From a virus (lineage: Duplodnaviria; Heunggongvirae; Uroviricota; Caudoviricetes), in IMG/VR virus record IMGVR_UViG_3300020045_006153, positions 51,550-115,549 of that record: a DNA stretch of 64,000 nt; one strand, given 5' to 3'. Positions 1 through 64,000 of this stretch are shown here, piece by piece. The notes below the pieces were generated by a model. That model did no database searches. It was not told where the DNA came from and worked only from the letters and a program-made list of their open reading frames with translations. Position 1 is the first letter of the stretch, and every line of letters begins with the position of its first letter. Made by a program: the position numbers and the translations under genes.

Positions 1-102
1 ATGTTTTAGTTCCTCTTGTGTTGGTAAACGGTTGTTTTGTTCCAAAAAGACTTCAACATATTCTGTTGATACCGAACGGAACTCTGATTTGAGCATACGC
101 AT
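1..102 (-). CDS. hypothetical protein, partial (runs off window start)
   Basis: Reverse-complement frame is open from an ATG (MRMLKSEF...) at about 100-102 to the window edge with no stop. Not in the ORF track because it is truncated. Confidence 0.25.
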   Translation of the reverse strand, partial: MRMLKSEFRSVSTEYVEVFLEQNNRLPTQEELKH

Positions 103-253
103 GTACGACTCTGGGATTTTCTTTTCCCTTTTAAATAATTGTTTTGCAATTGCTAATAACATTGTGTGTCCTGTGTGTTACCTTTAGTAGTTACTAGTGG
201 TTACTAAGTAATGGTTTCTACTAATAAGTATTTAGTATAATATAACATAACAT

Positions 254-643
254 TTGCGGCAATGCAACATTTCTTTTATCCAAATAAAATATGTTACTAT
301 TGATGCAGCGATTAATAAATACCATTACAAAGGAACACTACTTGTGCATAGAAAAACAAAGAGCCTGCTAGAAGAATTAAATGACTTCGCAATTAAAAAG
401 GATAAGGAAACTATTCTAGAAACGCGAGCAGTTCATATTATAGACTCCGCGATTAATATTGTTAATCTAATCAGAGAATCATTTGATCCAGAGACAGCAT
501 ATGAACTTGAGCGCCGCTTTATTAATTCAATTAAGGCCGCAGACTCTTCAAAATTTGTACGAGGTGTTAGAAAACTAAGAGATTCTAAGGAAACTGCAAA
601 GAGCCTTAGGATTATCGAAGGTAATGTCAAAGACACCGATTAA
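254..643 (+). CDS. hypothetical protein
   Basis: 129-aa ORF, no recognisable motif. Confidence 0.4.
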   Translation: MRQCNISFIQIKYVTIDAAINKYHYKGTLLVHRKTKSLLEELNDFAIKKDKETILETRAVHIIDSAINIVNLIRESFDPETAYELERRFINSIKAADSSKFVRGVRKLRDSKETAKSLRIIEGNVKDTD

Positions 644-732
644 TACCTTAATTGAGTATTTTTTGTTATCTGGCATAAATATTTGCACGAAAGTCCGTAA
701 TAGGACAAGTCATAGATCAAGGAGATTATATA

Positions 733-1167
733 ATGACATTTGGAATTAGTCGCGTACACGGTGCTTTAATTAGCCCAAAAAACTTCGCTGGTGTTAGTCT
801 TACAGATTTCACTTTAACTTTCTGGAACGGTGATGCATACGTTCTTGCTGCTGACAGTCTATTGGCTGGTGGCGCAGTTGACCAAGCATTCCGTACTGCG
901 TTAGGTACTGTTGGTTCTGTTAGCCGTGTTGGTACTCTAAGTACTGGTACTGGCGCTGCCGCAAATACATTGCGTTTTGCAGTTGAAATGCTTGGTGTTG
1001 AAGCATCTGATAACGGCGGGTTCTTAGGAACTGGTCCTACAGACGCATCCCCAGCATCTACTGCTCTTGCAATCCAGGCTGCTGTTGCAGCACTTGGAAC
1101 TGTTACAAACAGTGCAGGTGGAGTTGTTCACTTAACTTCCGCTACTGTTGCAACATTTGCATACTAA
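733..1167 (+). CDS. hypothetical Ala/Gly/Thr/Val-rich protein (possibly an abundant structural protein)
   Basis: 144-aa ORF with GGAGA RBS, compositional bias, followed directly by a strong terminator. Confidence 0.5.
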   Translation: MTFGISRVHGALISPKNFAGVSLTDFTLTFWNGDAYVLAADSLLAGGAVDQAFRTALGTVGSVSRVGTLSTGTGAAANTLRFAVEMLGVEASDNGGFLGTGPTDASPASTALAIQAAVAALGTVTNSAGGVVHLTSATVATFAY

Positions 1168-1180
1168 GCATTAGTAAACT

Positions 1181-1208
1181 AAAAAGGGTTCTTAGGGGCC
1201 CTTTTTTT
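1181..1208. terminator. intrinsic terminator (AAAAAGGG...CCCTTTTTTT, bidirectional-looking)
   Basis: A-tract, GC stem and T-tract directly after the 733..1167 stop. Confidence 0.5.
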
Positions 1209-1242
1209 ACGACATAAATACCTATAATAAAATAGGTACATA

Positions 1243-1671
1243 ATGGAAATTATCGAAATTAAAACTCTAGTAGATATTACTAAGCCAAACGTTCAGCGCC
1301 CAGGTCAAGGCTCGCTTCTTGAACAAAGTCAATTTAAAAACTGGATTACATTCCAGCAATGTATAGGCTTGCGTTCAATTATTTCATATGAAGAATTGCC
1401 AACAGTAGAAACAGTTGATTTAAAAGGATTTGGATTTGGAAATAAATTTAAAGGTGAGCACGCAATGTGGACTTTTACATTTTATCCAGATCGATCGTAT
1501 GCATATGAAGATGATAATGGAAACATTGCAGGGTTATTACATCAAGACTTGCATCAAGTTCCGGTTATTGAAAAATTAACTGAGACTATAAATACTGCTA
1601 GAGCGATATTTGATCTAGAAGATCCGCAGTATAAAAATACTATTATCAAATCATCGACTATTATCGAATAG
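1243..1671 (+). CDS. hypothetical protein
   Basis: 142-aa ORF ending in TAG. Confidence 0.5.
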   Translation: MEIIEIKTLVDITKPNVQRPGQGSLLEQSQFKNWITFQQCIGLRSIISYEELPTVETVDLKGFGFGNKFKGEHAMWTFTFYPDRSYAYEDDNGNIAGLLHQDLHQVPVIEKLTETINTARAIFDLEDPQYKNTIIKSSTIIE

Positions 1672-1898
1672 TGAAAATGAAGATACATCAATTACTTGGC
1701 GGCATACCGATTGCTATAACAAACGAAGAACACACCTTTATTAAATCGCACGATAAAAATATATCGCTTTCTGCATTAGACGAACAAGGAATGTGGATGG
1801 CCCAAAACTTAGTTAGGAAAAATGTTTACAAGATAACTAATGATAACAAACATATTGTTATTAACAGTGAACATGAATCTAACCAACCAACTATATAA
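1671..1898 (+). CDS. hypothetical protein
   Basis: 75-aa ORF, start GTG 1671 or ATG 1677. Confidence 0.4.
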   Translation: MKMKIHQLLGGIPIAITNEEHTFIKSHDKNISLSALDEQGMWMAQNLVRKNVYKITNDNKHIVINSEHESNQPTI

Positions 1899-2337
1899 AA
1901 AAGTAACTCACTTAGTTACTGATATTAAAGAAACTTTTCGAACTAAGGGATTAATAATTCCTATTCAGGAAAAAGATGGTAGCATAAAGTTTGAACATTA
2001 TATAGTTGTTAAAAAGAACGGATTTTATTCTATTCTAAATGCATCAAATATTACAATGTTCGAACACATCAATTTACCGCAAACTGCAATTTTACTTGCT
2101 AATAATTTAGCACTAGGTAAATTGATAGACGATAAGTTGCTAACGTGTGATCGACAATACGGATACTGCTTATTTGAGAGTGACCAATACAAACGTGTTG
2201 CTAGTTTAGCAGCAAAAAAGCAAGACTGGAGCAAGTTTGACATTTTAATGGAAAAACAAGATAGGGTAAATATTAAAGCAGAAGTAGCAAAGCATACTAT
2301 TATGAATTCGTTTGAAAAGTTAAGACGAATACGATAA
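1873..2337 (+). CDS. hypothetical protein
   Basis: ORF track 1840..2337. Internal ATG at 1873 reduces overlap with the upstream gene. Confidence 0.45.
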   Translation: MNLTNQLYKKVTHLVTDIKETFRTKGLIIPIQEKDGSIKFEHYIVVKKNGFYSILNASNITMFEHINLPQTAILLANNLALGKLIDDKLLTCDRQYGYCLFESDQYKRVASLAAKKQDWSKFDILMEKQDRVNIKAEVAKHTIMNSFEKLRRIR

Positions 2338-2366
2338 ATAGTTTTATAATTTTTTCGGAATACCCT

Positions 2367-3473
2367 ATGATAACTAATGATTTCAATGTCACAATTTCTT
2401 CAGCAACGCTGAACGAAAATATGTTTAAGAAGTTTGGTACAAAAGTAAACTTTGACAAATACACTAGAGAGGATCTTGAAAACTATAGAAACCTTCTACG
2501 TACAAAGTTAAACCAAACTGAAAGTGCAGCAGGATTTAACGATTTGTTAGCCAACGAAGGCTATCAGAAAGATAAGTTTATGTTAAACTTGTTGAACACC
2601 AAGATCAAAGAAATGCTAGGTGAAAGTGTACTTGCCGAAAAAAGTACAAGTCAAAAACAAGCGAGAACAATGGCCGCAGCAGCACATGATCCTAAATTTG
2701 CAAAGAAAGTAGGAATCAAAAAGAGCGTTGCTAAAGAGTTCAACAAGGCCGATACTGGCACTAAACAATTGAGTAAAGCAATGAAAAATAAACCAACAGA
2801 AAAGAAAGTTAAAGAAGAATTAAAAGGCGCGCAAAAGAAATTAGATGTTTCTAAGCCAAAGGGTAAGTTAGATAAGAAAGACTTTGCTGCTTTACGTTCG
2901 AAGAAAAAAGTTAAGGAAGATACAATGCGAGGTCACTATCGTAATATTCTTGAAGGGTTGCACCGTCTTATTAATGAAGACGAAGAAGGCAAGGCTAAGG
3001 ATATTACTGCCGGATCTGACATGGTTAATGACTTTACAAGTTGGATGCAACGTGTCGGTCAATATCAAACAAAGAGTATGATCGAACTTGCAGATAGCAT
3101 TCGTGCTAACTTTGGCCAAGCTGAAGCCGATGCATTTCGCGCAGCAATTACGCCAGCGTTGCAAGAAGCATTATCAGCGCTCACACAAAGCCGTGAAACT
3201 ATTACCCGCGCAGTTGCAGTACTTGCCGGAGAAGAAACCGGAATTGACCCGATGGGAATGGATCCAGCAGGATCACCTGACGGTATGTTAGATGCAGAGG
3301 TTCCGCCTGCTGACGGAATGGATTCAATGAATGGCGGGGATGAGTTCGGGGCAAGCGATGCAGCCGCAGGCGGTGCTGAAATTACAGGACGTGAAATGCG
3401 TGAAGGGCGACAAGTTGCTCGCGCTAACAAATTACGTGAAGCACACTCTATAATGAGCAAACTTGCAAAATGA
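2367..3473 (+). CDS. hypothetical Lys-rich protein with acidic Gly/Asp-rich C-terminal region (possible internal virion or scaffold-like protein)
   Basis: 368-aa ORF, composition only. Confidence 0.5.
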   Translation: MITNDFNVTISSATLNENMFKKFGTKVNFDKYTREDLENYRNLLRTKLNQTESAAGFNDLLANEGYQKDKFMLNLLNTKIKEMLGESVLAEKSTSQKQARTMAAAAHDPKFAKKVGIKKSVAKEFNKADTGTKQLSKAMKNKPTEKKVKEELKGAQKKLDVSKPKGKLDKKDFAALRSKKKVKEDTMRGHYRNILEGLHRLINEDEEGKAKDITAGSDMVNDFTSWMQRVGQYQTKSMIELADSIRANFGQAEADAFRAAITPALQEALSALTQSRETITRAVAVLAGEETGIDPMGMDPAGSPDGMLDAEVPPADGMDSMNGGDEFGASDAAAGGAEITGREMREGRQVARANKLREAHSIMSKLAK

Positions 3474-3823
3474 GATTATTCGAAGTCGCTAATCGATTCG
3501 TAGATGACTTAGAAACGATACTTAGAAATATTACAGGCCGCGGCGACTCTAAACATGTTCCGCAAAGTCTTACGTATCCTGCACTTAGTCATTTGCTTAA
3601 GAATATGGGATATGGTGAAATATCATTTGATCAGTTTTCGAGAATATATGATGAGAACCCACAAATACAACCGTTAATTCAAGATTATAACGATCAAGGT
3701 ATTGTGTTAGGCACTAATGCTAACGCAGATGCAAGCCAATCACAAATGCAAATACCTACAGGTAAAAGTGTAGATCAAATGGCATCAGCGGGCGCATCTT
3801 CACACCTTGATAGTTTATCTTAA
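3470..3823 (+). CDS. hypothetical protein
   Basis: 117-aa ORF overlapping the previous stop (ATGA). Confidence 0.45.
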   Translation: MRLFEVANRFVDDLETILRNITGRGDSKHVPQSLTYPALSHLLKNMGYGEISFDQFSRIYDENPQIQPLIQDYNDQGIVLGTNANADASQSQMQIPTGKSVDQMASAGASSHLDSLS

Positions 3824-3836
3824 ATCTATCAATAAT

Positions 3837-3866
3837 TTGACATATAGCATGTTGTAGTTGTAAAAT
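3837..3866 (+). promoter_or_regulatory. sigma70-like promoter TTGACA-18-TAAAAT with an inverted repeat GTTGTAA..TTACAAC over the -10
   Basis: Consensus -35 box, about 10 nt upstream of the 3873 start. Confidence 0.4.
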
Positions 3867-3872
3867 TACAAC

Positions 3873-4574
3873 ATGACTATTACATCTCCTCCTCCATTCG
3901 TGGAGCGTTACAAATATAAATCCTGCCAGCAAATTAACGACCCTGTTTTAAAGAAACGAGTTTACTTAACTCCGGATGGCGAAAAAACTCCAAGTGTTAC
4001 AACTATTCTTAGTGCCACAAAGGATATGACAGCATTAAATGAATGGAAGAAACGAGTCGGTCCTGAAAATGCTGCTCAAATTTCAAAAGAGGCAGCGGGC
4101 GTAGGTACTGCAATGCATTCTAATTTAGAACGATACTGTGCAGGAATTGAACGTATGCCTGGTAAGAATCTAGTTCATGTGCAAGCCAATAAAATGGCAG
4201 ATCAAATAATCGAGCAGGGGTTAAGCAAGGTAAACGAGATTTGGGCAATGGAACAAAGTTTATACTTCCCTGGATTATACTCTGGTACAACTGATTTGGT
4301 TGGGGTATACAGTGGTGACCCAGCAATTATGGACTATAAACAAACCAACAAACCAAAGAAAGCAGAATGGGTTGAAGATTATTATATCCAATTAGTTGCA
4401 TATATACTTGCCCATAATGAAGTATACAAGTCAGACATTCGCAGGGGTGTTATCTTCATGTGCAGTAGAGATTTACAATATCAACAATTTGATTTATTGC
4501 CTAAAGATTTTAACAAATATGAAGATATGTGGCTAGGCAAAGTTGAAAAGTACTATCTGAACTATAACAAATAA
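3873..4574 (+). CDS. PD-(D/E)XK family nuclease-like protein
   Basis: Motif order TTDLVGV ... IMDYKQT ... YYIQLVAY fits D / (D/E)xK / QxxxY of RecB/Cas4-like nucleases. No Cys cluster. Confidence 0.4.
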   Translation: MTITSPPPFVERYKYKSCQQINDPVLKKRVYLTPDGEKTPSVTTILSATKDMTALNEWKKRVGPENAAQISKEAAGVGTAMHSNLERYCAGIERMPGKNLVHVQANKMADQIIEQGLSKVNEIWAMEQSLYFPGLYSGTTDLVGVYSGDPAIMDYKQTNKPKKAEWVEDYYIQLVAYILAHNEVYKSDIRRGVIFMCSRDLQYQQFDLLPKDFNKYEDMWLGKVEKYYLNYNK

Positions 4575-4604
4575 TGGCATAAATATCCCATAGAGGATAT
4601 TATA

Positions 4605-7181
4605 ATGGCTATTATTGAGATTGCAAAAATACAGATCAGAAGAGGCGATGCTCGCCAACTAGGAGTAGTACCGGAATTATCAACAGGTGAATTTGGGCTA
4701 GCGGTTGCTGGTACATTGCCTGATTCAGCAGTTCCAGAATTATATATAGGTAATCAACTCACCGATGGTGCAGCAGTCGGTGGTAATTTCAGAATATTAA
4801 CTGAATACGATAGAGCATCTCCAACACTGCAAGGTGTGCTATACGGGCATACTACCGCACGAACAGGCGCATCAACTACTCCTAATTACGGAAATGTAGC
4901 ACTAGGGTATTGTGCTGGAAATTTAACTGCAAGCGGCAGTGCAAATATTGCAATTGGATATAATACATTAAGGCATACTGCATACGGATGCGGAAATATA
5001 AGCGTCGGATATTGTTCAATGACAAACAATACAATAGGTGCTGATAATGTAGGTATCGGGTCCAGCACGTTATGTAATAACATCACTGGTAAGTGTAATA
5101 TTGCAATCGGAATTAATGCATTGTTTAATAATGCAACTGGTAATAATAGTATTGCAATTGGACAAAATTCATTGTATATGCAGGCAGCAACCATTACTAC
5201 CGGAACTGAAAATATTGCGATCGGTACATGTGCACTGTATGCAACTACTACTGGATTTTGCAATGTTGCAGTTGGTATGTTTGCATTAAGTAAGAACATT
5301 ACTGGATATGGAAATATTGCTGTGGGAGCATGCTCGCTATTGGCTAACACTGCGGGATCTGATAATATTGCTGTAGGGTTTGGCGCATTATCAACTAATA
5401 CATCAGGGTATAATAATATAGCGTTGGGAGGGAATACTTTATTATCAAACACTACCGGGTATGGCAATATTGCAATAGGATATAATACATTAAGTAACAA
5501 CACTATCGGAAAAGGCAACATTTCTTTAGGTGATGAGTCATTATCTAGCACAACTACTGGTACTAATAATGTTGCTATAGGTATTAACGCTCTTGCTTTT
5601 AATACAGGAGGCATTAGCAATATTGCAATCGGAAGTAGTTCATTATTTTCTAATACTGAAGGGACTAATAATTTTGCTGCTGGATTTAATGCATTATATT
5701 CGTCAACTGATCTTTCAGATAATATCGCAATCGGATGTTTAGCATTACGATCGTTTGAAGTTGATGCTGACGGATATGGTCCCAACATTGCATTAGGTGC
5801 GTTTGCATTAACTGCTAATATAGAAGGCAGTGCAAATATTGCAATTGGATGTAAAACATTAAGCAGTAGTACTGTTGGATATGGAAATATTGCATTAGGC
5901 AATAACGCAATGTCTTTTAATATTAGTGGACGTCATAATACTGCAATCGGAATGGATGCATTAACAAATAATACTATCGGACGTTATAATACCGCAATCG
6001 GCTCTTTTGCATTATGTGGAAATATTACCGGTGACGATAATATTGCAATCGGATTTAATTCATTAAATCAATTAACTTCTTATGGCAATATAGGAATCGG
6101 TCGATCATCTGGTTCGGATATAACAACAGGAACATTTAATGTCATTATTGGATCTAACTCAGGAGCATCGATAGCAACTGCTAGTTGTAATGTTATAATC
6201 AGTGACGGGTATGGTACTAGCAGAATTGCAATTAATGAAGTCGGGTCAACATGTATTACGTCTAACGTAACTTCTAACAACGTCGGAATAGGAGCACTTA
6301 TAGTATCAGGCGGTACAAGTATTGGAGAAAGTCTGTTTGTTGCAAATACTGCTACTATATTAAGCAATGCAATATCAGCACTAACGGTAGTCGGCGGCGG
6401 CTCGTTTGGCGACGATTTAACTGCACCTGCAATGTATGATGATACTAATAGAGTAATAACCTCAGTTACTCCCACTGCTAGTACAGGGATTGCAATTACT
6501 GCCAGCGTTACTGGCGGCCCAGAATCTAGTTTTACAATTGAAAATTTCGGTGTAGTGCATTTGTCAGGTACTACAAATCAAATAGCAGTAAGCACAAGCA
6601 CAGGAAGTGTAATTGTTAGTTTGCCGAGTTCAATTAATGTAACAACAGGAACATTTGTTAACGTATATGCTACAGGAACAAATATTAGCACATCTACATT
6701 AACAGGAGCAATAGTAGTAGCAGGCGGCGTTGGCATCGGTGGCAATTTGAATGTAGGTGGCAACTTAATTACTCCTAATCGTCCATCATTTAGAGTTATC
6801 GGCAAATCTAACCTGTTAGTAACAGGTACTAATATAATTAATTTTGCAACTGGTGCTGTATTAGATTATACACAAACTTCTGCATACAACACCGGTACCG
6901 GTGTGTTTACTGCTCCTATTGCTGGTTTGTATAGTGTATATTTTAACGGTAAAAGTACCAATACTTCTACGCTTGCAACTGCTATTATTTCCAGAACAAT
7001 TGCATCGACCTCAACTTCAACTGTTTCAATTTGGGAAACTGAAGGAACAACCAGTACTAGCAATTTTGGTGTAAGTTCGATTATTAAATTAGCAGCAAGT
7101 GATACTGTATTTGCCACAGTAACAACAGGTACTGTTCAATTTGATATGAACGATAGTTGGGGCGTAACTTACCTCGGCTAA
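4605..7181 (+). CDS. tail fiber protein with repetitive beta-helix-like NIAIG repeats and a C1q/TNF-like C-terminal domain
   Basis: 858 aa. More than 25 degenerate approximately 19-aa repeats (GxxNIAIGxxALxxNTTGxxN). C-terminal GVFTAPIAGLYSVYFNG matches the gC1q hallmark (F-x-A/C-P-x-x-G-x-Y-x-F). Confidence 0.7.
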   Translation: MAIIEIAKIQIRRGDARQLGVVPELSTGEFGLAVAGTLPDSAVPELYIGNQLTDGAAVGGNFRILTEYDRASPTLQGVLYGHTTARTGASTTPNYGNVALGYCAGNLTASGSANIAIGYNTLRHTAYGCGNISVGYCSMTNNTIGADNVGIGSSTLCNNITGKCNIAIGINALFNNATGNNSIAIGQNSLYMQAATITTGTENIAIGTCALYATTTGFCNVAVGMFALSKNITGYGNIAVGACSLLANTAGSDNIAVGFGALSTNTSGYNNIALGGNTLLSNTTGYGNIAIGYNTLSNNTIGKGNISLGDESLSSTTTGTNNVAIGINALAFNTGGISNIAIGSSSLFSNTEGTNNFAAGFNALYSSTDLSDNIAIGCLALRSFEVDADGYGPNIALGAFALTANIEGSANIAIGCKTLSSSTVGYGNIALGNNAMSFNISGRHNTAIGMDALTNNTIGRYNTAIGSFALCGNITGDDNIAIGFNSLNQLTSYGNIGIGRSSGSDITTGTFNVIIGSNSGASIATASCNVIISDGYGTSRIAINEVGSTCITSNVTSNNVGIGALIVSGGTSIGESLFVANTATILSNAISALTVVGGGSFGDDLTAPAMYDDTNRVITSVTPTASTGIAITASVTGGPESSFTIENFGVVHLSGTTNQIAVSTSTGSVIVSLPSSINVTTGTFVNVYATGTNISTSTLTGAIVVAGGVGIGGNLNVGGNLITPNRPSFRVIGKSNLLVTGTNIINFATGAVLDYTQTSAYNTGTGVFTAPIAGLYSVYFNGKSTNTSTLATAIISRTIASTSTSTVSIWETEGTTSTSNFGVSSIIKLAASDTVFATVTTGTVQFDMNDSWGVTYLG
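4890..6100 (+). repeat. tandem degenerate approximately 57-nt coding repeats inside the tail fiber gene
   Basis: Periodic ggaaatattgcaatcgga-type units at DNA and protein level. Confidence 0.6.
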
Positions 7182-7240
7182 ATTTTCTCGCATAAGTACA
7201 GTAAGGATGTTGCAGTCCTTACATCTATTATCTATTAAAA

Positions 7241-7675
7241 ATGTTTAAACAATCTCTAGAAGAGAGATTAACGACTTGGTCTGAATTCCGCAAGAATTTA
7301 GATACAGATCCAAATCCTCTAAATTCCTTAGCAGAATTTTGGGCAGGTGCGCCGCTCATTATTCATAATCACAACATAGATCCATATAACTATCGAAGTT
7401 GGCCCACACCATGGGAAATAATAAATGAAAACAAATATGATGATTTTACATTAGCGTTAATGATTGGGTATACATTAAAACTTACAAAGAAATTTAATAA
7501 AGATAAAATAGAGGTAAGAACAATGGTTGATTCTACAAAAACAAAACTGTATAATTTAGTTTATGTGAATGATGAAACTATATTGAATTATAATAGGTTT
7601 GCGGCTATTAAAACGCAAGATCTAGATAGTTCGCTTTACTTAGAAAATCTAATCGAAGTTATTTTTCCAAGGTAA
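7241..7675 (+). CDS. hypothetical protein
   Basis: 144-aa ORF. Confidence 0.45.
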   Translation: MFKQSLEERLTTWSEFRKNLDTDPNPLNSLAEFWAGAPLIIHNHNIDPYNYRSWPTPWEIINENKYDDFTLALMIGYTLKLTKKFNKDKIEVRTMVDSTKTKLYNLVYVNDETILNYNRFAAIKTQDLDSSLYLENLIEVIFPR

Positions 7676-7700
7676 ATACCATCTAACACAATAAAGCAGC

Positions 7701-10022
7701 ATGACAAAAATAACAGTAATTAAACGAAGCGGAAATAAAGAACCATTAACCGTTGAAAAATGGCAAATGCAAATTGCAAAAGTTTGCAGTGGTATAGCAG
7801 ATGTTAGCCAATCAATGATTGAAATCAAGGCACAACCTCATTTCTATGACGGTATGACAACTAGGGAAATTGATAGCATTGCATTACGTGCAATGGTTGA
7901 TTTAATCGATGCCGAGTCTAATCCCGATGTAGGACATATTAACTATCAATACGTAGCAGGCAAGCAACGCCTGTCAATGCTACGCAAGGATGTGTATGGT
8001 ACATACGCAGTTCCTCACATTTACGAGATTGTAAAAAGAAACGTAGCAATCGGACTATATACGTCTGAATTGCTAGATTGGTATACAGAAGAAGATTGGA
8101 ATAAGATGGAAGCAATGCTCGATCATTCCAAAGACGAAGATTACTCCTATGCTGCAATTGAACAATTGATTGAAAAATATCTTGTGCGCAACCGCAGTAC
8201 AAAAGACATTTATGAAACTCCTCAAATTAGATACATGGTTGCAGCAGCAACAGTATTTCACAAAGAAGAACCCAATGCTGCACGTATGCGATTTATCAAA
8301 GAGTATTATAACGCTTCTTCAGACGGTCTCTTTACTCTTGCTACTCCTGTTCTTGCTGGGCTTGGTACTCCTACAAAACAGTTTAGTTCTTGTGTACTCA
8401 TTCGTTCGGACGATGATCTTGACTCCATATTTGCTTCTGGTGAAATGATGGCAAAGTATGCTAGCAAACGTGCTGGCATTGGTTTAGAAATTGGACGCTT
8501 GCGTTCATTAGGTGCACCTATTCGTGGTGGCGAAATCATGCACACAGGAATGATTCCATTCCTAAAGAAATGGTTCGGAGATTTGCGTTCTTGCTCACAA
8601 GGAGGTATTCGCAATGCTAGTGCTACTGTATTTTATCCAATTTGGCATCTGCAGTTTGATGATCTTATTGTTCTTAAAAACAATCAAGGAACCGAAGAAA
8701 CACGAGTACGCTTTATGGATTATGGCGTGGTACTTAGTTCCTTCTTTTGGAAACGCTTTAAAAACAAAGAAAACATAACATTCTTTGATCCAAATGAAGT
8801 ACCTGATCTATATCAAGCATTCTATAGTAATATCGAATTGTTTGAAGAGTTATACGTTAAGTATGAAAAACAAGACGGACTACGTAAAAAGACAATGTCT
8901 GCTGAAGAAGTATTTAAGAATGGCATTTTAAAAGAACGCACAGACACTGGTCGTATATATTTGGTATATGCAGATAACGTGCAACGCCAAGGTCCATTTG
9001 ATCCGAAATATCATACAATTTATCAAAGTAATCTTTGCTGTGAAATACTATTACCTACTAAGTCTTTTAAGCGCCTTGACGATGACACTGGTCGCATCGC
9101 TCTTTGCACTCTCGGTTCTATCAACTGGGGTGCATTTCGTAATCCAGAAGATATGCGCAGGGCTGCTCGCATTCTTCATCGTAGTCTCAATAATATTCTT
9201 GACTATCAAGACTTCCTAAGTATTCAATCTAAGTTGAGCAATGACGAAATTCGTCCACTCGGAATTGGCATTACAAATCTTGCTTACTGGCACGCAAAGC
9301 GCAGCCTTAAGTATGGAGAAGCAGATGCACTATCTGAAGTTAAAAGTTGGATGGAACATCAAGCATTCTACTTAACTGAAGCAAGTGTTGAACTTGCTAA
9401 AGAACGTGGTGCATGTGTTGATTCTGCTAAGACACGGTATGGTCAAGGAATATTTCCTTGGGAACTACGTGCCAATGGAGTAAACGAATTAACTGACTTT
9501 ACACCAGAACTAGATTGGGAACCATTGCGCAAGGATATGATCCAATATGGTGTACGCAATGCTACCAATATGGCAGTTGCTCCGGTTGAATCTTCCTCAG
9601 TTGTTATTACAAGTACAAACGGAATGGAAATGCCAATGAGTTTAATTTCTGTTAAAGAAAGCAAGGCTGGGTCACTTATTCAAGTAGTTCCTGAATACAA
9701 TCGACTAAAAAGCAAGTATCAATTAATGTGGGATCAAAAAGATTGCACGGGTTATTTGAAAACAGCAGCAGTAGTTGCAGCATATGTTGATCAATCGTTG
9801 AGTACAAATACGTTTTATAATCCTGCACATTATGCGGATCGCAAAGTTCCGATTACGTTAATTGCAAAGAATTTAATGCAAGCACATCATTGGGGATTGA
9901 AAACATTCTACTATAGTCTAATTAACAAGACAGGCAGCAAAGCAGATGTCGAAGAATTGCCGCCGTCCTTGCAACCAATTGACTTTGACGATCAAGAGGA
10001 TTGTTTGTCCTGTAAATTATGA
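7701..10022 (+). CDS. nrdA: ribonucleoside-diphosphate reductase large subunit (class Ia)
   Basis: N-terminal ATP-cone (VIKRSGNKEPLTVEKW), active-site NLCCEI, C-terminal Cys pair (CLSCKL), 773 aa. Confidence 0.9.
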   Translation: MTKITVIKRSGNKEPLTVEKWQMQIAKVCSGIADVSQSMIEIKAQPHFYDGMTTREIDSIALRAMVDLIDAESNPDVGHINYQYVAGKQRLSMLRKDVYGTYAVPHIYEIVKRNVAIGLYTSELLDWYTEEDWNKMEAMLDHSKDEDYSYAAIEQLIEKYLVRNRSTKDIYETPQIRYMVAAATVFHKEEPNAARMRFIKEYYNASSDGLFTLATPVLAGLGTPTKQFSSCVLIRSDDDLDSIFASGEMMAKYASKRAGIGLEIGRLRSLGAPIRGGEIMHTGMIPFLKKWFGDLRSCSQGGIRNASATVFYPIWHLQFDDLIVLKNNQGTEETRVRFMDYGVVLSSFFWKRFKNKENITFFDPNEVPDLYQAFYSNIELFEELYVKYEKQDGLRKKTMSAEEVFKNGILKERTDTGRIYLVYADNVQRQGPFDPKYHTIYQSNLCCEILLPTKSFKRLDDDTGRIALCTLGSINWGAFRNPEDMRRAARILHRSLNNILDYQDFLSIQSKLSNDEIRPLGIGITNLAYWHAKRSLKYGEADALSEVKSWMEHQAFYLTEASVELAKERGACVDSAKTRYGQGIFPWELRANGVNELTDFTPELDWEPLRKDMIQYGVRNATNMAVAPVESSSVVITSTNGMEMPMSLISVKESKAGSLIQVVPEYNRLKSKYQLMWDQKDCTGYLKTAAVVAAYVDQSLSTNTFYNPAHYADRKVPITLIAKNLMQAHHWGLKTFYYSLINKTGSKADVEELPPSLQPIDFDDQEDCLSCKL

Positions 10023-10306
10023 AAATTAAAACAATAGCAATTAGTATATTAGTGATCGTTGCAACATATATTGTTGCAATTAACCTTTATGATATGTATA
10101 CTATATACGAAGTACTAACACGGCCGGTACCTATGGCAGTAGTAAGTATCGGCGATCAACCGATAACAGGAATGAGCGCCACGGGATTTGGTATAAGTGC
10201 GAGCATTGAAAACGGTGACTCGTGGAGTACAGTTGCAAAATTAATAGCAACAATAATCGGCACATATCTTGGCATCAAACTTATTAACAAATATATTACA
10301 AAATGA
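10019..10306 (+). CDS. small membrane protein between nrdA and nrdB
   Basis: 95 aa, hydrophobic N- and C-terminal segments, overlaps both neighbours by 4 nt. Confidence 0.4.
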   Translation: MKIKTIAISILVIVATYIVAINLYDMYTIYEVLTRPVPMAVVSIGDQPITGMSATGFGISASIENGDSWSTVAKLIATIIGTYLGIKLINKYITK

Positions 10307-11406
10307 GCATCGAACAATACAATTTATCAACTAAGACAGATTACTTAAATCGCAAGATGTTTCTGGATCCAGCAGGCCCTGTTACTATCCAGCGTTTTGA
10401 AGAAGTAAAATACAACAAGATCGCAAAGTACGAAGAAACCGCTCGTGGATTTTTTTGGCAACCTGAAGAAATTTCACTCACTAAAGACGCCGGAGATTTT
10501 AAAGATGCTAGCGACGCAATTCGCCACATTTTTACAAGCAATTTACTTCGCCAAACAGCACTAGATTCGTTACAAGGGCGCGGTCCTCAACAAGTGTTTA
10601 CACCAGTTGTATCATTGCCGGAACTAGAAGCATTATGTTTTAATTGGGGATTTTTTGAATCAAATATTCATAGCAAATCATACAGCCACATTATTCGTAA
10701 TATCTATAATGTACCTAAGGATATTTTTAATTCTATCCACGATACACAAGAAATTATTAATATGGCGTCTACGATCGGTAATTACTATGACAAACTGCAT
10801 GTACTGAACTGTCGTAAAGAATGTGGTATAGAAGTGACTGAAAAGGAGCATATTAAGGCGATTTGGTTGGCATTACACGCCAGTTATGGCTTGGAAGCGT
10901 TCCGATTTATGGTTTCCTTTGCAACATCCTTAGCAATGGTAGAGAACAAAATCTTTATGGGAAATGGCAATATTATTAGCCTAATTCTGCAAGATGAATT
11001 GCTGCACAAAGAATGGACAGCATACATTATCAATCAAGTCGTTAAAGAAGATCCACGATTTGCAGCAATTAAAGAAGAATGTGCTGGTGAAGTTTACGCA
11101 ATGTATATGGATGTTATTCGTGAAGAAAAAGGATGGGCAGATTACTTGTTTATGAAGGGACCTGTTATTGGCTTAAATGCTGCTATTCTAAAAGAATTTT
11201 TAGATTTTACAGCAGCAGATGCATTAAAGCAAATTGGTATTAAGTATCTCACTATTTCTCCTAAGAGCACACCTATTCCTTGGTTTAACAAGCATATGAA
11301 TACATCAAATAAACAAACAGCATTACAAGAATCCGAGTCGACGAGTTATGTCATCGGAGTAATGTCATCGGAACTAGATTACGATGCATTGCCAGAATTA
11401 AAATAA
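10303..11406 (+). CDS. nrdB: ribonucleoside-diphosphate reductase small subunit (class Ia)
   Basis: Ferritin-like diiron motifs (ExxH pairs), 367 aa, directly follows nrdA. Confidence 0.85.
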   Translation: MSIEQYNLSTKTDYLNRKMFLDPAGPVTIQRFEEVKYNKIAKYEETARGFFWQPEEISLTKDAGDFKDASDAIRHIFTSNLLRQTALDSLQGRGPQQVFTPVVSLPELEALCFNWGFFESNIHSKSYSHIIRNIYNVPKDIFNSIHDTQEIINMASTIGNYYDKLHVLNCRKECGIEVTEKEHIKAIWLALHASYGLEAFRFMVSFATSLAMVENKIFMGNGNIISLILQDELLHKEWTAYIINQVVKEDPRFAAIKEECAGEVYAMYMDVIREEKGWADYLFMKGPVIGLNAAILKEFLDFTAADALKQIGIKYLTISPKSTPIPWFNKHMNTSNKQTALQESESTSYVIGVMSSELDYDALPELK

Positions 11407-11415
11407 AGGAATACA

Positions 11416-11766
11416 ATGTTTACAATAGAAAAACTAAAATCACATTATGTAGAATTAACTATGCGATTGTCAGTCGCAGAAGATATATATAAACCAGTCA
11501 TTCAACGAGAAATCGATACTACTATTAAAAGAATCCAGAGACTCGAAGTCGGCGAAAAAAGCATTGAAGTAAGTAAATCTATTATTGCAAACACAATGAC
11601 TAGACTTAACAAAATTCAAGATAAAAACAAATGCGCTCGTGTGCGTTTTCTAGATTGGACTGCTTCGAAAATATTGCACTACGGTACTACATGGAGTGCA
11701 AGTATTCAAAATATCTCAAATAAAATTGATAGCCCATGTGTGATTAAGATGGGAGACCCTACATGA
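11416..11766 (+). CDS. hypothetical protein
   Basis: 116-aa ORF. Confidence 0.45.
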   Translation: MFTIEKLKSHYVELTMRLSVAEDIYKPVIQREIDTTIKRIQRLEVGEKSIEVSKSIIANTMTRLNKIQDKNKCARVRFLDWTASKILHYGTTWSASIQNISNKIDSPCVIKMGDPT

Positions 11767-11987
11767 AAGCAGTACTATGGAGCAAATATAATTGCACATT
11801 TTGTGATCAGGCAAAAGCATTATTAACACAAAAAGGTTATCAAATTGAAGAACGAAAAATCGGCGATGGATATACTAAAGAAGAATTACTCGAAGCAGTC
11901 CCAAGCGCAAGAACCGTACCACAAATTTTTCTCGACGGACAGCATGTCGGTGGGTTCACTGAACTCAAAGCAAAACTCGTGGATTAG
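11763..11987 (+). CDS. nrdC: glutaredoxin (RNR reductant, NrdC/NrdH-like)
   Basis: 74 aa with CTFC redox motif in a thioredoxin-fold context. Stop is TAG-TAG. Confidence 0.75.
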   Translation: MKAVLWSKYNCTFCDQAKALLTQKGYQIEERKIGDGYTKEELLEAVPSARTVPQIFLDGQHVGGFTELKAKLVD

Positions 11988-11991
11988 TAGT

Positions 11992-12357
11992 ATGACTAAT
12001 GAAGAGTTAGATGATTTAATGAAGATGCAGATTGATACAACATTATCAGCGGAAATGTATAAGAATCGCTCCTCTAGTCAAATCGGTACAATTTCCGCTG
12101 CCAATCCTACAATGGGATACATTACTGGTGCATCAGGCACAGGAGCATCTATCAGCGGAGGCAATCCTCTTAAGTCTCGAGTTGAAGAAAAAGTAGAAGC
12201 ATTAACTGATTCGATCGCTGCAATAGAAAAACGATTAGCAATCCTAGTACCCGATCCGACCAAATTAGAACATTTTGCAGCATTGCGTAAAGCATACGAC
12301 CATTATAAAATGATCGAAGCAATGTGTCAAATGCCGGAGAAAAACAATGGCGGCTGA
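11992..12357 (+). CDS. hypothetical protein
   Basis: ORF track 11845..12357 overlaps glutaredoxin out of frame. In-frame ATG at 11992 just after the grx stop is the likely start. Confidence 0.4.
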   Translation: MTNEELDDLMKMQIDTTLSAEMYKNRSSSQIGTISAANPTMGYITGASGTGASISGGNPLKSRVEEKVEALTDSIAAIEKRLAILVPDPTKLEHFAALRKAYDHYKMIEAMCQMPEKNNGG

Positions 12358-12502
12358 TCCGAAGTTAGCAGAACTAGAACGCATTGTGCGTAAGCAAGAT
12401 GCACTATTGCAGATGTTACTAAAGAAAGTATCGTTTTTAGAACGAGAAAATGCTAGGCGCAAAGTTGATATTGTAAAAGTAGAACATGCCAGAAGTAACT
12501 GA
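12347..12502 (+). CDS. small coiled-coil protein (51 aa)
   Basis: ATG 12347, MAADPKLAELERIVRKQDALLQ..., below the track length cut-off. Confidence 0.25.
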   Translation: MAADPKLAELERIVRKQDALLQMLLKKVSFLERENARRKVDIVKVEHARSN

Positions 12503-12866
12503 TAAATTCTTAAAAGATCACGATATTAGAGTGATCGACACAAACAAACGTGCAATTAAAAGAAACCGTGTAGTTGATCTCTTTACGCTTAACAATGACT
12601 ACAACATAATGCAATCCACGCAGCAACGTATGGAAACTGAACGGTTATTTACTGTAGAAATTACAGAAAGTGAATTAGATCGCATTGCATCGTTCGAAGC
12701 AAACGTGTTTAACAACATGAAGCAGCAAGGGCATTATAATATGTTCGAAATGATCATGCAGCAAAAAGAAGAAGAACAGACATTGCGGAACAAATATGCC
12801 GCAGTTAAGAAGTTATATGAGCAATACAGCATGGTGCTGTCACTTGCTAAATCAAACAATATTTAA
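12486..12866 (+). CDS. hypothetical protein
   Basis: 126-aa ORF. Confidence 0.45.
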   Translation: MPEVTDKFLKDHDIRVIDTNKRAIKRNRVVDLFTLNNDYNIMQSTQQRMETERLFTVEITESELDRIASFEANVFNNMKQQGHYNMFEMIMQQKEEEQTLRNKYAAVKKLYEQYSMVLSLAKSNNI

Positions 12867-12874
12867 GGAAAATT

Positions 12875-13162
12875 ATGTTAATTCAAAAAGGGCTCTCCAA
12901 CGGAGAAATAGTAAGTTTAAAGATTGCAAACGGTGATGAACTAATTGCACGATTTGAAGAAGAAACAAGCGATACTATTAAAATTAGTAAACCGCTAGCA
13001 ATTACTGCAAGTGCACAAGGGTTAGGAATGATTCCTTGGGTCTTTCTAGGTGATACTGATACAATTACATTGCAAAAGTCGCATGTGTTTGTAACTGTAG
13101 TGTCAAAAAAGGATGCAGCCGATCAATACCGCCAAAGCACTACAGGTATTGCATTGCTATAA
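12875..13162 (+). CDS. hypothetical protein
   Basis: 95-aa ORF. Confidence 0.45.
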   Translation: MLIQKGLSNGEIVSLKIANGDELIARFEEETSDTIKISKPLAITASAQGLGMIPWVFLGDTDTITLQKSHVFVTVVSKKDAADQYRQSTTGIALL

Positions 13163-13182
13163 ATACTCCAAAGGAGCAATGT

Positions 13183-13503
13183 ATGCCAGCAGTTGCAAGA
13201 AAAAATAGTACAGATACAGTTGCTAGTCCAGACGGAACAGGCGACGAATGCGGTTATCCTACTACACAATCTACAGCAGAAGGTTCCGGAGATGTATTTT
13301 GCAATAATATAGGAGTTGTTAGGGCAGGCGATAAAATGATTACTCATCCTCATCCGCCTAACTGTACTCCACATGCACCTGCACTTAGTTCGTTTAGTCC
13401 TAATGTTTTTGCTAATAACAAAAAAGTAGGACGAATTGGCGATGTGTATGGTGGAGATCATCCTATATCATCGGGCAGCGCAAACGTATTCGCTAATTCT
13501 TAA
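13183..13503 (+). CDS. PAAR-repeat-like protein (T4 gp5.4-like tail spike tip)
   Basis: VVRAGDKM and VGRIGDVYGGDHPISSG motifs plus His/Cys-rich HPHPPNCTPH, 106 aa. Confidence 0.4.
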   Translation: MPAVARKNSTDTVASPDGTGDECGYPTTQSTAEGSGDVFCNNIGVVRAGDKMITHPHPPNCTPHAPALSSFSPNVFANNKKVGRIGDVYGGDHPISSGSANVFANS

Positions 13504-13593
13504 GGATCTAGTAGAGGTAAAGTTGCATAGCAACTTGATATAGTGAGAGGCTATTATGCTCAGCAACAGCAAACATGCTCTATAGATGTTGTT

Positions 13594-13622
13594 TAAGTGG
13601 ACTTAGGTCCACTTACTTTTGA
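13594..13622. terminator. intrinsic terminator (TAAGTGGAC-ttag-GTCCACTTA + CTTTT)
   Basis: 9-bp perfect stem followed by a T-run. Confidence 0.55.
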
Positions 13623-13668
13623 CTAACATTTCTCTTGTATAAATTAAAATATATGCTATAATTACAGC

Positions 13669-14346
13669 ATGGCAATAGACATATATCAAAAAGTTCGCGG
13701 TACTGCATTATGGCCGGTGATTACTGCATCAAGTAAATATTACTTAGTAAATGCAATTTTACGAGAATATCACAATCATCATCATGCATGTATGGTTGTA
13801 CAATATGTTAACTTGTTAACGGAGTACAATCCATCGAATGAATTGCTGATTGCGGCAGAATGGCATGATGCAGTGTATTTTCCTGGTGCAGGAGGTGCTG
13901 CAAACGAAGCATGTTCAGCAGCAGCACTTGGTATTGAATCACGTAGTATCAATAGTCAAGTTGAACTAACTACTGAACAAAAAAATGCAATTAATAATGC
14001 CCAAACATTAATTCAGCATACTTCTGTTGAAGTACACTTACGATGTGATCACGAGGCAATTAAACCAGGTCGTGATCTTGCAATTTTATTAGATGCAGAT
14101 TTAGCGTCATTAGCAGTTGACAAATATTCAAATTTCTTGTATAATCAAGAGTGTATTATTCGTGAAAACGGAGGTATTGTTAATGATGAAACATATAAAC
14201 GGTGTGCAGAATTTCTTGTTAAATTTCTGCAATGCCGTGAATACATTTATTCAACTGAGATGGGAAGACAACTTTGGGAAAGTAAGGCACGAGAGAATAT
14301 CAAGTACTTTTGTTTTCAATATGGTGTGCCAGTATTGGAAGAATAA
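13669..14346 (+). CDS. HD-domain-like phosphohydrolase (tentative)
   Basis: H...HD arrangement (NHHHACMVV ... EWHDAVY), 225 aa. Confidence 0.35.
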   Translation: MAIDIYQKVRGTALWPVITASSKYYLVNAILREYHNHHHACMVVQYVNLLTEYNPSNELLIAAEWHDAVYFPGAGGAANEACSAAALGIESRSINSQVELTTEQKNAINNAQTLIQHTSVEVHLRCDHEAIKPGRDLAILLDADLASLAVDKYSNFLYNQECIIRENGGIVNDETYKRCAEFLVKFLQCREYIYSTEMGRQLWESKARENIKYFCFQYGVPVLEE

Positions 14347-14371
14347 ATAAAATATCGTTGTAATTCCTTTG

Positions 14372-14418
14372 AAATGAAGGCAGGCAAGACGCGGGTTCAA
14401 CTCCCGCCAGGTCCACCA
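14372..14418 (+). ncRNA. ssrA: tmRNA acceptor piece (T-arm + 3' acceptor strand + ACCA) of a permuted two-piece ssrA
   Basis: AAGACGCGGGTTCAACTCCCGCCAGGTCCACCA is near-identical to the E. coli SsrA 3' end GGACGCGGGUUCAACUCCCGCCAGCUCCACCA. Confidence 0.6.
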
Positions 14419-14619
14419 TAAAGAAATTAATGCGTAACTTTAAAGTATTATCTGTAGAAGAATCCCCAGGAGGCCAGGGTCCTGACCGAGCTTAGAAGAT
14501 TCATTACACGGCTTATGTTAATAAGCAATGGAAAACAGATGTGCTTTGGCAGATAGCACGAAACGCAAATCAAGCCCGCGAAAGAGCAATGGCAAGATTT
14601 GGTAAAGTTTCTTTATGAT

Positions 14620-14778
14620 GGGCCTGATCTGGCATTCGATTGCGTGAGATAGTAGAGACGGCAACGCGACACAGATAGTCGTAAAAAGTAAACAAAAACA
14701 ACCGCAAACGATTCAGTTTACGCATTAGCGGCCTAACAGCCGCTTAGGGTAGTTATACCTAGTAACAGAAACTAACAA
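14620..14778 (+). ncRNA. ssrA: tmRNA coding piece (5' acceptor strand GGGCCTG, D-analog, tag reading frame 14704..14736 encoding ANDSVYALAA-stop)
   Basis: GGGCCTGATCTGGCATTCGA resembles the E. coli GGGGCUGAUUCUGGAUUCGA. Acceptor pairs with CAGGTCC of the upstream piece, including a G3-U wobble and a compensatory C4-G change. Tag GCAAACGATTCAGTTTACGCATTAGCGGCCTAA. Confidence 0.6.
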
Positions 14779-14806
14779 AGACCCGCTTCGGCGGGTTCTT
14801 TTTTGA
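14779..14806. terminator. intrinsic terminator (ACCCGC-ttcg-GCGGGT + TCTTTTTT)
   Basis: GC stem, tetraloop, T-tract. Ends the tmRNA transcription unit. Confidence 0.7.
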
Positions 14807-14816
14807 TAAATATTTC

Positions 14817-16052
14817 ATGCGTATAAACGAACTATTTGAAAATATAACCCCACACGAACTTGATCATGTTGAACAAATTGCAGATGCACTTTGGTCAAAA
14901 TTAGGAGTAGATGTTGAATTCACGAGGCATTTTTTTGACAGAGTAAATGATGAGAGAAATGGCAGGCCAATTACTGCTGATGAACTTATTGCAATGTTCC
15001 AAAAAGAATTTAAAACAAACGGCATCCAAATTTCCAACATGCGCCGGCCTGAAGCAGTACTGAAAGACTTACTATCCAGCATTAACATTCCATTTGTACT
15101 TAAACGCAACGGCGACGAGAAAGAATTAGTTGCAAAAACCGTAATGCGCAAGCGCGATTTTAAGAGTCCCGATCCTGCATACATTGTTAAGGAACTATTT
15201 GATAACGGAGTCGTTTCGTGGAATTGGGGATCTAAAACCAAAACTGAAGCAGAAGCACATTTTAAAATAGGTGAATTAGAATACACATTTTATGCATATG
15301 CTCCTATGATCGGGTCGGCATCTAAACCTCGCACCGCATGGGAAATAGAATTTCGAATTTCAAATCCGTTTTATAATGGAGATAGTAGATTTGGAATTGA
15401 AAAAACTGGCAATTCAACCGCAGTTATGTCGACTGTTGTTGCTATTACAAAATCATTTTTAGAACAATATAATAGTAGTATTGATAAATTAATCTTTAGC
15501 GCTGAGGAAGATTCGCGTAAAAAGTTATATGCAAGAATGATACGTAGGTTGTTGCCGACTTGGGGGTATGAGCAAACTGGTGGTAATTTTATATTAACTA
15601 AACCAGTTGCTAATTCGTTAAATGAATTGTTTGATAACGGTGCCGCAAAATGGGGGTGGTCGTATAGAGGTTCAGAAGAAGTCGAGGCTAGTTTTGGAGT
15701 TGAAGATGTAGAATATAAATTTTATGCTTACACGGTACCTAAAGTTGGCCCAGGAGTGTGGGACGTAGAGTTTAGAATTTCAACTCCTGATTACAAGGGC
15801 ACACGGTTTGGAGTTGCAAACACAGGTAACTCCGCAATTGTAATGTCCACAATTGTATCCATACTAAAAGCATTCTTACAAGAATATGAAGGGAAAGTTA
15901 CTAAGTTAATTTTCAGTGCAAAGGAAGATTCTCGTAGAAAACTATACGCAAGAATGGTACGTAGATTGTTGCCTACTTGGGGATATGAACAAACAGGTGG
16001 CAATTTCACATTGACCAAGCCAACTGGTGTAATAAAACCGCAATCTTTGTGA
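14817..16052 (+). CDS. hypothetical protein with internal tandem domain duplication and N-terminal MRINELFE motif
   Basis: 411 aa. Two roughly 135-aa repeats ending in near-identical SRKKLYARMIRRLLPTWGYEQTGGNFILTKP / SRRKLYARMVRRLLPTWGYEQTGGNFTLTKP. Confidence 0.6.
   Translation: MRINELFENITPHELDHVEQIADALWSKLGVDVEFTRHFFDRVNDERNGRPITADELIAMFQKEFKTNGIQISNMRRPEAVLKDLLSSINIPFVLKRNGDEKELVAKTVMRKRDFKSPDPAYIVKELFDNGVVSWNWGSKTKTEAEAHFKIGELEYTFYAYAPMIGSASKPRTAWEIEFRISNPFYNGDSRFGIEKTGNSTAVMSTVVAITKSFLEQYNSSIDKLIFSAEEDSRKKLYARMIRRLLPTWGYEQTGGNFILTKPVANSLNELFDNGAAKWGWSYRGSEEVEASFGVEDVEYKFYAYTVPKVGPGVWDVEFRISTPDYKGTRFGVANTGNSAIVMSTIVSILKAFLQEYEGKVTKLIFSAKEDSRRKLYARMVRRLLPTWGYEQTGGNFTLTKPTGVIKPQSL
15186..16032 (+). 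repeat. intragenic tandem duplication (two roughly 400-nt units)
   Basis: Protein and DNA level repeat within 14817..16052. Confidence 0.6.
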
Positions 16053-16146
16053 GATAAATAATAATGCGGGCACAAGATAGCGTGTCGCTGGATTTGCGTA
16101 ACCAGCATAAAGCACCTATATGGTGCTTTTTCTTTGCCAGATCTAC

Positions 16147-16198
16147 TTGACATTAGTAGTAATACTGATATATAATAGTGTATGACAAACAGTTGTCA
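16147..16198 (+). promoter_or_regulatory. sigma70 consensus promoter TTGACA-18-TATAAT followed by perfect palindrome TGACAAACAGTTGTCA
   Basis: -35 at 16147-16152, -10 at 16171-16176, inverted repeat at 16183-16198 upstream of the OMP-like gene. Confidence 0.5.
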
Positions 16199-16214
16199 TT
16201 AAACTTAAAGGAAA

Positions 16215-16685
16215 TTGAAAATGAAGAAGTTCGTAATTATGGCAGTTTTGGCCGCAGCAGCAATGGCAGCAAGTGCAACAGAAATCGGTACTCGTTACTC
16301 CAGCGGCTTTGCTGCAAGTGGTGACAAGCAAGGCGAAAGTACCGGAGTGGTTGTTAATCAAGCAGCAGTTGTCGGTGGAGTTGGTGCAGAACTATCGTTC
16401 GATCGCTCTGCAACTGGTCCGACTACTGTCGATCGTTACACTGCTTTGGCTACATATGACGTTGCTAAGGTATTCGGTGCTACAGTAACTGCTAAGGCAG
16501 GTGGAGCATATGTTCAGCCAACTAGCAGTACAGACGGTTATGCACTTGTTGCAGGTGTAGGAGTTTCCTACCCAATCTATAAGACTGTTAGCCTTGTAGC
16601 GGATTACTCCTATCAACTTGGTCAAGATCGTATTCAGCATCTTGACGGTAACAAAGTAAGCGTGGGCGTTAAGTTCGGATTCTAA
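16215..16685 (+). CDS. outer-membrane beta-barrel-like protein (OmpW/OmpA-like small OMP) with signal peptide
   Basis: MKKFVIMAVLAAAAMAASA signal peptide, alternating amphipathic strands, C-terminal GVKFGF (terminal Phe). Confidence 0.5.
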   Translation: MKMKKFVIMAVLAAAAMAASATEIGTRYSSGFAASGDKQGESTGVVVNQAAVVGGVGAELSFDRSATGPTTVDRYTALATYDVAKVFGATVTAKAGGAYVQPTSSTDGYALVAGVGVSYPIYKTVSLVADYSYQLGQDRIQHLDGNKVSVGVKFGF

Positions 16686-16704
16686 TCTAACTTAGCATAA
16701 GTTA

Positions 16705-16728
16705 AGGACCTTCGGGTCCTTTCTTTTT
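16705..16728. terminator. intrinsic terminator (AGGACC-ttcg-GGTCCT + TTCTTTTT)
   Basis: Stem-loop plus T-tract after the OMP-like gene. Confidence 0.7.
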
Positions 16729-16799
16729 GACTACAAATGGTAAAATCAGTCGTTGACTAAACTGGTAATATCATATATAGTTAAACAAAGGAAAACAAT

Positions 16800-17120
16800 A
16801 TGTCATCATCAAATACAATTACGGCGTTGGAGTCGTTTTGCACTAATAGCACAGGAAATTCAAATCAATGGTACGGTAACAATGGACAGTACCAATGGAA
16901 TTTAGGGCGACAATCAAAAGATGGCAATATAAACGGAGTTGTACGAAAACTAGCAGGAATAGATGGAGCCGGCATTGCAATTTGGGTTGTAGCAGGTTCA
17001 ATTAAAATTAAACCCACTGGTGAGATCCTAAGGTTTACAGGCATGGCAAAAAAACATCAAAGTATGTTAGTTGGAATTAATGCTGCAACAGTAGTAGAGA
17101 ATGCGGATGTAACTGTATAA
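16800..17120 (+). CDS. hypothetical protein
   Basis: 106-aa ORF with AGGAAA RBS. Confidence 0.45.
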   Translation: MSSSNTITALESFCTNSTGNSNQWYGNNGQYQWNLGRQSKDGNINGVVRKLAGIDGAGIAIWVVAGSIKIKPTGEILRFTGMAKKHQSMLVGINAATVVENADVTV

Positions 17121-17320
17121 TGTCGATCATCCAGTTTATATACACAATACCCGAACTTCAAAAATTAACAGATTTTTGTTGGCCAGATATGGTAATTGCT
17201 GGAAGAGATAATGCACCTAACAATACGCCGTGGTGTGAAATTAGAACAAAAACAGAAACGTATAAACTGACCGAAGGTCAGTATGTTTTGAAAACTAAAA
17301 ATGGATACAGTATAAAATGA
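17120..17320 (+). CDS. hypothetical protein
   Basis: 66-aa ORF, ATGA overlap. Confidence 0.4.
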   Translation: MSIIQFIYTIPELQKLTDFCWPDMVIAGRDNAPNNTPWCEIRTKTETYKLTEGQYVLKTKNGYSIK

Positions 17321-17661
17321 GTACATACGTACCTGATCGTTGGATGATCCTAGAACTTATACACAATGACGAAACAATTATTAAAATATTCAGCGGAGAT
17401 TATGGTGGGTATTTAGGCAGCGACACTTGGAAATTAAGTTCTGAAATTGAAGAGTTTATTCCACACGCTGATCACTACGAATTTAAAAATGCAAGCGGTA
17501 GTGTTTACAAGTGTTATTATAATTGCTATGGAATGTCCGGATATATGACAAGTATATATCGTGGATGGGAATCTAAACAAACAGACGAATTTAAAATAAG
17601 GATAGATGATGCATTCGAACCAACATCAGAGCAAAGAACAGGAATCGATGGACCTTTGTAA
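17317..17661 (+). CDS. hypothetical protein
   Basis: 114-aa ORF. Confidence 0.45.
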   Translation: MSTYVPDRWMILELIHNDETIIKIFSGDYGGYLGSDTWKLSSEIEEFIPHADHYEFKNASGSVYKCYYNCYGMSGYMTSIYRGWESKQTDEFKIRIDDAFEPTSEQRTGIDGPL

Positions 17662-17791
17662 AAAGTTCATCAGAGATCAAGAAATATGGAATTCAGTAGT
17701 AGTATGGGAATCAGATCGAGTAATTGCTAACGCACATGGGTTTATTGAAGACATATGCAACATAGTGGGATTCGAAGATGACTTTAAGTGA
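17606..17791 (+). CDS. hypothetical protein (start uncertain)
   Basis: 61-aa ORF overlapping the previous gene. Confidence 0.3.
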   Translation: MMHSNQHQSKEQESMDLCKKFIRDQEIWNSVVVWESDRVIANAHGFIEDICNIVGFEDDFK

Positions 17792-17963
17792 ATACACATA
17801 TAAAGAGTTTGAAGATTGGTTTAATGAAGTTGAAGGATTTACACTTAGGAGCGAACGCTTTTACGAATCAATGACACAATTTTCAGACAATGCAAAAAAC
17901 GTGAATATAGAAATATGGATGCGAGCAGCATTTGAATGTGGAAGAAAACAAAATGAAAATTAA
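17778..17963 (+). CDS. hypothetical protein
   Basis: 61-aa ORF. Confidence 0.35.
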   Translation: MTLSEYTYKEFEDWFNEVEGFTLRSERFYESMTQFSDNAKNVNIEIWMRAAFECGRKQNEN

Positions 17964-18201
17964 ATCAGCAAACGGCGTAAGAGGATGCCTATTAAACCCT
18001 TATCACAAAGAAGGCGGATGGACCTTCCGGGTGTATGACTACGAGAATCACACGCATACCGATTACGATTTGTGCCATTCGGATCTTTTTGTTATGATCG
18101 ACGATGCTGATGCATTCTTTTACAAAGATTCAAACGGTCCAAATTTATTAGATCATTCGCCTGCGACCTTGGGCAAAGAAGATGACGCCTCTGCAAATTA
18201 A
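17932..18201 (+). CDS. hypothetical protein
   Basis: 89-aa ORF. Confidence 0.4.
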   Translation: MNVEENKMKIKSANGVRGCLLNPYHKEGGWTFRVYDYENHTHTDYDLCHSDLFVMIDDADAFFYKDSNGPNLLDHSPATLGKEDDASAN

Positions 18202-18218
18202 AATCAGTAAGAAACAAA

Positions 18219-18422
18219 ATGAACGAAGAACATCCAATAGATAAAGATGCTGAAAAGATATTTGATTTACGTGAGAGAAATAATCACTTGCGTGATCAAA
18301 TTACATATCTGCAAGAACAGATTTCCATTGTAGAGGGTGAAATCGAAAAAATTCGCGATCGTTACGAATTGATAATTGAAGGACTAGAGCAAGCGTTAGG
18401 CGACGCATTGTATAAGGATTAA
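18219..18422 (+). CDS. hypothetical coiled-coil protein
   Basis: 67-aa ORF. Confidence 0.4.
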   Translation: MNEEHPIDKDAEKIFDLRERNNHLRDQITYLQEQISIVEGEIEKIRDRYELIIEGLEQALGDALYKD

Positions 18423-18428
18423 TACAAT

Positions 18429-18968
18429 ATGACACTTACACCAACTGAAAAAGATTTTGAAAATCATACGGGCAATCTCCGTATCAAGCACATCAGTTTT
18501 GATACCCTAACCCAAATGTGGGAAGGCGCTAGGGACGAATACAACCCGAAAGAAGACGAGCCTCTTGCAAAGTTCTACATCGGAAAGATCGGCAAGTATA
18601 GTGACTGTTCGTATGTTTACAACAACTACATGAGATGCGCTTCTATCTGTGTTACGTTTGCAAACGGCTACGACGTAATGTGTACTCCTAATGATGTTGA
18701 ATTCACTGAAGAAGAAGAATCTTGGGAAGAATATCTTCCCAAGATCCCAAAGCCAGGCGAAGACACCGGTGTTTACAAGCCGTTAACTGATGCAGAGAAA
18801 GAATTTGCTGACAAAATGTTCTTGCAGATGATTGCCGGTCAACATCAGTTACACAACAAGGATCTACGCATTCTGTTGAACCAAGCGATTATTATGACCC
18901 AATTCCGGACAGAACAATATTCACTCAGTTGGGATGTTACATGGCTAAAAGATCTGGAAGAAGAATAA
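18429..18968 (+). CDS. hypothetical protein
   Basis: 179-aa ORF. Confidence 0.45.
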   Translation: MTLTPTEKDFENHTGNLRIKHISFDTLTQMWEGARDEYNPKEDEPLAKFYIGKIGKYSDCSYVYNNYMRCASICVTFANGYDVMCTPNDVEFTEEEESWEEYLPKIPKPGEDTGVYKPLTDAEKEFADKMFLQMIAGQHQLHNKDLRILLNQAIIMTQFRTEQYSLSWDVTWLKDLEEE

Positions 18969-18969
18969 T

Positions 18970-19362
18970 ATGACAATGCATTTACACCACCCGTCTCTCT
19001 CAATGCAAGGTAAGAAGAAGGGCAAGACAAAATTCCGTAATGCTGAAGAAGCACAGAAATCTCGCGAACTAGATGCAAGTTGGAAAGAAATGCAAAAGAA
19101 ATGGGGAGTTGATCTCGAAGAAAAGAAACGCGCTCGTGCTATGGCTGCTGAACCACTTAGTTACAAGTTAGATACTCCTATCGGACGATCCAATACACAT
19201 CATATCAAAAGCGTTGACACAGGAGCAGTGCCTTGTGTAAAATTAGCAGACAAAGTATACACAGGAACAGAGATGTTAGGAATTGGACAATTGCATAAGT
19301 CGAATGCCGTGCCTGTGTTTAGAACAGAAGACGCAGTAGACATTTCAAAGATGAGAAGGTAA
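18970..19362 (+). CDS. hypothetical basic protein
   Basis: 130-aa ORF. Confidence 0.45.
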   Translation: MTMHLHHPSLSMQGKKKGKTKFRNAEEAQKSRELDASWKEMQKKWGVDLEEKKRARAMAAEPLSYKLDTPIGRSNTHHIKSVDTGAVPCVKLADKVYTGTEMLGIGQLHKSNAVPVFRTEDAVDISKMRR

Positions 19363-19363
19363 C

Positions 19364-19858
19364 ATGAATCAGGATTTAATCGAATATGCACTGGCAGGAG
19401 AAGATTTTAGTAAGCCATATACATTAACCGAAGCAGCAATGTTCTTCCATGGAAGAAATCTTATGCACACCGGTGAAGTGCTTGAACAAGCAATTTCCAA
19501 GAAAACAAAGATTCCACAGCAATCTCGGAATAAAATGGGATGTGATTTTCTTGATGGGTCTGAATCAAAATATACCACAGTGTATTATGATAAGACATCG
19601 GCTTACGCAACTATTGGAAATGTTAAAAATAAAACTGGTACTATTCGTGGACTAGTGTACGATGAAAAGAAAACTAAGAAAACATATTACTTTTTGATTC
19701 CATATGAGGTATATTCTCATTACTTTGATACTAAAAGTACAATGAAGATTTTCTTTGACAAAGCAGGCAAACCCAGGATTCCAGAGAAGAATACAAACCC
19801 GAATCTATGGGAATGTAAAGTAACTAAGCGTAAATTCTTTGCATTTAAGCAAAAATAA
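19364..19858 (+). CDS. hypothetical protein
   Basis: 164-aa ORF. Confidence 0.45.
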   Translation: MNQDLIEYALAGEDFSKPYTLTEAAMFFHGRNLMHTGEVLEQAISKKTKIPQQSRNKMGCDFLDGSESKYTTVYYDKTSAYATIGNVKNKTGTIRGLVYDEKKTKKTYYFLIPYEVYSHYFDTKSTMKIFFDKAGKPRIPEKNTNPNLWECKVTKRKFFAFKQK

Positions 19859-19865
19859 ATACTAA

Positions 19866-21236
19866 ATGAAAACACAAACTACTAATAAGTTAATAGCATA
19901 TTTGGCGCTGATCAGTGGACTAACCCTTTCAGTAGTTGCAGAGTACTATAGCATTCTCGGTCTTACAGCAATTTTCTCAGCGGCTGTTATTCCTGTAATT
20001 ATTATGGGCATCTCATTGGGGGTCGGCAAAGTAACTGCGACAGTATGGCTCAAACAGAATTGGGACATTGCTCCATTTTCTGTTAGGACTTATTTGTTTT
20101 CATCCATCATTGTGTTGATGCTTATTACAGCAATGGGTACATTTGGATTCTTAAGCAAGGCGCACAGTGATCAAAGTTTAGTAAGTGGCGATGTATTGGC
20201 AAAGGTAGCAATTTATGACGAAAAGATTAAAACGGAACAAGAGAACATTGTCGCCGAACGCAAGGCAATTAAACAAATGGATGAGGCAGTTGATCAGGTC
20301 ATGGGCCGCTCGACTTCAGAAAACGGTGCCAACCAGGCAGTGGCTATCCGGCGGAGTCAGCAGAAAGAACGGATACGTTTACAAGCAGACATCGCCACTA
20401 GTCAACAAAAGATCGCTAATCTTAATGAAGCAAGAGCACCAATTGCAGCAGAGGTTAGGAAGGTTGAAGCGGAAGTCGGGCCAATTAAGTATATAGCAGC
20501 GTTTGTATATGGGGCAACTGACAATAGCATTCTTGAAAAATCAGTCACATGGATGATTATTGTTATAATTGCAGTGTTTGATCCTCTTGCAGTATTTTTA
20601 TTACTTGCGAGTCAAATTAGTTTTAAAAGCATAAGAGAGCAAGAAGAAAAAGATGCACTTCATGACGAAGTGCAGTATAAACTGCCCGCAGGCAATCCTA
20701 TTCCAGCAGACGTTATTAATGAAGATATTAAAATTAAGCAATTCTTTGAAAACGGTCAAGAAGTTGCACGTAGATTAGACGCAGGAGAAAGCATAGAAGA
20801 GTTACCGAACGTAACAACAATAGAAGACATGCCTGAAGAAGATCCATTACCTGAAATTGATAATAATTTTGCATCAGTTGACGATAGCGAGCATATTGAA
20901 TTACCGTTAGAAGAAGAAGGAATTTTAGATTCACATGAATTTATTCCGCACGAGGATCCTGTTCCGGTGCATGACTTAAAAGAAGTAGTTAAATCGTTAA
21001 CTCCTAGCGAAATGCGAACATTGATTGAAGAACTTAGAGATGTTAAGCCAGATATGTTTCCAACTAACACTAAAACATTTGATTGGGCAACATTACCTGA
21101 AGGAACAGAATATGTAACTATTGATGGGCAAAAAATGAGTGTACGTGCAGGTAAAGCATTATATCCACAGACTCATTACGAACCAATTGATAGTGAAATG
21201 GTTGATTATTCTAAATGGCCATACAAGTCAATTTAA
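19866..21236 (+). CDS. membrane protein with N-terminal TM helices, central coiled coil and acidic C-terminal region
   Basis: 456 aa, about 4 hydrophobic segments, Gln/Ala-rich coiled coil, acidic EEDPLPEIDNN tail. Confidence 0.5.
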   Translation: MKTQTTNKLIAYLALISGLTLSVVAEYYSILGLTAIFSAAVIPVIIMGISLGVGKVTATVWLKQNWDIAPFSVRTYLFSSIIVLMLITAMGTFGFLSKAHSDQSLVSGDVLAKVAIYDEKIKTEQENIVAERKAIKQMDEAVDQVMGRSTSENGANQAVAIRRSQQKERIRLQADIATSQQKIANLNEARAPIAAEVRKVEAEVGPIKYIAAFVYGATDNSILEKSVTWMIIVIIAVFDPLAVFLLLASQISFKSIREQEEKDALHDEVQYKLPAGNPIPADVINEDIKIKQFFENGQEVARRLDAGESIEELPNVTTIEDMPEEDPLPEIDNNFASVDDSEHIELPLEEEGILDSHEFIPHEDPVPVHDLKEVVKSLTPSEMRTLIEELRDVKPDMFPTNTKTFDWATLPEGTEYVTIDGQKMSVRAGKALYPQTHYEPIDSEMVDYSKWPYKSI

Positions 21237-21604
21237 TAACGCCGCCGGATATTTTTCAAAATAATGAACATAGCATAATGCTGATGAACGTTACTAGAAA
21301 AGAAGAAGACGAAATTGCATTATGGTTAACAGATCACGATTCTGATCCTATAAACATTTATTTCTATCAAAACGAGCCAAATGTTCCGTGGGTTTTACAC
21401 TCACTAGGATGCACTGCTTATAAGTACATTAACTTGGATAACTTAACTACTGTCACTATTCATTTGGCAGGATATATCGTTTCCAAACAAAATACTTTCT
21501 ATTTTACTGATGATGCAAATACTGCTGAATTGTACAGCCATATTAATACAAACAGAGTAAAATCAATAACTGACTTTTTGGAAATAACAAGTGGAAAAAA
21601 ATAA
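21215..21604 (+). CDS. hypothetical protein
   Basis: 129-aa ORF. Confidence 0.4.
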   Translation: MAIQVNLITPPDIFQNNEHSIMLMNVTRKEEDEIALWLTDHDSDPINIYFYQNEPNVPWVLHSLGCTAYKYINLDNLTTVTIHLAGYIVSKQNTFYFTDDANTAELYSHINTNRVKSITDFLEITSGKK

Positions 21605-22832
21605 AACACACTCATGCGACTTTTGCGGCAAAACAAAAGATAACGTAGAAAAATTAATAGTCGGAGAGTTCTCCGCAATCTGTAACGAATGTGTAGAATT
21701 ATGCGTTGGAATGCTAGACGATGACAAAGTTAAAAAGTTTCCAATTGGAGACAATAAACAAATATTCAATCCTACTAAAATTAAAGATTTCCTCGATACA
21801 TATGTTATCGGGCAAGACGATGCAAAAATTGCATTAAGCGTTGCAGTGTGTCAACACTTTAAACGTATACACAGCCCATCTAAGGATATTGAAATTGAAA
21901 AAACCAATGTTCTAATGCTCGGGCCCACGGGGTGTGGGAAGACTATGCTTGCGAAAAAACTAGCAGAATATTTAAACGTACCATTTGCGATCTGTGATGC
22001 TACTGGTATTACAGAAGCAGGTTATGTAGGCGACGATGTCGAAAGCGTACTACTACGATTGCTAAGTGCGGCAGATCAAGATGTTGAAAAAGCACAACAT
22101 GGTATTATCTATATTGACGAAATTGATAAACTTTCGAAGAAAGGTGAGAATGCATCTACTACTCGTGATGTGGGTGGAGAAGGGGTTCAACAAGCATTAT
22201 TGAAAATGGTCGAAGGTACTATTGCTCGTTTACCAGCCAGTGATAAACGCAAACATCCTCGAGGCGAAATGTTAGAAATGGATACTTCGGGTATTTTGTT
22301 TATTTGCGGCGGCGCATTTGTAGGTCTTGATAAAATTATCGAAAAACGAGCATCAAAATCGTCAGTTGGGTTTCATGCAGATATGAAAAAGAAAACTGAA
22401 ACAAATTATAAAGATGTTACAACTAAGGATTTAATTACATACGGATTGATTCCTGAATTTGTGGGACGATTTGGACTTATTACAAGTGTCGAAGAACTAG
22501 GAGTTCCTGACCTTGTTCGTATTCTAAGAGAGCCTAAAAATAGTTTAATTAAGCAGTATAAGCACCTATTTGATTTAGACGGTATTAAGTTAGAATTCGA
22601 CGAAAAAGCGTTGCAAATCGTGGCAGAAAAGGCGAAAAAGATGCAAACTAACGCACGTGGCCTCAAGAATATTCTAGAACAAGTATTACTACAGTATCAG
22701 TTCAATGCAGTTGATCTTGTTGAACGCGGGTTAAGCAAAATTGTAATCGGCGAAGATGCAGTTAATGGTAAAGCAGCATCTTTAGTATTCGATAAGAAGA
22801 AGGAAGTTAAGGCTGGTGAAAATACTGCTTGA
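21591..22832 (+). CDS. clpX: ClpX-like AAA+ ATPase (unfoldase)
   Basis: N-terminal C4 zinc-binding domain (CDFCGK...CNEC), Walker A GPTGCGKT, Walker B IIYIDEIDK, 413 aa. Confidence 0.85.
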   Translation: MEKNKTHSCDFCGKTKDNVEKLIVGEFSAICNECVELCVGMLDDDKVKKFPIGDNKQIFNPTKIKDFLDTYVIGQDDAKIALSVAVCQHFKRIHSPSKDIEIEKTNVLMLGPTGCGKTMLAKKLAEYLNVPFAICDATGITEAGYVGDDVESVLLRLLSAADQDVEKAQHGIIYIDEIDKLSKKGENASTTRDVGGEGVQQALLKMVEGTIARLPASDKRKHPRGEMLEMDTSGILFICGGAFVGLDKIIEKRASKSSVGFHADMKKKTETNYKDVTTKDLITYGLIPEFVGRFGLITSVEELGVPDLVRILREPKNSLIKQYKHLFDLDGIKLEFDEKALQIVAEKAKKMQTNARGLKNILEQVLLQYQFNAVDLVERGLSKIVIGEDAVNGKAASLVFDKKKEVKAGENTA

Positions 22833-23488
22833 ACTTTGTTGGACAGTTCATACATACTATATGTATGATAGAACAAGTAAAACAAATTAATATCTCAATA
22901 GTAGCAACATATTTCAAAGACAATATGGATTTTTGTTTATTGCATAAACTCGGATTAGCATTAGGTACCCAACTTAACGAGAGAACCTTACGTTTCCTGA
23001 AGTCCATGTTTATTGAATTTAGTTTCGAAGAATATAGCAATAATACTGTTAAACGGGTTAATGAAAAAGGATGTGATTTAATTATACCAGCATTAAATAA
23101 TGCACGAGTTGAATTAAAATATACAGAAGATGCATTGTATACACCTGTAAAACACCAATTGCGTAAGTCTACTGGTGCTGTTAAACTAATGAATAGCATG
23201 GGAGAAAATATACATAAAACGTTGCCCGATACATACGCAGATTATTTGATGGTAATTGGGTTACATGGGGCTATATTATTCGATAAGGAAACAATTGAAC
23301 AATATATAACAGTAGCAGGGGATGGTATTTCTGCTAATATACCAACTAATTTAGGCATTATTCTCGCAACTCCTTTAGAAATGAAAGGTAATCAATCAGA
23401 AATAGATATGTTAAATGAATTAGAAACATCGATCAGATCTTATATTAAAAAAGTTAAAACATTACATGACAACACACAATACATATAA
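22829..23488 (+). CDS. hypothetical protein
   Basis: 219-aa ORF. Confidence 0.45.
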   Translation: MNFVGQFIHTICMIEQVKQINISIVATYFKDNMDFCLLHKLGLALGTQLNERTLRFLKSMFIEFSFEEYSNNTVKRVNEKGCDLIIPALNNARVELKYTEDALYTPVKHQLRKSTGAVKLMNSMGENIHKTLPDTYADYLMVIGLHGAILFDKETIEQYITVAGDGISANIPTNLGIILATPLEMKGNQSEIDMLNELETSIRSYIKKVKTLHDNTQYI

Positions 23489-24332
23489 TAAATCATGTAT
23501 AACGGGAATGCAAATACACGTAAATAGCAATTCAATTGATTTGATATTTACAGATCCACCTTACGGAATAGAAGGTGATAAATTAGATGTAGTTTATCAC
23601 CGAGACGAATCAAATGTAGTCGCAGGTTATATTGATATACCACTTGATAAATACAAGCAATTTAGCATAGATTGGATTAACGAATGTGCTAGGGTATTGC
23701 GACCGGGAGGTAGCATATACATAGTTAGTGGATATACAAATTTACATCATATTTTAAATGCGTTACATAGTTCCGGTCTTAAAGAAGTAAGCCATATTAT
23801 TGCAAAATACACATTCGGTGTAAACGCATCTAAAAAATGGGTTAGCAGTCACTATCATGTGTTATTTTGGGAAAAACCTTCAAAGGGAAACCAGAAACGT
23901 ACGTTTAATACATTATGTAAGTTTACTGATAACAAAGATAGTTATAACGATAGGCTAACTGTGCAAGATATGCCTAGGGATTATAAACCAGGACAAATTA
24001 AAAATAAAAATCAGTTATCTGAAGAATTTATTGAAAAATTTATAAGGTATAGTTCAAACAGAGGCGATACAGTACTTGACTGTTTCGGAGGAGGATTTAC
24101 AACAGGAAGAACTGCATTACGTTGGGGTCGAAATTTTGTAGGATTCGAACTTAACAAACTTGCATACGATGAATTTGTTCCAACATTAGAAAATGTACAA
24201 GAAATTCAAGATCCAGTGCCTATTGAACCAGATGCTAAAGAGTTGGAAAAAAGAAATAAGATGCGAGAAGGTTGGAGAAATGATAGAACAAAACGTAAAC
24301 AACAAAATATATCTTCGGATTTATTTGAATAA
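23466..24332 (+). CDS. DNA methyltransferase (beta-class, DPPY motif; N6-adenine or N4-cytosine)
   Basis: FTDPPYG (motif IV) N-terminal to the AdoMet-binding FGGGFTTG (motif I), 288 aa. Confidence 0.7.
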   Translation: MTTHNTYNKSCITGMQIHVNSNSIDLIFTDPPYGIEGDKLDVVYHRDESNVVAGYIDIPLDKYKQFSIDWINECARVLRPGGSIYIVSGYTNLHHILNALHSSGLKEVSHIIAKYTFGVNASKKWVSSHYHVLFWEKPSKGNQKRTFNTLCKFTDNKDSYNDRLTVQDMPRDYKPGQIKNKNQLSEEFIEKFIRYSSNRGDTVLDCFGGGFTTGRTALRWGRNFVGFELNKLAYDEFVPTLENVQEIQDPVPIEPDAKELEKRNKMREGWRNDRTKRKQQNISSDLFE

Positions 24333-24350
24333 TCAATAAGAAAGAAAATT

Positions 24351-24881
24351 ATGGCAAAGGCTTTAATGGTAGACTTGGAAACTCTTGCAGTTTCCCCAGA
24401 CGCAGTTGTGCTCTCGTTAGGCGCAGTGCATTTTAACCCTTGGGGTAACGGATACGGTGATAAACTATCGTTTCGTATTAACATCGACGATCAAGACTTG
24501 CTGGGACGCGAAGTTGATCCTAATACAGTTGAATGGTGGTCGAAGCAAGATCCAGTAGTAATGGAAGAAGCATTTAGCCCAGATGACCGTATTCCGTTGG
24601 AAGAAGCAATGGAAAAGTTTCACAAGTTTGCTTGGGGATGCGATACATTCTGGGCACACGGTGCAACGTTTGACTTAGTAATATTGGAAAATATTATGAA
24701 GCAACTTAAAAGGCCATTTCCTTGGTCGTATTGGCAACTACGTGACACACGCACGTTATTTGATCTAGGATACGACCCCGATATGCCCAAAGGTGGGTTA
24801 CACGATGCATTGCAAGATGCAATCCGACAAGCAGTAGGTGTGCAGAACATTTATGCTAAAATGAAAATTCGACCAAAATAA
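24351..24881 (+). CDS. DEDDh 3'-5' exonuclease (DnaQ/RNase T-like)
   Basis: Exo I DLETL, Exo III HDALQDA, 176 aa. Confidence 0.7.
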   Translation: MAKALMVDLETLAVSPDAVVLSLGAVHFNPWGNGYGDKLSFRINIDDQDLLGREVDPNTVEWWSKQDPVVMEEAFSPDDRIPLEEAMEKFHKFAWGCDTFWAHGATFDLVILENIMKQLKRPFPWSYWQLRDTRTLFDLGYDPDMPKGGLHDALQDAIRQAVGVQNIYAKMKIRPK

Positions 24882-24889
24882 AGGAATAT

Positions 24890-25117
24890 ATGACAGAAGA
24901 AAAAAAACTCGAAGTAGTGTTTGCGCCAGGATGCTTTGACAGTTTTAACGGAACACAAGAAGAACTCAATGAACTAATGGCCGAGATTCAATCGCTTGCA
25001 GCATCTGGAGAATTATTTGAGAGTAGCACTCTCATTGATGTTGATGATCTAGATGATGAAGAATATACAGCATTGCAACTATCAATGCAAAATATCGATA
25101 CACGTACATTACAATAA
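24890..25117 (+). CDS. small highly acidic protein
   Basis: 75 aa, roughly one in four residues Asp/Glu. Confidence 0.4.
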   Translation: MTEEKKLEVVFAPGCFDSFNGTQEELNELMAEIQSLAASGELFESSTLIDVDDLDDEEYTALQLSMQNIDTRTLQ

Positions 25118-25125
25118 TGGTAACA

Positions 25126-25151
25126 CTGCCTCTTTACAAGGGGCAGTTTTT
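25126..25151. terminator. intrinsic terminator (CTGCCTC-tttacaa-GGGGCAG + TTTT)
   Basis: 7-bp stem including G-U, then T-run. Confidence 0.5.
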
Positions 25152-25198
25152 CATGTATAATAAATACATGCAGCAAAGAGATAGACTTTTTGCACATA
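25133..25198 (+). promoter_or_regulatory. promoter TTTACA-17-TATAAT plus conserved leader hairpin GCAAAGAG-ataga-CTTTTTGC (copy 1)
   Basis: Same 45-nt element (TATAATAAATACATGCAGCRAAGAGATAGACTTTTYGCACAT) recurs at 35755-35797 with a compensatory A-T to G-C change in the stem. Confidence 0.55.
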
Positions 25199-25217
25199 AT
25201 TTACTTAGGATTTAAGT

Positions 25218-25484
25218 ATGACAAACAAATTTCAAACCCGAATTAAAGAACTGTTTCCTGAAAATGGAGTAATGTGTTTAACGGAAAGTAGTACACCAGA
25301 AGGTGTTGCGTATTACTATTCCGAAGAACAAGTTCAACGCCTTGCAGCATTGATTGTCAAAGAATGCATTGCTATCATCGATGATGTGTACGAACAAGCC
25401 GAGCCAGATCATGGATGCCACGACCGGGCTACATGGGCAACTAGTGACGACATCAAGTATATGTTTGGAGTGCAAGATGAATAA
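25218..25484 (+). CDS. hypothetical protein (first gene of the NadM transcription unit)
   Basis: 88 aa, ATGA overlap with nadM. Confidence 0.4.
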   Translation: MTNKFQTRIKELFPENGVMCLTESSTPEGVAYYYSEEQVQRLAALIVKECIAIIDDVYEQAEPDHGCHDRATWATSDDIKYMFGVQDE

Positions 25485-26505
25485 AAAATACGATACCCTT
25501 GTTCTAATTGGCCGGTTTCAACCAGTGCATAGTGCACACGTAGAAATTATTCAGCGCGCAGTTTCGCTAACAAAAGATCTAATTATTATTGTTGGATCGG
25601 CTGATCAACCTCGAACTTATAAGAATCCGTGGTCTTACAAAGAACGTGCAATGATGTTGAATAACGTGCTAGAGACAATTAATGTTGGCACAACTCGTGT
25701 TCACATCGAATCAAACGTTGATACAATTTATAACGATACTGCTTGGGTACGTCGAGTACAAGGTATTGTTTCTAAGTACAGGTGTCTCGGTGGACGCACT
25801 GGAATTATTGGTCACAAGAAAGACGAAAGTTCGTTCTATCTGGAAATGTTCCCTCAATGGGAATTCGAAAATGTAGATTTGATTCAACCGTTAAATGCTA
25901 GTAACGTGCGAGATCTGTATTTCCGTGAAGATGCAAATATGAATTTCTTGCGCTCTGTGATTCCGCAATCAACTTATCGCATGTTGGAAGGATGGTTTCA
26001 ATCGCCGGATCGTGCGCAAGTGATCAAAGAACGCGAGTTTGTTGCAAAATACAAAAAGCAATACGAATCACTGCCTTATCCTCCGATCTTTGTGACTGCA
26101 GATGCACTAGTTATTCAAAGCGGACACATTTTAATGGTGAAACGGCGTGCCGAACCCGGTAAAGGGTTGTGGGCTCTTCCTGGAGGATACGTAAATGCAT
26201 ATACTGATAAAAGTGTCGAGGATGCAATGATTCGAGAACTAAGAGAAGAAACTGGTATCAAAGTTCCGGCGCCTGTATTGCGTGGTAGCATTGTAGATCG
26301 CAAAGTGTTTGATGCAGTTGATCGCAGCCCTCGTGGCCGTATTATTACGCACACACATAAAATTGTATTGCCCGATGGTCCTTTAATTAAAGTAAAAGGA
26401 GCAGATGATGCTGAAAAAGCAGCAATGCGAGCAATCGCAGATATTCGAAGCGACGAATGCTTCGAAGATCATTATGAAATGGTACAATGGGGAGTAGGAG
26501 CATAA
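25477..26505 (+). CDS. nadM: bifunctional NMN adenylyltransferase / ADP-ribose pyrophosphatase (NadM-Nudix)
   Basis: N-terminal LVLIGRFQPVHSAH (H/TxGH nucleotidyltransferase motif) and C-terminal Nudix box GGYVNAYTDKSVEDAMIRELREETGI. ORF track starts at 25354, but ATG 25477 directly follows the upstream stop. Confidence 0.8.
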   Translation: MNKKYDTLVLIGRFQPVHSAHVEIIQRAVSLTKDLIIIVGSADQPRTYKNPWSYKERAMMLNNVLETINVGTTRVHIESNVDTIYNDTAWVRRVQGIVSKYRCLGGRTGIIGHKKDESSFYLEMFPQWEFENVDLIQPLNASNVRDLYFREDANMNFLRSVIPQSTYRMLEGWFQSPDRAQVIKEREFVAKYKKQYESLPYPPIFVTADALVIQSGHILMVKRRAEPGKGLWALPGGYVNAYTDKSVEDAMIRELREETGIKVPAPVLRGSIVDRKVFDAVDRSPRGRIITHTHKIVLPDGPLIKVKGADDAEKAAMRAIADIRSDECFEDHYEMVQWGVGA

Positions 26506-26506
26506 T

Positions 26507-26758
26507 ATGAAAACTGTTAACGTATGGGATATCCAAATCTGGGACGGCGGCGATAGGTGTAATCACGCATTTTATCTTTCTTCAAACGAAGAAGCGGAAA
26601 AATGGAAAGTCAACAATAAGTTTGATAATGTACAGGAACAAACATTTAAAATTTATGATACTATCGAAGAATACCGCGAAGGTAAATCAGAAGTAACACG
26701 ACAACGTGCACTTGCAAAATTGACACCAATTGAACGTATATCGCTAGGACTAGAATGA
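26507..26758 (+). CDS. hypothetical protein
   Basis: 83-aa ORF. Confidence 0.4.
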   Translation: MKTVNVWDIQIWDGGDRCNHAFYLSSNEEAEKWKVNNKFDNVQEQTFKIYDTIEEYREGKSEVTRQRALAKLTPIERISLGLE

Positions 26759-27072
26759 TCAATCGACTTTTTGAAATTAGTTGTACACCGACTAATAACT
26801 TTCCAGTACTTGCCCGTAATTCTAAAATTATGGAAGAACTCGGTGAGTTCAGTGAAGCACTACTACACAAATTAGGTATGTTGCCTCATAAAGAAATGAA
26901 GGAACCAATTGAAGGCGAAGCCGCAGATGTTATTATCTGCGTAATCGATGCACTTGCTGGAGCATATCCCGAAATGACTGCTGAGGGGTTAACCGGAATG
27001 TTGGAATTTCAACTTGGTAAGAAATCTCTAAAATGGAAAACTGTAATGGAGATACGTAATGAATCTACTTAA
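26755..27072 (+). CDS. mazG: MazG-like nucleotide pyrophosphohydrolase domain protein
   Basis: EELGEFSEA ... EEAADVIICVIDA (EExxE / DxxD all-alpha NTP-PPase motifs), 105 aa. Confidence 0.55.
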   Translation: MINRLFEISCTPTNNFPVLARNSKIMEELGEFSEALLHKLGMLPHKEMKEPIEGEAADVIICVIDALAGAYPEMTAEGLTGMLEFQLGKKSLKWKTVMEIRNEST

Positions 27073-27541
27073 TACACAATCACTTACTTATAAAGTAGGC
27101 CGGAAAACAAAAGGGCTTCGTGCCAAGCCGATAGTAACACTGTTAGTTGATCGCACAGTAATGGCAAAGTTTCTTGTGGACACGCTCGAAGCAAAAGAAC
27201 CAGTACACGCAGACGCTATGTTCTGCATTGGTGAAAGTAATGATGCTTGGCAGCAATCTGCAAAGAAATTGCTTGCAAAGTATACTGTAGAAGCGATCGA
27301 TTCCGACGGTTGGATGATATGCTATCCTAAGAAAGAAAATAGCGTTGAGTTTTCTCAACTTCCGGATACAACATATGGCGGTTACATTCAAGGCAACTGG
27401 GGAGAAACTGTAGAAGACATGCCAAATCTGCAACGCTATAAGCCAGGGGATTTTGTTGTGCGAAATCGTGAAGACCATACTGATACATGGATTGTCGATA
27501 AAAAGATTTTCCTGAACAGTTATACAGAGATTACAACATGA
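27059..27541 (+). CDS. hypothetical protein
   Basis: 160-aa ORF. Confidence 0.45.
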   Translation: MNLLNTQSLTYKVGRKTKGLRAKPIVTLLVDRTVMAKFLVDTLEAKEPVHADAMFCIGESNDAWQQSAKKLLAKYTVEAIDSDGWMICYPKKENSVEFSQLPDTTYGGYIQGNWGETVEDMPNLQRYKPGDFVVRNREDHTDTWIVDKKIFLNSYTEITT

Positions 27542-27621
27542 AAATTCATCAATCAAAAGTAGTGCGCGAGGCAACTGATTTAGATATTGCGGTATTTAAA
27601 GTTTAGCAGAATTGAAGAAAA

Positions 27622-27819
27622 GTGCATAAAACAAACTATAGGCCTTCTCGTAGTCAACAACTTGTAATTACCGAAATGATCAGAAACAAGTATTACGAGT
27701 CACATGACAATATTATTGTACATCATGTTCTCGAAGATTCGTTTCTGCGATTGTATGTTCAAATTGAACGACGCGGTTGGTCAGGTAGTAACATAGTGTT
27801 TGAAAGGTTAGAATTGTGA
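27622..27819 (+). CDS. hypothetical protein
   Basis: 65-aa ORF. Confidence 0.35.
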   Translation: MHKTNYRPSRSQQLVITEMIRNKYYESHDNIIVHHVLEDSFLRLYVQIERRGWSGSNIVFERLEL

Positions 27820-28016
27820 TACACCCAGATTATGTAGAATATGCAAAATATGTCGACGGCAAAAAAACAAACAAGAATCTCGTTGAAGACCTCACCCGGC
27901 TGCGCAATGAAATAGTTAGTGATGCCTTTGAAGGCAATCGTGTAAAAAATGCAGCATTGGCAATAGTAGTTTACAAAATTAACAGTTGCCTTGGTAAAGG
28001 ATATCCTCGGAGATGA
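27816..28016 (+). CDS. hypothetical protein
   Basis: 66-aa ORF. Confidence 0.35.
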   Translation: MIHPDYVEYAKYVDGKKTNKNLVEDLTRLRNEIVSDAFEGNRVKNAALAIVVYKINSCLGKGYPRR

Positions 28017-28339
28017 GTCACAAAGTTAAAATTAATCGTGATCAAATCACAATCGGACCTCAAGATCCGGATGCATTTGAAACAGCCTTTTGGGCTTTTC
28101 ATCTTAAAAAAGAAGGGTACATCAGGACTAGCAATGCATACTGTACAATTAGTCGCCCTGATCGAGATGACTGGATTGATCAATTAGCAATAAAAATGTT
28201 TTGCTGCAATGCTGATTTTTACATGAAAGACGGCACCGGTCCCTCAAAAGTATGGAAAGCACATTACGTAAGATCATATTCTGCTGATAAGCACACCGTG
28301 GCCCCAGAAATTCTTAGGAAAATACCTAGTTCCTATTGA
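28013..28339 (+). CDS. hypothetical protein
   Basis: 108-aa ORF. Confidence 0.4.
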   Translation: MSHKVKINRDQITIGPQDPDAFETAFWAFHLKKEGYIRTSNAYCTISRPDRDDWIDQLAIKMFCCNADFYMKDGTGPSKVWKAHYVRSYSADKHTVAPEILRKIPSSY

Positions 28340-28364
28340 CAAAGTAGGTAAAACCTGTTATAAT
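28336..28364 (+). promoter_or_regulatory. phage promoter class: TTGACA-N5-GGTAAAACCTGTT-ATAAT
   Basis: Conserved spacer element shared with sites near 30766, 39817, 41257 and 53992. Confidence 0.5.
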
Positions 28365-28393
28365 AGTGTATAGAAACAAACGGCGAGAGTAAC

Positions 28394-28651
28394 ATGACAC
28401 ATATGACTGCAGAAGACGCCCGTAAATTAACTGATTACGCGCATTCGATTGATAGCGATTATTTAAAAGAAGACACTGAAAAGATTTTAGAGTTCATTGC
28501 GGATGCTGCCCGGCACGGACAATCTAGTATGACATATAATCATTACGTTCACGATGTTATACGTCAACGCTTGATTAATCTCGGTTATACATATAAGTGG
28601 TATGACGGAATGAATTGGGAAGATACCGGTTATGCATCTATTTCTTGGTAA
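28394..28651 (+). CDS. hypothetical protein
   Basis: 85-aa ORF. Confidence 0.4.
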   Translation: MTHMTAEDARKLTDYAHSIDSDYLKEDTEKILEFIADAARHGQSSMTYNHYVHDVIRQRLINLGYTYKWYDGMNWEDTGYASISW

Positions 28652-28657
28652 TTAAAA

Positions 28658-28855
28658 ATGGTACGAATTGTAAAACAAGACCCACATCCTTCTGTAGTAA
28701 GGGAGGTAGTTTGTCGAAATTGTGGTGCCACACTAGAATATGTGCCCGCGGATGTAAAATCGAAATATGTGCGTGATTATGACGGATGCAGTGATACGTA
28801 TTCGCATATTATGTGTCCTAATTGTAGTAAACAAGTGAGTGTAAAAAATGGCTAA
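28658..28855 (+). CDS. small zinc-ribbon protein
   Basis: CRNCG ... CPNC pairs, 65 aa. Confidence 0.4.
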   Translation: MVRIVKQDPHPSVVREVVCRNCGATLEYVPADVKSKYVRDYDGCSDTYSHIMCPNCSKQVSVKNG

Positions 28856-29084
28856 TCCTCGAGTTAAAGAATTGATTTTTAGTGCTGCGCAATTTGCAGT
28901 AGATCATACTAGCAATAACGCCTCTGCGTATGAAGGTGTATTTTTGAGCAAGTATACAGATCTCATCATTGAAGAATGTTGTGAAGCACTGTGGACTGAA
29001 GAATGTCACACAAGTGACGTTGCATATATTGAATGGCTTGCGCAATGCAGCAAAATTAAAGACTCGTTAGGAGTATTGGCATGA
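28848..29084 (+). CDS. hypothetical protein
   Basis: 78-aa ORF. Confidence 0.4.
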   Translation: MANPRVKELIFSAAQFAVDHTSNNASAYEGVFLSKYTDLIIEECCEALWTEECHTSDVAYIEWLAQCSKIKDSLGVLA

Positions 29085-29680
29085 ATATAGTTGAACTAAT
29101 TTGGGGTGGATTGCTACAAACTACTCCGTTGGAATTATGGGCCAACGGCATGACCGCTGTCTGTATCTTCCTTGCAGGCCGCAATAACATCCACACTTGG
29201 TGGACAGGCATCGTTGCTTGTGTATTGTTTGGTTGGTTATTCTTTGGTGCTAACCTGTATGCTGATGTAACACTACAAGCGTTCTTTGTTGTTACTGGAG
29301 TGATTGGCTGGTACAATTGGGTTAAGAAAACCAATAATGTAGAAACGCCGGTTTCATATGCAAGTGGCCATCAAGTTGCGCGAATGGTCGCAATTGCAAT
29401 CGGAACAGCAATCGGATACGGATGGTTGCTGCATACTTTCACTAATGCATTCGCACCGTGGATTGATAGTACTGTACTCACGTTTAGTATTATTGCGCAA
29501 CTGTTGCTAATGACTCGCAAGGTGCAAAACTGGCCAATCTGGGTACTCGTTAACACGCTAAGTGTGCCGTTGTACTGGAGTCGAGAACTATATGTAACAT
29601 CTGCGCTGTACGCAGTATTTTGGGTAAATGCAATGTGGTCGTGGAAGACTTGGATTAATCTTGCTAAAGAAGAAAAATGA
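29081..29680 (+). CDS. pnuC: nicotinamide riboside transporter PnuC-like membrane protein
   Basis: 199 aa, 6-7 TM segments, Trp-rich (WxxN-type) motifs typical of PnuC. Sits inside the NAD cluster. Confidence 0.65.
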   Translation: MNIVELIWGGLLQTTPLELWANGMTAVCIFLAGRNNIHTWWTGIVACVLFGWLFFGANLYADVTLQAFFVVTGVIGWYNWVKKTNNVETPVSYASGHQVARMVAIAIGTAIGYGWLLHTFTNAFAPWIDSTVLTFSIIAQLLLMTRKVQNWPIWVLVNTLSVPLYWSRELYVTSALYAVFWVNAMWSWKTWINLAKEEK

Positions 29681-29868
29681 ACGAACACATTAAGGCATTG
29701 ATCAATCGATGCACTATAGATATTGAAACATTCGATTCTGAAATGTTTGTGGAATTGATTATGAAAGAATGTGTTGACTGTTGCTATCATATGGATAAAG
29801 ATAGTGGCCCCATTACCGCTGATTTGATTAAAATCAGAATTATGTCTCTGTTTGGAGTTGAAAAATGA
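29677..29868 (+). CDS. hypothetical protein
   Basis: 63-aa ORF. Confidence 0.35.
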   Translation: MNEHIKALINRCTIDIETFDSEMFVELIMKECVDCCYHMDKDSGPITADLIKIRIMSLFGVEK

Positions 29869-30122
29869 AATCACATGAACTAGCAAAGATGCTGCTTGAG
29901 TTTCCTGATGTTGAATTAATCTTGCAAAAAGATTCCGAAGGAAATGGATATTCTCCGTTGCGAGGTGTCGACTTTGATGTTGTGTATGTTGCCGATACCA
30001 CATGGCGCGGTGAAGTGTTTAACACAACACTTAATGCAGATGACAATTGCATGGAGGAAGAAGAATGGGAAGAACTGAAAAAGTCAAATCCCGGATATGC
30101 GGTGTTGTATCCAATTAACTAA
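29865..30122 (+). CDS. hypothetical protein
   Basis: 85-aa ORF. Confidence 0.4.
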   Translation: MKSHELAKMLLEFPDVELILQKDSEGNGYSPLRGVDFDVVYVADTTWRGEVFNTTLNADDNCMEEEEWEELKKSNPGYAVLYPIN

Positions 30123-30132
30123 AGAAATACAG

Positions 30133-30321
30133 ATGATAGATAAAGAATCAGCAGAACGATTAAAAGCGTTCATAACTGCAAACTTCATGGGGATAGCAAA
30201 CTATCGTACAGAAGGTGGGTGTGATACGTGCGGTTGGGGAGGCGACTCGTATTCAGAAGTAGACCTCGAAGGAGCACTATCTTTAGTAGACGAGTTCTTA
30301 AAATCAGAGGACAACAAATGA
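30133..30321 (+). CDS. hypothetical protein
   Basis: In-frame ATG 30133 of track ORF 30097..30321. Confidence 0.35.
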   Translation: MIDKESAERLKAFITANFMGIANYRTEGGCDTCGWGGDSYSEVDLEGALSLVDEFLKSEDNK

Positions 30322-30512
30322 AAATCAAACTCACCTTTAAAAGTCCTGATGCTGTTTCGGATGGTATTCTAGATGCAGGAATTAGTCAACGGACAAATCC
30401 AGACGAATACGACGAGTTGTATGAACAACTATCCGAATGGGTCCGTTACGGTGAATATATTGATGTTGAGTATGATACTGAAACAAAAGAAATGAAAATT
30501 CTAAAGAAGTAA
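30318..30512 (+). CDS. hypothetical protein
   Basis: In-frame ATG 30318 (MKIKLTF...) of track ORF 30228..30512. Confidence 0.35.
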   Translation: MKIKLTFKSPDAVSDGILDAGISQRTNPDEYDELYEQLSEWVRYGEYIDVEYDTETKEMKILKK

Positions 30513-30513
30513 T

Positions 30514-30762
30514 ATGTACAGATTTAAAACTCGCGAAGAAGCCCTTGTTGCTGCTAATGCAGAAGGTGAGGAACTAATGAAGAACGACAATTATGTCGAG
30601 TTTGAAGGTATGAATTGTAACGATTATCTAGATGATTTTTCCATAGAATGCGAGGGTTGGGACGGTGCTAGCCGTAGGTGTGACTGCGGACATCGTCGTG
30701 TTAGTTGGGAACTATTGGGTAGTGATGCATCTGGCTGGGATTATTTTGCTTGTGCATATTAG
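30514..30762 (+). CDS. hypothetical Cys-containing protein
   Basis: 82-aa ORF. Confidence 0.4.
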   Translation: MYRFKTREEALVAANAEGEELMKNDNYVEFEGMNCNDYLDDFSIECEGWDGASRRCDCGHRRVSWELLGSDASGWDYFACAY

Positions 30763-30765
30763 GGG

Positions 30766-30796
30766 TTAACAACACAGGTAAAACCTGTTTTATTAT
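30766..30796 (+). promoter_or_regulatory. phage promoter class variant: TTAACA-N5-GGTAAAACCTGTT-TTATTAT
   Basis: Shares the GGTAAAACCTGTT element. Confidence 0.4.
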
Positions 30797-30862
30797 GATT
30801 AGTGTATCAAAATTCTCAGTAATACACCGGCGATAAGATAGAAGAGCACTTTGGAGTAAAGA

Positions 30863-31219
30863 ATGACTAAAGAAATTACAGTTGATATATTGGACGCAAT
30901 TAAAGTCCAATGGCTGGCGCAGATATTTGAAGATGATTTTCCCGAGCGAGGAATGGTTGCCTGGTTTACAGGAGTAGAGTGGGAAAATAAAAACGAATGT
31001 TATAAACTATATTTCGACTTTAAAGAGTTCGAAGAAGTAAATGACAAATACTTCCGTGAAGTGTACTACTCAAATACTCCTGGAAAGTTAGTAACTGCTA
31101 AAGTTGCAAATCAGTATACATCTAAATATTCGGTCTATTTTAGTTGCGGTGATTTTACAACTCGAAACGATGCTGCATTTGCAGAAGAAATTAAAAAGTT
31201 TTTAAAGGTTATAGAATAA
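30863..31219 (+). CDS. hypothetical protein
   Basis: 118-aa ORF. Confidence 0.45.
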   Translation: MTKEITVDILDAIKVQWLAQIFEDDFPERGMVAWFTGVEWENKNECYKLYFDFKEFEEVNDKYFREVYYSNTPGKLVTAKVANQYTSKYSVYFSCGDFTTRNDAAFAEEIKKFLKVIE

Positions 31220-31413
31220 TGCTTAAAGATCGACGTGCTCTCATGGAGCAAGAAATTGAAAAACAGAAGAAAGCATGTGGAGCATTGTACCTATGCATTA
31301 TCCGAGGCGAATCCGGATTTTCTAATCTATACAATAATGAAAAAGAACGGTTGTCAGAAATGCTAACCGAAATGATAATTGTCGATCAGATGATTAAAGA
31401 CGGGCATCAATAA
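31219..31413 (+). CDS. hypothetical protein
   Basis: 64-aa ORF. Confidence 0.4.
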   Translation: MLKDRRALMEQEIEKQKKACGALYLCIIRGESGFSNLYNNEKERLSEMLTEMIIVDQMIKDGHQ

Positions 31414-31437
31414 TAGAATTAATACACAGAGTAACAC

Positions 31438-31614
31438 ATGTTGAAAATGATTTTAGTATTTTTAATTACATTTTCTGTAATTTATGGAGGGATTGAAATT
31501 GTTCGATCGCTAACTAAATTGAAAAAATTGAAGTTGACAAAGACCGCAGGATATGCTATAATTATAGCAACAGTAACAACACTGTTTTTATCAACAATTG
31601 TATTTTTATTTTAA
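31438..31614 (+). CDS. small two-TM membrane protein (holin-like topology, speculative)
   Basis: 58-aa ORF MLKMILVFLITFSVIYGG...IIIATVTTLFLSTIVFLF, below the track cut-off. Confidence 0.3.
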   Translation: MLKMILVFLITFSVIYGGIEIVRSLTKLKKLKLTKTAGYAIIIATVTTLFLSTIVFLF

Positions 31615-31621
31615 GGATTAT

Positions 31622-32428
31622 ATGAATCGTACTATTAAACTCGCCTTTGCCATTATCTCTGTCGCAATGTTTGCATCTGGCTGCACTCGTATCACTACAG
31701 GCGAAGTTGGCGTTCGTGTTAACGCTTCTAAAGAAGTGCAGGGCGCTGAACTGATGCCCGGATCGTGGAACCAAACATTGGTAGGCGAGGTACTTACGTT
31801 TCCTACTAAAGATATTTCAGTTAGTGTAGAAAATAAAACGCCAATGACTGCAGATAATTCTGCATTGGCAGATTTCGACATTACTGTGGTGTATGGTATT
31901 AATCCGACAAGTGTGTCTGAACTCTACACAACGAAATCGAAAAGTTTCCATACGTATGATGAAAAAGAAAATGATACAATGTTGATGTACAACTATATCA
32001 CTACATTGGTAAACAATGCTGCCTATAAAGTAGTTCGAGAATACAAATCTCTCGAAGTTGCGGATAACCGAGCAAAGATTGAGCAGCAAATTCGCGAAGT
32101 GGTTGCCGAACAACTGAAGTCTGAAAAGTTGGATACATCCATTACGCTAACTGTTGTGCAAATTCGAAATATTCTACCTAATGCAGATATTCTTGCTTCA
32201 GCAACTGCTTATGTTAAGTCGCAAAATGATTTGAAAATCAAGCAGACTGAAGTAGATATTGCTAAAAAAGAATCCGAACGTATGGCCGCACTGAGTGCTA
32301 ATTCAGCACAGTCGATTGCATATATGAATGCACAGGCTGCACTTAACATCTCCGAAGGTGTAAAGAACGGTAAAGTGCAAACCATTATCATTCCAAGTAC
32401 TATGACTGGTTTGATGATTGGTAAGTAA
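31622..32428 (+). CDS. lipoprotein (lipobox MFASGC), possibly SPFH/band-7-like
   Basis: In-frame ATG 31622 with RBS. Signal peptide plus Cys lipobox. 268 aa. Confidence 0.45.
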   Translation: MNRTIKLAFAIISVAMFASGCTRITTGEVGVRVNASKEVQGAELMPGSWNQTLVGEVLTFPTKDISVSVENKTPMTADNSALADFDITVVYGINPTSVSELYTTKSKSFHTYDEKENDTMLMYNYITTLVNNAAYKVVREYKSLEVADNRAKIEQQIREVVAEQLKSEKLDTSITLTVVQIRNILPNADILASATAYVKSQNDLKIKQTEVDIAKKESERMAALSANSAQSIAYMNAQAALNISEGVKNGKVQTIIIPSTMTGLMIGK

Positions 32429-32575
32429 TATCAATTAACTAAGAATAGAATGGCTACGCAAAGAGTAGCCATTCTTATATAGAAATATAAAATGATAGTA
32501 TACGAAGTAAAAGGTTCAACAAGCCTACAGTAAGTGTGAATTTGAAATTGAAGAAAAATACCTAAGAGACAACTA

Positions 32576-33577
32576 ATGAAATATGCAACTGGATTAGTAG
32601 TGGGTAAATTTTGTCCTCTGCACAAGGGACACGAATTGCTAATCAGCACTGCACTAAGCCAGTGCAATCGTGTTGTTATTCTTTCTTACACTTCACAAGA
32701 ATTTGAAGGTTACGAAGTTGAAAAAAGAGAACAATGGATTAAACTCATGTACCCTAAAGCAATTGTAAAGGTATTATCTCCACATGAAGTACCAGATGAT
32801 GATGCGCCTGCAGAATTTCATCGACTATTTTGTGCCGATCATCTCCTTAATGTAATGAATACTACTGTACAGGCAGTGTTCACTTCAGAAGATTACGGAG
32901 ACGGCTTTGCAGAATATCTCAGCAAATACTTTTCAGAAAATCTTAGCACAGAAATCACAGTAGATCACGTGCTTGTAGATAAAGAAAGGATACAGTTTCC
33001 AGTGTCGGGTACTTATATTAGAGAATCAATTGCAAATGGCAATATTCCTGTTACATTACATCCGTATGTGTTTAGGGATTTTGTTAAACGTGTTGCGTTT
33101 TTGGGCGGAGAATCATCGGGCAAAACAACGCTAACAACAGCATTAGGTCGCCGAACAAACATACAATGGGTATTAGAATACGGCCGTGAATTGTACGACG
33201 ATCGTACTGGCAAGTTAAATTACGAAGACATGGAGTTTATAGCCAAGACGCAGATAGGCAGAGAAAATCGGAGCAGGCAAGAACAATATATGTTTTGTGA
33301 TACTACTCCATTGACTACAAAATTCTATAGTGAGCAACTGTTTAACCGTGTCTCTCCCGCACTAGAAAAAATGTCGCAACGCGAGTACTACAAAATTTAT
33401 TTGTGTTCTCCGGACATTAATTTTGAGCAGGACGGCACAAGGCGTGATTCTACATTTAGAACGGTAGGACACAATTGGTATGTTAAGTACTTGACAGCAC
33501 ACAATATACCGTATACAATAGTACAAGGTTCTCTAGAAGAACGCATTGATTTTGTTATGAAAGATTTAGGATTATGA
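32576..33577 (+). CDS. nadR: NadR-like bifunctional NMN adenylyltransferase / ribosylnicotinamide kinase (no HTH domain)
   Basis: N-terminal VVGKFCPLHKGHE nucleotidyltransferase motif and central Walker A GGESSGKTT of the RNK domain, 333 aa. Confidence 0.7.
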   Translation: MKYATGLVVGKFCPLHKGHELLISTALSQCNRVVILSYTSQEFEGYEVEKREQWIKLMYPKAIVKVLSPHEVPDDDAPAEFHRLFCADHLLNVMNTTVQAVFTSEDYGDGFAEYLSKYFSENLSTEITVDHVLVDKERIQFPVSGTYIRESIANGNIPVTLHPYVFRDFVKRVAFLGGESSGKTTLTTALGRRTNIQWVLEYGRELYDDRTGKLNYEDMEFIAKTQIGRENRSRQEQYMFCDTTPLTTKFYSEQLFNRVSPALEKMSQREYYKIYLCSPDINFEQDGTRRDSTFRTVGHNWYVKYLTAHNIPYTIVQGSLEERIDFVMKDLGL

Positions 33578-33903
33578 GCGAACGCCAAATGTTAGTGGAT
33601 GTAGTTACACAATGCAAACTCAATTTGCAACTTGCAGAATCACAATTGTATAAGTTTGATACTTTAGCAGAAAATAATGTATTTGAAACATTAAAAATTG
33701 CTGAATCAAAACTTAGCGATTTGTTGCGTGAACGTGCACACGAAGATTGCGAAGGTGCATATAATTGCGGTGATGAAGAATACAGTCAAGAATTTATAGT
33801 TGACAACGAAAAGTACATTGCTATTGCCACAATTGAGTATAACAGGCACGATAAAACATATTACTATGTTGACTATTTTAATATTAAGATTGAAAAACTA
33901 TGA
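33574..33903 (+). CDS. hypothetical protein
   Basis: 109-aa ORF. Confidence 0.45.
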   Translation: MSERQMLVDVVTQCKLNLQLAESQLYKFDTLAENNVFETLKIAESKLSDLLRERAHEDCEGAYNCGDEEYSQEFIVDNEKYIAIATIEYNRHDKTYYYVDYFNIKIEKL

Positions 33904-34067
33904 ATATTTTTGAAAGAGAATATTCGGGTGAATCTATTATTGATTTATGTGAAGATTTAAGTTGGATGTTTTCAGATGGTAATGGAGCCAAAGTGCCATC
34001 TGACGAATATGGAATTCAGCGAGGTACATTTACTGTAACAGTAACTTGGAAAGAAGATGAAGAATGA
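33900..34067 (+). CDS. small hypothetical protein (55 aa)
   Basis: ATGA-overlapped small ORF filling the gap. Confidence 0.25.
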   Translation: MNIFEREYSGESIIDLCEDLSWMFSDGNGAKVPSDEYGIQRGTFTVTVTWKEDEE

Positions 34068-34654
34068 ATACAACTGAAAAATTAAAATTAGCCGCAGAAG
34101 CAGGCGTTAAATTGCCGCATATTACAAATACAACTAACCCAATTGATTTCCCAATGAACACAAAAGACAGTTATTTAATTCATGATAAGGGCAATTTGCT
34201 CGACCTTGCAGAAGCACATCGATTTGATGTAGTTGTACAAGGTTGCAACTGTTTCAACACAATGGGCGGAGGCATTGCACGAGAAATTAAAACTCGGTAT
34301 CCGCATGTTGCAGCAGTTGATGCAGCAACTGTACGAGGCGACTATAATAAACTAGGCAACTGGACTAGTGAAAGTGTTGAAACTGAAATTCAACAAGGCG
34401 ATCAATTTGATATCATCAATGCGTATACTCAATACGATATGAGCACAGGCGAAGATGTATTTGAGTACGCAGCATTTGCACTAATTCTGCAAAAACTTGC
34501 ACATTGCTATCCAGATGGAACACGCTACGGATTCCCATATATCGGCATGGGACTTGCAAAAGGCGACTCGGTGCTTATTATTAGCATGTTAGAAGATTTT
34601 GCTGAAAAAGTTTCTAATAAAGGTGGGAGCGTTACGCTTGTAGAATTTGCATAA
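34064..34654 (+). CDS. macro domain protein (ADP-ribose binding/hydrolase-like)
   Basis: FDVVVQGCNCFNTMGGGIAREI resembles the macro-domain Gly-rich ADP-ribose-binding loop, 196 aa. Confidence 0.5.
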   Translation: MNTTEKLKLAAEAGVKLPHITNTTNPIDFPMNTKDSYLIHDKGNLLDLAEAHRFDVVVQGCNCFNTMGGGIAREIKTRYPHVAAVDAATVRGDYNKLGNWTSESVETEIQQGDQFDIINAYTQYDMSTGEDVFEYAAFALILQKLAHCYPDGTRYGFPYIGMGLAKGDSVLIISMLEDFAEKVSNKGGSVTLVEFA

Positions 34655-34857
34655 TGCAGATTGTAAAACCATTATTGATTAGAGACTTTTTACATTGGCA
34701 ACATGTCAAAGTCTCTAGTCTGCCGTGGGCATCTCGAGACGCTAGAAAACAGTGGCTATCGGAAAATGGTTCCGATAATAGAGTAGTTTGCGGTTTCACA
34801 CGATATTGGTTTGAAAACGAAAAAGATGCAATGTTGTTTATATTGAAGTGGACATGA
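34654..34857 (+). CDS. small protein of the ...DAxLFxLKW paralog family (distant member)
   Basis: C-terminus YWFENEKDAMLFILKWT. Confidence 0.5.
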   Translation: MQIVKPLLIRDFLHWQHVKVSSLPWASRDARKQWLSENGSDNRVVCGFTRYWFENEKDAMLFILKWT

Positions 34858-35102
34858 TGAACGTTTATTATGAATATGCCCCTGCTGTGACTGCGAGTTT
34901 AGGCATTACCCACTTGTATTGGGCAAGATATAATGTCGATGACGGTTACACTGTAGATTTTACCTCTATGCGATTTTCTAATCGAGTTTGGGTAGAGGAC
35001 GAATTCAAGATCAAATATATCAAATACCGATGGGATTCGCCAGCACCGGCAGTAGACCTAAAAGAATTCATGTGGGTTAAGTTACGGAGCAAAGAATTAT
35101 GA
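34848..35102 (+). CDS. hypothetical protein
   Basis: 84-aa ORF. Confidence 0.4.
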   Translation: MDMMNVYYEYAPAVTASLGITHLYWARYNVDDGYTVDFTSMRFSNRVWVEDEFKIKYIKYRWDSPAPAVDLKEFMWVKLRSKEL

Positions 35103-35494
35103 AAATCGGAATTACAGGTACGCGGCGTGGTATAACTGATTATCAACGCGACGAAATTACTAAACTACTCAACGAATTGTATTCAGTAAACTCGGAATTG
35201 CATCACGGCGATTGCGTAGGAGCAGACGCCACTGTTGCAGATATTGCAAATGAGTTAGGTTACATTATTGTATGTCATCCTCCTACTAAAGACTCTCTTA
35301 GAGCGTTTCGCAGAGCAGATCAAATACGTATACCTACATCGTATTTTTCCCGTAATAGGAATATTGTGAATGACACTGATGTATTACTAGTAGTGCCTTT
35401 TCAAACGTCACCTCAATCAACTGGTGGTACCTGGTATACATATGATTATGCCCTAAAGGTAGGCAAGCCCGTACACATCATTTATCCAAAGTAA
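35099..35494 (+). CDS. Rossmann-like nucleotide-processing protein (SLOG/DprA-like fold, tentative)
   Basis: GITGTRRG ... HHGDCVGAD motif pattern, 131 aa. Confidence 0.3.
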   Translation: MKIGITGTRRGITDYQRDEITKLLNELYSVNSELHHGDCVGADATVADIANELGYIIVCHPPTKDSLRAFRRADQIRIPTSYFSRNRNIVNDTDVLLVVPFQTSPQSTGGTWYTYDYALKVGKPVHIIYPK

Positions 35495-35496
35495 TT

Positions 35497-35739
35497 ATGG
35501 AAGTTATTGTATCTTGTGGCAACGGTGGCGATTGGGAATGGTATAACGACCAGTACTTGTGGCAATTGTGGATTGAACAAAATATAACAACTGAGTTCAA
35601 CACCGGCTCAGGAATTCATGTTAAGGCAGACGAACTTGCAGTGCGTTTTAAAAATCCATCTCACGCAACAATTTTTACTTTAAAGAGGCCAATGTGGATT
35701 ACGCATCACGATGTTATATTACCAAAACCAGTTGACTAA
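35497..35739 (+). CDS. hypothetical protein
   Basis: 80-aa ORF. Confidence 0.4.
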   Translation: MEVIVSCGNGGDWEWYNDQYLWQLWIEQNITTEFNTGSGIHVKADELAVRFKNPSHATIFTLKRPMWITHHDVILPKPVD

Positions 35740-35797
35740 CAATAGTTAATGTAGTATAATAAATACATGCAGCGAAGAGATAGACTTTTCGCACATT
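35732..35797 (+). promoter_or_regulatory. promoter TTGACT-17-TATAAT plus conserved leader hairpin GCGAAGAG-ataga-CTTTTCGC (copy 2)
   Basis: Second copy of the 45-nt leader element seen at 25156-25198; precedes nadV. Confidence 0.55.
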
Positions 35798-35815
35798 TAT
35801 ATAAAGGATTTTTAT

Positions 35816-37276
35816 ATGTCAAAACTTAATAGCATTATAACCGATACCGATTCTTACAAGGTATCAATGTGGAAACAATACCCAGCAGGAACAGAATATG
35901 TCTATTCTTACATCGAATCCCGTGGTGGCAAATATGATCGAACAGAATTTCTCGGGGTACAGGCTCTCGCAAAGTATCTTGCGACACCGATTACGCAAGA
36001 ACAAATTGATTATGCAGAGAAAATTTGGACTCTGCACGGAGAGCCGTTCAACCGCGAAGGTTGGCAATACATCCTTGATCAACATGAAGGCAAGTTACCT
36101 TTGCGGATTCGCGCAGCCAAGGAAGGCCTTATCATTCCGACTAAAAACGTCCTCTGCACAATCGAAAATACTGATCCAAACTGCTTCTGGCTCACAACTT
36201 GGGTGGAAACAGCGGCGCTACGTGCAATCTGGTATCCTACCACTGTCGGAACTACTTCGTGGCATATTAAGCAAGAAATTCTAAACTACCTGGAGAAGTC
36301 TGGTGACCCTACTACTATTGCTTTCAAGCTTCACGACTTTGGCGCTCGCGGTGTTTCTTCTGGAGAAAGCGCAGGGATCGGTGGTGCAGCGCACCTGGTT
36401 AACTTCATGGGCACCGACACTATTTCTGGTGTCCTCTATGCCATGGATGTATATGGTGGTGACGTTTGTGGATACAGTATCCCAGCCGCAGAACACAGCA
36501 CCATCACAAGTTGGGGTCGTGCACACGAAGTAGACGCTTACCGCAATATGGTCAAGCAGTTCGGCAAGCCTGGCGCTATCCTTGCTGTGGTTAGCGACTC
36601 ATACGATATTTACAAAGCCTGTGAAATGTGGGGAACGGAACTAAAAAATGATGTTATCAATTCTGGCGCAACTGTTGTTATCCGCCCTGACTCTGGCGAC
36701 CCTGTGGTGGTTGTGCCTAAAATGCTCAGAATCCTTTCTGAAAAGTTTGGGTATACCACCAACGCAAAAGGATATAAGGTACTTAATAACGTTCGCGTCA
36801 TTTGGGGCGACGGTATTAACAGTGTTAGCTTATCCAGTATTCTTCGCTGTGTAGTTGATGTAGCAGGATACTCTACAGACAATATTGCATTTGGTATGGG
36901 CGGCGGATTGTTGCAACAATGTGACCGTGATACACTGCAATTTGCTATGAAGTGTTCTTCGATTGGTATTCGTGAAGTTCCTGCAACATACGATCCAACT
37001 GCACAAGAAGAAAACACTGACGGTTCTGTGCTTGTATGGCGTGATGTATTCAAAGACCCTAGTACCGACCCCGGCAAGGCTTCTAAGAAGGGTCGTGTGA
37101 CATTGTGGACAAACGGTGCGCCACAAGGTACTGAATACGAAACCGCAGTCGACTGTCCTACACGCTGGACTGACAAAGGATTTGCTTGGAATGATGCAAT
37201 GGAAACGTATTTTGAAGACGGTGAAGTAAAGTTCACACAACCCTTTGAAGAAGTACGGACTAACAGCAATCTATGA
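35816..37276 (+). CDS. nadV: nicotinamide phosphoribosyltransferase (Nampt/NadV)
   Basis: 486 aa, characteristic type-II PRTase length and motifs (GTDTISG-like region, FGMGGGLLQ). Confidence 0.85.
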   Translation: MSKLNSIITDTDSYKVSMWKQYPAGTEYVYSYIESRGGKYDRTEFLGVQALAKYLATPITQEQIDYAEKIWTLHGEPFNREGWQYILDQHEGKLPLRIRAAKEGLIIPTKNVLCTIENTDPNCFWLTTWVETAALRAIWYPTTVGTTSWHIKQEILNYLEKSGDPTTIAFKLHDFGARGVSSGESAGIGGAAHLVNFMGTDTISGVLYAMDVYGGDVCGYSIPAAEHSTITSWGRAHEVDAYRNMVKQFGKPGAILAVVSDSYDIYKACEMWGTELKNDVINSGATVVIRPDSGDPVVVVPKMLRILSEKFGYTTNAKGYKVLNNVRVIWGDGINSVSLSSILRCVVDVAGYSTDNIAFGMGGGLLQQCDRDTLQFAMKCSSIGIREVPATYDPTAQEENTDGSVLVWRDVFKDPSTDPGKASKKGRVTLWTNGAPQGTEYETAVDCPTRWTDKGFAWNDAMETYFEDGEVKFTQPFEEVRTNSNL

Positions 37277-37746
37277 TTGAAATTAAATCCCCTGCTAAAC
37301 TAGAGTGGGATATTTTTAACGGTGCAATCTTTCTGGGAGGCTCAATTGAAATGGGTCTCGCAGAAGATTGGCAACCGAAACTTATTGCAGAACTTGCTAA
37401 TTACGAAATTGCAGTGTTGAATCCCCGTAGGGATAATTGGGATCCAACATGGGTGCAATCAATTAAGAATCCAAAGTTTAAAGAACAAGTACAATGGGAA
37501 CTTAGTGCAATTGATCATGCAAACATTGTTGTATTCTATTTTGATCCTGACACCAAATCACCTATTACCTTAATGGAACTAGGATTGTGTGCAGGACAAG
37601 GTAGTAAAACTATTGTATGCTGCCCCGACGGTTACTGGAGAAAAGGTAACGTAGAAATTCTATGTGAGATGTACAATATTAAATTAGTTGAAACATTTAA
37701 CGATTTTGTAACAGAGATTAAATTAGCACTGCTAGTCATTTACTAA
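37273..37746 (+). CDS. nucleoside 2-deoxyribosyltransferase-like protein
   Basis: IFLGGSIEMG and ITLMELGLCAG motifs in a roughly 157-aa flavodoxin-like protein. Confidence 0.45.
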   Translation: MIEIKSPAKLEWDIFNGAIFLGGSIEMGLAEDWQPKLIAELANYEIAVLNPRRDNWDPTWVQSIKNPKFKEQVQWELSAIDHANIVVFYFDPDTKSPITLMELGLCAGQGSKTIVCCPDGYWRKGNVEILCEMYNIKLVETFNDFVTEIKLALLVIY

Positions 37747-37794
37747 TTAATTTCTATAAATAATAAGTAGAAACTACATTAAAGGACAATAATT

Positions 37795-38112
37795 ATGCCA
37801 GTAACTCTAGGAACACCGTATGTACTTGATAAAGTGCATTTAGATTATCTGTACATCGATATCGAGCAAACTGATCTTGCAAACACCGCAATCAAAGCAA
37901 GGGTGCGATTATATGCGCAAGATCCTGTTACTAAGGTAAAAGTATTTGGAACAGAGATGTGGGACATTAATATTCCAAACGTTGCTGAGTTTGTAACTAA
38001 TCTTGCAATGCAAAATGATATGCGAGGAGTTGAAGCAGATAATCATGTTTCTGCATTAGTTGCATTGTTAGTAGAAACCGGAACTTCGTTAGGATCTACT
38101 ACGGTAGTATAA
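37795..38112 (+). CDS. hypothetical protein
   Basis: 105-aa ORF. Confidence 0.45.
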   Translation: MPVTLGTPYVLDKVHLDYLYIDIEQTDLANTAIKARVRLYAQDPVTKVKVFGTEMWDINIPNVAEFVTNLAMQNDMRGVEADNHVSALVALLVETGTSLGSTTVV

Positions 38113-38127
38113 TGTTAAATGAACCAG

Positions 38128-38155
38128 AAAAGGGCGTAACGCCCTTTTCTTTTGA
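38128..38155. terminator. intrinsic terminator (AAGGGCG-taa-CGCCCTT + TTCTTTT)
   Basis: Stem-loop plus T-tract. Confidence 0.65.
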
Positions 38156-38164
38156 CAATTTTAA

Positions 38165-38653
38165 TTGTTGACAATTAAAATTAGTACTATAACATTAATA
38201 TATATATTACAAATAAAGGCATCAATGGAATATGCAATAGAAGCAAGCAATCAAAAAATTAAATTACTTTTTGAATCAATTATGCCGTCATTGGTTAACC
38301 AGTTAGGATTAACAAATAGTAGAAAAGCAGTCCTAATAAAAGTTACAAACGATACTCCTGATGAGTTTTTAGGATCAACTCTCAATCTCGAGTTTGCTGA
38401 TTGTATGCTTGTGCTAATTCGTCCTCCGAAGCGGACAACGAAAACTGCATTGTTAGACATAGGACTTACGCTTACACATGAAATGATACATGTACGACAA
38501 CTTGCAAAAGGTATAATGAAATTTTTACCCAATGAAGCACGTATGTGGCGAGGTAAGAAATATACTAGAAAAACAAAGTATTTAGATCAACCGTGGGAGA
38601 TTGATGCATTTGCAAAACAAGAAATTATATTTAGGCGAGCAATAGAAAATTAA
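38165..38653 (+). CDS. putative zinc metallopeptidase (HExxH)
   Basis: LTHEMIHVRQ motif, 162 aa. Confidence 0.35.
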   Translation: MLTIKISTITLIYILQIKASMEYAIEASNQKIKLLFESIMPSLVNQLGLTNSRKAVLIKVTNDTPDEFLGSTLNLEFADCMLVLIRPPKRTTKTALLDIGLTLTHEMIHVRQLAKGIMKFLPNEARMWRGKKYTRKTKYLDQPWEIDAFAKQEIIFRRAIEN

Positions 38654-38712
38654 CACTTGACGCACACTATATTTTAACGTATACTTAACACACATTAACA
38701 AACACACATATT

Positions 38713-39768
38713 ATGTCTTATTTTATCAAAAGCGGAAATACTTACAAAGTATCGTCTGAAGAAGCAGTTGATCTACACCACACACTACCCGCAGGTAATT
38801 ACATTATCAAAGTAGATATGTTCGGAGGAATGTTTCTTGAACACATCGACAACTTCGAATTCAAGAGCAAACGCTACGGCGATAATATTAAGAATACCGA
38901 TCGTATCATGAACACATTTAAGTCTCGTGATATGAGCACTGGTATTATGCTTGCTGGAGAAAAAGGCTCTGGAAAATCTCTTCTTGCAAAAAGTCTATCA
39001 ATGGCAGCATACGAAGAAGGTATGCCCACTATTGTTATTAATTCGCCCTATAAAGGTGATAATTTCAACAAATTGATTCAAGACATTAGCCAACCGTGTG
39101 TTGTGTTGTTTGATGAATTTGAAAAAGTGTATGACAAAGACGATCAAGAAGAAATTCTTACTCTGCTTGATGGTGTGTTCCCCTCAAAGAAACTGTTTAT
39201 CCTTACTTGTAACGACAAATGGCGTATCGATTCGCACATGCGTAATCGCCCAGGCCGTATCTATTACATGATCGACTTTAAGGGACTTAGCGCAGAGTTC
39301 ATTACTGAATATTGCAAAGACAACTTGAATGACAAGTCGCACATCGACAAAATTTGTTCCATTGCTTCGTTGTTCTCAGAGTTTAACTTTGACATGCTTA
39401 AAGCGTTAGTTGAAGAAATGAATCGTTACAACGAGTCCCCACAAGAATCTCTGAAAATGCTTAACGCTAAACCAGAATTCGACGGCGGTAGCAAATACGA
39501 TGTTACCTTCGAACTCAACGGTGTTACGCAAGATACGAGCGTTTATGAGCCAGTGACGTTCAATGGTAATCCGCTAAACGGAACGCTGCATCTTGAATAC
39601 TCTACTGGAATTGATGAAAACATCGAATGGATTAACGAAAAACTTACTCAAGAAGACTTAGTTAAAATTATGCCCACACAAGGTGTGTTTGAATTTGCTA
39701 AAGGCAGCGGAATTAAAGTTAGACTAACTAAGTTAAAAGAAAAAGTATTCAACTTCGATGCTTTTTAA
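38713..39768 (+). CDS. AAA+ family ATPase
   Basis: Walker A GEKGSGKS, Walker B VVLFDEFE, 351 aa. Confidence 0.55.
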   Translation: MSYFIKSGNTYKVSSEEAVDLHHTLPAGNYIIKVDMFGGMFLEHIDNFEFKSKRYGDNIKNTDRIMNTFKSRDMSTGIMLAGEKGSGKSLLAKSLSMAAYEEGMPTIVINSPYKGDNFNKLIQDISQPCVVLFDEFEKVYDKDDQEEILTLLDGVFPSKKLFILTCNDKWRIDSHMRNRPGRIYYMIDFKGLSAEFITEYCKDNLNDKSHIDKICSIASLFSEFNFDMLKALVEEMNRYNESPQESLKMLNAKPEFDGGSKYDVTFELNGVTQDTSVYEPVTFNGNPLNGTLHLEYSTGIDENIEWINEKLTQEDLVKIMPTQGVFEFAKGSGIKVRLTKLKEKVFNFDAF

Positions 39769-39785
39769 ATAGCAACGAGATTGGT

Positions 39786-39816
39786 AAAAATAGGCTTTTT
39801 AGGCCTATTTTTTTTA
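39786..39816. terminator. intrinsic terminator (AATAGGC-tttttag-GCCTATT + TTTTTTT)
   Basis: Stem-loop plus long T-tract. Confidence 0.6.
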
Positions 39817-39845
39817 TTGACAACAAGGTAAAACCGTGTTATAAT
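39817..39845 (+). promoter_or_regulatory. phage promoter class: TTGACA-N4-GGTAAAACCGTGTT-ATAAT
   Basis: Conserved spacer element. Confidence 0.5.
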
Positions 39846-39897
39846 TAATACATAAACTAGCAAGTGCGTTGTTAGTAAACATAAAGGAAATATCTAA

Positions 39898-40818
39898 ATG
39901 AAGAAAACACTAATTGCGTTGGCCGTTGCATTTGCTGTGTGCAGTACTGCTTATGCTGGCGGCGGTAATGGCGGCGGTAATGGCGGCGGTAATGGCGGCC
40001 AACATGGCGGCCAACATGGCGGCGGTTTTGGCGGCGGTAGAGAAGGGCATTCTTCACAAGGCACTAGTAATAGTAAATCCGGTGGAGAAGGCAGCAGCAA
40101 GTCAGGTGCCGGTGGTTCTAATGCAGGTGCCGGTGGTTCTAATGCAGGTGCTGGTGGTTCTAATGCAGGTGCCGGTGGTTCCAAGTCAGGTGCATCAGGT
40201 GCTGGCGGTTCTAATGCAGGTGCTGGTGGTTCTAATGCAGGTGCATCAGGTGCTGGTGGTTCTAATGCAGGTGCCGGTGGTGCATCAGGTGCTGGCGGTT
40301 CTAATGCAGGTGCTGGCGGCGGGACCAGGTCAGGTGGCGAGACTAAAGGTCCCGGTAAAGGTAACAATTCTCCAAGCAAAGGAGACAACTGTGAACCTAG
40401 CCATCCAACGACACCAACGACTCCGACGACTCCAACGACTCCGACGACTCCGACGACTCCAACGACTCCGACGACTCCGACGACTCCGACGACTCCGACG
40501 ACTCCAACGACTCCAACGACACCAACGACTCCAACGACTCCAACGACACCAACGACTCCAACGACACCAACGACTCCGACGACTCCGACGACTCCAACAG
40601 TAAGCCGAGGTGGTGGTAATGGCCGGCCGGTTGAAGTTATTGTGTATAACGTACCAGTAGTTGATGTGATTCCTACGGAAGTAATTGCACCACTAGTTGT
40701 AGAAGTTGTTGCTCCTTTGATTGTAGAAGATCAGCCAGCAGTAATTGTCCCAGAAGACATTATTGATGCGATCAGTTTGTCTAATACACCATATGTTGTA
40801 AAACGCATTGGTGAGTAA
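39898..40818 (+). CDS. secreted low-complexity protein with Gly/Ala/Ser-rich and (PTT)n repeats
   Basis: Signal peptide MKKTLIALAVAFAVCSTAYA, about 10 GAGGSNAG units, about 22 PTT units, hydrophobic Val/Ile-rich C-terminal region. Confidence 0.6.
   Translation: MKKTLIALAVAFAVCSTAYAGGGNGGGNGGGNGGQHGGQHGGGFGGGREGHSSQGTSNSKSGGEGSSKSGAGGSNAGAGGSNAGAGGSNAGAGGSKSGASGAGGSNAGAGGSNAGASGAGGSNAGAGGASGAGGSNAGAGGGTRSGGETKGPGKGNNSPSKGDNCEPSHPTTPTTPTTPTTPTTPTTPTTPTTPTTPTTPTTPTTPTTPTTPTTPTTPTTPTTPTTPTTPTTPTVSRGGGNGRPVEVIVYNVPVVDVIPTEVIAPLVVEVVAPLIVEDQPAVIVPEDIIDAISLSNTPYVVKRIGE
40105..40320 (+). repeat. 24-nt tandem coding repeat (GGTGCYGGTGGTTCTAATGCAGGT)
   Basis: About 9 units, encodes GAGGSNAG. Confidence 0.7.
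40399..40605 (+). repeat. 9-nt tandem coding repeat (ACTCCRACG)
   Basis: About 23 units, encodes PTT; likely contraction/expansion-prone. Confidence 0.75.
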
Positions 40819-40841
40819 TTTTAACATGGTAGGTTAGAAGT

Positions 40842-41207
40842 ATGTCTATATTAGTAACATTATCCTTGGCTACCATTTGTTTTTCTTATCAAGGTGCTGA
40901 AGAGTGCTATCCAGTAATAGTAGGCCGCAATAATAGTACACCAGTCGGTGAATATGTGTTGCAGCGCAAACGCACAAAGGCACCTGGATACGGCGGCGAT
41001 GTATTGCAATTTAAAGAAACCGAAACCATAGTTTATGCAATACATCGCGTTTGGCTAATGAAACCGGAACAACAACGTATGCAACGACTTCGAAGTGAAG
41101 TGATTACAGATCGTTTCGTGAGTGAAGGGTGTATTAATGTTGAACCCGAAGTATATACTAAGTTACTTAATTGTTGTTCTCGAGAAAAACTAACAGTAAA
41201 ACAATAG
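40842..41207 (+). CDS. L,D-transpeptidase (YkuD)-like small secreted protein
   Basis: N-terminal hydrophobic segment. AIHRVW ... SEGCINV matches the His ... S-x-G-C-(I/V)-(R/N) catalytic motif. 121 aa; stop is TAG. Confidence 0.4.
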   Translation: MSILVTLSLATICFSYQGAEECYPVIVGRNNSTPVGEYVLQRKRTKAPGYGGDVLQFKETETIVYAIHRVWLMKPEQQRMQRLRSEVITDRFVSEGCINVEPEVYTKLLNCCSREKLTVKQ

Positions 41208-41228
41208 TTTTTCAATCAAACCAATAGA

Positions 41229-41256
41229 AAATAGGAGGTAAAAGGCCTATTTTCTA
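41229..41256. terminator. weak intrinsic terminator (ATAGG...CCTAT + TTTC)
   Basis: Imperfect stem, short T-run. Confidence 0.3.
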
Positions 41257-41285
41257 TTGACAATCACGGTAAAACCGTGTAAACT
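41257..41285 (+). promoter_or_regulatory. phage promoter class: TTGACA-N5-GGTAAAACCGTGT-AAACT
   Basis: Conserved spacer element. Confidence 0.45.
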
Positions 41286-41318
41286 TTACACACATACACA
41301 TATATAGAAAGATGTTTA

Positions 41319-43517
41319 ATGATTATTAATAGCACTCCTACAAATGAAGCAGTTCTGTCTAACGTCGGGCAAATTGGTGAATTTAAAATCCGAAATTCTG
41401 CTAAAGCATTTAGCATTCTGAGTTCGGGATTGTACGCTAACAAAATCCGCGCTATTATTCGAGAACTATCTTGCAATGCAGTAGATAGTCACGTTGCAGC
41501 AGGCAAAGTAGATACGCCATTCGGTGTACATTTGCCCAATGCATTAGATCCGTGGTTTTCAATTCGTGATTTCGGAACAGGTCTTAACAACGATCAGATT
41601 ATCAATATCTACACTACCTATTTCGAATCTACTAAAACTGGCTCCAACGATTTTATCGGCGCCTTGGGTCTAGGTTCTAAGTCCCCATTCTCGTACACAG
41701 ATAACTTCACAGTTACTGCGGTTAAGGATGGCACTAAACGAATTTATACTGCATTCATTAATGAAATGGGTGTGCCATCTATTGCACTAATGACTGAAAG
41801 TGATACTGATGAACAAAACGGTGTCGAAGTTAAGTTCGCAGTTAACGATCGATATGACTTTCCTAAGTTTCAACAAGAGGCCGCTGACGTATATACGCAT
41901 TTTAAACTGCGTCCTGTGATTGCAGGTGCCCACGGTTTCCGATTTATCGATCGTGAATACAGCGATGTAAACATTGTTCCCGGTGTTAGTTCCTATAAGA
42001 ACACAGGATATTACAATATGTCTAGCGTTGCATTGATGGGCAACATTGCGTATCCTATCAATGTACCTAATGCAGAGCAAAACTTGGGAGACTTAGCAGG
42101 GCTATTGAACTGCGGTCTTGAAATTCAATTTAATATCGGCGACCTCGATTTTCAAGCATCGAGAGAAGGCCTTAGTTATATTCCACAAACAATTGCTGCT
42201 ATCAAGAAAAAACTTGAAGAGTTGAATGCACAACTATCGATTCGTCTTGCAGCAGATGCCGATGCAATTCAAAACAAATGGGATCGTGCACTATTCTTGC
42301 TTTCGAAGAAAGATGTTCAATTGTGGAGTGCGTCAGTATCTAAGTATCTCACAGATACACAATTTTCGCTAGTTACACGGGATAATTACGGCATTCGTGC
42401 TAAGGTTTTTAAACTAAGTGCTAACATGCTTGCTAACGATTTTAATATTGCAATGAACGGATTCGATAAGAATCGTGGTTATAATAGTACAGTCCATATT
42501 ATTCGGGCAGGACCAGTGCATGAAAAACGTGCAGACGGCACCGGATATGATATTGTCGATAATGAATGGACGATTACTGTTAGTAAAGATCAATACTTTA
42601 TTGAAAATGATTTAAAAATCGGTGCGATTGAACGTGCAAAATATAACTGGCGCACCGCTCGTAATTCACAGAATAGTTACACAGATTATGTATATATATT
42701 GTCTAAGGCTGATAAGGCCAAGGACATGGACGTTGCAGGATTTTTGAAACTGTTGGAAATGCCGCCAGAAAATCAAGCAATGCTTGCATCGTCATTGACA
42801 GAAAAGCCAAAGATAGCAAAAGCCTCGGGCAAAAATGTTACGATATTGCGTCTTGAGGAAAAGACCACAGGATGGGGTCGTAAAACCGGTGATAGTGTTT
42901 GGAAGGACGCAGGCAAGGCAAGTACGTTTGATAGTAGTGTTACATACTATTATTTGCCGCTAAGTGGTTACTCATTTACTCCATCTATTGCAACTGGCAT
43001 TGACTCTCCCGGCGCATTTTATCATACGTTATCGTTCAGTTCTATTCCTAGTTTGCATAACATTAAAGTTTATGGGGTGCGTAAAACTGACATTGAATTT
43101 ATTAAGACTCAAAAGAATTGGATAAATCTCGAAGAACATGTAGTTTCTGTTCTCAATAAACTCGATGACACATTTATTGTTAGTGTGGCAAGACACGAGG
43201 TTGACAAGTATAGTTTTATCAAGTATAATAATGTTGTAAGTCAAGTAGATAAGAACAGCCCATTTAGTACCCTTGTAAAAAAATTCAGTGGTATTAAAAA
43301 AAGCGACACTTCACTTGCTTCTTTGAAGAATCTTACCACACGTTACGCAATTGATGTAGGTGTTAAGGCAGAGAAGGTTATTAAGGAATTTGCGAATGAA
43401 TGTGGGGCCGTTCGCAATCGGTATCCGTTGCTAGATTGCCTCCGTGATTACAATGTACCTGACAGTGCATTGGCAGAGTATATTAATTTAATTGACGCAA
43501 AGAAAGAAGGAATTTAA
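41319..43517 (+). CDS. GHKL (Bergerat-fold) ATPase-like protein
   Basis: N-box ELSCNAVDSH, G1 box IRDFGTGL, G2 box GALGLGSKS in the N-terminal 130 aa; 732 aa. Confidence 0.4.
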   Translation: MIINSTPTNEAVLSNVGQIGEFKIRNSAKAFSILSSGLYANKIRAIIRELSCNAVDSHVAAGKVDTPFGVHLPNALDPWFSIRDFGTGLNNDQIINIYTTYFESTKTGSNDFIGALGLGSKSPFSYTDNFTVTAVKDGTKRIYTAFINEMGVPSIALMTESDTDEQNGVEVKFAVNDRYDFPKFQQEAADVYTHFKLRPVIAGAHGFRFIDREYSDVNIVPGVSSYKNTGYYNMSSVALMGNIAYPINVPNAEQNLGDLAGLLNCGLEIQFNIGDLDFQASREGLSYIPQTIAAIKKKLEELNAQLSIRLAADADAIQNKWDRALFLLSKKDVQLWSASVSKYLTDTQFSLVTRDNYGIRAKVFKLSANMLANDFNIAMNGFDKNRGYNSTVHIIRAGPVHEKRADGTGYDIVDNEWTITVSKDQYFIENDLKIGAIERAKYNWRTARNSQNSYTDYVYILSKADKAKDMDVAGFLKLLEMPPENQAMLASSLTEKPKIAKASGKNVTILRLEEKTTGWGRKTGDSVWKDAGKASTFDSSVTYYYLPLSGYSFTPSIATGIDSPGAFYHTLSFSSIPSLHNIKVYGVRKTDIEFIKTQKNWINLEEHVVSVLNKLDDTFIVSVARHEVDKYSFIKYNNVVSQVDKNSPFSTLVKKFSGIKKSDTSLASLKNLTTRYAIDVGVKAEKVIKEFANECGAVRNRYPLLDCLRDYNVPDSALAEYINLIDAKKEGI

Positions 43518-43519
43518 AA

Positions 43520-44596
43520 ATGACAAGTTACCCATATATTATTCAAGGTTCAAATATTGTTGTTGTTATCAACAATCAAACCCATACAGTATCTAAGTCT
43601 CATATGACTTATAACACTGTACTCGAAGCAATTAAAGCAGGAGATTGGGATAAAGTAAAAGAATCAATCGAACCCAAGAAAGCAATTATTGCGTACGGTA
43701 AGGGCAACCTCTCTGTACAAGACGGAGAAGTGTACTGGAAGGGAGAAGTGTTTTCTAGTTATCAAACCGGAAAGATGGTTGAAATGCTAGAAAGCGGGTT
43801 CTCTATTGAACCACTTGCAAACTTTACTGAGAATGTGATGAAGAATCCATCTCGTCGTGCAGTGTATGAACTGTATCCTTTTCTAGAAAAAGGCGGAATG
43901 CCTATTACACCTGATGGTCACTTCCTTGCTTACAAGAAAGTCAACGATAACTATTTCGATGTTCACTCTCGTACTGTGCTTAATAAGCCATACGGTTTGA
44001 TGGTTGATAACGATCTCAAATGGATTGCAGAAGGAAGTGCTGGCAAGAAGAAAGAAGTTACTGTTTCTATCGAAAATGGCGTTACTGTTGTTAGCATGGA
44101 ACGTAATGAAGTAAATGATGACAAGGATCAAACTTGTTCTGAAGGCCTGCACTTTTGCTCTAAAGAGTATCTACGTAGTTTCGGTGGAGACCGTACTGTG
44201 ATCCTTAAGATCAATCCAGCAGATGTTGTGAGCATTCCAAGTGACTATAACAATAGTAAAGGACGCACTTGCCGATACGAAGTTATCGGTGAGTTGAATG
44301 AGGAAACTGTACTTTCCCCAGAAAAGGCATTTACTGCGCCTGTGCAAGATAATGCATACGGTATTAAGGAATCGATTAACAAATTGACTCCGTGGCCTTT
44401 TGCAAAGGCAACAGTTGCTCCTGTAGTTACTCGTCAATCTGCCGCTAGCAATGCTGCACAAGAATACGACAAGAAAGGCAATCCACTGTCTATGACAAAA
44501 GATGCAATTCGTAAGCGTAAGGCGCGGGCTGCTAAGAATAGTGTGACGCCTACACCATTTTATGCAAATGCGTGGCCTACGCCTAAAGGCTTTTAA
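43520..44596 (+). CDS. hypothetical protein (partner of the GHKL-like gene)
   Basis: 358 aa, 3-nt gap from the upstream gene. Confidence 0.45.
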   Translation: MTSYPYIIQGSNIVVVINNQTHTVSKSHMTYNTVLEAIKAGDWDKVKESIEPKKAIIAYGKGNLSVQDGEVYWKGEVFSSYQTGKMVEMLESGFSIEPLANFTENVMKNPSRRAVYELYPFLEKGGMPITPDGHFLAYKKVNDNYFDVHSRTVLNKPYGLMVDNDLKWIAEGSAGKKKEVTVSIENGVTVVSMERNEVNDDKDQTCSEGLHFCSKEYLRSFGGDRTVILKINPADVVSIPSDYNNSKGRTCRYEVIGELNEETVLSPEKAFTAPVQDNAYGIKESINKLTPWPFAKATVAPVVTRQSAASNAAQEYDKKGNPLSMTKDAIRKRKARAAKNSVTPTPFYANAWPTPKGF

Positions 44597-44637
44597 TTAA
44601 AAAGAACATGGACTTTCATAAAGTAGTAAAATACATA

Positions 44638-44672
44638 TTGACAGTCCTGTTCATTGTTGCTATAATATATGC
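44638..44672 (+). promoter_or_regulatory. sigma70 consensus promoter TTGACA-17-TATAAT
   Basis: Upstream of 44755. Confidence 0.45.
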
Positions 44673-44754
44673 AACAATGAACACGGACTCAATTAATAGT
44701 ATGCCTGTTCAACCATCTAGTAATACACAAACTAAATTTAACTTGTAAATAAAA

Positions 44755-45684
44755 ATGAAAAAACTTTTAATTGCTTCGCTCGTAGCACTTTCAATAACCG
44801 CAATTGCTGCTCCTGCAGACGGAGCACCAGTAGCAGATTGTGAAGGTGTTAAAGTTGCAACTGGTCCAAAAGGTAAAGGATTTTCTTTGCTGTATACTGA
44901 CATTGCTAAATTGTGCAGTGCTAAAGTAAATATGTGCGAGATTAATACATCAGGCGGACTAGATAATTTGAATTCGTTGTCTACCAAAGAAGCCGATATC
45001 GGATTTGTGTCTCTTGATACGATTAATGATATGAAAAACGGTGACGAAAATATTGCTGCTCTGCAATCTGTTATGCCAGTGAATAATAATTATTTACATA
45101 TAGTTACTTCTACAAGCGGGTATTCTGTACAAGGCGAAAAGAAGTTCGGCATTATTAAAGGTGATGTTACACAAGTGGTTATTAACAGATTTTCAGAACT
45201 ACGTGGAAAGTCAGTTGCGCTTGTAGGTTCTGCACAATTGTTGGGCCGACGCCTAGATAAACAATTCGGTTATGGTATGACATTTGTTGATGTAAAAGAT
45301 GATAACGCTGCTTTTGAACTTGTAAAGAAAGGGCAGGTTGCTGCCGCATTTACAGTTAGTGGTTGGCCAAGTGGTACTGTTAAGGCGCTTACGCAAGCAA
45401 GCGGGTTGACAATGGTTCCGTTTGATGCACCTGTTAGCGACCCTTATAAAGTTAAGGCGCTAAACTATAAGAACATTGCAGTGTATAACAACAATAGTCT
45501 TGCTGTGCAGAACTTGCTTGTTACTCGTCAATTCAGTGGACAACGTGCAACAAATGTTGCAGCAATTCAAAATTGCATTGCCCAGAATTTGACTGAACTC
45601 AAGGAAGGCAGTTATCAACCTGCATGGAATGAAGTTAACTTGTCTACTAATACTGGTGTAACACCTTTTAAGGCTAAGAAGTAA
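44755..45684 (+). CDS. periplasmic substrate-binding protein (TAXI-TRAP / PhnD-like fold) with signal peptide
   Basis: MKKLLIASLVALSITAIAAPA signal. VATGPKGKGFSLLYTDIAKL resembles the TAXI Gly-rich N-terminal motif. 309 aa. Confidence 0.45.
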   Translation: MKKLLIASLVALSITAIAAPADGAPVADCEGVKVATGPKGKGFSLLYTDIAKLCSAKVNMCEINTSGGLDNLNSLSTKEADIGFVSLDTINDMKNGDENIAALQSVMPVNNNYLHIVTSTSGYSVQGEKKFGIIKGDVTQVVINRFSELRGKSVALVGSAQLLGRRLDKQFGYGMTFVDVKDDNAAFELVKKGQVAAAFTVSGWPSGTVKALTQASGLTMVPFDAPVSDPYKVKALNYKNIAVYNNNSLAVQNLLVTRQFSGQRATNVAAIQNCIAQNLTELKEGSYQPAWNEVNLSTNTGVTPFKAKK

Positions 45685-45685
45685 A

Positions 45686-45901
45686 ATGGATAAAACATTT
45701 GTTGCAGGGGCAGTATGTGCTCTTATTGCTGTACTCAGTGCAGTTACAGGAATTACATATGCCAGCGTTAACAAAACAAAGGCTATGGTTGAAATGGTAT
45801 CTAAGGGTGCAAACCCTATGTCTGTACATTGTGCAGTCGATGGTATCAATACCTCAAATCAGCAAGTGTGTGTAACACTTGCTTCTCAGGGAATTAAGTA
45901 A
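45686..45901 (+). CDS. small membrane-anchored protein
   Basis: 71 aa, one TM. Confidence 0.4.
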   Translation: MDKTFVAGAVCALIAVLSAVTGITYASVNKTKAMVEMVSKGANPMSVHCAVDGINTSNQQVCVTLASQGIK

Positions 45902-46335
45902 TGAAAAAATTATTCGCCGCTGCAATTATAGCACTATCAGTTAATGCTAATGCTGCTCCTAAAGAATCTGATCTATGGATTACGTTAGCAACATCAACTG
46001 CAACAGGAACATCATATTCTGTTCTAAAAGAATCAGGTCAGTTTAATAAAAATGACAATGGTGTGCCTGTATATGTAGTTACTGGTCGAACAGTTGATAA
46101 AAACGGAGATATTAGCGCATTGATGTGGTATGTTAAACTCGAACAATGCGTTGCTGGAAAAGGGCATCTTACTACTACAGATCCGTTAGGAAATTTTGTA
46201 GTAGGTACACAGTATGCATTTGGCATGGGGACTGTTGCTTCGCAGATTGCAGAAACACTATGTAACGTAGCCGAAGCGAGTGCTGCTGATCTTAATAAGA
46301 AATCTCCACCAAAGAAATCAAAAGGTACAGTGTAA
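45901..46335 (+). CDS. secreted hypothetical protein
   Basis: Signal peptide MKKLFAAAIIALSVNANA, 144 aa. Confidence 0.45.
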   Translation: MKKLFAAAIIALSVNANAAPKESDLWITLATSTATGTSYSVLKESGQFNKNDNGVPVYVVTGRTVDKNGDISALMWYVKLEQCVAGKGHLTTTDPLGNFVVGTQYAFGMGTVASQIAETLCNVAEASAADLNKKSPPKKSKGTV

Positions 46336-46336
46336 C

Positions 46337-46531
46337 ATGAGCGGGCCTGGCGTTATTATAAATGAACCTCCACAAGTTTGTGAATTGTGTGGAGTAGTTG
46401 ATGAATGTCGCCCTTACGGACCCGACGGAGAGCAGATTTGTTTTGACTGCGGGCAAAAAGATATTGAAACTACAAAAAAGCGAATGTTAAAATATATTTT
46501 TGGGGTTGATGAAAATGGTAACGCAGACTGA
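46337..46531 (+). CDS. small zinc-finger protein (CxxC...CxxC)
   Basis: In-frame ATG 46337 of track ORF 46280..46531. Confidence 0.35.
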   Translation: MSGPGVIINEPPQVCELCGVVDECRPYGPDGEQICFDCGQKDIETTKKRMLKYIFGVDENGNAD

Positions 46532-46760
46532 TTATTTTAATCGTATTGGGTATAAACCAAAATACTTTCTAGGTGATCGTGTATTTGGCCATTACAAAAA
46601 AATTCCGTTCATTGGTACTGTGGGCAACGATACTATTATCTCTGAAATAGAAGGCCCACGGATTTCTATACATTTAGATCTCCCAATGAAGATTGACAAT
46701 GCATATAGAAATGTTATAATAGTTAAACACAAGGATATTAAAAAACTTGTAGAATTTTAA
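46500..46760 (+). CDS. hypothetical protein
   Basis: 86-aa ORF. Confidence 0.4.
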   Translation: MGLMKMVTQTDYFNRIGYKPKYFLGDRVFGHYKKIPFIGTVGNDTIISEIEGPRISIHLDLPMKIDNAYRNVIIVKHKDIKKLVEF

Positions 46761-46761
46761 T

Positions 46762-46838
46762 GCGCTGGTAGCCTAGATGGTAAGGGCAGTTGCCTCTAAA
46801 ACAACAAGTAGTGGGTTCGAATCCCATCCAGCGCGCCA
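46762..46838 (+). tRNA. tRNA with anticodon CUA (amber/UAG suppressor; Gln/Trp-type scaffold, G73 discriminator, encoded CCA)
   Basis: Cloverleaf: acceptor GCGCTGG/CCAGCGC, D-stem GCCT/GGGC, anticodon stem GTTGC/ACAAC (one C-A mismatch), loop CT-CTA-AA with U33, 5-nt variable loop, T-arm GTGGG-TTCGAAT-CCCAT. Confidence 0.75.
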
Positions 46839-46849
46839 AAGGATAATAA

Positions 46850-47110
46850 ATGACACCCGAGTATATTGAATTTAAAGAGCAAGTTAAAAAGCAGCGGGCA
46901 GTGATTGCCCGCAAAGAAGCACTTGTAGACAAGCAACGAGCGATTCTCAAAAAATTAATCGTTAAATGCACACATGAAGAAGTAGTACAAAAAGATTCAT
47001 ATTTCTCGGGTAGTTACGATAATAAAGCATCTACTGATTATTGGATGCAATGTACACTATGCGGAGAGCGCGGTCCTATTAAAACAGTAACGCACAGTTA
47101 CTACGGATAA
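46850..47110 (+). CDS. hypothetical protein with C-terminal CxxC
   Basis: 86-aa ORF. Confidence 0.4.
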   Translation: MTPEYIEFKEQVKKQRAVIARKEALVDKQRAILKKLIVKCTHEEVVQKDSYFSGSYDNKASTDYWMQCTLCGERGPIKTVTHSYYG

Positions 47111-47111
47111 T

Positions 47112-47315
47112 ATGAGTCAATTTTTTCAATTTAAATACCACAATGATCCTAAGCGGCTATACCGAGATTCGTTTCATCAGAGTATAATGAAATTCGCAGC
47201 AACGCCTGGCAATATATATGATTCCAATGATCGAGGTCAACCAGGGCGGTTTAATAAATGGAACAAACTACCAGTTAAAGCCTGGTTGTTGTATTGGCGT
47301 TTCCATAAGAAATAA
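47112..47315 (+). CDS. hypothetical protein
   Basis: 67-aa ORF. Confidence 0.35.
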   Translation: MSQFFQFKYHNDPKRLYRDSFHQSIMKFAATPGNIYDSNDRGQPGRFNKWNKLPVKAWLLYWRFHKK

Positions 47316-47400
47316 ATAGAATTTGTACTAATAGGTAGTACAACTAAACAGAGTTTAATGTGGGCTCTTACTCTGTGGGCCGTTACAATTAGGAAAGAAA

Positions 47401-48333
47401 ATGATGTATAATAATAAACTCGTCGCGAGTATAAAAGCCAACGGTAAAATTCTTCGTGAATTTAAAGACACAGTCTATATCCCCTTCGGGCAAGAATATA
47501 GTTTCCTGTTAAAAAATCTCAATACAAAACGTGCAATTGTAAACATCTTTATCGATGGTGATAATGTTGTCCCTGGCGGACTTGTTATCGATGTAGGCCG
47601 TGAGATTAATCTCGAACGTGCAATTCGTAACGGCAATCTCACAGAAGGCAATAAATTTAAATTTATTGAGCGTACTTCACTAATCGAAGATGGACCACGA
47701 GGTATTAAACTCGAAGACGGATTAATCCGTATTGAGTATCAATTTGAACTATATGCGCCGCAGGTATTTAATATTCACCAAAAATGGGTTCCTGGACACT
47801 ACGAATATGACAAATATCAATTTAACAATGTATGGCGCGGCCTTGATCAACAAGTATACGGTAATCTCGGCAATTCGACTATAGGTGGTGCTTCTGGATC
47901 TATCGATCAAGGTCTAGTAGACACGGGCGGACAACTTCGTCGAGTTGATATGTCAAAGAACGGATCAGCAATGGCGCAAGCAGCATCTACGAATGTTTCA
48001 AATTATTGCGCAGACAATGGCATTAAGAATAGTGTAGAGTTTCACGACGGTAGTGCTACAATGGATTGGTCAGATTCTATGCCAAAGAATGATGTTGGCA
48101 TTACTGTTCCTGGAAGTAAAAGTAGCCAAATGTTTCAAACAATTACAGTCGGTACACTTGAAACAGAAAAGCATACTATCATCTTTAAATTGCTAGGCGA
48201 GACCGGCGATAATAAGCCAGTACTAGATCCAGTCACTGTTACATCAAAAACTAAGTGTACTACTTGCGGAATCCAAAGCAAACGTAACGCTAAGTTCTGT
48301 GCACATTGCGGAACTGCATTGGAAATATTATAA
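47401..48333 (+). CDS. hypothetical protein with C-terminal zinc ribbon
   Basis: 310 aa, CTTCG...CAHCG. Confidence 0.45.
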   Translation: MMYNNKLVASIKANGKILREFKDTVYIPFGQEYSFLLKNLNTKRAIVNIFIDGDNVVPGGLVIDVGREINLERAIRNGNLTEGNKFKFIERTSLIEDGPRGIKLEDGLIRIEYQFELYAPQVFNIHQKWVPGHYEYDKYQFNNVWRGLDQQVYGNLGNSTIGGASGSIDQGLVDTGGQLRRVDMSKNGSAMAQAASTNVSNYCADNGIKNSVEFHDGSATMDWSDSMPKNDVGITVPGSKSSQMFQTITVGTLETEKHTIIFKLLGETGDNKPVLDPVTVTSKTKCTTCGIQSKRNAKFCAHCGTALEIL

Positions 48334-48340
48334 ATACTTG

Positions 48341-48613
48341 ATGCGTATAAATGAACTAATATTGGAACTATCTTTTCAAGGTAGCCCTTGCACTAAGGAT
48401 TGCAGCGGACACATGGCAGGTTATAATTGGGCACAAAAACATCCAATGACACCTGCTGCATCTCCTAGCAAAAGTTTTAATAATGGTGCAGGAATTGCAG
48501 CCAATCAATCAAAGCCTGGTGTGAGACCTAAGATACGTAATGCACAAGGTAAATTTGCTTCTCATCCTATTGTAAAGCCAAAAAGGTTGACTCCTACTGT
48601 ACCCCGTGTATAA
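48341..48613 (+). CDS. hypothetical protein with N-terminal MRINELILE motif
   Basis: In-frame ATG 48341 of track ORF 48299..48613. Confidence 0.4.
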   Translation: MRINELILELSFQGSPCTKDCSGHMAGYNWAQKHPMTPAASPSKSFNNGAGIAANQSKPGVRPKIRNAQGKFASHPIVKPKRLTPTVPRV

Positions 48614-48651
48614 TTAATAGTATGCAAATGTAGATCATTTATCAATTAAGA

Positions 48652-48700
48652 ACTAGCCCACACGCCTATCCATGGAAGCGCAACATTGTGGGCTTTTTAA
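48652..48700. terminator. possible terminator hairpin (GCCCACA...TGTGGGC + TTTT)
   Basis: 7-bp stem with long loop, T-run. Confidence 0.3.
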
Positions 48701-48806
48701 CGACTGAAAGGAAGTATATGTAGATTCATATTAACGGCCCTCCTTAAGTGTATTACTCAATCTAGTCAGTAATCATTTCCAAACACTTAACAATCAGGAG
48801 AAACAA

Positions 48807-49130
48807 ATGGAAAACCAATTTAACATCACTAAAGAACAATACCTTACAATGCTTTCAACTTGGAGAGCAAAAAAGGAACACGATACAGCGGATATTATCC
48901 TTTACAACATTTTACGAACTAAGCCTGCTGATCGCGGATTTATTGCCAAAGGTAAAAACATACAAGGGAACGATCCTTGGTATGCGTACCATAATGCGTT
49001 GTACATTGCGCGTAGTCGTGTGAGGATAACTAACCCCGGTCTTGAATCACGGAAAGAAGCGTTTAAGAAAACTTTTGGGTTCGATGCGCCCGAGGGAATG
49101 GCAGAGAAGTTCGAAGGAGCAAAGAAATGA
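48807..49130 (+). CDS. hypothetical protein
   Basis: 107-aa ORF with AGGAGA RBS. Confidence 0.45.
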   Translation: MENQFNITKEQYLTMLSTWRAKKEHDTADIILYNILRTKPADRGFIAKGKNIQGNDPWYAYHNALYIARSRVRITNPGLESRKEAFKKTFGFDAPEGMAEKFEGAKK

Positions 49131-49429
49131 ACCCATACATGTATTTGTTTATTCGAAGTGACTTGTCAATCCCTCAACAAATTGTGCAAACCGCACATGC
49201 AGTTGATGAGATAGGAATGCGTTATAAATCCAAAGGCACTAACTATATGGTATTGTGCGATGCTGCAAATGCCGATCACCTCAACACAATTGCAGAATGC
49301 CTTGATAAAAATGAGATCGATTACGAAATGTTTTTTGAACCTGATATAGGAGAGTATACTGCAATTGCTACTCGTCCGTTAATTGGAGCAGAACGAAGGC
49401 CACTTCGTAAGTTTCGACTAAAAAATTAA
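49127..49429 (+). CDS. pth2: peptidyl-tRNA hydrolase, PTH2 family-like
   Basis: FIRSDLSIPQQIVQTAHAV and EPDIGEYTAIATRPLIG align with PTH2 motifs (R-x-D-L...AQ..HA and GxT.xxxxIGP), 100 aa. Confidence 0.5.
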   Translation: MNPYMYLFIRSDLSIPQQIVQTAHAVDEIGMRYKSKGTNYMVLCDAANADHLNTIAECLDKNEIDYEMFFEPDIGEYTAIATRPLIGAERRPLRKFRLKN

Positions 49430-49791
49430 CAATGGTCTTCTGTTGGGTCAAACACGTCTAGCAGATTTGTGCAAATATAATCTGCTAGATGTTTTCTCCA
49501 ATTACTACTATGTTTATTATGTCTAGATAATCTAGTAGTAACTAATAATTCTTTAGGAATTTCTAAAAACAAAATTGTTGCTACGAATATATTAGAAAAT
49601 ACATCAAGTACTGCACCAATTGCTACAAATGGTGCACTCAACAGCATAGTAAAAATAGTTAATTTTTTATTAAGGAATGCTCTATATATTCCCATTACTA
49701 ATACGTATGCTCCCCAAAATATCCAAAAATAAATTATAATTATAATAATGTAATTTATTGAATTGTTAAATAAATTTATAGTGTCTAACAT
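49426..49791 (-). CDS. small membrane protein (the only internal minus-strand gene)
   Basis: 121 aa, 3 hydrophobic segments, GGAG RBS 7 nt upstream of the ATG. Confidence 0.45.
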   Translation of the reverse strand: MLDTINLFNNSINYIIIIIIYFWIFWGAYVLVMGIYRAFLNKKLTIFTMLLSAPFVAIGAVLDVFSNIFVATILFLEIPKELLVTTRLSRHNKHSSNWRKHLADYICTNLLDVFDPTEDHC

Positions 49792-49861
49792 CAGTAACTC
49801 CAGTGTATAATATTTATTTCAAATTATCTTTTTAAATAAATAGATACATTAGGGCCACACT

Positions 49862-50647
49862 ATGCGTTTACAAGAATTATTTGAGTCTGCAGAAGAAGAT
49901 AGGGCATTAATCTCCTTAGCAAATGAAGTATATAATAAAATAACACCGTACTTAGGTGATGTTGATTATAATACAATGTATACTTCTCCTGAACAAGAAT
50001 TAATTCAACTCGGTAAAATTGAAAATATAGCAGATACTCCGTTGCATGTATTAAATTCAGTGTCAATTGAACTCCAAGGTAATGATTCATTTATTGAACG
50101 TGCTAAAGATCCCGAAGAAGATGCGTCAATGTATGAAGGCAAAGAATTATCAGCATTCTATGAGGCTGACACAAATACCGTTGTTCTTAATTTAAAATTT
50201 ATAAACAGACATAGAACAAAAACTACAATCACACACGAACTCAGGCATGCATTAGACGAATTCAAATCAGGTTCATATCCCGGAAATGCAAAGCGATATT
50301 TTACTCCAAAGAAAAAGCAACATCAACGAGATGAAAAAGTGGCGTACCTTGCTAAACCTGCAGAAATAAATGCAAGATTTGTTGAGATTCTCGATGTGCT
50401 AACTAAGCGTATTCCTAAATGGTATGACAAACTACCAGAGAACGAAATCCGTTCAAGGTTACAACATGATTTAAATCAAATGTTTATAACATTCGATATT
50501 GCGAATTTATTTCCTGAAAAAACAAAGTCGAAAGATTATCAAAGATTGATCAAACGCGCATATCAATTTATGGAAAAAGAAATGCAACATGTTGAATCTG
50601 AGAGAGCAAGGGCAGGTACACCGAAGATTGCTTCGGGACGTTGGTAA
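49862..50647 (+). CDS. HExxH motif protein with N-terminal MRLQELFE motif
   Basis: ITHELRHALDE, 261 aa. Confidence 0.45.
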   Translation: MRLQELFESAEEDRALISLANEVYNKITPYLGDVDYNTMYTSPEQELIQLGKIENIADTPLHVLNSVSIELQGNDSFIERAKDPEEDASMYEGKELSAFYEADTNTVVLNLKFINRHRTKTTITHELRHALDEFKSGSYPGNAKRYFTPKKKQHQRDEKVAYLAKPAEINARFVEILDVLTKRIPKWYDKLPENEIRSRLQHDLNQMFITFDIANLFPEKTKSKDYQRLIKRAYQFMEKEMQHVESERARAGTPKIASGRW

Positions 50648-50649
50648 TT

Positions 50650-50994
50650 TAATCACTAAAAAGTGTTGACAAAATAAGTAGTTTACTATATAATTAATGT
50701 ATAGCGAAAGTTATACAGTTAGAGTGAGTACCGCAATTTAAATACAATAAATGGTATAGAACGCGGCCCGGTGGGGCTTTATACAATAGAAATGTTGTAC
50801 GCAGAAGGAATATCTAGACGGCAGAATGCCGATATGTGCCGCGCAGACACAATGTGGAGTAGGGTACTGCCGAATCAGTAATATGGTTGTGCTACGAAGT
50901 CCCTTCTAGGGTAGACAAACAACCAAACAATAAATTATTGTGTAGCAACTCACTCTGTTTTTAATTTTACATTTTTACACACAGAAAGAGTTTT
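50650..50994 (+). ncRNA. candidate structured non-coding RNA (unclassified) upstream of the TROVE-like/vWA gene
   Basis: 345-nt ORF-free, GC-enriched region with long-range complementarity (CGCGGC...GCCGCG) and local hairpins (CGGCAgaaTGCCG). Promoter TTGACA-17-TATAAT at 50668-50696. Confidence 0.3.
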
Positions 50995-51522
50995 ATGGAA
51001 TTTATTATGGGTATTCTGCTAGGAATTGCAGTTTATGCACTCACGTGGCCGGCATTGATTGGTCTGCTTATTATCGGTGTTATTTTTGAAGCAAATGATG
51101 CACATGCATGGGCAATGTTTACTGGAATAGTATCAGCAGTAATTGCATACTTCTTCTTCCACATCGATCCTATGTCAATTATCATGTATGTTATTGCATA
51201 CTTTGTAATTGGTTTTGTATGGTGTGCATGGCGTTACAAGCGTTATGCAAATGATATTGTTGAGAAGTTTAAAAACAGTAACAAATACGAACGTCAATCG
51301 GCTGTTGCACGTCTCCACCCAACCCGTATGTTGGATAAGTTGACTACTTGGGTAATAGTTTGGCCGTTTAGCGTAGTTGAGAATTTCACCGGTGATTTCA
51401 TCAAACTGGTTCAAATTGGTATTACTAAGATCTTCAAGGGTGTGTTCCACCGTATTTACGAAGTCGCTGTTAATCAACTGCTTCCTAAAGAAGACGAAGT
51501 AGAAGAAGACAAAGTTAAGTAA
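50995..51522 (+). CDS. membrane protein
   Basis: 175 aa, 3-4 TM segments, acidic C-terminus. Confidence 0.45.
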   Translation: MEFIMGILLGIAVYALTWPALIGLLIIGVIFEANDAHAWAMFTGIVSAVIAYFFFHIDPMSIIMYVIAYFVIGFVWCAWRYKRYANDIVEKFKNSNKYERQSAVARLHPTRMLDKLTTWVIVWPFSVVENFTGDFIKLVQIGITKIFKGVFHRIYEVAVNQLLPKEDEVEEDKVK

Positions 51523-51526
51523 AATA

Positions 51527-51556
51527 TTACTTGACGCAGAATGCAAAGTAGTGTAT
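51527..51556 (+). promoter_or_regulatory. promoter TTGACG-17-TATAAT
   Basis: Upstream of 51659. Confidence 0.4.
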
Positions 51557-51658
51557 AATTTACATTACTTTGTTTAGTAAGGGCACTAACATATACAGTG
51601 CCCTGTTGTATAGGTTATATACAGCAAATTTTTTAATAGTAACCTGAAGGAAAATAAA

Positions 51659-53056
51659 ATGAATAGTTTCGTAACCGCAGTTAACACTGTACCGACCATG
51701 ACACGCACCGAAAACGGTATGCGTACTCTGGAATCCAGCAAGAGCAATCTTGTTGACTTGTTCTTTGCTATTGGCGCAAGCCGTGGTAAGGACTTGAGCA
51801 CCGAGTTTGCTCGTGCACTTGCACAAGACTCTACCCTTGCTTTGCGTATGCTTGCATGGGCACGTGACGTGCGTGGTGGTGCAGGTGAACGTGAAGTTGT
51901 GCGCAAGATTCTGTTGAATCTTGAAAAGACCAACCCAGAAGCGTTGGATCGTATTTTGCCACACCTGGCAGAATTTGGTCGTTGGGATGACCTGTTGATC
52001 TTCAACACAAAGCCAGTTAAGGCTAAGGCCTTTACTATGATCGGTGATGCACTTCGTGTGCGTAACGGTCTGGCTGCAAAGTGGATGCCTCGTCAAGGAC
52101 CGCTTGCTGCAGAACTGCGTACTTTCTTTGGAATGTCGCCTAAGTTCTACCGTAAGTCGCTTGTTGAAATGAGCAAGACTGTTGAGCAAAACATGTGTGC
52201 TAACGATTGGACAAACATTGAGTACTCGCATGTGCCATCCGTGGCTGCATCGCGTTACCAAAAGGCGTTCAAGAAGCACGATGCAGTTGGTTACGATGCG
52301 TACAAGGCTAAGTTGGTTACCGGCGAAGCAAAGGTAAATGCTGCGGCAGTTTACCCATACGATGTTATCAAAGCACATAAGTTCGGTGGAGATAACATTG
52401 TTATTCAAGCCCAATGGGATGCACTGCCGAACTACATCGGTGATGAACTTGTTCTGCCAATGTGTGACGTTTCGGGTTCCATGGGTACCCCAGCTGGACA
52501 AAACGGAAACGTAACTTGTCTTGATGTGTGTTTGAGCCTTGGCTTGTACTTGGCTGATAAGAACACTGGACCGTTCAAGGACATGTTCCTTACGTTCTCT
52601 GCAAAGAGCAAGATCGAAGTATTGAAGGGAAACCTGCTTGCTAAATTGGCTCAATTGCAACGTGCACAATGGGATATGAACACTAACCTTAACTCGGCAT
52701 TTGAAGAAGTGCTGCGTGTTGCTAAGGCTGGAAATGTTAGTGCAAATGATATGCCTAAGTATGTGTTGATCATGTCGGATATGCAGTTTGATCGTTGTGC
52801 AAACTACGATGACTCTGCGATGCGTATGATCGAACGTAAGTATGCAGATGCTGGATACGTTGTCCCTAACATCGTATTCTGGAACTTGAATTCCCGTGCA
52901 GGACAATCTCCTGTGGAGTTCAACAAGAAGGGTGCTGCATTGGTCTCCGGATTCAGCCCAGCAATCCTAAAGAGCATTTTGGCTGCTGAGGATCTTGATC
53001 CTACCAGCGTAATGCTGCAAACTTTGAACAGCGACCGTTACTCTGTAATTGTCTAA
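51659..53056 (+). CDS. vWA-domain protein with N-terminal TROVE-like (Ro60/DUF2828-like) region
   Basis: MIDAS motif PMCDVSGSMG. N-terminal LVDLFFAIGASRG...ALRMLAWARD resembles the Ro60 TROVE helical repeats. 465 aa. Confidence 0.55.
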   Translation: MNSFVTAVNTVPTMTRTENGMRTLESSKSNLVDLFFAIGASRGKDLSTEFARALAQDSTLALRMLAWARDVRGGAGEREVVRKILLNLEKTNPEALDRILPHLAEFGRWDDLLIFNTKPVKAKAFTMIGDALRVRNGLAAKWMPRQGPLAAELRTFFGMSPKFYRKSLVEMSKTVEQNMCANDWTNIEYSHVPSVAASRYQKAFKKHDAVGYDAYKAKLVTGEAKVNAAAVYPYDVIKAHKFGGDNIVIQAQWDALPNYIGDELVLPMCDVSGSMGTPAGQNGNVTCLDVCLSLGLYLADKNTGPFKDMFLTFSAKSKIEVLKGNLLAKLAQLQRAQWDMNTNLNSAFEEVLRVAKAGNVSANDMPKYVLIMSDMQFDRCANYDDSAMRMIERKYADAGYVVPNIVFWNLNSRAGQSPVEFNKKGAALVSGFSPAILKSILAAEDLDPTSVMLQTLNSDRYSVIV

Positions 53057-53070
53057 GCTGGCAAAGACAA

Positions 53071-53096
53071 AAAGGCCCTTTGGGGCCTTTTTTATT
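53071..53096. terminator. intrinsic terminator (AAAGGCCC-tttg-GGGCCTTT + TTT)
   Basis: Strong GC stem plus T-tract. Confidence 0.7.
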
Positions 53097-53129
53097 GACT
53101 TAAAGTTCTGTAAAGCGTAAACTATAGAT

Positions 53130-53348
53130 ATGCGTTACGTTACACCAAACGACAAGTGGAAATATTGGAGGAGTTTGAGAACGATCTCAAACAACGCAGG
53201 CTTTAAATTCGCCACAAAATCACATAATGATCTTATGATCAAACAATATGGAATTGAATTAATGTTTAATGATATAGGATTTATGGTAAATCAATATAAA
53301 GTTGTAGACGAAGCAGCGTATCTAATATGGTTATTAAAGTATGCGTAA
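53130..53348 (+). CDS. small protein, possible divergent LKW-family member
   Basis: C-terminus VVDEAAYLIWLLKYA. Confidence 0.35.
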   Translation: MRYVTPNDKWKYWRSLRTISNNAGFKFATKSHNDLMIKQYGIELMFNDIGFMVNQYKVVDEAAYLIWLLKYA

Positions 53349-53523
53349 AATAAGAAAATGGTGCAGTCACTGCATGTCTAAAACTCATAACGATTATGAG
53401 TGTTGGAGTACAAGGGTTGTAAATAACATTCCAGCATATATCGCTCGTCCAGCGGAAGTGCCTCCTTTTTCGAAATCAGCACTTACTATAATTTGTTACT
53501 TAGTAGCGCATAACTTAATTTAA
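53341..53523 (+). CDS. small Cys/His-rich protein
   Basis: 60-aa ORF, CSHC...C. Confidence 0.3.
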   Translation: MRKIRKWCSHCMSKTHNDYECWSTRVVNNIPAYIARPAEVPPFSKSALTIICYLVAHNLI

Positions 53524-53990
53524 AATACACATTTACAACAGTTGCTAGCGTCGGCTTACATCGGGCGCCTATGATAACAGGACCTCGGGTCACTGGGACA
53601 GCAAATCTCCTCGGTTGAAAGGAGTACTTGGTCACTACCCTGCGGGATGATGATCGGATACGCCTTCGTACAACCGATTTGACCATTTGAAAAATTAAAA
53701 CTCAAAAGGCTAAAGAAGGGAGAAAAACCCTACGCTACATTGCTTGCTAGCATTAGCAATGTAGCCGCCGTCGTATAAAGACGCAACTCGAGGTACCGGA
53801 CGACCGCCTCTGTAATTGTTGTAATGCTGTGACTGTAAAGAACTCGGATAATGTTTTCTTGATTTTATTTTTGCCCTTTCTGGGCAAAGAGTGACCATTG
53901 AATCTGGATAATATCTCTCTAATCTAATATGTGTTGAACCGCAGGTGAAAACACATACGAGCAACGCTCGTATTATACGATAGTCTTAAA
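53524..53990 (+). ncRNA. candidate large structured non-coding RNA (unclassified)
   Basis: About 470-nt ORF-poor GC-enriched region with multiple perfect hairpins (GCTACATTGC-12nt-GCAATGTAGC; TTGCCC-tttct-GGGCAA; ACGAGC-aac-GCTCGT; ATCGG...CCGAT). Confidence 0.3.
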
Positions 53991-53991
53991 G

Positions 53992-54020
53992 TTGACAGCG
54001 TAGGTAAATCCTGTTATAAT
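53992..54020 (+). promoter_or_regulatory. phage promoter class: TTGACA-N5-GGTAAATCCTGTT-ATAAT
   Basis: Conserved spacer element. Confidence 0.5.
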
Positions 54021-54040
54021 TAAGTTAAGAAAGATAACCT

Positions 54041-54877
54041 ATGACTAAATTTAATCTCGTATCAGACATGCATTTAAACTTCGGAGACATTGTAATGCCC
54101 GGAGGTGATTGTCTCATTATGGCCGGTGATATCATGGAAGCAGGTGACCTGCGTTTAGCAGACAATGCACAGAAAAATGTATTCATTGCTGATAGGTACC
54201 GCAGGTTTATCAAAGAAGAACTCAGCAAGTACAATAAAGTAATCTATGTGCTAGGTAATCACGAGCACTACGATAACGCATATCAGAATACGTTAAGCCG
54301 CCTGCAAGATGAAATGCCAATGCATGTAGAAATTCTTGAGGGCACTTCTACAACATTTGACGGAGTGCATGTATTCGGTGGTACTTTCTGGACTGATATG
54401 AACAAAGGTGATCCTATTACTATGCATACTGTAGAAGAAGGTATGAATGATTTTAATTGCATTCGTCATGAAAACGGTACTAAAGTAAAAATTGCATACG
54501 GCGGAAGTTACTATACTAACAAGTTTAAACCAGCGTTTGTTAAGAACGTTTTTCATGAAACTGTTGCAAAACTCAGCAAATTTTGTGAAGAACATGCCGA
54601 AGATAAGGTGGTTGTTGTAAGTCATCATGCACCTACTGAACTAAGCCTAGATCCTATGTATAACAAACAATATCATATGAATGGTGCTTATCATAGTAGG
54701 TTAGGTGATTATATTATTGATCGCCCTTGCATTAAAGCATGGGTACACGGGCATGTGCACACGTTTAATGATTACAGCATGGGCGAAAACTGTCGTGTTA
54801 TTAGTAATCCTCGAGGATATCACGGATATGAAGTACTTGCTAATAGTTTTGATCCAACATTTAGTTTCGAAGTATAA
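54041..54877 (+). CDS. calcineurin-like metallophosphoesterase
   Basis: GDIMEAGD and GNHEHYD motifs, 278 aa. Confidence 0.7.
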   Translation: MTKFNLVSDMHLNFGDIVMPGGDCLIMAGDIMEAGDLRLADNAQKNVFIADRYRRFIKEELSKYNKVIYVLGNHEHYDNAYQNTLSRLQDEMPMHVEILEGTSTTFDGVHVFGGTFWTDMNKGDPITMHTVEEGMNDFNCIRHENGTKVKIAYGGSYYTNKFKPAFVKNVFHETVAKLSKFCEEHAEDKVVVVSHHAPTELSLDPMYNKQYHMNGAYHSRLGDYIIDRPCIKAWVHGHVHTFNDYSMGENCRVISNPRGYHGYEVLANSFDPTFSFEV

Positions 54878-55206
54878 TGTTTGTAGACTATGATGTTAAT
54901 AGTATGTATGCTAGTATTCCTCCATCTGCACTACCTGAACAACGAATGGAGTTAGGAGAAACATATGTAAACGAAGCTTCGTCGTATGCTACTGAGCAAG
55001 ACGAAGTTGAGTTTTATTGGGTAAAGCCTGCTTGGTCCCTTACTAATTGGGATTACAATGCATCTATATACGATTGGTGTGTTAACAAGTTTGGAAAACC
55101 TGAATGGAATGTAAGTAAAGGGTATTCTAGATGGACAGGTAGTGATGGTAAATTTTATTTCAGAGATGAAAGAGATCGTACTATGTTTATTTTAAAGTGG
55201 TCATAA
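54877..55206 (+). CDS. LKW-family small protein 1
   Basis: ...DWCVNKFGKPEWN...GKFYFRDERDRTMFILKWS. Confidence 0.55.
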   Translation: MFVDYDVNSMYASIPPSALPEQRMELGETYVNEASSYATEQDEVEFYWVKPAWSLTNWDYNASIYDWCVNKFGKPEWNVSKGYSRWTGSDGKFYFRDERDRTMFILKWS

Positions 55207-55415
55207 TGATAAAATATAGATTGCCCTCAATAAATGATCCTCTTTGGACACAATATGCTTACTTAGGGTTTAGTGATTCAGGATACATCGGGTTTAGAAA
55301 ATTTGTAGAGGCCAAAGTCTCAGGTGCAAAAGTAGAAGGAACAACTGCTCGCGGTCTTACGCTATACTTTGAAGAAGAAAAGGACTTTACACTATTTGTA
55401 TTGAAATGGACATGA
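55197..55415 (+). CDS. LKW-family small protein 2
   Basis: ...LTLYFEEEKDFTLFVLKWT. Confidence 0.55.
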   Translation: MVIMIKYRLPSINDPLWTQYAYLGFSDSGYIGFRKFVEAKVSGAKVEGTTARGLTLYFEEEKDFTLFVLKWT

Positions 55416-55492
55416 CTATAGAATGTACAGATTTTATGACAGTGTTTGATACATTGGAAAAGGTAAGTGGCATAAAGTTTCGCTGAACACCA

Positions 55493-55630
55493 TGTATTAC
55501 AATCATAATCAGATCATTGAATGGCTTAATGCAAATGCTAAGGGCAGTGTACAGTTCCATGCTGCATTATTTTTGTTTGAAAATAAGCAAGATGCAACTA
55601 TGTTTGCACTAAGATGGGGTCATGTATGAA
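55493..55630 (+). CDS. LKW-family small protein 3 (45 aa, unlisted)
   Basis: MYYNHNQIIEWLNANAKGSVQFHAALFLFENKQDATMFALRWGHV; coordinates +/-1. Confidence 0.4.
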
Positions 55631-55823
55631 ACTTGTTTTTCCTTATAGTGTAAAATATCCTAGGACACAAAATTGGTACAATGGTGATTGGAGAAAATTA
55701 AGTAATTGGTGCAACGGCATTGGCAAGTGTGCAGTAGATTGGGAATACATGAATGAATGTTTCCTTTTTACTCGGGAACGAGACAAGATGCTGTTTTTAT
55801 TAAAATGGGGAGATTTACATTGA
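55614..55823 (+). CDS. LKW-family small protein 4
   Basis: ...WCNGIGKCAVDWEYMNECFLFTRERDKMLFLLKWGDLH. Confidence 0.55.
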   Translation: MGSCMKLVFPYSVKYPRTQNWYNGDWRKLSNWCNGIGKCAVDWEYMNECFLFTRERDKMLFLLKWGDLH

Positions 55824-56149
55824 CTACTTTTAAAAAACTATTAACGCAAGGTGTAGCAACTAGTTCTGAATTAACTATTCTAGCAGGAAGCAATCGATCC
55901 GGCAAATCGTTTTATGCACAATCTTTCAAAGAATGGAATAAACGAAATCAAGTTAAATTTAAAAAAATATCTGAAGCAATAGTCGACGGAGAGCAATGGT
56001 ATACTGTAAGTATAGGAAATGATTTATTACCTTGGCTTAATACGCATCCTGCTAATCGATATTATATACACCCAGGTACCCGCTATATTACAACAATAGT
56101 AGATTTGCATTATTCATTATATACAATCGGATTAATAAAATGGAGTTAA
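55757..56149 (+). CDS. hypothetical protein with P-loop-like GSNRSGKS (start uncertain; possible TTG start near 55820)
   Basis: 130-aa ORF, ends IGLIKWS. Confidence 0.35.
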   Translation: MFPFYSGTRQDAVFIKMGRFTLTTFKKLLTQGVATSSELTILAGSNRSGKSFYAQSFKEWNKRNQVKFKKISEAIVDGEQWYTVSIGNDLLPWLNTHPANRYYIHPGTRYITTIVDLHYSLYTIGLIKWS

Positions 56150-56610
56150 CTCATTTATCGGATAATGAGTTATTGAATTACCTTACTTTATTTCATACGC
56201 ATGATCCTATAGTAAATAGGCTTGTTAAGATGTTAAGTTCGTCTGTTATGCAGGACCAAGTTGACGAGTTAGTTAAAATAGGAATGAACTTGCAAACATG
56301 GGAATTAGATTATGAAGGTATTGATTATCCACTTAACGAATATATCTATAAACTTGAAAGAGAGATTGGATATCGCGATGAAGAAATGGTTGAATACGAA
56401 AGTAAGTTAATCGAATTAAAGTTAGAACGTGATAGTTTAAAAACCCGAGGAGTTGCAGAATTAATCAGCGAACTATATGGAGAGATATCATTTGCAGACC
56501 AACGCATTTCTAAAGTAAATCAAGAACTTAATGTTGCTAGAAGAAACGAAGAACTTGCAATGAGTAAGTTAAAGATGTGGACATATCTCAAAACAGATAC
56601 TGCTGTATGA
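56140..56610 (+). CDS. coiled-coil protein within the array
   Basis: 156-aa ORF. Confidence 0.45.
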   Translation: MELTHLSDNELLNYLTLFHTHDPIVNRLVKMLSSSVMQDQVDELVKIGMNLQTWELDYEGIDYPLNEYIYKLEREIGYRDEEMVEYESKLIELKLERDSLKTRGVAELISELYGEISFADQRISKVNQELNVARRNEELAMSKLKMWTYLKTDTAV

Positions 56611-56945
56611 TACATTTTAGACTAACGCCAGAAGAACAAAAGATTAACAAAAAACTATGGTTGAATGAAGAATACGGCCGTATAATATATGCAGATCATT
56701 ACATCGCAACTAGGTTCCCTAGGCTAATGTCTAAAAAGAAATATACATTCAGTCGCGCTAAATGGTACATAGCAGAGTTTAATGTCACTTGTTACTTCGA
56801 AGTAGATAAATGGTGTGAAAAACAATTCGGAAAACATGACAACCGTCCAAATGCTTGGAGTCGATGGTGGCATAGGTATGAATCAAGCATTCACTTCCGC
56901 GATGAGAAAGATTACATATTGTTTGTACTGCGATGGGGCGGATGA
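56577..56945 (+). CDS. LKW-family small protein 5
   Basis: ...DKWCEKQFGKHDNRPNAWSRWWHRYESSIHFRDEKDYILFVLRWGG. Confidence 0.55.
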   Translation: MDISQNRYCCMIHFRLTPEEQKINKKLWLNEEYGRIIYADHYIATRFPRLMSKKKYTFSRAKWYIAEFNVTCYFEVDKWCEKQFGKHDNRPNAWSRWWHRYESSIHFRDEKDYILFVLRWGG

Positions 56946-57154
56946 CAAACTGGAATGGCATGGAATGGAAGAAGGGGGCTTGGCATAAATGGTTTGCTTG
57001 GTTTCCTGTTAAGTTATGTGGGAAGTCTCAATGGTGGTACAGATGGAGATGGCTAACTACTGTATATCGTCGAGAACTACTTACACGAAGTGATATGGAA
57101 ATTTACAGTTTGTGGATATACGGTGATCTTTTTGATGTATTGAGATATGAATGA
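56933..57154 (+). CDS. Trp/Arg-rich small protein
   Basis: 73-aa ORF. Confidence 0.35.
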   Translation: MGRMTNWNGMEWKKGAWHKWFAWFPVKLCGKSQWWYRWRWLTTVYRRELLTRSDMEIYSLWIYGDLFDVLRYE

Positions 57155-57408
57155 AGAAACCTAAAAAACAAAAACCTAAAGTTATTACACCAAATTCGTT
57201 AATAGTTGATTACGGCTTAAAACGTGTAATAATGCCACATCGTGTATCTCTTATGCTATTCTATGATCATGAATTACTAGAAATTGATAAGTGGTGTCAG
57301 AAAACATTTGCAACTGATACATGGAAACGTTCGGGTATATTTCCCGGATATATACACTTTGTACATGCAAAAGATGCTACAATGTTTACATTAAAGTGGG
57401 CAAAATGA
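57151..57408 (+). CDS. LKW-family small protein 6
   Basis: ...DKWCQKTFATDTWKRSGIFPGYIHFVHAKDATMFTLKWAK. Confidence 0.55.
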   Translation: MKKPKKQKPKVITPNSLIVDYGLKRVIMPHRVSLMLFYDHELLEIDKWCQKTFATDTWKRSGIFPGYIHFVHAKDATMFTLKWAK

Positions 57409-57605
57409 AAACACTGCCAGTAGTAGATCTTTGGAAAACAGAAGCATGGTGTTCCAAAATCATAAGTCGTAGAACATATTGGTTGCATAATAAATTAGGT
57501 GGCAAGGGCTGGAAAATTATAAGACGTAATAGTGTTTGGGAATTAGAGTTGCTTGATGAAAAACAAGCATTGCTCGCAATATTAAAATTTAGCGACAGCA
57601 AATGA
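57405..57605 (+). CDS. LKW-family small protein 7 (variant ending ILKFSDSK)
   Basis: ATGA-overlap start 57405, in frame with track ORF 57321..57605. Confidence 0.45.
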   Translation: MKTLPVVDLWKTEAWCSKIISRRTYWLHNKLGGKGWKIIRRNSVWELELLDEKQALLAILKFSDSK

Positions 57606-57835
57606 AATTTTGGAATAAACAACATGAAGTTAGAAAACAGTTCTGGACAAAAGTCTTAGGGCCTGCGCCTGATTGGCCTTTTCCACGTAGAGATAATTAT
57701 AGCATGGATGCAAACACAGCAAAACATATGTGCCAAAATATGCGTAGTAAGGGCAAATTTTATTTCAACAATACTGCATGGTATTTTGAAAATAAGCACG
57801 ATGCAACTATATTTTTATTGAAGATATCAAAATGA
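57602..57835 (+). CDS. LKW-family small protein 8
   Basis: ...NTAWYFENKHDATIFLLKISK. Confidence 0.5.
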   Translation: MKFWNKQHEVRKQFWTKVLGPAPDWPFPRRDNYSMDANTAKHMCQNMRSKGKFYFNNTAWYFENKHDATIFLLKISK

Positions 57836-58104
57836 GCAGAGCAGTAAAAATAACAGAAAATCAATGGTTTACAATTCAGTTAAAAATTGCAACTCATTAT
57901 CCAAAAAGTGTATTAATGATTCGTGAGAAGATGAAAAAAGTTTTAGGATTTACAACTAGAACTAATCGATATTACGATGCAAATAAGTATGAATGGATAG
58001 AGGAAATTTATCTAGATTTCTTCAATGAACCTAAACGAACTATGTTCCTACTAAAGTACTCAGATATTTTAAACACAGAACCTATTGTTCTTAGGCAAAT
58101 ATGA
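57832..58104 (+). CDS. LKW-family small protein 9
   Basis: ...FFNEPKRTMFLLKYSD... Confidence 0.5.
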   Translation: MSRAVKITENQWFTIQLKIATHYPKSVLMIREKMKKVLGFTTRTNRYYDANKYEWIEEIYLDFFNEPKRTMFLLKYSDILNTEPIVLRQI

Positions 58105-58355
58105 CATACGATGAACAATATGCACAAGCGTTAAAGAATTCTTCAAAACGAATAGCGGACAGTATCGATGCTGAAATTTTATTTGCAATACTTATAAGTG
58201 CAGGCTGGACTAGTGTTTATGTAAAAGGGCGTAATACTAGTGAGATAGAAACATGGGTTAAAAAATACTGCGTTGGAAAATACAGGGTAACAACTGATTT
58301 CTATCTTTTCGAGAAAGAAAAAGATGCAACCTTGTTTATCTTAAAATGGGCTTGA
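58101..58355 (+). CDS. LKW-family small protein 10
   Basis: ...FYLFEKEKDATLFILKWA. Confidence 0.55.
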   Translation: MTYDEQYAQALKNSSKRIADSIDAEILFAILISAGWTSVYVKGRNTSEIETWVKKYCVGKYRVTTDFYLFEKEKDATLFILKWA

Positions 58356-58380
58356 CAACTTAACAAAATTCGTGTATAAT
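58346..58380 (+). promoter_or_regulatory. promoter TTGACA-17-TATAAT
   Basis: Upstream of clpS. Confidence 0.4.
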
Positions 58381-58406
58381 AAATATATCAACTAACAGAG
58401 AAACTA

Positions 58407-58709
58407 ATGGCAAATACAGATATCGCACAACGTGAAACAACTAAGATTAAACTCAAAGAGCCTAGCAAGTATAAAGTACTTGTGATAAACGACGATTATA
58501 CTCCTGTAGATTTTGTTATTGTTATGCTTATGGAAATTTTTAAACATACTGACGAATCTGCGGTTGCATTAACAAAGCAAGTGCACGAACAAGGACGTGC
58601 AATTGTAGGTACATATACTTATGAAATTGCAGAACAGAAATGCATTGAATCTACTAACTTAGCACGTGAACATGGTTATCCATTAGTGATTAAAGTAGAA
58701 GCGGTATAA
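58407..58709 (+). CDS. clpS: ATP-dependent Clp protease adaptor ClpS
   Basis: YKVLVINDDYTPVDFVIVMLMEIF matches the ClpS core (VxLxNDDYTPMxFVxxVL), 100 aa. Confidence 0.8.
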   Translation: MANTDIAQRETTKIKLKEPSKYKVLVINDDYTPVDFVIVMLMEIFKHTDESAVALTKQVHEQGRAIVGTYTYEIAEQKCIESTNLAREHGYPLVIKVEAV

Positions 58710-59452
58710 TTATATTTTTTGAATCCTTCTTCTAATCCATTAAAAGGTAAGTTGAAGGATTCAAGTATAGTACTATCACCAATTAAATCATCTCCTGTTC
58801 TAGGAGATTCGATAACTGTCTTAACTTCATTAAGAACACAAAATCTCATTGCTTGTTCTAGCAATGTAAACTTTTCTTTATACACGATATCAAAATTGTG
58901 TTCTTCTATTGTTTCGTTGATTACTAAATCAACAATAGGAAAAATATCCTCAAGATTAAAATAATCAAATTTCCTATTTTCTCCAATTACAAATCGGTCA
59001 CTCGCATATAAATGCTTAAAGAAACGAGAGTTGTTTTCACTGTGATGATAATTTCCAAATATTCTTAAATTATAAAAATTCTCAGTCATTAAGCAACTAT
59101 ATTTGATTAATTTCTTAGCCATACCATATTGGGAATTAAACGCATCGTATGCACTGCCAAAATGAATTAATTTTTTAAATAAATGCCGTTGATCTCGAAT
59201 GTTATTCCACATTTGCATTGCTACTGTGCGATACATTGGATCCGCAGATCCTAAGTTTTCTCTTCCTACTAATGCAGTATGTATAACAATATCAACTGTA
59301 TGAGTATTAAAGAAATGCTCAACTGCTATTTTATCTAAACAATCTAAATCTATTTTGTTAGGTGCATATACTGTATGTTGTGCAGACAAATAGGCGGTAA
59401 GATGTTTGGCAATAAATCCATTACCGCCTGTGATTAAAATATTCATAAGCAA
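58676..59452 (-). CDS. NAD(P)-dependent sugar epimerase/reductase (SDR family)
   Basis: N-terminal ILITGGNGFIAKHL Rossmann motif, 258 aa. Confidence 0.6.
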   Translation of the reverse strand: MLMNILITGGNGFIAKHLTAYLSAQHTVYAPNKIDLDCLDKIAVEHFFNTHTVDIVIHTALVGRENLGSADPMYRTVAMQMWNNIRDQRHLFKKLIHFGSAYDAFNSQYGMAKKLIKYSCLMTENFYNLRIFGNYHHSENNSRFFKHLYASDRFVIGENRKFDYFNLEDIFPIVDLVINETIEEHNFDIVYKEKFTLLEQAMRFCVLNEVKTVIESPRTGDDLIGDSTILESFNLPFNGLEEGFKKYNYTASTLITNG

Positions 59453-59973
59453 GGGTGTCCTTGATCTTTTTTACTAATAATAGGCTGAGGTGAAGATACA
59501 GGCCAATTAATTTCAAGTTTCGGGTCATTCCAAAAGATACCTTCATCTAATTCAGGAGAATGATAGTGTGTTACCTTGTAATTAACTGCTGTATTAGGTT
59601 CTAATGTTAAGTACCCGTGATAACATCCTGGCGGAACTAATAACATAACTGGTTGATATTCAGCTATCGTTAATGTTACACATTGTTTGTAAGTTGGACT
59701 ATTTACGCGTCCGTCGACTACTACGTCAAATATGCTACCATTAAGTACTGATACTAACTTATACTGAGGTACTGATAATCTGTGCAAGCCCCGTATTGTA
59801 TCTGTCATGTCATTCCACGATACCATATCTTGTACAAACCGATCATGTATTCCTAAATCAGGAGCCCATTCGTCGCGCCAACTTTCATTTATCCATCCTC
59901 GTTGGTCTGTATACCGTGTAAGTGAAAATAATTTAACACCAGAAATATCAAATTCCTGTATATCTTTTACCAT
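59443..59973 (-). CDS. RmlC-like cupin sugar-nucleotide 3,5-epimerase
   Basis: 176 aa, cupin fold signature around YHGY; adjacent to dehydratase genes. Confidence 0.55.
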   Translation of the reverse strand: MVKDIQEFDISGVKLFSLTRYTDQRGWINESWRDEWAPDLGIHDRFVQDMVSWNDMTDTIRGLHRLSVPQYKLVSVLNGSIFDVVVDGRVNSPTYKQCVTLTIAEYQPVMLLVPPGCYHGYLTLEPNTAVNYKVTHYHSPELDEGIFWNDPKLEINWPVSSPQPIISKKDQGHPCL

Positions 59974-60914
59974 ATAAAGTTTTTAGAATAGTAACGGACA
60001 ATACTTTTTAATTCAGTATCAAATAGCGCTTCGGGCCTCCATCCTAATCCTTGCAGTTTGTTGTCATTAATTGCATAACGTACATCTTGTCCTTGACGCA
60101 TAACGCTTAGGTCTAAATATTTCTGAGGATTGCCAGGTAGTTTCATTAATTTAATAATTTTCTCAGCAACAATAATATTTTTCTCTTCGTAGTTCCCTGC
60201 AATATTAAAAATCTCATTCTTAACATCCATGTCGATAATTGTAAGTACAGCATTTGCGGTATCACTTGCATGTAACCAAGTTCGGCGCGGAAGACCGCAA
60301 TCGTGTAGTGGTGCTAATTTACCTAACGCAAGATGTTTAATTGTGTGCGGAATAAACTTTTCAGTATATTGTCCAATGCCGTAATTATTTGTAGGACGTA
60401 CAATAATGTAAGGTACTCCATAAGTGCGCGACCAAGCAGTAATTAGCATGTCTGCTGCTGCTTTAGTTGCACTGTATGGATTGGAAGGCTTTAGCAAATC
60501 TGTTTCAGAATGCGAACCAGTTACAATATCTCCGTACACTTCGTCTGTGCTAAAATGCAATAACGTAGGCATTTTAAATTTGTATTTTTGTTTGATTAGT
60601 TTAAGCAAATTGTGCACACCATCAATATTACTTTTTACAAATACATCAGACGATGCAATTGAATTGTCTACGTGAGTTTCTGCTGCTGTATTAATAATGT
60701 AATCACACTCGTAAAGGGTACTCATATCGTTAATATCAATTTGCTCAAATGAAAAGTTATCGTACCTTTCGAGTTCGGGCAACAACTTCACATTAGCAGC
60801 ATATGTAATTTTATCAATACCTCTAACATACCATCCTCGTTCTAAACATGCTTTAGTAACATGATATCCAATAAATCCTAAACATCCTGTTACATATACT
60901 ATCTTCTTACTCAT
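59967..60914 (-). CDS. NDP-hexose 4,6-dehydratase-like extended SDR
   Basis: VYVTGCLGFIGYHV Rossmann motif, catalytic YSATKAAADML (YxxxK), 315 aa. Confidence 0.6.
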   Translation of the reverse strand: MSKKIVYVTGCLGFIGYHVTKACLERGWYVRGIDKITYAANVKLLPELERYDNFSFEQIDINDMSTLYECDYIINTAAETHVDNSIASSDVFVKSNIDGVHNLLKLIKQKYKFKMPTLLHFSTDEVYGDIVTGSHSETDLLKPSNPYSATKAAADMLITAWSRTYGVPYIIVRPTNNYGIGQYTEKFIPHTIKHLALGKLAPLHDCGLPRRTWLHASDTANAVLTIIDMDVKNEIFNIAGNYEEKNIIVAEKIIKLMKLPGNPQKYLDLSVMRQGQDVRYAINDNKLQGLGWRPEALFDTELKSIVRYYSKNFIW

Positions 60915-61708
60915 TTATAATTCCTAATACTTTGCTCTAAGCCTGCTAATTTTATATTTTCGATTGTTAATCGGTTAGCAGCACCGGTATAATTTGTTCT
61001 CGAAACATCTACTATGTTTACTTGTGCAGTTAAACGATGAATATCAATAAACTTATTCAACACCTCGCTCAATCTTAATTTTTCTGCATAGACACAATTA
61101 AGGTCTTTGTATAATAACTTGCTATTTAAGCAGTATATAACTACTCTACAAAAATCCTCTGCACTAAAGAAATCAAAATCTTTGTCAATTACATCAATTG
61201 ACTCGTTGCGCATTAATTTTGCAAACAATCTATCTGCGTGTTCTGATTTATCAAAACATCCAAATAGTCGTAGTGTAACAAACTTAGGATTGTCCATGCA
61301 TAATCGAGCAATTACATTTTTAACATATCCGTAATTATCAGAAGGGACTTGATCTGCAATTGAATTTTCACATCTACAGTCTATATCAGTTTCTCTGTCA
61401 AATTCCGCACCTGATCCAATGTTAATGTACTTTGTAAACAATCCTTTTAAATTATAGAAGTTTAAAAATATGCCAAGTATGTTTTTAACATCATTGCTGT
61501 CTAGATTATCTATCTTTGATTTCTCGCCTGGCATTGCACAATTAATAACTGCGTATGGATTCTCTTTAATAAGCAAATTCATAACAGAAAAATAATCATT
61601 AAGATCTACATCGTCTCTTGTAATAGGAACAATGTTAACTCCGTGTATATTGTTTACTAGATATTTGCCAATGAATCCATTAGCACCTAAAATTAAAACT
61701 TTTTTCAT
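60911..61708 (-). CDS. NAD-dependent epimerase/reductase (SDR family)
   Basis: VLILGANGFIGKYL, 265 aa. Confidence 0.55.
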   Translation of the reverse strand: MKKVLILGANGFIGKYLVNNIHGVNIVPITRDDVDLNDYFSVMNLLIKENPYAVINCAMPGEKSKIDNLDSNDVKNILGIFLNFYNLKGLFTKYINIGSGAEFDRETDIDCRCENSIADQVPSDNYGYVKNVIARLCMDNPKFVTLRLFGCFDKSEHADRLFAKLMRNESIDVIDKDFDFFSAEDFCRVVIYCLNSKLLYKDLNCVYAEKLRLSEVLNKFIDIHRLTAQVNIVDVSRTNYTGAANRLTIENIKLAGLEQSIRNYK

Positions 61709-62238
61709 TTTCCATAGTCCGGGAATTCAACTAGAATAGAACTCGTATGATGATTATATGCTTCTTGATATTGTCTAAAAATTTGTCTATGATCCGTAAG
61801 TTCAACTATATTAATTGTTTTGCACATTAAACGAAATGCTTCTGAAAAATTACCTTTATGTTGATCTTGTGGATCAATTGGATTTTCAGATCCAACGGCA
61901 ACTCGAATAATAACTTTTGGATTACAATGTCTGTTAAACATTATTAATTTATCAAGATGGTTAACAATTTGGTCTGTTGCACTCAAGAGAAAATTCCAAC
62001 GAGGCACTACGCTAATTGGAACAAATCCATTTAATGCTAATCCTGTGCTAACGCCTATTTGAAAGTTTTCTGCAACAGGAAATTCTATCTTCTTATCTGC
62101 AGGAACTTCTACCAAACTCTCATAACACCCTGTTCCTGCATAGGAAACAGATTGCCCAAGAAATATAGTATCTCCTTGTTCAGCAAGCCAATTCATTGAA
62201 CGCTTTAGTTCATCATTGTATTCTTTGTTTAGTGACAT
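61705..62238 (-). CDS. transketolase-like TPP enzyme, C-terminal (pyrimidine-binding) subunit
   Basis: 177 aa, adjacent to the N-terminal subunit gene. Confidence 0.45.
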   Translation of the reverse strand: MSLNKEYNDELKRSMNWLAEQGDTIFLGQSVSYAGTGCYESLVEVPADKKIEFPVAENFQIGVSTGLALNGFVPISVVPRWNFLLSATDQIVNHLDKLIMFNRHCNPKVIIRVAVGSENPIDPQDQHKGNFSEAFRLMCKTINIVELTDHRQIFRQYQEAYNHHTSSILVEFPDYGK

Positions 62239-62861
62239 TAAAATTGCACCCTCTTTCCCGCGCCAGCGTGTGGATACTTTAGATTTTTGTACTTGTAGTA
62301 AATGAGATTAGTACCTTCGTACCATTGTCTGTTTTGATGGGGCAAGTACCATTTATCAGATCCCCATACTTCTTTAGTAGGAGTCATTACACTAAGTTCG
62401 TTATCCTCAACTACAAATGTAATAGGTAATTCTTGGGCTACTGCATACTTGTATGCTTCTGCCCAAGCACCTGTTTCTGCAGACATATCACCTGTCCAGC
62501 ACCATACATGTTCGCCTGTTCCTTTTAACTTTGCAGCAAGTGCTATACCAGTTGCAATACTAGGGATACCGCCGACTATGCTTGAACAAATAAATTTATA
62601 TTCTGGCAAGTTCATTACCATGCTTTTACCTTGCATGATCTTTTCCTTTAGTAGGTCTTTAGGAATTCCTTTTAATAAGGCCTGATAATGATTGCGCCAT
62701 GTACAGCAAACCCAATCTTTCCCAACATTTACTTTTTCAAATACGCGCATAATATTTTCTTCATTATTTGCATATAAGTGAATAGGGGCTTTAATTTGTG
62801 CGGTATTAAACAGATCCCCTATCTCTGTTTCGAAGTCAATTAGTTCTTGTGCAGTTATCAT
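62238..62861 (-). CDS. transketolase-like TPP enzyme, N-terminal (TPP-binding) subunit
   Basis: GDM...27 aa...DN thiamine-diphosphate binding motif, 207 aa. Confidence 0.45.
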   Translation of the reverse strand: MITAQELIDFETEIGDLFNTAQIKAPIHLYANNEENIMRVFEKVNVGKDWVCCTWRNHYQALLKGIPKDLLKEKIMQGKSMVMNLPEYKFICSSIVGGIPSIATGIALAAKLKGTGEHVWCWTGDMSAETGAWAEAYKYAVAQELPITFVVEDNELSVMTPTKEVWGSDKWYLPHQNRQWYEGTNLIYYKYKNLKYPHAGAGKRVQF

Positions 62862-64000
62862 AGATATAAGGACATGAATCCGTCAACTTTCTCACCGATG
62901 TATGCAATTTGTTCTGGAGTAATAACAGGACTGCATCCATGGAAGAAAGTATTACGCATTGTATGCGTTGCAACTGGAAAATTATCACGTGCATCTGCAG
63001 GATTCATTAAATGACTGTAGGCTGGCTGCAACATTATGTTCCCTGCAAAATATGGACGAGTTTGAATCAAGTTTTCTTCTAGGTAATCTACGATGTCCAT
63101 ACGCTTGAAAGGAGCATCTTCTCGAATAGTTAATGGAAACGCAAACCAACTAACGTCTGCCTTATCCTGTGGCCGAGGGAGGTGGAAGAATTGTTCGTAT
63201 TTCTCATACACTGCAAACAGCAAATTATAATTGCGCTGACGCAAAGCGTGTATCTCCGGAAGTTTCTTAATCTGTTCAAGACCCATAGCACTTTGGATCT
63301 CAATAGGCTTGAGGTTATAACCGATTTCATCATATACATATTTGTGATCAAAAACTTCACCGGGCATTTCAGGAATCCATTCTTGGAAACGCTTGCCACA
63401 ACTACCGCATTTTAATTTGTTTGCTTCGGGACCTACACAATAGCAACCACGTCCCCATTCACGCAACGAACGCACAATAATTTCTTGTTGTGAGTCGTTC
63501 ATTGCAACAAATCCGCCTTCGCCCATTGTCATATGGTGTGCTGGATAAAAAGAGCAAGATGCAAATGTACCAAATGATCCCAGTGGCTTTCCATCAAACG
63601 TAGAACCAAGACCATCACAGCAATCTTCAAGCAATACAAGATTGTACTTGTTTACAAGTTCCATAACCTTATCCATATTTGGAGGATTACCAAGAACGTG
63701 TGCAAATGTAATTACTTTGATATCTGGATCAGCAGCAAGGATCTTTTCTGCGTGATCTAAGTCAATGTTTAGTGTATCAATTTCGATATCACAGAACACA
63801 GGAGTGAAGCCAACTTGAATTGTTGGGTTGAGTGTAGTAGGAAAGCCTGCAATAGGCATTAATACTTTTGTTCCCTTGGGAAAGTTATAACCACGTTTGC
63901 TAGTAAGTGCAGTCATCATGAGCAAATTAGCCGATGATCCTGAGTTAGTTAAAACACCTTTTGTTTTGCCAAATTGCTTTGGAAACTGATGTTCAAACTT
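62858..64000 (-). CDS. DegT/DnrJ/EryC1-family PLP/PMP-dependent NDP-sugar 3-dehydratase-like enzyme (ColD/E1-like), partial
   Basis: SFYPAHHMTMGEGG has His where the DegT aminotransferase Lys sits (as in ColD/AscC dehydratases). Cys-rich CYCVGPEANKLKCGSCG. Reading frame stays open upstream of M63925 to the window end (…TNSGSSANLLMM). Confidence 0.55.
   Translation of the reverse strand, partial: KFEHQFPKQFGKTKGVLTNSGSSANLLMMTALTSKRGYNFPKGTKVLMPIAGFPTTLNPTIQVGFTPVFCDIEIDTLNIDLDHAEKILAADPDIKVITFAHVLGNPPNMDKVMELVNKYNLVLLEDCCDGLGSTFDGKPLGSFGTFASCSFYPAHHMTMGEGGFVAMNDSQQEIIVRSLREWGRGCYCVGPEANKLKCGSCGKRFQEWIPEMPGEVFDHKYVYDEIGYNLKPIEIQSAMGLEQIKKLPEIHALRQRNYNLLFAVYEKYEQFFHLPRPQDKADVSWFAFPLTIREDAPFKRMDIVDYLEENLIQTRPYFAGNIMLQPAYSHLMNPADARDNFPVATHTMRNTFFHGCSPVITPEQIAYIGEKVDGFMSLYL

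Follow-up and report, generated by a model that had tools for sequence, protein, structure and literature searches.

In a 64-kb stretch of viral DNA (hereafter, the window), the region at 14356-14805 encodes what look like the 3' end and the 5' end of a tmRNA in reverse order and 201 nt apart, raising the questions of whether the two form a functional gene and what lies between them. Based on RNA models, alignments and comparison with relatives, we conclude, with a probability of roughly 85%, that a giant T4-like phage carries here a functional tmRNA gene of beta-proteobacterial type, circularly permuted into two pieces. All features given below with coordinates are on the plus strand.

The two-piece gene proposed in the initial annotation was borne out by both ARAGORN and Rfam. 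ARAGORN called a permuted gene ("tmRNA*") at 14326-14827 with the tag ANDSVYALAA, and the Rfam covariance model RF04321 (tmRNA_permuted) matched 14356-14736 with 106.9 bits (gathering score 47, E = 7e-20), spanning model positions 1-213 of 213. The T-arm, acceptor strands, tag frame and terminator were all found where that annotation had placed them. The acceptor piece (14356-14418, with a putative 5' end), assigned from the RF04321 alignment, ARAGORN and pair counts, contains two P2 strands (14356-14360 and 14381-14387) with partners in the coding piece, the T-arm GCGGGTTCAACTCCCGC (14391-14407), the 3' acceptor strand CAGGTCC (14408-14414), the discriminator A (14415) and an encoded CCA (14416-14418). 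The T-arm, 3' strand and CCA are all upstream of the 5' strand and the tag. The coding piece (14620-14805), aligned by RF04321 and the beta_tmRNA model, starts with the 5' acceptor strand GGGCCUG (14620-14626), followed by its P2 strands (14640-14646 and 14662-14666). At the PK1 site there is a hairpin (14667-14681) and then an A-rich linker, with no second stem visible by eye, and helix 5 aligned poorly among relatives (40.8% of cells paired).

The tag reading frame (14704-14736, ARAGORN) reads GCA AAC GAT TCA GTT TAC GCA TTA GCG GCC TAA, with the resume codon GCA, the peptide ANDSVYALAA, which is also encoded in the viral contigs L132 and L076, and the stop codon TAA, which sits within a hairpin loop (14728-14743). 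A further hairpin after the tag (14745-14761) precedes the sole terminator after the coding piece (14780-14805). Upstream, a perfect sigma-70 consensus (TTGACA-17-TATAAT, 12/12 matches) at 14117-14145, inside the upstream ORF and ~210 nt ahead of the acceptor piece, is a candidate promoter for a single precursor transcript. A weaker promoter-like site (9/12) at 14326-14353 ends 2 nt before the acceptor piece, and no promoter-like sites were found within the intervening segment.

The pieces can be joined by a 7-bp acceptor stem (GGGCCUG/CAGGUCC, then ACCA) that contains G3-U70, the alanine identity element, and by the P2 helices. The initial annotation had argued that they work together, and the joining helices do covary among relatives, with 18 of 27 pairs changed on both sides. 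In a set of 18 sequences, six of which had been retrieved by way of the protein instead of the RNA, the covariation score was 0.381, compared with 0.133 in shuffles (0/500 reached it) and 0.05-0.07 in slid controls. G3-U70 was invariant in 18/18 sequences while the neighbouring pairs changed on both sides, so that the acceptor stems GGGCCUG/CAGGUCC, GGGGACG/CGUCUCC and GGGCCAG/CUGGUCC all keep it. The P2 helices were paired in 89-94% of cells in the same set, with changes on both sides in four of five pairs of helix 1 and six of six of helix 2, and P2 pairs in 86 unique sequences showed many compensatory types (for one pair, UA 29, CG 25, GC 12 and AU 8). The window itself has one G-G mismatch in P2, between 14383 and 14644.

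These helices also bear on whether the locus could be recombination debris, with the 3' segment an attP-type copy of a host ssrA end, the downstream 5'-like segment an unrelated remnant, and neither functional. ssrA 3' ends are common integration sites, with fragments in prophages (PMC9004378), and E. coli prophage-like records from BLAST matched the 3' end alone. The window, however, has two complete halves in the order typical of permuted genes, with the tag frame and terminator intact, and the covariance model matches end to end. Moreover, all inter-piece helices pair and covary in relatives, the arrangement is common to 136 viral contigs, and the neighbours that were examined include no integrase. 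The initial dismissal of an attP remnant thus agrees with our results, and we give debris a nearly negligible chance.

The affinity of the gene needed correction. The 47-nt segment had been described as nearly identical to gamma-proteobacterial SsrA, which holds for the stretch of ~31 nt that starts with the T-arm and ends with CCA, with one difference from E. coli ssrA, but not for the first ~16 nt, which are part of a P2 helix and do not resemble the E. coli sequence. In a BLAST comparison, the match to an E. coli ssrA was 82.8% over 58 nt, and the one-piece standard tmRNA model (RF00023) returned a truncated match to the 3' end alone (39 bits vs 47). The gamma-like appearance is superficial, as the best clade-specific model (the general RF04321 aside) was the beta-proteobacterial permuted RF01850 (beta_tmRNA) with 65.8 bits. 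The threshold of 84 is missed because, with so long a spacer, the model wrongly aligns the acceptor piece to spacer sequence; the coding piece is aligned well, from GGGCCUG through the terminator. Relatives with shorter spacers (L004, L093, L132, L235, L236 and XacN1) scored 87-110 bits, above the threshold. By relatedness, we call the window gene beta type, and it is not filed as a scoring RF01850 member. The exact 26-nt T-arm and acceptor end was found in 79 representative cellular genomes among 185,579 species genomes scanned; host assignment from this stretch was rejected, as the matches are in unrelated taxa and indicate no host. Nearly all ARAGORN-callable tmRNAs of those genomes are one-piece, and the only convincing permuted one is on a 9.6-kb MAG contig.

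The occurrence of a permuted tmRNA in a phage, taken initially as a novelty, has been published, with 53 two-piece tmRNAs among 133 unique phage tmRNA structures (PMC9004378). Two scans retrieved 136 viral contigs that share the acceptor end and the order of the two pieces, and ARAGORN made a permuted call in 123 of the 138 extracted genes, window included. In several cultured Xanthomonas and Stenotrophomonas phages such a gene is unannotated or hidden under "hypothetical protein" calls, and the related permuted tmRNA of Xanthomonas jumbo phage XacN1 is unannotated in its record. The 79 phage entries of the curated database thus greatly understate how common the two-piece class is in phages, and the window tmRNA itself is one more member of this known class. 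No near-identical DNA was found in GenBank phages for the 14 kb around the locus, and no relatives were found in IMG/VR through two flanking proteins; none of the homologues of the downstream flanking protein adjoins a tmRNA. Exact look-ups of proteins from the window gave no record. A metagenome scan for the acceptor end followed by 185-215 nt and GGGCCTGA gave no match, nor did a search of IMG/VR for the exact 5' end.

The intervening segment (14419-14619), between CCA and the 5' acceptor strand, is 201 nt and the longest of 138 compared. The initial annotation was right to call it unusually long and missed the reason, as the length is due to a conserved 62-codon gene inside. In the predicted precursor fold, a closing stem (14419-14428 with 14606-14615) and partial ACCA/UGAU pairing would prolong the acceptor stem. 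Family members conserve this stem, with covariation between its strands and a mean duplex energy of -9.9 kcal/mol (-5.0 in shuffles), and all but one of 96 unique spacers (95) contain TGAT. No Rfam family was detected inside the spacer at E <= 1, and the z-score of the spacer fold is only -2.66.

ORFs are a regular feature of long spacers. In 25 of 29 clusters with spacers of at least 120 nt, an ORF begins no more than 25 nt from CCA and takes up 80% or more of the spacer, compared with 1.2 clusters on average and 4 at most in shuffles and 0 in the reverse complement. These ORFs are open for 34-76 codons, and in 7 of the 29 clusters the ORF runs on into the coding piece, as in L009, L126 and L134. 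The family-wide spacer variation by codon position was 36/24/53. For short spacers (<120 nt), an ORF was found in 8 of 31 clusters, and the spacers of XacN1 and of the cultured Xanthomonas and Stenotrophomonas phages, at 107-127 nt, form strong closing stems and contain no ORF; the nested gene is therefore optional. The spacer genes account for the spread of spacer lengths.

The nested ORF of the window (14430-14618, 62 codons) starts with ATG at 14430, preceded by the Shine-Dalgarno-like TAAAGAAA (14419-14426) directly after CCA, and stops with TGA (14616-14618) within the conserved TGAT, one base before the RNase P site. Six homologue clusters were found, each exactly 62 aa and 77-85% identical. 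DNA was readable for five of them, and all five are inside permuted tmRNA genes, as is the ORF in every one of the readable contigs (L222-L231); the sixth cluster (P0126) was left out of the locus check as its contig gave no DNA. The five homologue loci scanned scored 95-111 bits with RF04321. Among the 62-aa homologues, pN/pS was 0.14-0.45 and the variable sites by codon position were 20/15/34, and the DNA identity to the window was 81-90% for the ORF vs just 47-84% for the mature tmRNA pieces. The protein family (RKFEIL...RFG) is predicted to have a beta-beta-beta-alpha fold, and the AlphaFold2 model of the 62-aa protein had a pLDDT of 83.7. A Foldseek comparison with PDB gave nothing significant, with weak resemblances to dsRBD, uS5 and the LeuA regulatory domain (best E = 0.04). 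A remote homologue is immediately upstream of another permuted tmRNA gene, and homologues of ~60 aa exist outside spacers, adjoining a tmRNA gene. No match to the 62-aa protein was found in GenBank phages, and the family was not found in 137 IMG/VR tmRNA loci; it is therefore not a general partner of those tmRNAs.

Could these spacer ORFs be by-products of constraints on the RNA, namely the closing stem and TGAT, and not protein-coding? The conserved closing stem is itself formed by the Shine-Dalgarno-like start and the last codons, and TGAT occurs even in spacers without an ORF. RNA constraints of this kind are nevertheless hard to reconcile with open frames in 25 of 29 long-spacer clusters when ~1 is expected (0 on the reverse strand), with the excess of third-position variation and pN/pS of 0.14-0.45, with a confidently modelled fold (pLDDT 83.7), or with the ~60-aa homologues found outside spacers beside a tmRNA gene, and we consider a non-coding origin very improbable. 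Judged from its pattern of conservation, the intervening segment is a nested 62-codon gene and not a plain spacer, and such genes would be translated. No report on ORFs in tmRNA intervening sequences was found in the library searched, which is not proof of their absence from the literature.

The copy of this gene in the window differs from its homologues. The frame from ATG at 14430 to TGA at 14616 is open save for one in-frame TAG (14493-14495), where the homologues have Trp22 (TGG), and the ORF also has E5K at a conserved Glu and a weakened Shine-Dalgarno. Most likely, this copy was recently inactivated; that the tmRNA is functional, the nested ORF a recently dead pseudogene and the 201-nt segment in this phage just an excised spacer has about an even chance of being correct. 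The TGG-to-TAG change affects a Trp22 invariant in six close homologues, E5K alters a Glu invariant in close homologues and conserved in most remote ones, and the Shine-Dalgarno is TAAGGAA(A/G) in all relatives and TAAAGAAA in the window. All three changes are G-to-A, and pN/pS compared with the closest relatives (0.39-0.44) is at the high end of the range. However, the rise in pN/pS is small, frameshifts are absent, and past the TAG the frame stays open for another 41 codons up to the conserved terminal TGA.

The window also encodes a tRNA with the anticodon CUA (amber suppressor; 46762-46838), called by ARAGORN and scoring well with the Rfam tRNA model (61.9 bits), and TAG is hardly used as a stop, ending 3 of 77 plus-strand ORFs. 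These features, like the frame left intact to the conserved TGA, speak against a dead copy and are consistent with amber read-through, in which the phage tRNA(CUA) would decode the TAG and the 62-aa protein would be made only once the suppressor is present. Trp, Gln and Glu were weighed as the amino acid of the window suppressor from its discriminator and anticodon loop, with none of them standing out. XacN1, with a related tmRNA, has two CUA tRNAs ~1 kb upstream of its tmRNA. On the other hand, an in-frame TAG was found in no other gene of the window, and the weakened Shine-Dalgarno and E5K point to decay, so we regard read-through as possible and with a smaller chance than recent inactivation. 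Genome-wide TAG recoding was rejected for the window, as TAG interrupts no gene.

The window also contains rIIA/rIIB, ribonucleotide reductase and virion proteins, and one of its proteins is identical to a protein recorded on a 353,233-bp contig. A full-length ClpX homologue (21591-22832; Pfam zf-C4_ClpX, AAA_2 and ClpB_D2-small) is encoded 7 kb downstream of the tmRNA. It matched the ClpX in PDB over the full length (E = 1.7e-123), and its translation has the zinc finger, Walker A and B, the pore loop (GYVG) and the RKH loop, with VGF in place of IGF in the IGF loop. An ssrA tag is recognised by the unfoldase ClpX through its C-terminal LAA. In the syntenic relative L093, the tmRNA is likewise followed by ClpX ~7 kb downstream, with 71% identity. 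In the 64-kb window of the ~353 kb, SmpB was not found using tblastn with an approximate E. coli query and Pfam scans of 20 mid-size ORFs, and ClpP and SspB were not found with approximate E. coli queries, which makes for a weak negative.

We propose that a single precursor transcript, begun at the consensus promoter at 14117-14145 or produced by read-through, extends to the terminator at 14780-14805. Its acceptor piece would pair with the 5' end of the coding piece via the 7-bp acceptor stem and the P2 helices, forming the tRNA-like domain. RNase P would cut between 14619 and 14620, the encoded CCA end would be exposed, and G3-U70 would direct charging with alanine. A SmpB presumed to be of the host could then carry the tmRNA to stalled ribosomes, where translation would resume at the GCA at 14704 and add ANDSVYALAA. 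The LAA at the C-terminus of the tag may serve as a signal for ClpX, which the phage supplies itself.

The same cuts could also release the nested ORF. Since a ribosome-binding site immediately follows CCA and the stop is in the TGAT before the RNase P site, the cuts maturing the tmRNA would free a minimal mRNA, running from the Shine-Dalgarno to UGA-U. The closing stem is predicted to pair the ribosome-binding site with the last codons, and therefore tmRNA maturation would either be in competition with translation or be coupled to it. For ORFs reading into the coding piece, the RNase P cut would strip the stop codon, and the peptide may become a substrate of its own tmRNA. The 62-aa family is linked to permuted tmRNA genes in two positions, and may therefore be a tmRNA-associated factor. 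In the window phage, the amber-suppressor tRNA may be required for its expression. That all of these hold together, with the spacer a slot for small-protein expression, translation coupled to maturation, stop-less peptides tagged, the protein a tmRNA-associated factor and its expression suppressor-dependent, is a tentative and, as a whole, doubtful proposal.

The supposedly discarded spacer of permuted tmRNA genes regularly holds a protein-coding gene framed by tRNA-like ends, and annotators should not mask tmRNA spacers as non-coding. If the spacer genes are translated, they would represent compact mRNA making by tRNA-processing enzymes, a natural system for competition between translation, RNase P cleavage and trans-translation, and a source of overlooked small phage proteins.

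The gene shares many features with the beta-proteobacterial two-piece tmRNA (RF01850), which Sharkady and Williams reportedly described in 2004. In both, the acceptor piece comes first, two RNAs would make up the tRNA-like domain, GAU is ahead of the 5' G, and the tag belongs to the ANDxxFALAA type; the window also aligns to the model in its post-tag hairpins and terminator. They differ in the acceptor stem, which is GGGggUG/CAccUCC in the RF01850 consensus and GGGCCUG/CAGGUCC in the window, and in the spacer, for which the model consensus has a few tens of nt and the window 201 nt of coding sequence. Among phages, the Methylophilales phage Melnitz and related marine phages also have a permuted tmRNA in a large lytic phage (PMC9004378), and in Melnitz/XacN1-type phages, as in the window, the gene is among early or auxiliary genes. 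The Melnitz tmRNA is mismatched in type with that of its host and, unlike the window gene, is of alpha-proteobacterial type and linked to a glutamine riboswitch, with no gene within its intervening segment described (PMC9004378).

A removed sequence that carries an extra genetic element is also known from intron-form tmRNA genes and from the contents of intervening sequences, where a T-loop interrupted by a group I intron, an intervening sequence with a tRNA-Ala gene and another with a repetitive element are reported, and ORFs in intervening sequences are not mentioned (PMC11915505). Compared with these elements, that of the window is a small protein gene with its own ribosome-binding site, bounded by tRNA-like ends. 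It would be freed by tRNA-processing enzymes and not by self-splicing as in the intron form. Messenger RNAs released by tRNA processing are known from tRNA-mRNA operons (tufB) and from mitochondrial "tRNA punctuation". By analogy, the mRNA ends of the nested gene would come from RNase P and 3' end maturation of the flanking tRNA-like structures. Unlike in those systems, both flanks in the window would form one tRNA-like domain that closes around the mRNA, and the stop codon of the nested ORF is at -4 to -2 of the RNase P site.

The permuted, two-piece tmRNA gene that the initial annotation had proposed is real, as borne out by ARAGORN, the Rfam model for permuted tmRNAs (RF04321) and covariation. 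All of its elements could be read directly from the sequence: the T-arm GCGGGTTCAACTCCCGC (14391-14407), the 3' acceptor strand CAGGTCC (14408-14414) and the discriminator A with CCA (14415-14418) in the acceptor piece, and the 5' strand GGGCCTG (14620-14626), the tag frame GCA...TAA encoding ANDSVYALAA (14704-14736) and a terminator (14780-14805) in the coding piece. ARAGORN called a permuted tmRNA at 14326-14827 with the same tag, and RF04321 matched end to end (106.9 bits, threshold 47). The claimed E. coli-like sequence held from the T-arm to the CCA and failed elsewhere (BLAST, 82.8% over 58 nt). A candidate promoter, a perfect sigma-70 consensus (TTGACA-17-TATAAT, 14117-14145), is aimed at the gene and lies inside the coding region of a 225-aa phosphohydrolase-like ORF (13669-14346).

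Two IMG/VR scans for the window's acceptor end followed, after a gap of 81-202 nt, by GATGGGCSTG matched 119 and 17 viral contigs. ARAGORN called 123 of 138 extracted genes, including that of the window, as permuted. The tag ANDSVYALAA was found identically in two of the viral loci, L132 and L076. The usual tags are 10-aa ANDxxFALAA, and many phage permuted tmRNAs (e.g., the IMG/VR loci L057, L058, L092 and L112) have very long tags of 28-32 aa, such as ANADTFDFSAMSFTGNTVSGKSKVALAA, found in 10 genes.

The covariation in this family indicated that the two pieces function together, as had been claimed. At the P2 positions, 86 unique sequences of the family showed several compensatory pair types. 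This set was retrieved by a pattern that fixes the acceptor stem, so six relatives found through a protein (see below) were added. They have different acceptor stems (GGGGACG/CGUCUCC and GGGCCAG/CUGGUCC), and their T-stems also differ, with every change compensatory. In a formal count over 18 sequences, 87.8% of cells were paired, 18 of 27 pairs had changes on both sides, and G3-U70 was invariant; the covariation score was 0.381, compared with 0.133 for shuffles (0 of 500 reached it) and 0.05-0.07 for slid controls. An attP remnant is ruled out because the inter-piece helices covary while G3-U70 stays constant.

In a relaxed-threshold scan, the model for beta-proteobacterial permuted tmRNAs (beta_tmRNA, RF01850) scored 65.8 bits on the window, under its threshold of 84, and the standard one-piece model (RF00023) scored 39 bits, at the 3' end only. 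The RF01850 alignment was correct for the coding piece, as far as the hairpins after the tag and the terminator. It missed the acceptor piece, since the window's spacer exceeds the length foreseen in the model by ~160 nt. The threshold was exceeded by relatives whose spacers are shorter, among them Xanthomonas phage XacN1 (107.8 bits), L004 (109.7), L093 (95.3), L132 (89.8), L235 (101.2) and L236 (86.8). Because these relatives clear it, the window tmRNA is beta-type when judged by relatedness, though it fails the formal RF01850 score test. Some permuted tmRNAs of the relatives found through the spacer protein (L223, 2928-3332; L226, 2347-2748; L228 and L231) have unusual T-loops without the usual UUCGA motif, for example GCGGG-GGCAGUG-CCCGC and CCGGC-UAGCAUUAU-GCCGG. 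The alpha_tmRNA threshold was cleared by L223, L226, L225 and L227, yet in their coding pieces these four are similar to the beta-type family.

Of 185,579 species genomes, 79 had an exact match to the 26 nt of the T-arm and acceptor end; they come from unrelated taxa (Lachnospiraceae, Edwardsiella, Saprospiraceae, Patescibacteria and others), none of them beta-proteobacterial. ARAGORN called tmRNAs in 50 of the 79, of which 49 were one-piece. The sole convincing permuted match (L188, CALMZT010000158.1, 7027-7435) is on a 9.6-kb contig of an "uncultured Chloroflexi" MAG, and this short contig may be phage sequence mis-binned into the MAG. The version on viral contigs looks like a lineage evolving within phages and not a recent host capture, because the cellular carriers of the 26-nt end are unrelated, almost all one-piece where a tmRNA was called, and never beta-proteobacterial.

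The spacer (14419-14619) is unusually long, as had been noted, with 201 nt compared with a family median of 101, a 95th percentile of 162 and a next longest of 196 nt. Between relatives, the mature pieces could be aligned and the spacers could not. The first ~10 nt of the spacer form a stem with the ~10 nt that directly precede a near-invariant TGAT (mean duplex energy -9.9 kcal/mol, versus -5.0 for shuffles), with obvious covariation; this closing stem, along with partial ACCA/UGAU pairing, would extend the acceptor stem in the precursor. In many relatives the spacer starts with TAAGGA(A/G) and an ATG at nt 11-14, followed by an ORF. We grouped the spacers into 60 clusters (similarity ratio, 0.7), 29 of them of at least 120 nt, and searched for ORFs that start within 25 nt of the CCA and fill at least 80% of the spacer. 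Such an ORF was detected in 25 of the 29 long clusters (shuffles, mean 1.2 and maximum 4; reverse complement, 0); 13 ended exactly on the TGA of TGAT, 7 continued into the coding piece, and 5 stopped 7-13 nt short of the spacer end. Variable sites within spacer sub-families numbered 36/24/53 at codon positions 1/2/3. From these ORF statistics and the codon-position variation, we conclude that ORF length sets spacer length, and, as a rule, long spacers in this lineage of phage tmRNAs hold predicted nested small genes. In L009, L013, L016, L017, L041, L064, L081 and L104 (spacer 101 nt), and also in L126, L134, L135 and L141, the ORF reads via GAT GGG CCT into the coding piece, with the C-terminus ...DGPAMVSTG. 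For read-in ORFs, RNase P cleavage would take off the stop codon and thus generate a non-stop mRNA.

The window's nested ORF has 62 codons (ATG at 14430 to TGA at 14616-14618) and is interrupted in frame once, by a TAG at 14493-14495. Searching with its translation recovered six protein clusters, each exactly 62 aa, with 77-85% identity and Trp at the TAG position. In all five clusters with contig DNA (L222-L231; the sixth, P0126, was left out) the ORF lies inside a permuted tmRNA gene, with RF04321 scores of 95-111 bits at the five loci scanned and with varying flanking genes. DNA identity to the window was 81-90% in the ORF versus 47-84% in the surrounding mature tmRNA pieces, pN/pS was 0.14-0.45, and variable sites were 20/15/34 by codon position. 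The contigs L222 and L223 share an almost identical ORF and differ in their T-arms, a sign that tmRNA backbones may have recombined. In 1.84 billion proteins, a profile search revealed 15 small clusters (58-86 aa) sharing the family motif RKFEIL..PGGPGP..W.I.YKA..NKKW....ARN..EA...A..RFG, and two weak matches to far longer proteins. Among the small clusters, P0136 has C-terminal residues encoded by a tmRNA 5' end, and the P0130 ORF is directly upstream of a permuted tmRNA (L235; ORF 568-747, tmRNA 752-1040). The family was not found in the 137 IMG/VR tmRNA loci or in GenBank phages. AlphaFold2 predicted a beta-beta-beta-alpha fold (pLDDT 83.7), for which Foldseek returned nothing significant (best, dsRBD, uS5 and LeuA regulatory domains, E ≥ 0.04).

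Compared with all relatives, the window's copy has TAG in place of TGG at Trp22, Lys in place of a conserved Glu (E5K), and the Shine-Dalgarno TAAGGAA changed to TAAAGAA. These differences argue that the copy is in early decay, to which we assign a probability of about one half. Against decay, and in favor of the TAG being read through, the frame is intact apart from the TAG, the window encodes a CUA (amber suppressor) tRNA (46762-46838; ARAGORN label "Pyl"; tRNA model, 61.9 bits), and TAG is the stop of only 3 of 77 plus-strand ORFs in the window. The small ORF in the spacer is the only window gene with a visible in-frame TAG. We regard read-through as less likely than decay.

The window has nearly all genes on one strand, a G+C content of ~38%, and genes for rIIA/rIIB, both class Ia ribonucleotide reductase subunits, virion and tail-fibre-like proteins, and NAMPT. 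NAD salvage genes encode this nicotinamide phosphoribosyltransferase (35816-37276) and a cytidylyltransferase-like and NUDIX fusion protein (25354-26505); positions 37273-37746 hold a nucleoside 2-deoxyribosyltransferase-like gene. A Polynucleobacter-1 RNA (RF01718, 53543-53688, 96.7 bits versus 37) lies ~490 nt downstream of the gene for a 465-aa protein (51659-53056; DUF2828 and DUF7788; PHROG "RNA-binding protein", E = 1e-142), and the two may be a protein/structured-RNA pair. No close relatives were found among GenBank phages. The phage is a jumbo phage, because one window protein is identical to a record on a 353,233-bp JGI contig. A full-length ClpX homologue (21591-22832) has the zinc finger and the GYVG and RKH loops, with VGF replacing IGF (PDB ClpX, E = 1.7e-123), and the syntenic relative L093 keeps the tmRNA plus a ClpX ~7 kb downstream. 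The window tag retains the AAND...Y...LAA determinants that SspB and ClpX recognise in E. coli; SmpB, ClpP and SspB were not found within the 64-kb window.

Permuted tmRNAs were also detected in cultured phages. XacN1 (L001, AP018399.1) has an unannotated one at 2984-3404 with the tag ANANTFDYALAA, two annotated CUA suppressor tRNAs just upstream (1830-1988), and a GOLLD RNA (4353-4766, 227 bits) in the same annotation-free stretch. The tmRNA genes of Stenotrophomonas phage vB_Sm_QDWS359 (L232, 1172-1589), Xanthomonas phage BUDD (L233, 1180-1631) and Xanthomonas phage Rb1 (L234, 1172-1600) are not annotated in GenBank, and "hypothetical protein" CDSs are drawn over the first two. Xanthomonas X1 matched the acceptor piece. 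The Xanthomonadales hosts of L232-L234 carry one-piece tmRNAs.

A two-piece tmRNA in a phage is an already known kind, described in phage Melnitz and making up 53 of 133 unique tmRNA structures from 402 mostly aquatic phage genomes (PMC9004378); a 2025 database contains 79 tmRNAs from phages and 11,946 genes of the permuted type (PMC11915505), and a jumbo phage with both tmRNA and clpX is on record (PMC11242549). No description of ORFs within the intervening sequences of tmRNA genes turned up in our literature search, and the only contents named by the database paper are a tRNA gene and a repeat (PMC11915505). What is new in comparison is that the long spacer is, on sequence evidence, a nested, conserved small gene.

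Follow-up and report, generated by a model that had tools for sequence, protein, structure and literature searches.

The 64-kb window, meaning the whole stretch of DNA analysed here, comes from an uncultivated jumbo phage (IMG/VR IMGVR_UViG_3300020045_006153; source contig ~353 kb) and carries NAD and ADP-ribose genes at 25.4-37.7 kb, all on the plus strand. These probably form an NAD+ reconstitution island combining two known phage routes, one NARP2-type and one NARP3-type, a reading to which a probability of about 0.75 is assigned from the sequence. Its members are NadM-Nudix, a MazG-like protein, PnuC, an HTH-less NadR-like enzyme, a macro domain protein, a SLOG protein, NadV, a deoxyribosyltransferase-like protein and a Band7 protein. 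Direct support comes from family membership, motif conservation, and gene order with its conservation in relatives. Domain searches found every gene named in the initial annotation at or near its given position and strand, and the SLOG (35099..35494) and Band7 proteins are additions to that gene list. Across the whole 64-kb window the same searches found no further NAD/ADP-ribose domains outside the island, and the arrangement is repeated in related phage contigs; for both reasons the clustering is not due to chance. It is a loose island and not a tight operon, since no function could be assigned to ~28 of its ~38 ORFs.

NadM-Nudix (25462..26505, + strand, 347 aa), an NMN adenylyltransferase fused to a Nudix hydrolase, was identified by Pfam, PHROG, PDB and NCBIfam searches. 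Matches include CTP_transf_like (1.2e-12) and NUDIX (1.4e-15) in Pfam, phrog_395 (8e-70), and PDB 2qjo (2.7e-75) and 2qjt (6e-61); the NCBIfam PRK05379 family is matched at 1.6e-108, slightly under the equivalog cut-off. The translation shows a GRFQPVHSAH motif and a RELREETG Nudix core. The gene starts at ATG 25462, and position 25133, given previously as the start of the island, belongs to a promoter match. NadV (35816..37276, + strand, 486 aa; Pfam, NCBIfam, PDB) is a nicotinamide phosphoribosyltransferase of the Nampt clade, with Pfam matches to NAPRTase (6e-52) and NAMPT_N (1e-26) and a score above the PRK09198 cut-off (578 bits vs 405). Its PDB matches are Xanthomonas Nampt (1e-155), human NAMPT (1e-115) and Namat at only 9e-61, with 522 bits for Xanthomonas Nampt vs 209 bits for SpbetaL1 Namat. 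The two proteins are the predicted NMNAT and Nampt components of NARP2, which consists of NadV (Nampt) and NadM-Nudix and has Vibrio phage KVP40 NadV/NatV as its prototype (Lee et al. 2017, Osterman et al. 2024); the earlier identification of a known phage pair is thereby confirmed. A NARP1 pairing was considered and rejected: NadV is of the Nampt and not the Namat clade and searches of the 64-kb window revealed no PRPS-like Adps, and therefore the pairing is that of NARP2.

The second route is represented by a PnuC-like nicotinamide riboside transporter (29081..29680, + strand, 199 aa; Pfam, PHROG, NCBIfam) and a NadR-like bifunctional enzyme with NMNAT and ribosylnicotinamide kinase domains (32576..33577, + strand, 333 aa; Pfam, PHROG, PDB, NCBIfam). 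PnuC matches PF04973 at 6.5e-45 over profile positions 2-174 of 175 and phrog_1880 at 3e-28, exceeds the TIGR01528 cut-off (84 bits vs 42), and is 34% identical to PnuC of KVP40 and of a Caulobacter phage. The NadR-like protein matches AAA_28 in Pfam (2.4e-29), phrog_3462 (3e-49) and TIGR01526 (2.9e-37, profile positions 3-323 of 325, under the cut-off); that both it and NadM score below NCBIfam equivalog cut-offs counts against the island reading. Motifs GKFCPLHKGH, GGESSGKT and DGTR are conserved, and an HTH domain is absent, as the NMNAT motif begins at residue 5. Its best PDB match is 9x6f (7e-28), the NARP3 enzyme Bas30_86, and alignment to that enzyme shows conservation of the NMNAT-site residues K10, F11, P84, F110, S112 and D115. 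Two Bas30_86 residues required for kinase function, E230 and D275, have no identical residue aligned to them, in an alignment of only ~30% identity. The protein is a predicted NARP3-type enzyme.

NARP3, comprising PnuC and HTH-less NadR, is a tested phage pathway (PnuC-like Bas30_87, NadR-like Bas30_86) in which neither gene works alone (Sci Adv 2026, PMC13464706). Both protein types match those in the window, including the HTH-less NMNAT-kinase architecture. In addition to the kinase-site residues, the window differs in its identity of ~31%, in a phage group other than the Enterobacteriaceae-type T5-like phages, and in gene spacing: NARP3 is defined by an adjacent pair in a two-gene operon, whereas here 2.9 kb holding ~12 ORFs and a promoter-like site separates pnuC from the nadR-like gene, which counts against the island reading. 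The previously suggested logic of two precursors, nicotinamide and nicotinamide riboside, follows from the characterised homologues; the analogy with Pasteurellaceae extends to shared PnuC/NadR enzymology and nothing beyond.

The window resembles KVP40, likewise a large phage with rIIA/rIIB, in that its early region encodes both a Nampt-clade NadV and a NadM-type NMNAT/Nudix on one strand. Genes nadR and pnuC have been on record in the KVP40 annotation since 2003, and in KVP40 and its relatives these are separated by small ORFs, as they are here. The window NadV, however, is only ~44% identical to the KVP40-type protein (best cultured match Acidovorax phage ACP17, 57%), and intervening genes put 9.3 kb between NadM and NadV. 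In 2020, the annotation of an Ochrobactrum jumbo phage listed NadV, NatV, NadR and PnuC. Passages of a 2022 large-phage survey describe co-occurrence of NadV/NadM/NadR and of Macro/SLOG/Nudix in jumbo and medium phages and predict processing of soluble ADPr derivatives (Iyer, Burroughs, Anantharaman, Aravind 2022, PMC9503650). Combined NARP2 and NARP3 genes have already been reported in phages such as KVP40. The initial annotation had presented the module as more complete than the known NadV/NadM pair; its interpretation is only partly supported, since with these reports and the publication of NARP3 that claim of novelty is out of date. In contrast to the window, the survey passages name NADAR, not Macro, as the NadM/NadV neighbour, and within them no discussion of a NadV-coupled deoxyribosyltransferase-like (DrHyd) gene was found.

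The macro domain protein (34064..34654, + strand, 196 aa) is of the Poa1p/DarG-like class by PHROG, profile search and AF2/Foldseek. Poa1p is the yeast ADP-ribose-1''-phosphate phosphatase. No Pfam match was obtained at 0.01; phrog_335 was matched at 4e-31, and a profile of 37 homologues matched Poa1p in the PDB (2.6e-7), then other macro domains. Searched as a single sequence, the protein also had Poa1p as its best match. The top Foldseek matches of the AF2 model (pLDDT 77.6) were all macro domains, with Poa1p and DarG (5m3i) tied at 1e-6 and TM up to 0.68. The NC..GGGIA and IGMGLA loops are invariant across the 37 homologues, and H23 and S30 of Poa1p are replaced by Q59 and T66, with H at the first position in some homologues. 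Profile and fold thus uphold the earlier macro assignment, as PF04973 and AAA_28/phrog_3462 do those of PnuC and NadR; of the proposed domain assignments, Pfam supports NadM-Nudix, PnuC, NadR-like, NadV and the deoxyribosyltransferase-like protein and misses macro and MazG-like. The protein is a candidate ADP-ribose-1''-phosphate phosphatase similar to Adpp, the Poa1p-like macro of Vibrio phage Gary that converts ADPR-1P to ADPR (bioRxiv 10.64898/2026.01.28.702374). It shares with Adpp of NARP1-AP, via Poa1p, a stand-alone macro whose nearest characterised relative is Poa1p, placed inside a phage NAD-reconstitution cassette; the partner cassette here is NARP2 (NadM/NadV) and not NARP1 (Adps/Namat). 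As a hypothesis, it could clear ADPR-derived immune signals, as first proposed; its closeness to Poa1p and the Adpp family suggests product recycling no less than signal destruction.

Two further proteins may handle related compounds. The SLOG-superfamily protein (YpsA/DprA/LOG-like Rossmannoid, + strand, 131 aa) has weak Pfam matches to YAcAr, cpYpsA and DprA (~0.005-0.009), a match to phrog_289 (7e-9), and an AF2 model (pLDDT 95.6) with TM1055, Moco carrier protein, DprA, LOG and ShosA as top Foldseek matches (TM 0.65-0.76). The nucleoside 2-deoxyribosyltransferase-like (NDT-like) protein (37273..37746, + strand, 157 aa) matches PF15891 (4e-37), phrog_30579 (1e-47) and PDB 4mcj, an uncharacterised protein (6e-19), and its FLAGSIEMG and SPITLMELG motifs are invariant.

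Synteny was compared in 80 related IMG/VR loci. NadM occurs in 77 of them and the macro gene in 44; 36 have it somewhere between NadM and NadV, and in 26 it ends less than 110 bp before NadV. Most relatives have a NadM-NadV spacing of 2-2.5 kb with the macro gene between. Because the loci come from related phages, the macro association partly reflects shared ancestry and not repeated selection. The closest relative (L014; NadV 91% identical) has NadM, PnuC, NadR, macro, SLOG and NadV in 10 kb. A narrower novelty may lie in the tie of the macro gene to NadM-NadV (NARP2) loci, the sole published link of this macro type being to NARP1, and possibly also in the NARP3-like genes within the NadM-NadV interval of the window and this relative.

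In the proposed mechanism, NadV would convert nicotinamide and PRPP to NMN, from which the NMNAT half of NadM-Nudix would make NAD+. Nicotinamide riboside imported by PnuC would be phosphorylated to NMN and adenylated to NAD+ by the NadR-like enzyme. The likeliest role of the surrounding ADP-ribose-handling proteins would be recycling or removal of NADase products: the macro protein would dephosphorylate ADPR-1''-phosphate, the RES-type NADase product, to ADPR, which the Nudix half of NadM would cleave into AMP and ribose-5-phosphate, and host Prs would return the latter to PRPP, feeding NadV. The SLOG and NDT-like proteins could bind nucleotides or act on N-glycosidic bonds. As a whole, the island would maintain the NAD+ supply against depletion by SIR2-, TIR-, SEFIR- and RES-type defences; from sequence we infer the catalytic activities, the macro-Nudix-NadV recycling link and the anti-defence purpose. 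Why NARP2 should need an accompanying ADPR-1P phosphatase is not obvious, as it already defeats aRES without one.

Each gene block is preceded by a strong sigma-70-like promoter match, located by pattern scan only, on the plus strand: upstream of nadM (25133..25161, TTTACA-17-TATAAT, 11/12; overlapped by a terminator-like hairpin at 25125..25147), upstream of the pnuC-containing block (28336..28364, perfect 12/12 with TG), ahead of the Band7 gene (31534..31562, perfect) and upstream of nadV (35732..35760, 11/12). rIIA/rIIB lie directly downstream of the island, which probably belongs to an early, host-promoter-driven region with early expression.

The genes could instead serve general metabolism, supplying NAD+ for replication of a ~350-kb genome (NAD-dependent ligase, dehydrogenases, epimerases) and also exploiting environmental nicotinamide riboside in nutrient-poor hosts. 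This is possible if doubtful: the KVP40 pathway was first described as functional NAD+ salvage without reference to defence (Lee et al. 2017, as cited in later work), NARP2 overproduces NAD+ even without a defence system, and the window also encodes RNR and, at 58.7-61.7 kb, NAD-dependent sugar epimerases. Homologous NARP2 and NARP3 cassettes, however, have been shown experimentally to replenish NAD+ and to defeat SIR2-HerA, DSR, Thoeris and aRES, and the co-location of macro, SLOG and Nudix, which fits handling of NADase products, suits a conflict setting better. The metabolic and counter-defence readings are not mutually exclusive.

It is rather unlikely that the interval is simply a hypervariable early-gene hotspot in which NadM/NadV are the only functional pair and the other accessory genes act separately, even with roughly three quarters of its ORFs unassigned and several promoter-like sites dividing it into units. 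Accessory content near NadV does vary among relatives, with PnuC in 1/80, full-length NadR in 2/80, SLOG in 4/80 and NDT-like in 9/80 loci within 10 kb, and one relative (L084) has the MazG-like, Band7 and 160-aa proteins and lacks macro, PnuC and NadR. Nevertheless, NAD/ADPR chemistry is strongly over-represented among the gained genes, macro sits close beside NadV in the 26 loci noted above, nadV and the NDT-like gene overlap by stop and start (ATGA; the genes adjoin in the 9 loci), and PnuC is useful only with a kinase such as NadR. Less likely again is an action of macro, perhaps with SLOG and NDT-like, on macromolecular ADP-ribosylation or nucleotide/DNA modification and not on free ADPR products, for example by removing ADP-ribose that DarT-type enzymes attach to DNA or by acting as N-glycosidases on (deoxy)nucleotides. 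The tied DarG fold match, a weak NCBIfam DarG match (0.0012), the varied nucleotide substrates of PF15891 and SLOG relatives (the SLOG member DprA binds DNA) and the orphan antitoxin-like enzymes by which T4-like phages are reported to counter DarTG (PMC11825919) lend it some weight. Against it, the best sequence matches of macro are to Poa1p, its conserved place in the NadM-NadV interval suggests small-molecule NAD chemistry, and Adpp, the tested phage macro of the same type, is an ADPR-1P phosphatase.

The remaining conserved members on the plus strand, MazG-like, Band7 and a 160-aa protein, have no known NAD role, which counts against an integrated island. The MazG-like all-alpha NTP pyrophosphohydrolase (26755..27072, 105 aa; phrog_1247 3e-11) has no Pfam match and weak PDB matches to YpjD/MazG (0.03), with a 69% identical homologue inside the L084 NadM-NadV interval. 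A small two-TM ORF by hydropathy (31438..31614, + strand) precedes the Band7/SPFH gene (31598..32428; PF01145 9e-18), which lies within 10 kb of NadV in 13/80 loci and is 85% identical in L084. The 160-aa protein (27059..27541) has no Pfam, PHROG or PDB match and was noted for its recurrence in the islands of relatives: it has only 110 homologues among 5.8 billion proteins and is found at 77-81% identity in L002, L014 and L084, each time between NadM and NadV.

The NadV and NadM-Nudix genes of the island correspond to the NARP2 pathway, of which phage KVP40 carries the prototype. The NadV protein (35816..37276) passes the PRK09198 cut-off and scores 522 bits against Xanthomonas Nampt, 389 against human NAMPT and 209 against the Namat of SpbetaL1, a ranking that places it by sequence in the Nampt clade, predicted to use PRPP, rather than with Namat. 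The NadM-Nudix protein carries both Pfam domains, matches the solved NadM-Nudix proteins of Synechocystis (2.7e-75) and Francisella (6e-61), and is encoded 9.3 kb upstream of NadV on the same strand. The initial annotation named both genes correctly but began nadM at 25133; the real start is the ATG at 25462 (25462..26505), and 25133 is a sigma-70-like promoter match beside a hairpin. Assignment of NadV as Namat, and thereby to NARP1 (Adps plus Namat), was considered and rejected, since the Nampt scores far exceed the Namat score and no PRPS-like domain (Adps) was found within the 64-kb window of the ~353-kb genome. The pair is therefore placed in NARP2, with which it shares a Nampt-clade NadV and a NadM/NatV-type NMNAT with a Nudix domain, and both restoration of NAD+ and escape from NAD-depleting defences are predicted for it. 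It differs from NARP1 and NARP1-AP in having neither Adps (in the window) nor a Namat-type NadV.

Two further genes are of the NARP3 type. PnuC (29081..29680) matches PF04973 over its whole length (6.5e-45) and scores above the cut-off of TIGR01528. The NadR-like protein (32576..33577) covers positions 64-387 of the E. coli-type NadR model (411 positions) and combines a nucleotidyltransferase (NMNAT) motif, GKFCPLHKGH, at residues 10-19 with a full AAA_28 kinase domain at 172-323; because the motif already lies at residues 10-19, the protein has no HTH domain. Its best solved relative is 9X6F (7e-28), which is Bas30_86, the enzyme of the NARP3 pathway (PMC13464706). Experiments on that pathway showed that its PnuC-like transporter and HTH-less NadR-like protein must be present together to restore NAD+ and abolish Sir2-HerA and DSR1 defence, neither being sufficient by itself (PMC13464706). 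Of the residues with a demonstrated essential role in Bas30_86, the NMNAT-site residues K10, F11, P84, F110, S112 and D115 are conserved here, and the kinase-site residues E230 and D275 are paired with G and Y in an alignment of 30% identity with indels nearby. To judge from sequence, the transporter and the HTH-less NMNAT/ribosylnicotinamide kinase are of the types found in NARP3. In contrast to the adjacent two-gene operon of NARP3, however, the end of pnuC (29680) and the start of the nadR-like gene (32576) are 2.9 kb apart, an interval occupied by ~12 ORFs and, at 31534, a promoter-like site. In KVP40 the separation of nadR (KVP40.0211) and pnuC (KVP40.0215) is similar, though shorter, at three small ORFs, and in the closest relative locus (L014) the gap is ~0.8 kb.

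The macro domain protein (34064..34654) has no Pfam match at 0.01, yet it matches phrog_335 at 4e-31, and the best hit of a 37-sequence profile is Poa1p (2.6e-7), ahead of YmdB-, BT1257- and TARG1-type macros. Its AlphaFold model (pLDDT 77.6) returns only macro domains among the top Foldseek matches, with Poa1p and the DarG macro leading. The ADP-ribose-binding loops (N..GGG, G.G) are present, and N62, G68-G70 and G161-G163 are invariant among the 37 homologues. The protein is a putative ADPR-1''-phosphate phosphatase by analogy with its nearest characterised relatives, Poa1p and, by published description, the phage phosphatase Adpp. Adpp, from Vibrio phage Gary, converts ADPR-1''-phosphate, the product of RES-type NADases, to ADPR, which in NARP1-AP feeds Adps (bioRxiv 10.64898/2026.01.28.702374). 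No link of this macro type to a NARP pathway other than NARP1 was found in the searchable literature. A macro homologue 36% identical to that of the window is encoded in Escherichia phage EmilieFrey (MZ501063.1, 56875..58441) beside genes annotated as a 'putative phosphoribosyltransferase' and as HAD-like. The locus may be an NARP1-AP-like arrangement; a Namat gene was not located within the 8.4 kb examined.

The island holds further genes. The deoxyribosyltransferase-like (NDT-like) protein (37273..37746) matches PF15891 of the DrHyd superfamily at 4e-37 (127 bits against a 30-bit cut-off), and the conserved glutamate of its ELG motif, E102, is invariant in 10 homologues. Its sole solved relative, 4mcj, is itself uncharacterised. 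Its N-terminal GSIEMG loop may resemble the loop by which nucleotide-specific members such as DNPH1 bind phosphate. Two proteins are added here to the island as first described, a SLOG protein (35099..35494) and a Band7/SPFH protein (31598..32428). The SLOG protein is assigned on the basis of fold comparison, its sequence profile having found no match in the PDB: its AF2 model (pLDDT 95.6) matches TM1055, the Moco carrier protein, DprA, LOG and ShosA in Foldseek (E ~2e-5, TM 0.65-0.76), and the predicted structure shows a Rossmannoid fold; the glycine-rich loops GxTGxR and GGT are present in the sequence. The SLOG and NDT-like proteins are members of superfamilies whose activities are the cleavage or exchange of N-glycosidic bonds, or nucleotide binding. 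The MazG-like protein (26755..27072) matches phrog_1247 at 3e-11 over ~44 residues and, weakly, YpjD in the PDB (0.03), with no match in Pfam or NCBIfam. The 160-aa protein that follows (27059..27541, plus strand) matches no known family or structure. It is 77-87% conserved, as against ~65% for the neighbouring NadM, is restricted to ~110 metagenomic homologues, and lies within the NadM-NadV interval in all loci examined. As to the identities proposed in the initial annotation, NadV, PnuC, the HTH-less NadR-type enzyme and the deoxyribosyltransferase-like gene are borne out by their domains, the macro domain by PHROG, profile and fold searches in spite of the negative Pfam search, and the MazG-like gene with moderate support.

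Of 80 related loci, 38 have the gene of an AAA+ ATPase (38713..39768, plus strand, in the window; phrog_2376, 1.6e-93) immediately after NadV. The protein shares 54% identity with one from Microbacterium phage Pumpernickel, whose gene is part of a tRNA array close to those of an ADP-ribosyltransferase and RtcB. Further homologues are encoded in phage CBB, at 7 kb from NadR-PnuC, and in EmilieFrey, at 2 kb from the phosphoribosyltransferase-macro pair. Being a generic AAA+ protein whose Pumpernickel and CBB homologues are in tRNA arrays, it is not counted as a member of the module.

Gene order was compared by mapping the island proteins onto 80 IMG/VR loci in which NadV is 60-91% identical to that of the window. 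NadM is present in 77 of the 80 and falls into two NadM-Nudix clades, both encoded at the same site upstream of NadV, one ~65% identical to the window protein (56 loci) and one ~34% identical (21 loci). The macro gene, found in 44/80 loci, accompanies the window's NadM clade in 41/56 and the other clade in 2/21. In 36 loci its place is between NadM and NadV, and in 26 its end is less than 110 bp upstream of NadV; the commonest state among the relatives is a compact NadM-macro-NadV cassette of ~2-2.5 kb. The NDT-like gene flanks NadV in nine loci and SLOG occurs in four, while full-length NadR is found in two (L009 and L014 only) and PnuC in one. Apparent NadR genes beside NadV in L004, L005 and L013 were rejected, as the matches cover just 10% of the query (the common NMNAT motif); the genes in question belong to the second, ~34% identical NadM-Nudix clade. 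The interval is enlarged in the window and in L014 (NadV 91%) by PnuC, NadR, SLOG and the conserved 160-aa protein, and in locus L084 it holds a MazG-like gene, a small membrane ORF, Band7 and the 160-aa protein. The NadM-NadV interval is thus a hotspot that repeatedly holds one small gene set, the counts partly reflecting inheritance since the loci are from related phages.

The source is an uncultivated jumbo phage, since an identical copy of the macro protein is encoded on a 353,233-bp JGI metagenome contig and its relatives on contigs of 237-364 kb. The window has a coding density of 94%, with nearly all genes on one strand, and encodes virion and tail-spike-like proteins and a class I ribonucleotide reductase, with rIIA (41319..43517) and rIIB (43520..44596) downstream of the island. 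No match to the island was found by megablast among 50,697 phage records. The closest cultured protein matches reach just 57% (NadV) and 31% (rIIA), which rules out annotation transfer from a cultured relative. Beyond the island, no NAD or ADP-ribose domains were detected in the remainder of the 64-kb window. A pattern scan found strong sigma-70-like promoter matches at 25133, 28336, 31534, 33491 and 35732; these five matches, together with the position of the island just upstream of rIIA/rIIB, suggest early transcription of the island by host polymerase, as several units rather than one operon.

The combination of genes has precedents. NadR, PnuC and NadV lie inside one ~18 kb early region in KVP40-like phages, an Ochrobactrum jumbo phage described in 2020 carries NadV, NatV, NadR and PnuC, and a phage NadR-PnuC operon was flagged as a likely further pathway by Osterman et al. 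In Iyer et al. [quoted passage not shown] The initial proposal that the module is more complete than the described NadV/NadM pair is not upheld against these precedents; its genes and enzymology are sound, but it restates known biology. The island combines NARP2 with NARP3-type genes and with domains already known to process ADPr, another instance of large phages stacking several NAD+-restoring routes. With it, the range of NARP3-type genes reaches past Enterobacteriaceae phages into an uncultivated ~350-kb phage group. The remaining interest lies in the conserved NadM-macro-NadV cassette, of which no description was found in the literature searched, in the overlap of the NDT-like gene with nadV, and in the nesting of NARP3-type genes within an NARP2 cassette.

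NAD+ would probably be rebuilt here by two routes, from nicotinamide and PRPP through NadV and then NadM, and from nicotinamide riboside imported by PnuC through the NadR-like enzyme. The macro protein would dephosphorylate ADPR-1''-phosphate to ADPR, as Adpp does, and the Nudix half of NadM would be the sole ADPR-consuming enzyme in view here. NadM-Nudix proteins convert ADPR to AMP and ribose-5-phosphate, and ribose-5-phosphate is the precursor of PRPP. Ribose-5-phosphate from the Nudix step would presumably supply, by recycling, the PRPP needed by NadV. It is tentatively proposed, with roughly one chance in four, that NadM-Nudix, the Poa1p-like macro and NadV, sometimes joined by SLOG and NDT-like genes, form a cassette that may be termed 'NARP2 with associated phosphatase'. 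In it, macro and Nudix would together turn ADPR-1''-phosphate and ADPR into ribose-5-phosphate and AMP and so replenish the PRPP and ATP used by NARP2 and reduce its known metabolic cost, and NARP3 genes captured in the same interval in this lineage would make it a three-input island (nicotinamide, nicotinamide riboside and ADPR products). NARP2 alone has been found to defeat aRES, which argues that the macro is not strictly needed against it.

The genes may serve NAD+ supply for replication in general and not counter-defence, a somewhat doubtful explanation that is compatible with the main reading, an island that keeps NAD+ available against host defences. That the island is a loose set of independent accessory genes is unlikely. 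It is also unlikely that the macro protein itself acts in macromolecular de-ADP-ribosylation, a reading in line with the tie of the DarG macro with Poa1p in the fold search. If macro and Nudix recycle NADase products to precursors of PRPP and ATP, as the cassette reading has it, this would explain how phages can afford the costly NARP2, and an ADPR-1''-phosphate phosphatase would have been recruited independently by two reconstitution pathways. The NDT-like gene and the conserved 160-aa protein are candidates for further pathway steps.

Other features of the window were recorded. A tRNA with a CUA anticodon (46762..46838, plus strand) is of the amber-suppressor type and is labelled tRNA-Pyl by ARAGORN. 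It prompted consideration of amber-codon recoding, which was rejected for the window: the standard code gives the 94% coding density, TAG stops end 6 of 115 called ORFs, and reading TAG as sense barely alters ORF lengths or coding density, with no sign of recoding. ARAGORN also reports a candidate permuted tmRNA (14326..14827, plus strand; tag peptide ANDSVYALAA), in partial overlap with called ORF starts/ends at 14346 and 14817. A ClpX-like ATPase with a ClpX zinc finger (21591..22832, plus strand; AAA_2 6e-29, zf-C4_ClpX 7e-13) and a ClpS adaptor (58407..58709, plus strand; 5.6e-27) are encoded, and no ClpP was seen in the window. The sole minus-strand block is a sugar-nucleotide cluster (58676..63925) encoding a DegT-type aminotransferase, split TPP-dependent E1/transketolase-like proteins, three NAD-dependent epimerase/dehydratase-like proteins and a dTDP-4-dehydrorhamnose 3,5-epimerase. 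A 465-aa DUF2828/DUF7788 protein (1.4e-49 and 4.9e-29) is encoded at 51659..53056 (plus strand). Eight small plus-strand ORFs (34654..34857, 54877..55206, 55197..55415, 55614..55823, 56577..56945, 57602..57835, 57832..58104 and 58101..58355) have in common the C-terminal motif (Y/F)F..E(K/R)D....F.LKW and appear to be a paralogous family, most of it at 54.9-58.4 kb and one member inside the NAD island.

Follow-up and report, generated by a model that had tools for sequence, protein, structure and literature searches.

Leader hairpins and translational operators are well known as a kind. The T4 gene 43 DNA polymerase operator and the MS2 and PP7 coat-protein hairpins are phage translational operators bound by the gene product. 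The boxB elements of lambda-type phages have GNRA-like loops (GAAAA/GACAA) and act with boxA on transcription antitermination, and a leader of the T7 gene 10 type consists of a 5′ stem-loop, an A/U-rich enhancer, and the SD. The class II NAD+ riboswitch acts on the SD, and CsrA/RsmA targets have at least two GGA motifs, one of which lies in a hairpin loop over the SD. In the eukaryotic IRE/IRP system, the RNA has a CAGUGN loop and a bulged C, and the protein is a metabolite-sensing enzyme homologue.

[quoted passage not shown] In phages, NadV and NadM together constitute NARP2, by which the phages rebuild NAD+ and defeat NAD-depleting immunity (Thoeris, DSR, and SIR2-type). NARP2 drains PRPP and ATP, and its use of PRPP is described as making it metabolically costly (10.1101/2024.02.11.579819). 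No description of the regulation of NARP2 by phages was found in the literature searched. Here we analysed a 64,000-nt stretch of viral DNA (the window), in which nadV and a nadM unit each follow a leader with two hairpins.

Two copies of a leader element in the window

The initial annotation reported a repeat shared by the two NAD-salvage units, with each copy starting at the -10 box of a promoter and containing an 8-bp hairpin with one compensatory change. The 42-nt string TATAATAAATACATGCAGC(A/G)AAGAGATAGACTTTT(T/C)GCACAT is present at exactly two places in the window, 25156–25197 and 35755–35796, both on the + strand. The two copies thus stood, while the ends assigned to them (25198 and 35797) were one base too long, and that base differs between the copies. 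No further copy was found across the 64-kb window at ≤3 mismatches, and shuffles expect 0. As had been stated, both copies begin at the TATAAT of a sigma70-type promoter (11/12). The features of the two leaders and their surroundings are listed below, where H1 and H2 denote the first and second hairpins.

25125–25147, + strand: terminator-like hairpin at the end of the upstream unit, ACTGCCTC-TTTACAA-GGGGCAGT followed by a T run (10 pairs, 5 GC, T-rich tail)
25133–25161, + strand: sigma70-type promoter 1, TTTACA-17-TATAAT, 11/12
25173–25193, + strand: H1 of copy 1, GCAAAGAG, AUAGA loop (25181–25185), CUUUUUGC, 8 pairs; covariance-model match 25169–25223, 53.8 bits
25194–25201, + strand: G-free linker of copy 1 between H1 and H2, ACAUAAUU
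25202–25218, + strand: H2 of copy 1, UACUUA, GGAUU loop (SD, 25208–25212), UAAGUA
25218–26505, + strand: regulated unit 1, an 88-aa ORF of unassigned function (25218–25484) followed by nadM
35732–35760, + strand: sigma70-type promoter 2, TTGACT-17-TATAAT, 11/12
35772–35792, + strand: H1 of copy 2, GCGAAGAG, AUAGA loop (35780–35784), CUUUUCGC; covariance-model match 35768–35821, 60.6 bits
35798–35818, + strand: H2 of copy 2, UAUAUAAA, GGAUU loop (SD, 35806–35810), UUUAUAUG
35816–37276, + strand: regulated unit 2, nadV (NAMPT-type nicotinamide phosphoribosyltransferase, 486 aa)

The terminator-like hairpin overlaps the -35 box of promoter 1, whose transcript would start at about A25168 judging by the spacing, and the -35 box of promoter 2 overlaps the stop codon of the ORF upstream. 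nadM (NMNAT and Nudix; 25477–26505) overlaps the 88-aa ORF by 8 nt, and nadV is followed by a nucleoside 2-deoxyribosyltransferase-like gene (37273–37746), with stop and start overlapping. A Nudix domain was found only in NadM among the window ORFs scanned. Two other NAD genes of the window, pnuC (29081–29680) and the gene of a NadR-type kinase-domain protein (32576–33577), are without the element; the annotation had placed the nadV and nadM units correctly and had overlooked these two genes.

The window has ca. 25 promoter-like sites, of which ca. 20 are strong, and their common part is TATAAT and a few A/T-rich bases. Of the ca. 20 strong promoters, only those of the two NAD units carry the hairpin, and generic promoter duplication, the explanation that the annotation had held against itself, was therefore rejected. 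An ATG at the predicted +1 of both copies (25168 and 35767) opens leaderless frames of 15 and 20 codons, respectively, through H1; such a uORF was rejected as a conserved feature, since relatives have ATA or ATC at that ATG and nadV-type leaders are without it. Elsewhere in the window, another early leader (about 16184–16203) has a 5′ hairpin and then an SD, and a tRNA(CUA) is encoded behind a strong promoter. The only matches in the window at the Rfam gathering thresholds were a permuted tmRNA, Polynucleobacter-1 RNA, and a tRNA.

The copies differ only at A25175/G35774 and T25191/C35790, which are pairing partners in H1 (as DNA in both copies, GC(A/G)AAGAG-ATAGA-CTTTT(T/C)GC), so the annotated compensatory change was borne out. 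By our own estimate, two random substitutions in 42 nt would fall on one pair and restore pairing in ca. 0.3% of cases. Because one of the 8 pairs of copy 1 is a G·U wobble (G25178·U25188), the helix is perfect only as RNA and mismatched as DNA. The window nadV leader belongs to the type usual before the nadM unit (AAAUACAU.CAGC..); therefore, the near-identity of the two copies reflects copying of the promoter and H1 within the genome, followed by the compensatory change.

Architecture and folding of the leader

The hairpin initially noticed, H1, is real, and it is only half of the element; the overlooked second half is H2, which also covaries and carries the SD. In copy 1, the last arm base of H2 is the A of the start codon (25218–25220) and is paired, and in copy 2 the entire AUG (35816–35818) lies inside the 3′ arm. 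The H2 arms are wholly different between the copies (UACUUA/UAAGUA vs UAUAUAAA/UUUAUAUG), and pairing is found in both. The MFE folds of both window leaders consist of H1 and H2 (-11.1 and -12.5 kcal/mol, z about -2.7). Hairpins with the SD in a pentaloop and the ATG at the stem end occur exactly twice in the 64 kb, in the two NAD leaders; because of this restriction, the idea that they are a general RBS feature of the phage was rejected.

Across the family, the H1 arms are of any sequence and covary below an invariant G-AUAGA-C top, with a stability of -7.8 ± 2.8 kcal/mol. The internal loop of H1 is not conserved, being absent from the fully paired stems of the window and ranging from 1x1 to 3x3 in relatives. 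The linker between H1 and H2 is 4–12 nt long and A/U-rich with 1–4% G, and many nadV-type linkers read UUAACUUUA. H2 is A/U-rich and weak with a narrow spread (-3.5 ± 1.3 kcal/mol), and its top is A-GGA-NN-U in all instances, with the SD GGA in the 5-nt loop and the AUG at or in the 3′ arm. We also calculated duplex energies for an alternative fold of the 5′ arm with the SD (-3.6 kcal/mol vs -2.9 in shuffled controls) and for a pseudoknot of the loop with downstream sequence (-3.5 vs -3.7 kcal/mol in shuffled controls). Since these energies hardly differ from the controls, an SD-sequestering alternative fold and a loop pseudoknot were rejected.

A sigma70-like promoter ends 12–30 nt before the loop in 100 of 171 unique instances (mode 16 nt), so that H1 lies only a few nt from the predicted 5′ end; the other 42% showed no such promoter. 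In three loci (L019, L044, and L079), the leader lies in the nadM-nadV spacer without a promoter, and the nadM stop codon is inside the 5′ arm of H1. These promoterless leaders indicate that the function cannot rest on the 5′-terminal position alone.

Comparative evidence for a selected RNA structure

The H1 arms of relatives include CCUAGAG/CUUUAGG, CCCGAUG/CAUUGGG, GUAGGAG/CUUCUAC, and GGAGCGAA/UUCGCUCU. We measured covariation in gap-free alignments of 75 non-identical instances. H1 pairing was found in 84% of cells vs 54% in shuffled alignments, with 147 vs 49 double-substitution cells and a covariation score of 0.70 vs 0.18, which was reached in 0 of 500 shuffles and compares with 0.10–0.16 in register-shifted controls; these H1 figures are inflated because the instances were gathered partly by sequence and structure filters. 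The H2 figures are free of this inflation, as the instances were not selected on H2 pairing: 91% of cells were paired vs 60% in shuffled alignments, with 117 vs 37.5 double changes and a covariation score of 0.715 vs 0.146. The same holds for an unfiltered test, in which GATAGAC at ≤100 nt upstream of a nadV or nadM start had 5.5 of 7 flanking pairs (n = 62) and GATAGAC elsewhere in the same loci had 3.4 of 7 (n = 49). Nearly all well-paired exceptions among the latter sites are more leader copies before small ORFs.

RNAalifold independently recovered H1, and the stem contains 29 G·U pairs vs 11 A·C mismatches. In Synechococcus phage B23, the closing pair G-C is changed to A-U; therefore, the closing pair is genuine and the loop is the pentaloop AUAGA. 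The selection on pairing proposed in the initial annotation from a single compensatory change is thus borne out by over 100 double substitutions in the relatives. A conserved, non-palindromic centre between variable arms rules out a DNA operator of the NrtR/NadR type and points to an RNA element. Of the two options that the annotation had left side by side, the RNA leader structure is the one upheld, since the arms covary, the matches lie on the sense strand only, and the distance to the SD is fixed. It is nearly certain that selection maintains the element as an RNA structure and that it is specific to nadV and nadM-unit genes.

Distribution and gene specificity

More than 200 instances were found in uncultured viral contigs and in cultured phages of Rhodobacter, Synechococcus, and Xanthomonas, with the two-hairpin leader standing before nadV and before the nadM unit alike. 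We built a covariance model from the leader alignment and, with the filters switched off, ran it over the window. It returned the two known copies alone (60.6 and 53.8 bits), and the next match scored 13 bits. In 85 loci anchored on NadV or NadM, the model gave 120 matches, all on the sense strand, and the gene that follows is NadV (66), NadM (35), or a small ORF immediately 5′ of nadM (21). A gene-blind scan of viral contigs for the loop and SD pattern gave 80 loci with 80 model matches, which precede NadV (40), NadM (21), small ORFs (18), and a radical-SAM gene (1). In the small-ORF cases, nadM comes next wherever the locus reaches far enough, leaving the match before the radical-SAM gene as the single exception. 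The small ORFs between leader and nadM belong to several unrelated families. Therefore, the claim of a cis element that is shared by the two NAD units and is not a generic promoter was confirmed, and the recommended search for further copies gave none more in the window and many before nadV and nadM of relatives.

Rhodobacter phage RcXuper carries the motif before both genes, with GC-rich stems and the same loop, Synechococcus phage B23 before both nadV and nadM, and Xanthomonas phage RTH11 before nadM. Among the isolate phages examined, KVP40, ACP17, Mx1, and VspSw_1 are without the motif. No close isolate relatives of the window were found by megablast; the closest isolate NadV match was 57% identical and RIIA only 31%, and IMG/VR held many contigs with NadV 60–91% identical. 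Blastn with the leader returned chance matches only, and an exact-sequence scan of viral contigs returned nothing, which indicates that the motif is defined by structure and not by sequence.

When 185,579 genomes of bacteria and archaea were scanned with a strict pattern, 77 matches were returned, near the estimated chance level. Four of these are genuine loci, all on phage-like MAG contigs with nadM/nadV, and homing or HNH endonuclease or exonuclease genes are also present on the two MAG contigs whose neighbours were screened. We read these four loci as phage DNA in bins. No isolate bacterial chromosome among the 185,579 genomes carried the element by the strict pattern.

Loop variants and absence of the first hairpin

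The pentaloop is invariant down to 45% identity of the downstream protein. The NadM of loci that scored negative belongs to another class (about 34% identical, about 324 aa). In 11 such loci (L030, L033, L039, L040, L047, L055, L056, L059, L064, L066, and L068), the same architecture with covarying arms has the loop G-GUAGU-C or G-GCAGU-C. A (U/C)AG core is invariant in both loop classes, and the H1 loop is specific to the NadM class. Other loops were an 8-nt loop (L046) and a 12-nt loop in Ralstonia phage RsoM2USA. H1 is absent altogether from L004, L005, L007, L009, L012, and L013, of which L004, L005, and L013 are close relatives (NadV 78–82% identical); therefore, the element is dispensable.

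Comparison with known regulatory motifs

The core GT-N7-AC of NrtR sites is absent from both window H1 sites, whose centre is G-ATAGA-C (G-N5-C). Conserved half-sites with a tolerant centre would be expected of NrtR, and the opposite was found in the 75 instances, in which the arms vary with compensation and the centre is invariant. For the NadR box, the window contained 76 matches at ≤3 mismatches vs 87.5 expected; near the two promoters, there was only one chance 3-mismatch match, inside H2 and the nadV start. Both motifs against which the initial annotation had suggested checking the element are thus absent.

No Rfam 15 family matched near its gathering threshold when the window leaders (E ≤ 10) and relatives (E ≤ 5) were searched, and neither the NAD+-I (nadA) nor the NAD+-II (pnuC) riboswitch matched any of them. 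DUF2815 RNA (RF03084) scored 13.4 bits (E 4.2) against a gathering threshold of 41.2 bits and was rejected on this score and its different architecture; the faint score stems from ..UAGAC and the SD/AUG. An intrinsic terminator or attenuator was also rejected, because a lenient scan accepts copy 2 by a narrow margin (5 T in 8) and rejects copy 1, and the 3′ flank of H1 is A-rich across the family, unlike the U run of a terminator. The PeSL cassette of T4-type phages, attributed to Arbiol et al. 2010, reportedly consists of a stem-loop and then an early promoter. H1 lies downstream of the -10 box and was rejected as a PeSL; the separate terminator-like hairpin at 25125–25147, which overlaps the -35 box of promoter 1, is PeSL-like.

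As in CsrA/RsmA targets, H2 shows a GGA in the SD hairpin loop in all instances. A second, upstream GGA was not found, as the AUAGA loop is without GGA and the linker is almost free of G. The leader does have the anatomy of operators of the T4 gp43 or coat-protein type, namely a specific loop and a free stem adjoining the SD/AUG.

Proposed function and alternative explanations

From this anatomy and distribution, we infer that the leader is a translational operator read by a co-evolving protein, perhaps one encoded in the NAD module; this is put forward tentatively, as something close to an even call. The operator would couple the expression of the two NAD-salvage enzymes. With its invariant loop, its stem of free sequence, and its short, fixed spacing to H2, H1 has the anatomy of a docking site, and a trans-acting factor would recognise the H1 loop. 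Bound beside H2, the factor would lock or mask the weak SD/AUG hairpin and thereby reduce initiation, so that NAMPT and NMNAT/Nudix would be made together and only in the needed amount. H2 may act as a poised gate on initiation, because pairing of the 5-nt SD loop with the anti-SD needs the stem to be opened and the AUG lies in or at the stem. Repression rather than activation by the leader is a guess. As a second role, a 5′-terminal H1 probably shields the mRNA from 5′-end-dependent decay; such protection cannot be general, with 42% of instances lacking a sigma70-like promoter.

The likeliest factor is a phage protein co-evolving with the module, which may be NadM or NadV in autogenous feedback, because the loop is NadM-class-specific, unrelated host phyla are crossed, and only nadV/nadM are constantly linked to the element. 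The module's own enzymes are the simplest candidates, since the small ORFs belong to unrelated families and the element crosses host phyla. That NadM/NadV feedback limits the PRPP/ATP drain is speculation. We favour a protein over a metabolite, as the loop changes with the NadM class, the internal loop is unconserved, and no meaningful pseudoknot or alternative fold was found. On the other hand, NadM and NadV are of ordinary length and domain content with no extra RNA-binding domain, and when motif-positive and motif-negative NadM were compared for an RNA-binding extension, only ordinary lengths were seen. The tracking of NadM class by loop class could reflect co-inherited adjacent DNA, and an SD shown in a loop could enhance, not inhibit, initiation.

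A possible though doubtful reading is that the leader serves as an RNA sensor specific to phages, be it a riboswitch of a new class or a feedback device of RNA and enzyme. It would monitor the NAD+ status during infection, through NAD+ itself or through the ADPR and nicotinamide set free by NAD-depleting defences, and NARP2 would be switched on only when needed. If true, no earlier regulatory RNA would be known to govern an anti-defence pathway of a phage. A riboswitch proper, in which a small NAD-pathway molecule (NAD+, NMN, ADP-ribose, nicotinamide, or PRPP) is the direct ligand of the leader and its binding alters access to the SD/AUG hairpin, seems unlikely, though not far-fetched. The exclusive association with two enzymes of one pathway and the fixed geometry beside the SD suit it, as does the occurrence in phages of unrelated host phyla, which would require a universal effector; its logic also appeals, since NARP2 comes at a cost and ADPR and nicotinamide are set free by NAD-depleting defences (10.1101/2024.02.11.579819). 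However, the conserved information of the leader is limited to the pentaloop and its closing pair, with an unconserved internal loop in H1, no meaningful pseudoknot or alternative fold stood above shuffled controls, and no NAD+-I, NAD+-II, or other Rfam riboswitch matched. The variation of the loop by NadM class (AUAGA vs GUAGU/GCAGU) would also be unusual for one ligand.

It is unlikely that the leader is a constitutive one with no dedicated regulator, in which H1 is a 5′-terminal stabiliser, H2 and the A/U-rich linker form a ribosome-loading structure, and conservation of the loop serves either folding or contacts with universal machinery such as the ribosome, S1, or an RNase. Such machinery would account for the spread across host phyla, and the promoter spacing in 100 of 171 instances places H1 near the predicted start; the almost G-free, A/U-rich linker and the other early leader of the window with its 5′ hairpin and SD agree with it. 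A generic enhancer would, however, be expected on other genes, whereas the element is confined to nadV and the nadM unit and is kept in the promoterless nadM-nadV spacers of L019, L044, and L079. In addition, the invariance of the pentaloop down to 45% protein identity is hard to explain by folding alone, and the class-specific loops argue against a single universal partner.

A kissing interaction of the H1 loop with a trans RNA (a phage or host sRNA or a tRNA anticodon loop, e.g., the window tRNA CUA with UAGA) is very improbable. The invariant (U/C)AG core of both loop classes, the window tRNA(CUA) with its strong promoter, and a 15-nt antisense match to the 3′ half of H1 in an AAA ATPase gene (38985–38999) are what speak for it. 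However, just 4–5 nt are free for pairing, the stretch of phage B23 around the NAD genes has no annotated tRNA with a CUA anticodon, and no conserved partner RNA was found in the loci examined. The 15-mer lies in Walker-A coding sequence (GSGKSLLAKSLS) and was judged to be chance, which is probable, or coding constraint.

Finally, binding of the dyad as a DNA duplex by an NrtR- or NadR-type repressor that responds to NAD and is encoded by host or phage, as the initial annotation had suggested and as a dyad-symmetric H1 of 21 bp (the length of NrtR sites) just downstream of the -10 box in the window and the NrtR control of bacterial nadM-nadV and prs-nadV operons (PMC2330246) might favour, is already contradicted by the comparative data and is hardly conceivable, given unconserved arms around a conserved asymmetric ATAGA centre (the reverse of a dimeric operator), G·T pairs in the stem, the lack of a GT-N7-AC core and a NadR box, all 200 model matches on the coding strand at a fixed distance to the SD, occurrence also without a nearby promoter, and a range that covers phages of alphaproteobacteria, gammaproteobacteria, and cyanobacteria.

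Relation to described systems

The leader family, its restriction to phage NAD reconstitution, and its two-hairpin design are apparently undescribed; in the literature searched, whose coverage is incomplete and which includes the NARP2 paper, nothing relevant was found on a nadV/NAMPT leader RNA or on GAUAGAC. The family is a well-supported addition to the short list of phage-specific cis-regulatory RNAs. Its being common to cyanophages and phages of Rhodobacter and Xanthomonas, at only two genes, suggests that the expression of a counter-defence is actively and coordinately controlled. At 55 nt, the leader is a tangible starting point in the search for the sensor, be it a protein or a metabolite, and may serve as a compact, portable translational control module for engineering.

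Like the leader, NrtR/NadR operators lie before salvage genes of the nadV/nadM type, and NrtR sites are dyads with the 21-bp length of H1. These operators are DNA with conserved half-sites, whereas the leader has variable half-sites and a conserved centre, is strand-specific, and is tied to the SD. The NAD+ riboswitches of class I (nadA motif) and class II (pnuC motif) are likewise cis leader RNAs before NAD-metabolism genes. These riboswitches come from bacteria, exceed the present leader in size, and show either conservation of their internal loops or a pseudoknot; the present leader is phage-restricted, and only its pentaloop is conserved.

Leaders of the T7 gene 10 type share the order of a 5′-terminal hairpin, an unstructured A/U-rich stretch, and the SD. 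Unlike them, the NAD leader is gene-specific and no general device for high expression; its loop is invariant, and a second hairpin surrounds the SD and AUG. In boxB/nut sites, a promoter-proximal RNA hairpin also has a 5-nt loop, covarying stems, and phage-class-specific loops, and boxB is read by a phage protein. In contrast, H1 lies at a fixed short distance to an SD hairpin and is also found inside operons, which points to translation. The likeness to IRE/IRP is a functional analogy only: in both, one small hairpin with a conserved loop occurs in the leaders of several mRNAs of one pathway, while the NAD leader is phage-borne, has a different loop, and has an enzyme only as a candidate binder.

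The operators of T4 gene 43, MS2, and PP7 likewise combine a specific loop with a stem of free sequence, placed immediately before the SD/AUG or around it, and their loops likewise differ between related phages along with the cognate protein. Unlike these operators, the NAD leader has a candidate partner only, contains two hairpins, serves two metabolic-enzyme units with one type, and is found in many unrelated large phages.

NAD-related genes of the window and their relation to the leader

The phage has more NAD genes than the initial annotation listed; the following come in addition.

29081-29680, pnuC (NMN_transporter, E = 6.5e-45)
32576-33577, gene whose 333-aa product contains a NadR-type AAA_28 kinase domain (E = 2.4e-29)
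37273-37746, nucleoside 2-deoxyribosyltransferase-like gene, joined stop-to-start to nadV

The two-hairpin leader that precedes nadV and the nadM unit was absent from all three of these genes. Two genes upstream of nadV, an ORF at 35099-35494 gave weak, sub-threshold matches to the SLOG-family entries YAcAr, cpYpsA, and DprA (E of about 0.005-0.009). The SLOG superfamily is associated with nucleotide-derived ligands.

Partial and leader-like sequences in the window

The 3' half of H1, the first hairpin of the leader, is repeated exactly over 15 nt in antisense orientation at 38985-38999 (minus strand; GATAGACTTTTTGCA). This 15-mer falls where an AAA ATPase gene (38713-39768) encodes its Walker-A motif (GSGKSLLAKSLS); we judged it to reflect chance or coding constraint. 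At 16147-16225, a 5' hairpin (GACAAacagTTGTC) and, after it, an SD come downstream of another strong early promoter. This region shares the general layout of the NAD leaders without the AUAGA loop and without the SD hairpin, and matched the covariance model of the leader at 13 bits.

In both copies, the predicted transcript start coincides with an ATG, from which a frame of 15 codons in copy 1 (25168-25215) and of 20 codons in copy 2 (35767-35829) runs through H1. A leaderless upstream ORF is a possible reading of this ATG; it was rejected as the conserved feature, because the ATG is not conserved and relatives have ATA or ATC at this position.

RNA genes, general gene content, and kinship

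The window contains the following RNA genes and general phage genes.

7701-11406, NrdA/NrdB
14356-14736, permuted (two-piece) tmRNA gene (RF04321, 106.9 bits; tag peptide ANDSVYALAA)
24351-24881, Rv2179c-like 3'-5' exoribonuclease
41319-44596, rIIA/rIIB
46762-46835, tRNA gene of the amber suppressor type, anticodon CUA (Rfam tRNA, 61.9 bits; tRNA-Pyl by ARAGORN)
51659-53056, DUF2828/DUF7788 protein (phrog_850, 'RNA-binding protein')
53543-53688, Polynucleobacter-1 RNA, strong match (RF01718, 96.7 bits versus a gathering score of 37)

The tmRNA gene has a 12/12 promoter upstream of it (at 14117), and another such promoter (at 46693) is located shortly upstream of the tRNA gene. The tRNA(CUA) is a hint that the phage may recode or suppress stop codons. 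The UAG of the H1 loop is the complement of the anticodon of this tRNA, which is probably a coincidence. The Polynucleobacter-1 RNA is a possible hint that the host is a freshwater betaproteobacterium. No close isolate relative of this phage was found, the identity of RIIA being 31% or lower.

Leaders and the genes behind them in other phages

A sister class of leader (L030, L033, L039, L040, L047, L055, L056, L059, L064, L066, and L068) keeps the two-hairpin architecture, its loop being G-GUAGU-C or G-GCAGU-C. This class is located ca. 60-90 nt upstream of nadM and goes with a different NadM class (ca. 34% identical, ca. 324 aa). In front of nadV, these genomes have the SD hairpin only.

Between the leader and nadM, several unrelated small-ORF families occur, differing by phage (L098 5181, L158 1433 on the minus strand, L138 2711, L060 905, and similar loci). 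They include a 118-aa family ('MSKATTFTIKK..'), a 108-aa family with 'HTDGCGW', and families of 124 and 155 aa; in the window, an 88-aa ORF of its own takes this position (25218-25484). None of them, the 88-aa ORF included, had a Pfam match. This interval looks like an insertion hotspot controlled by the leader.

The sole motif copy found not to precede nadV or a nadM unit (L143, 1575-1628) stands before a gene for a 314-aa radical-SAM protein; radical-SAM genes likewise adjoin nadV in KVP40.
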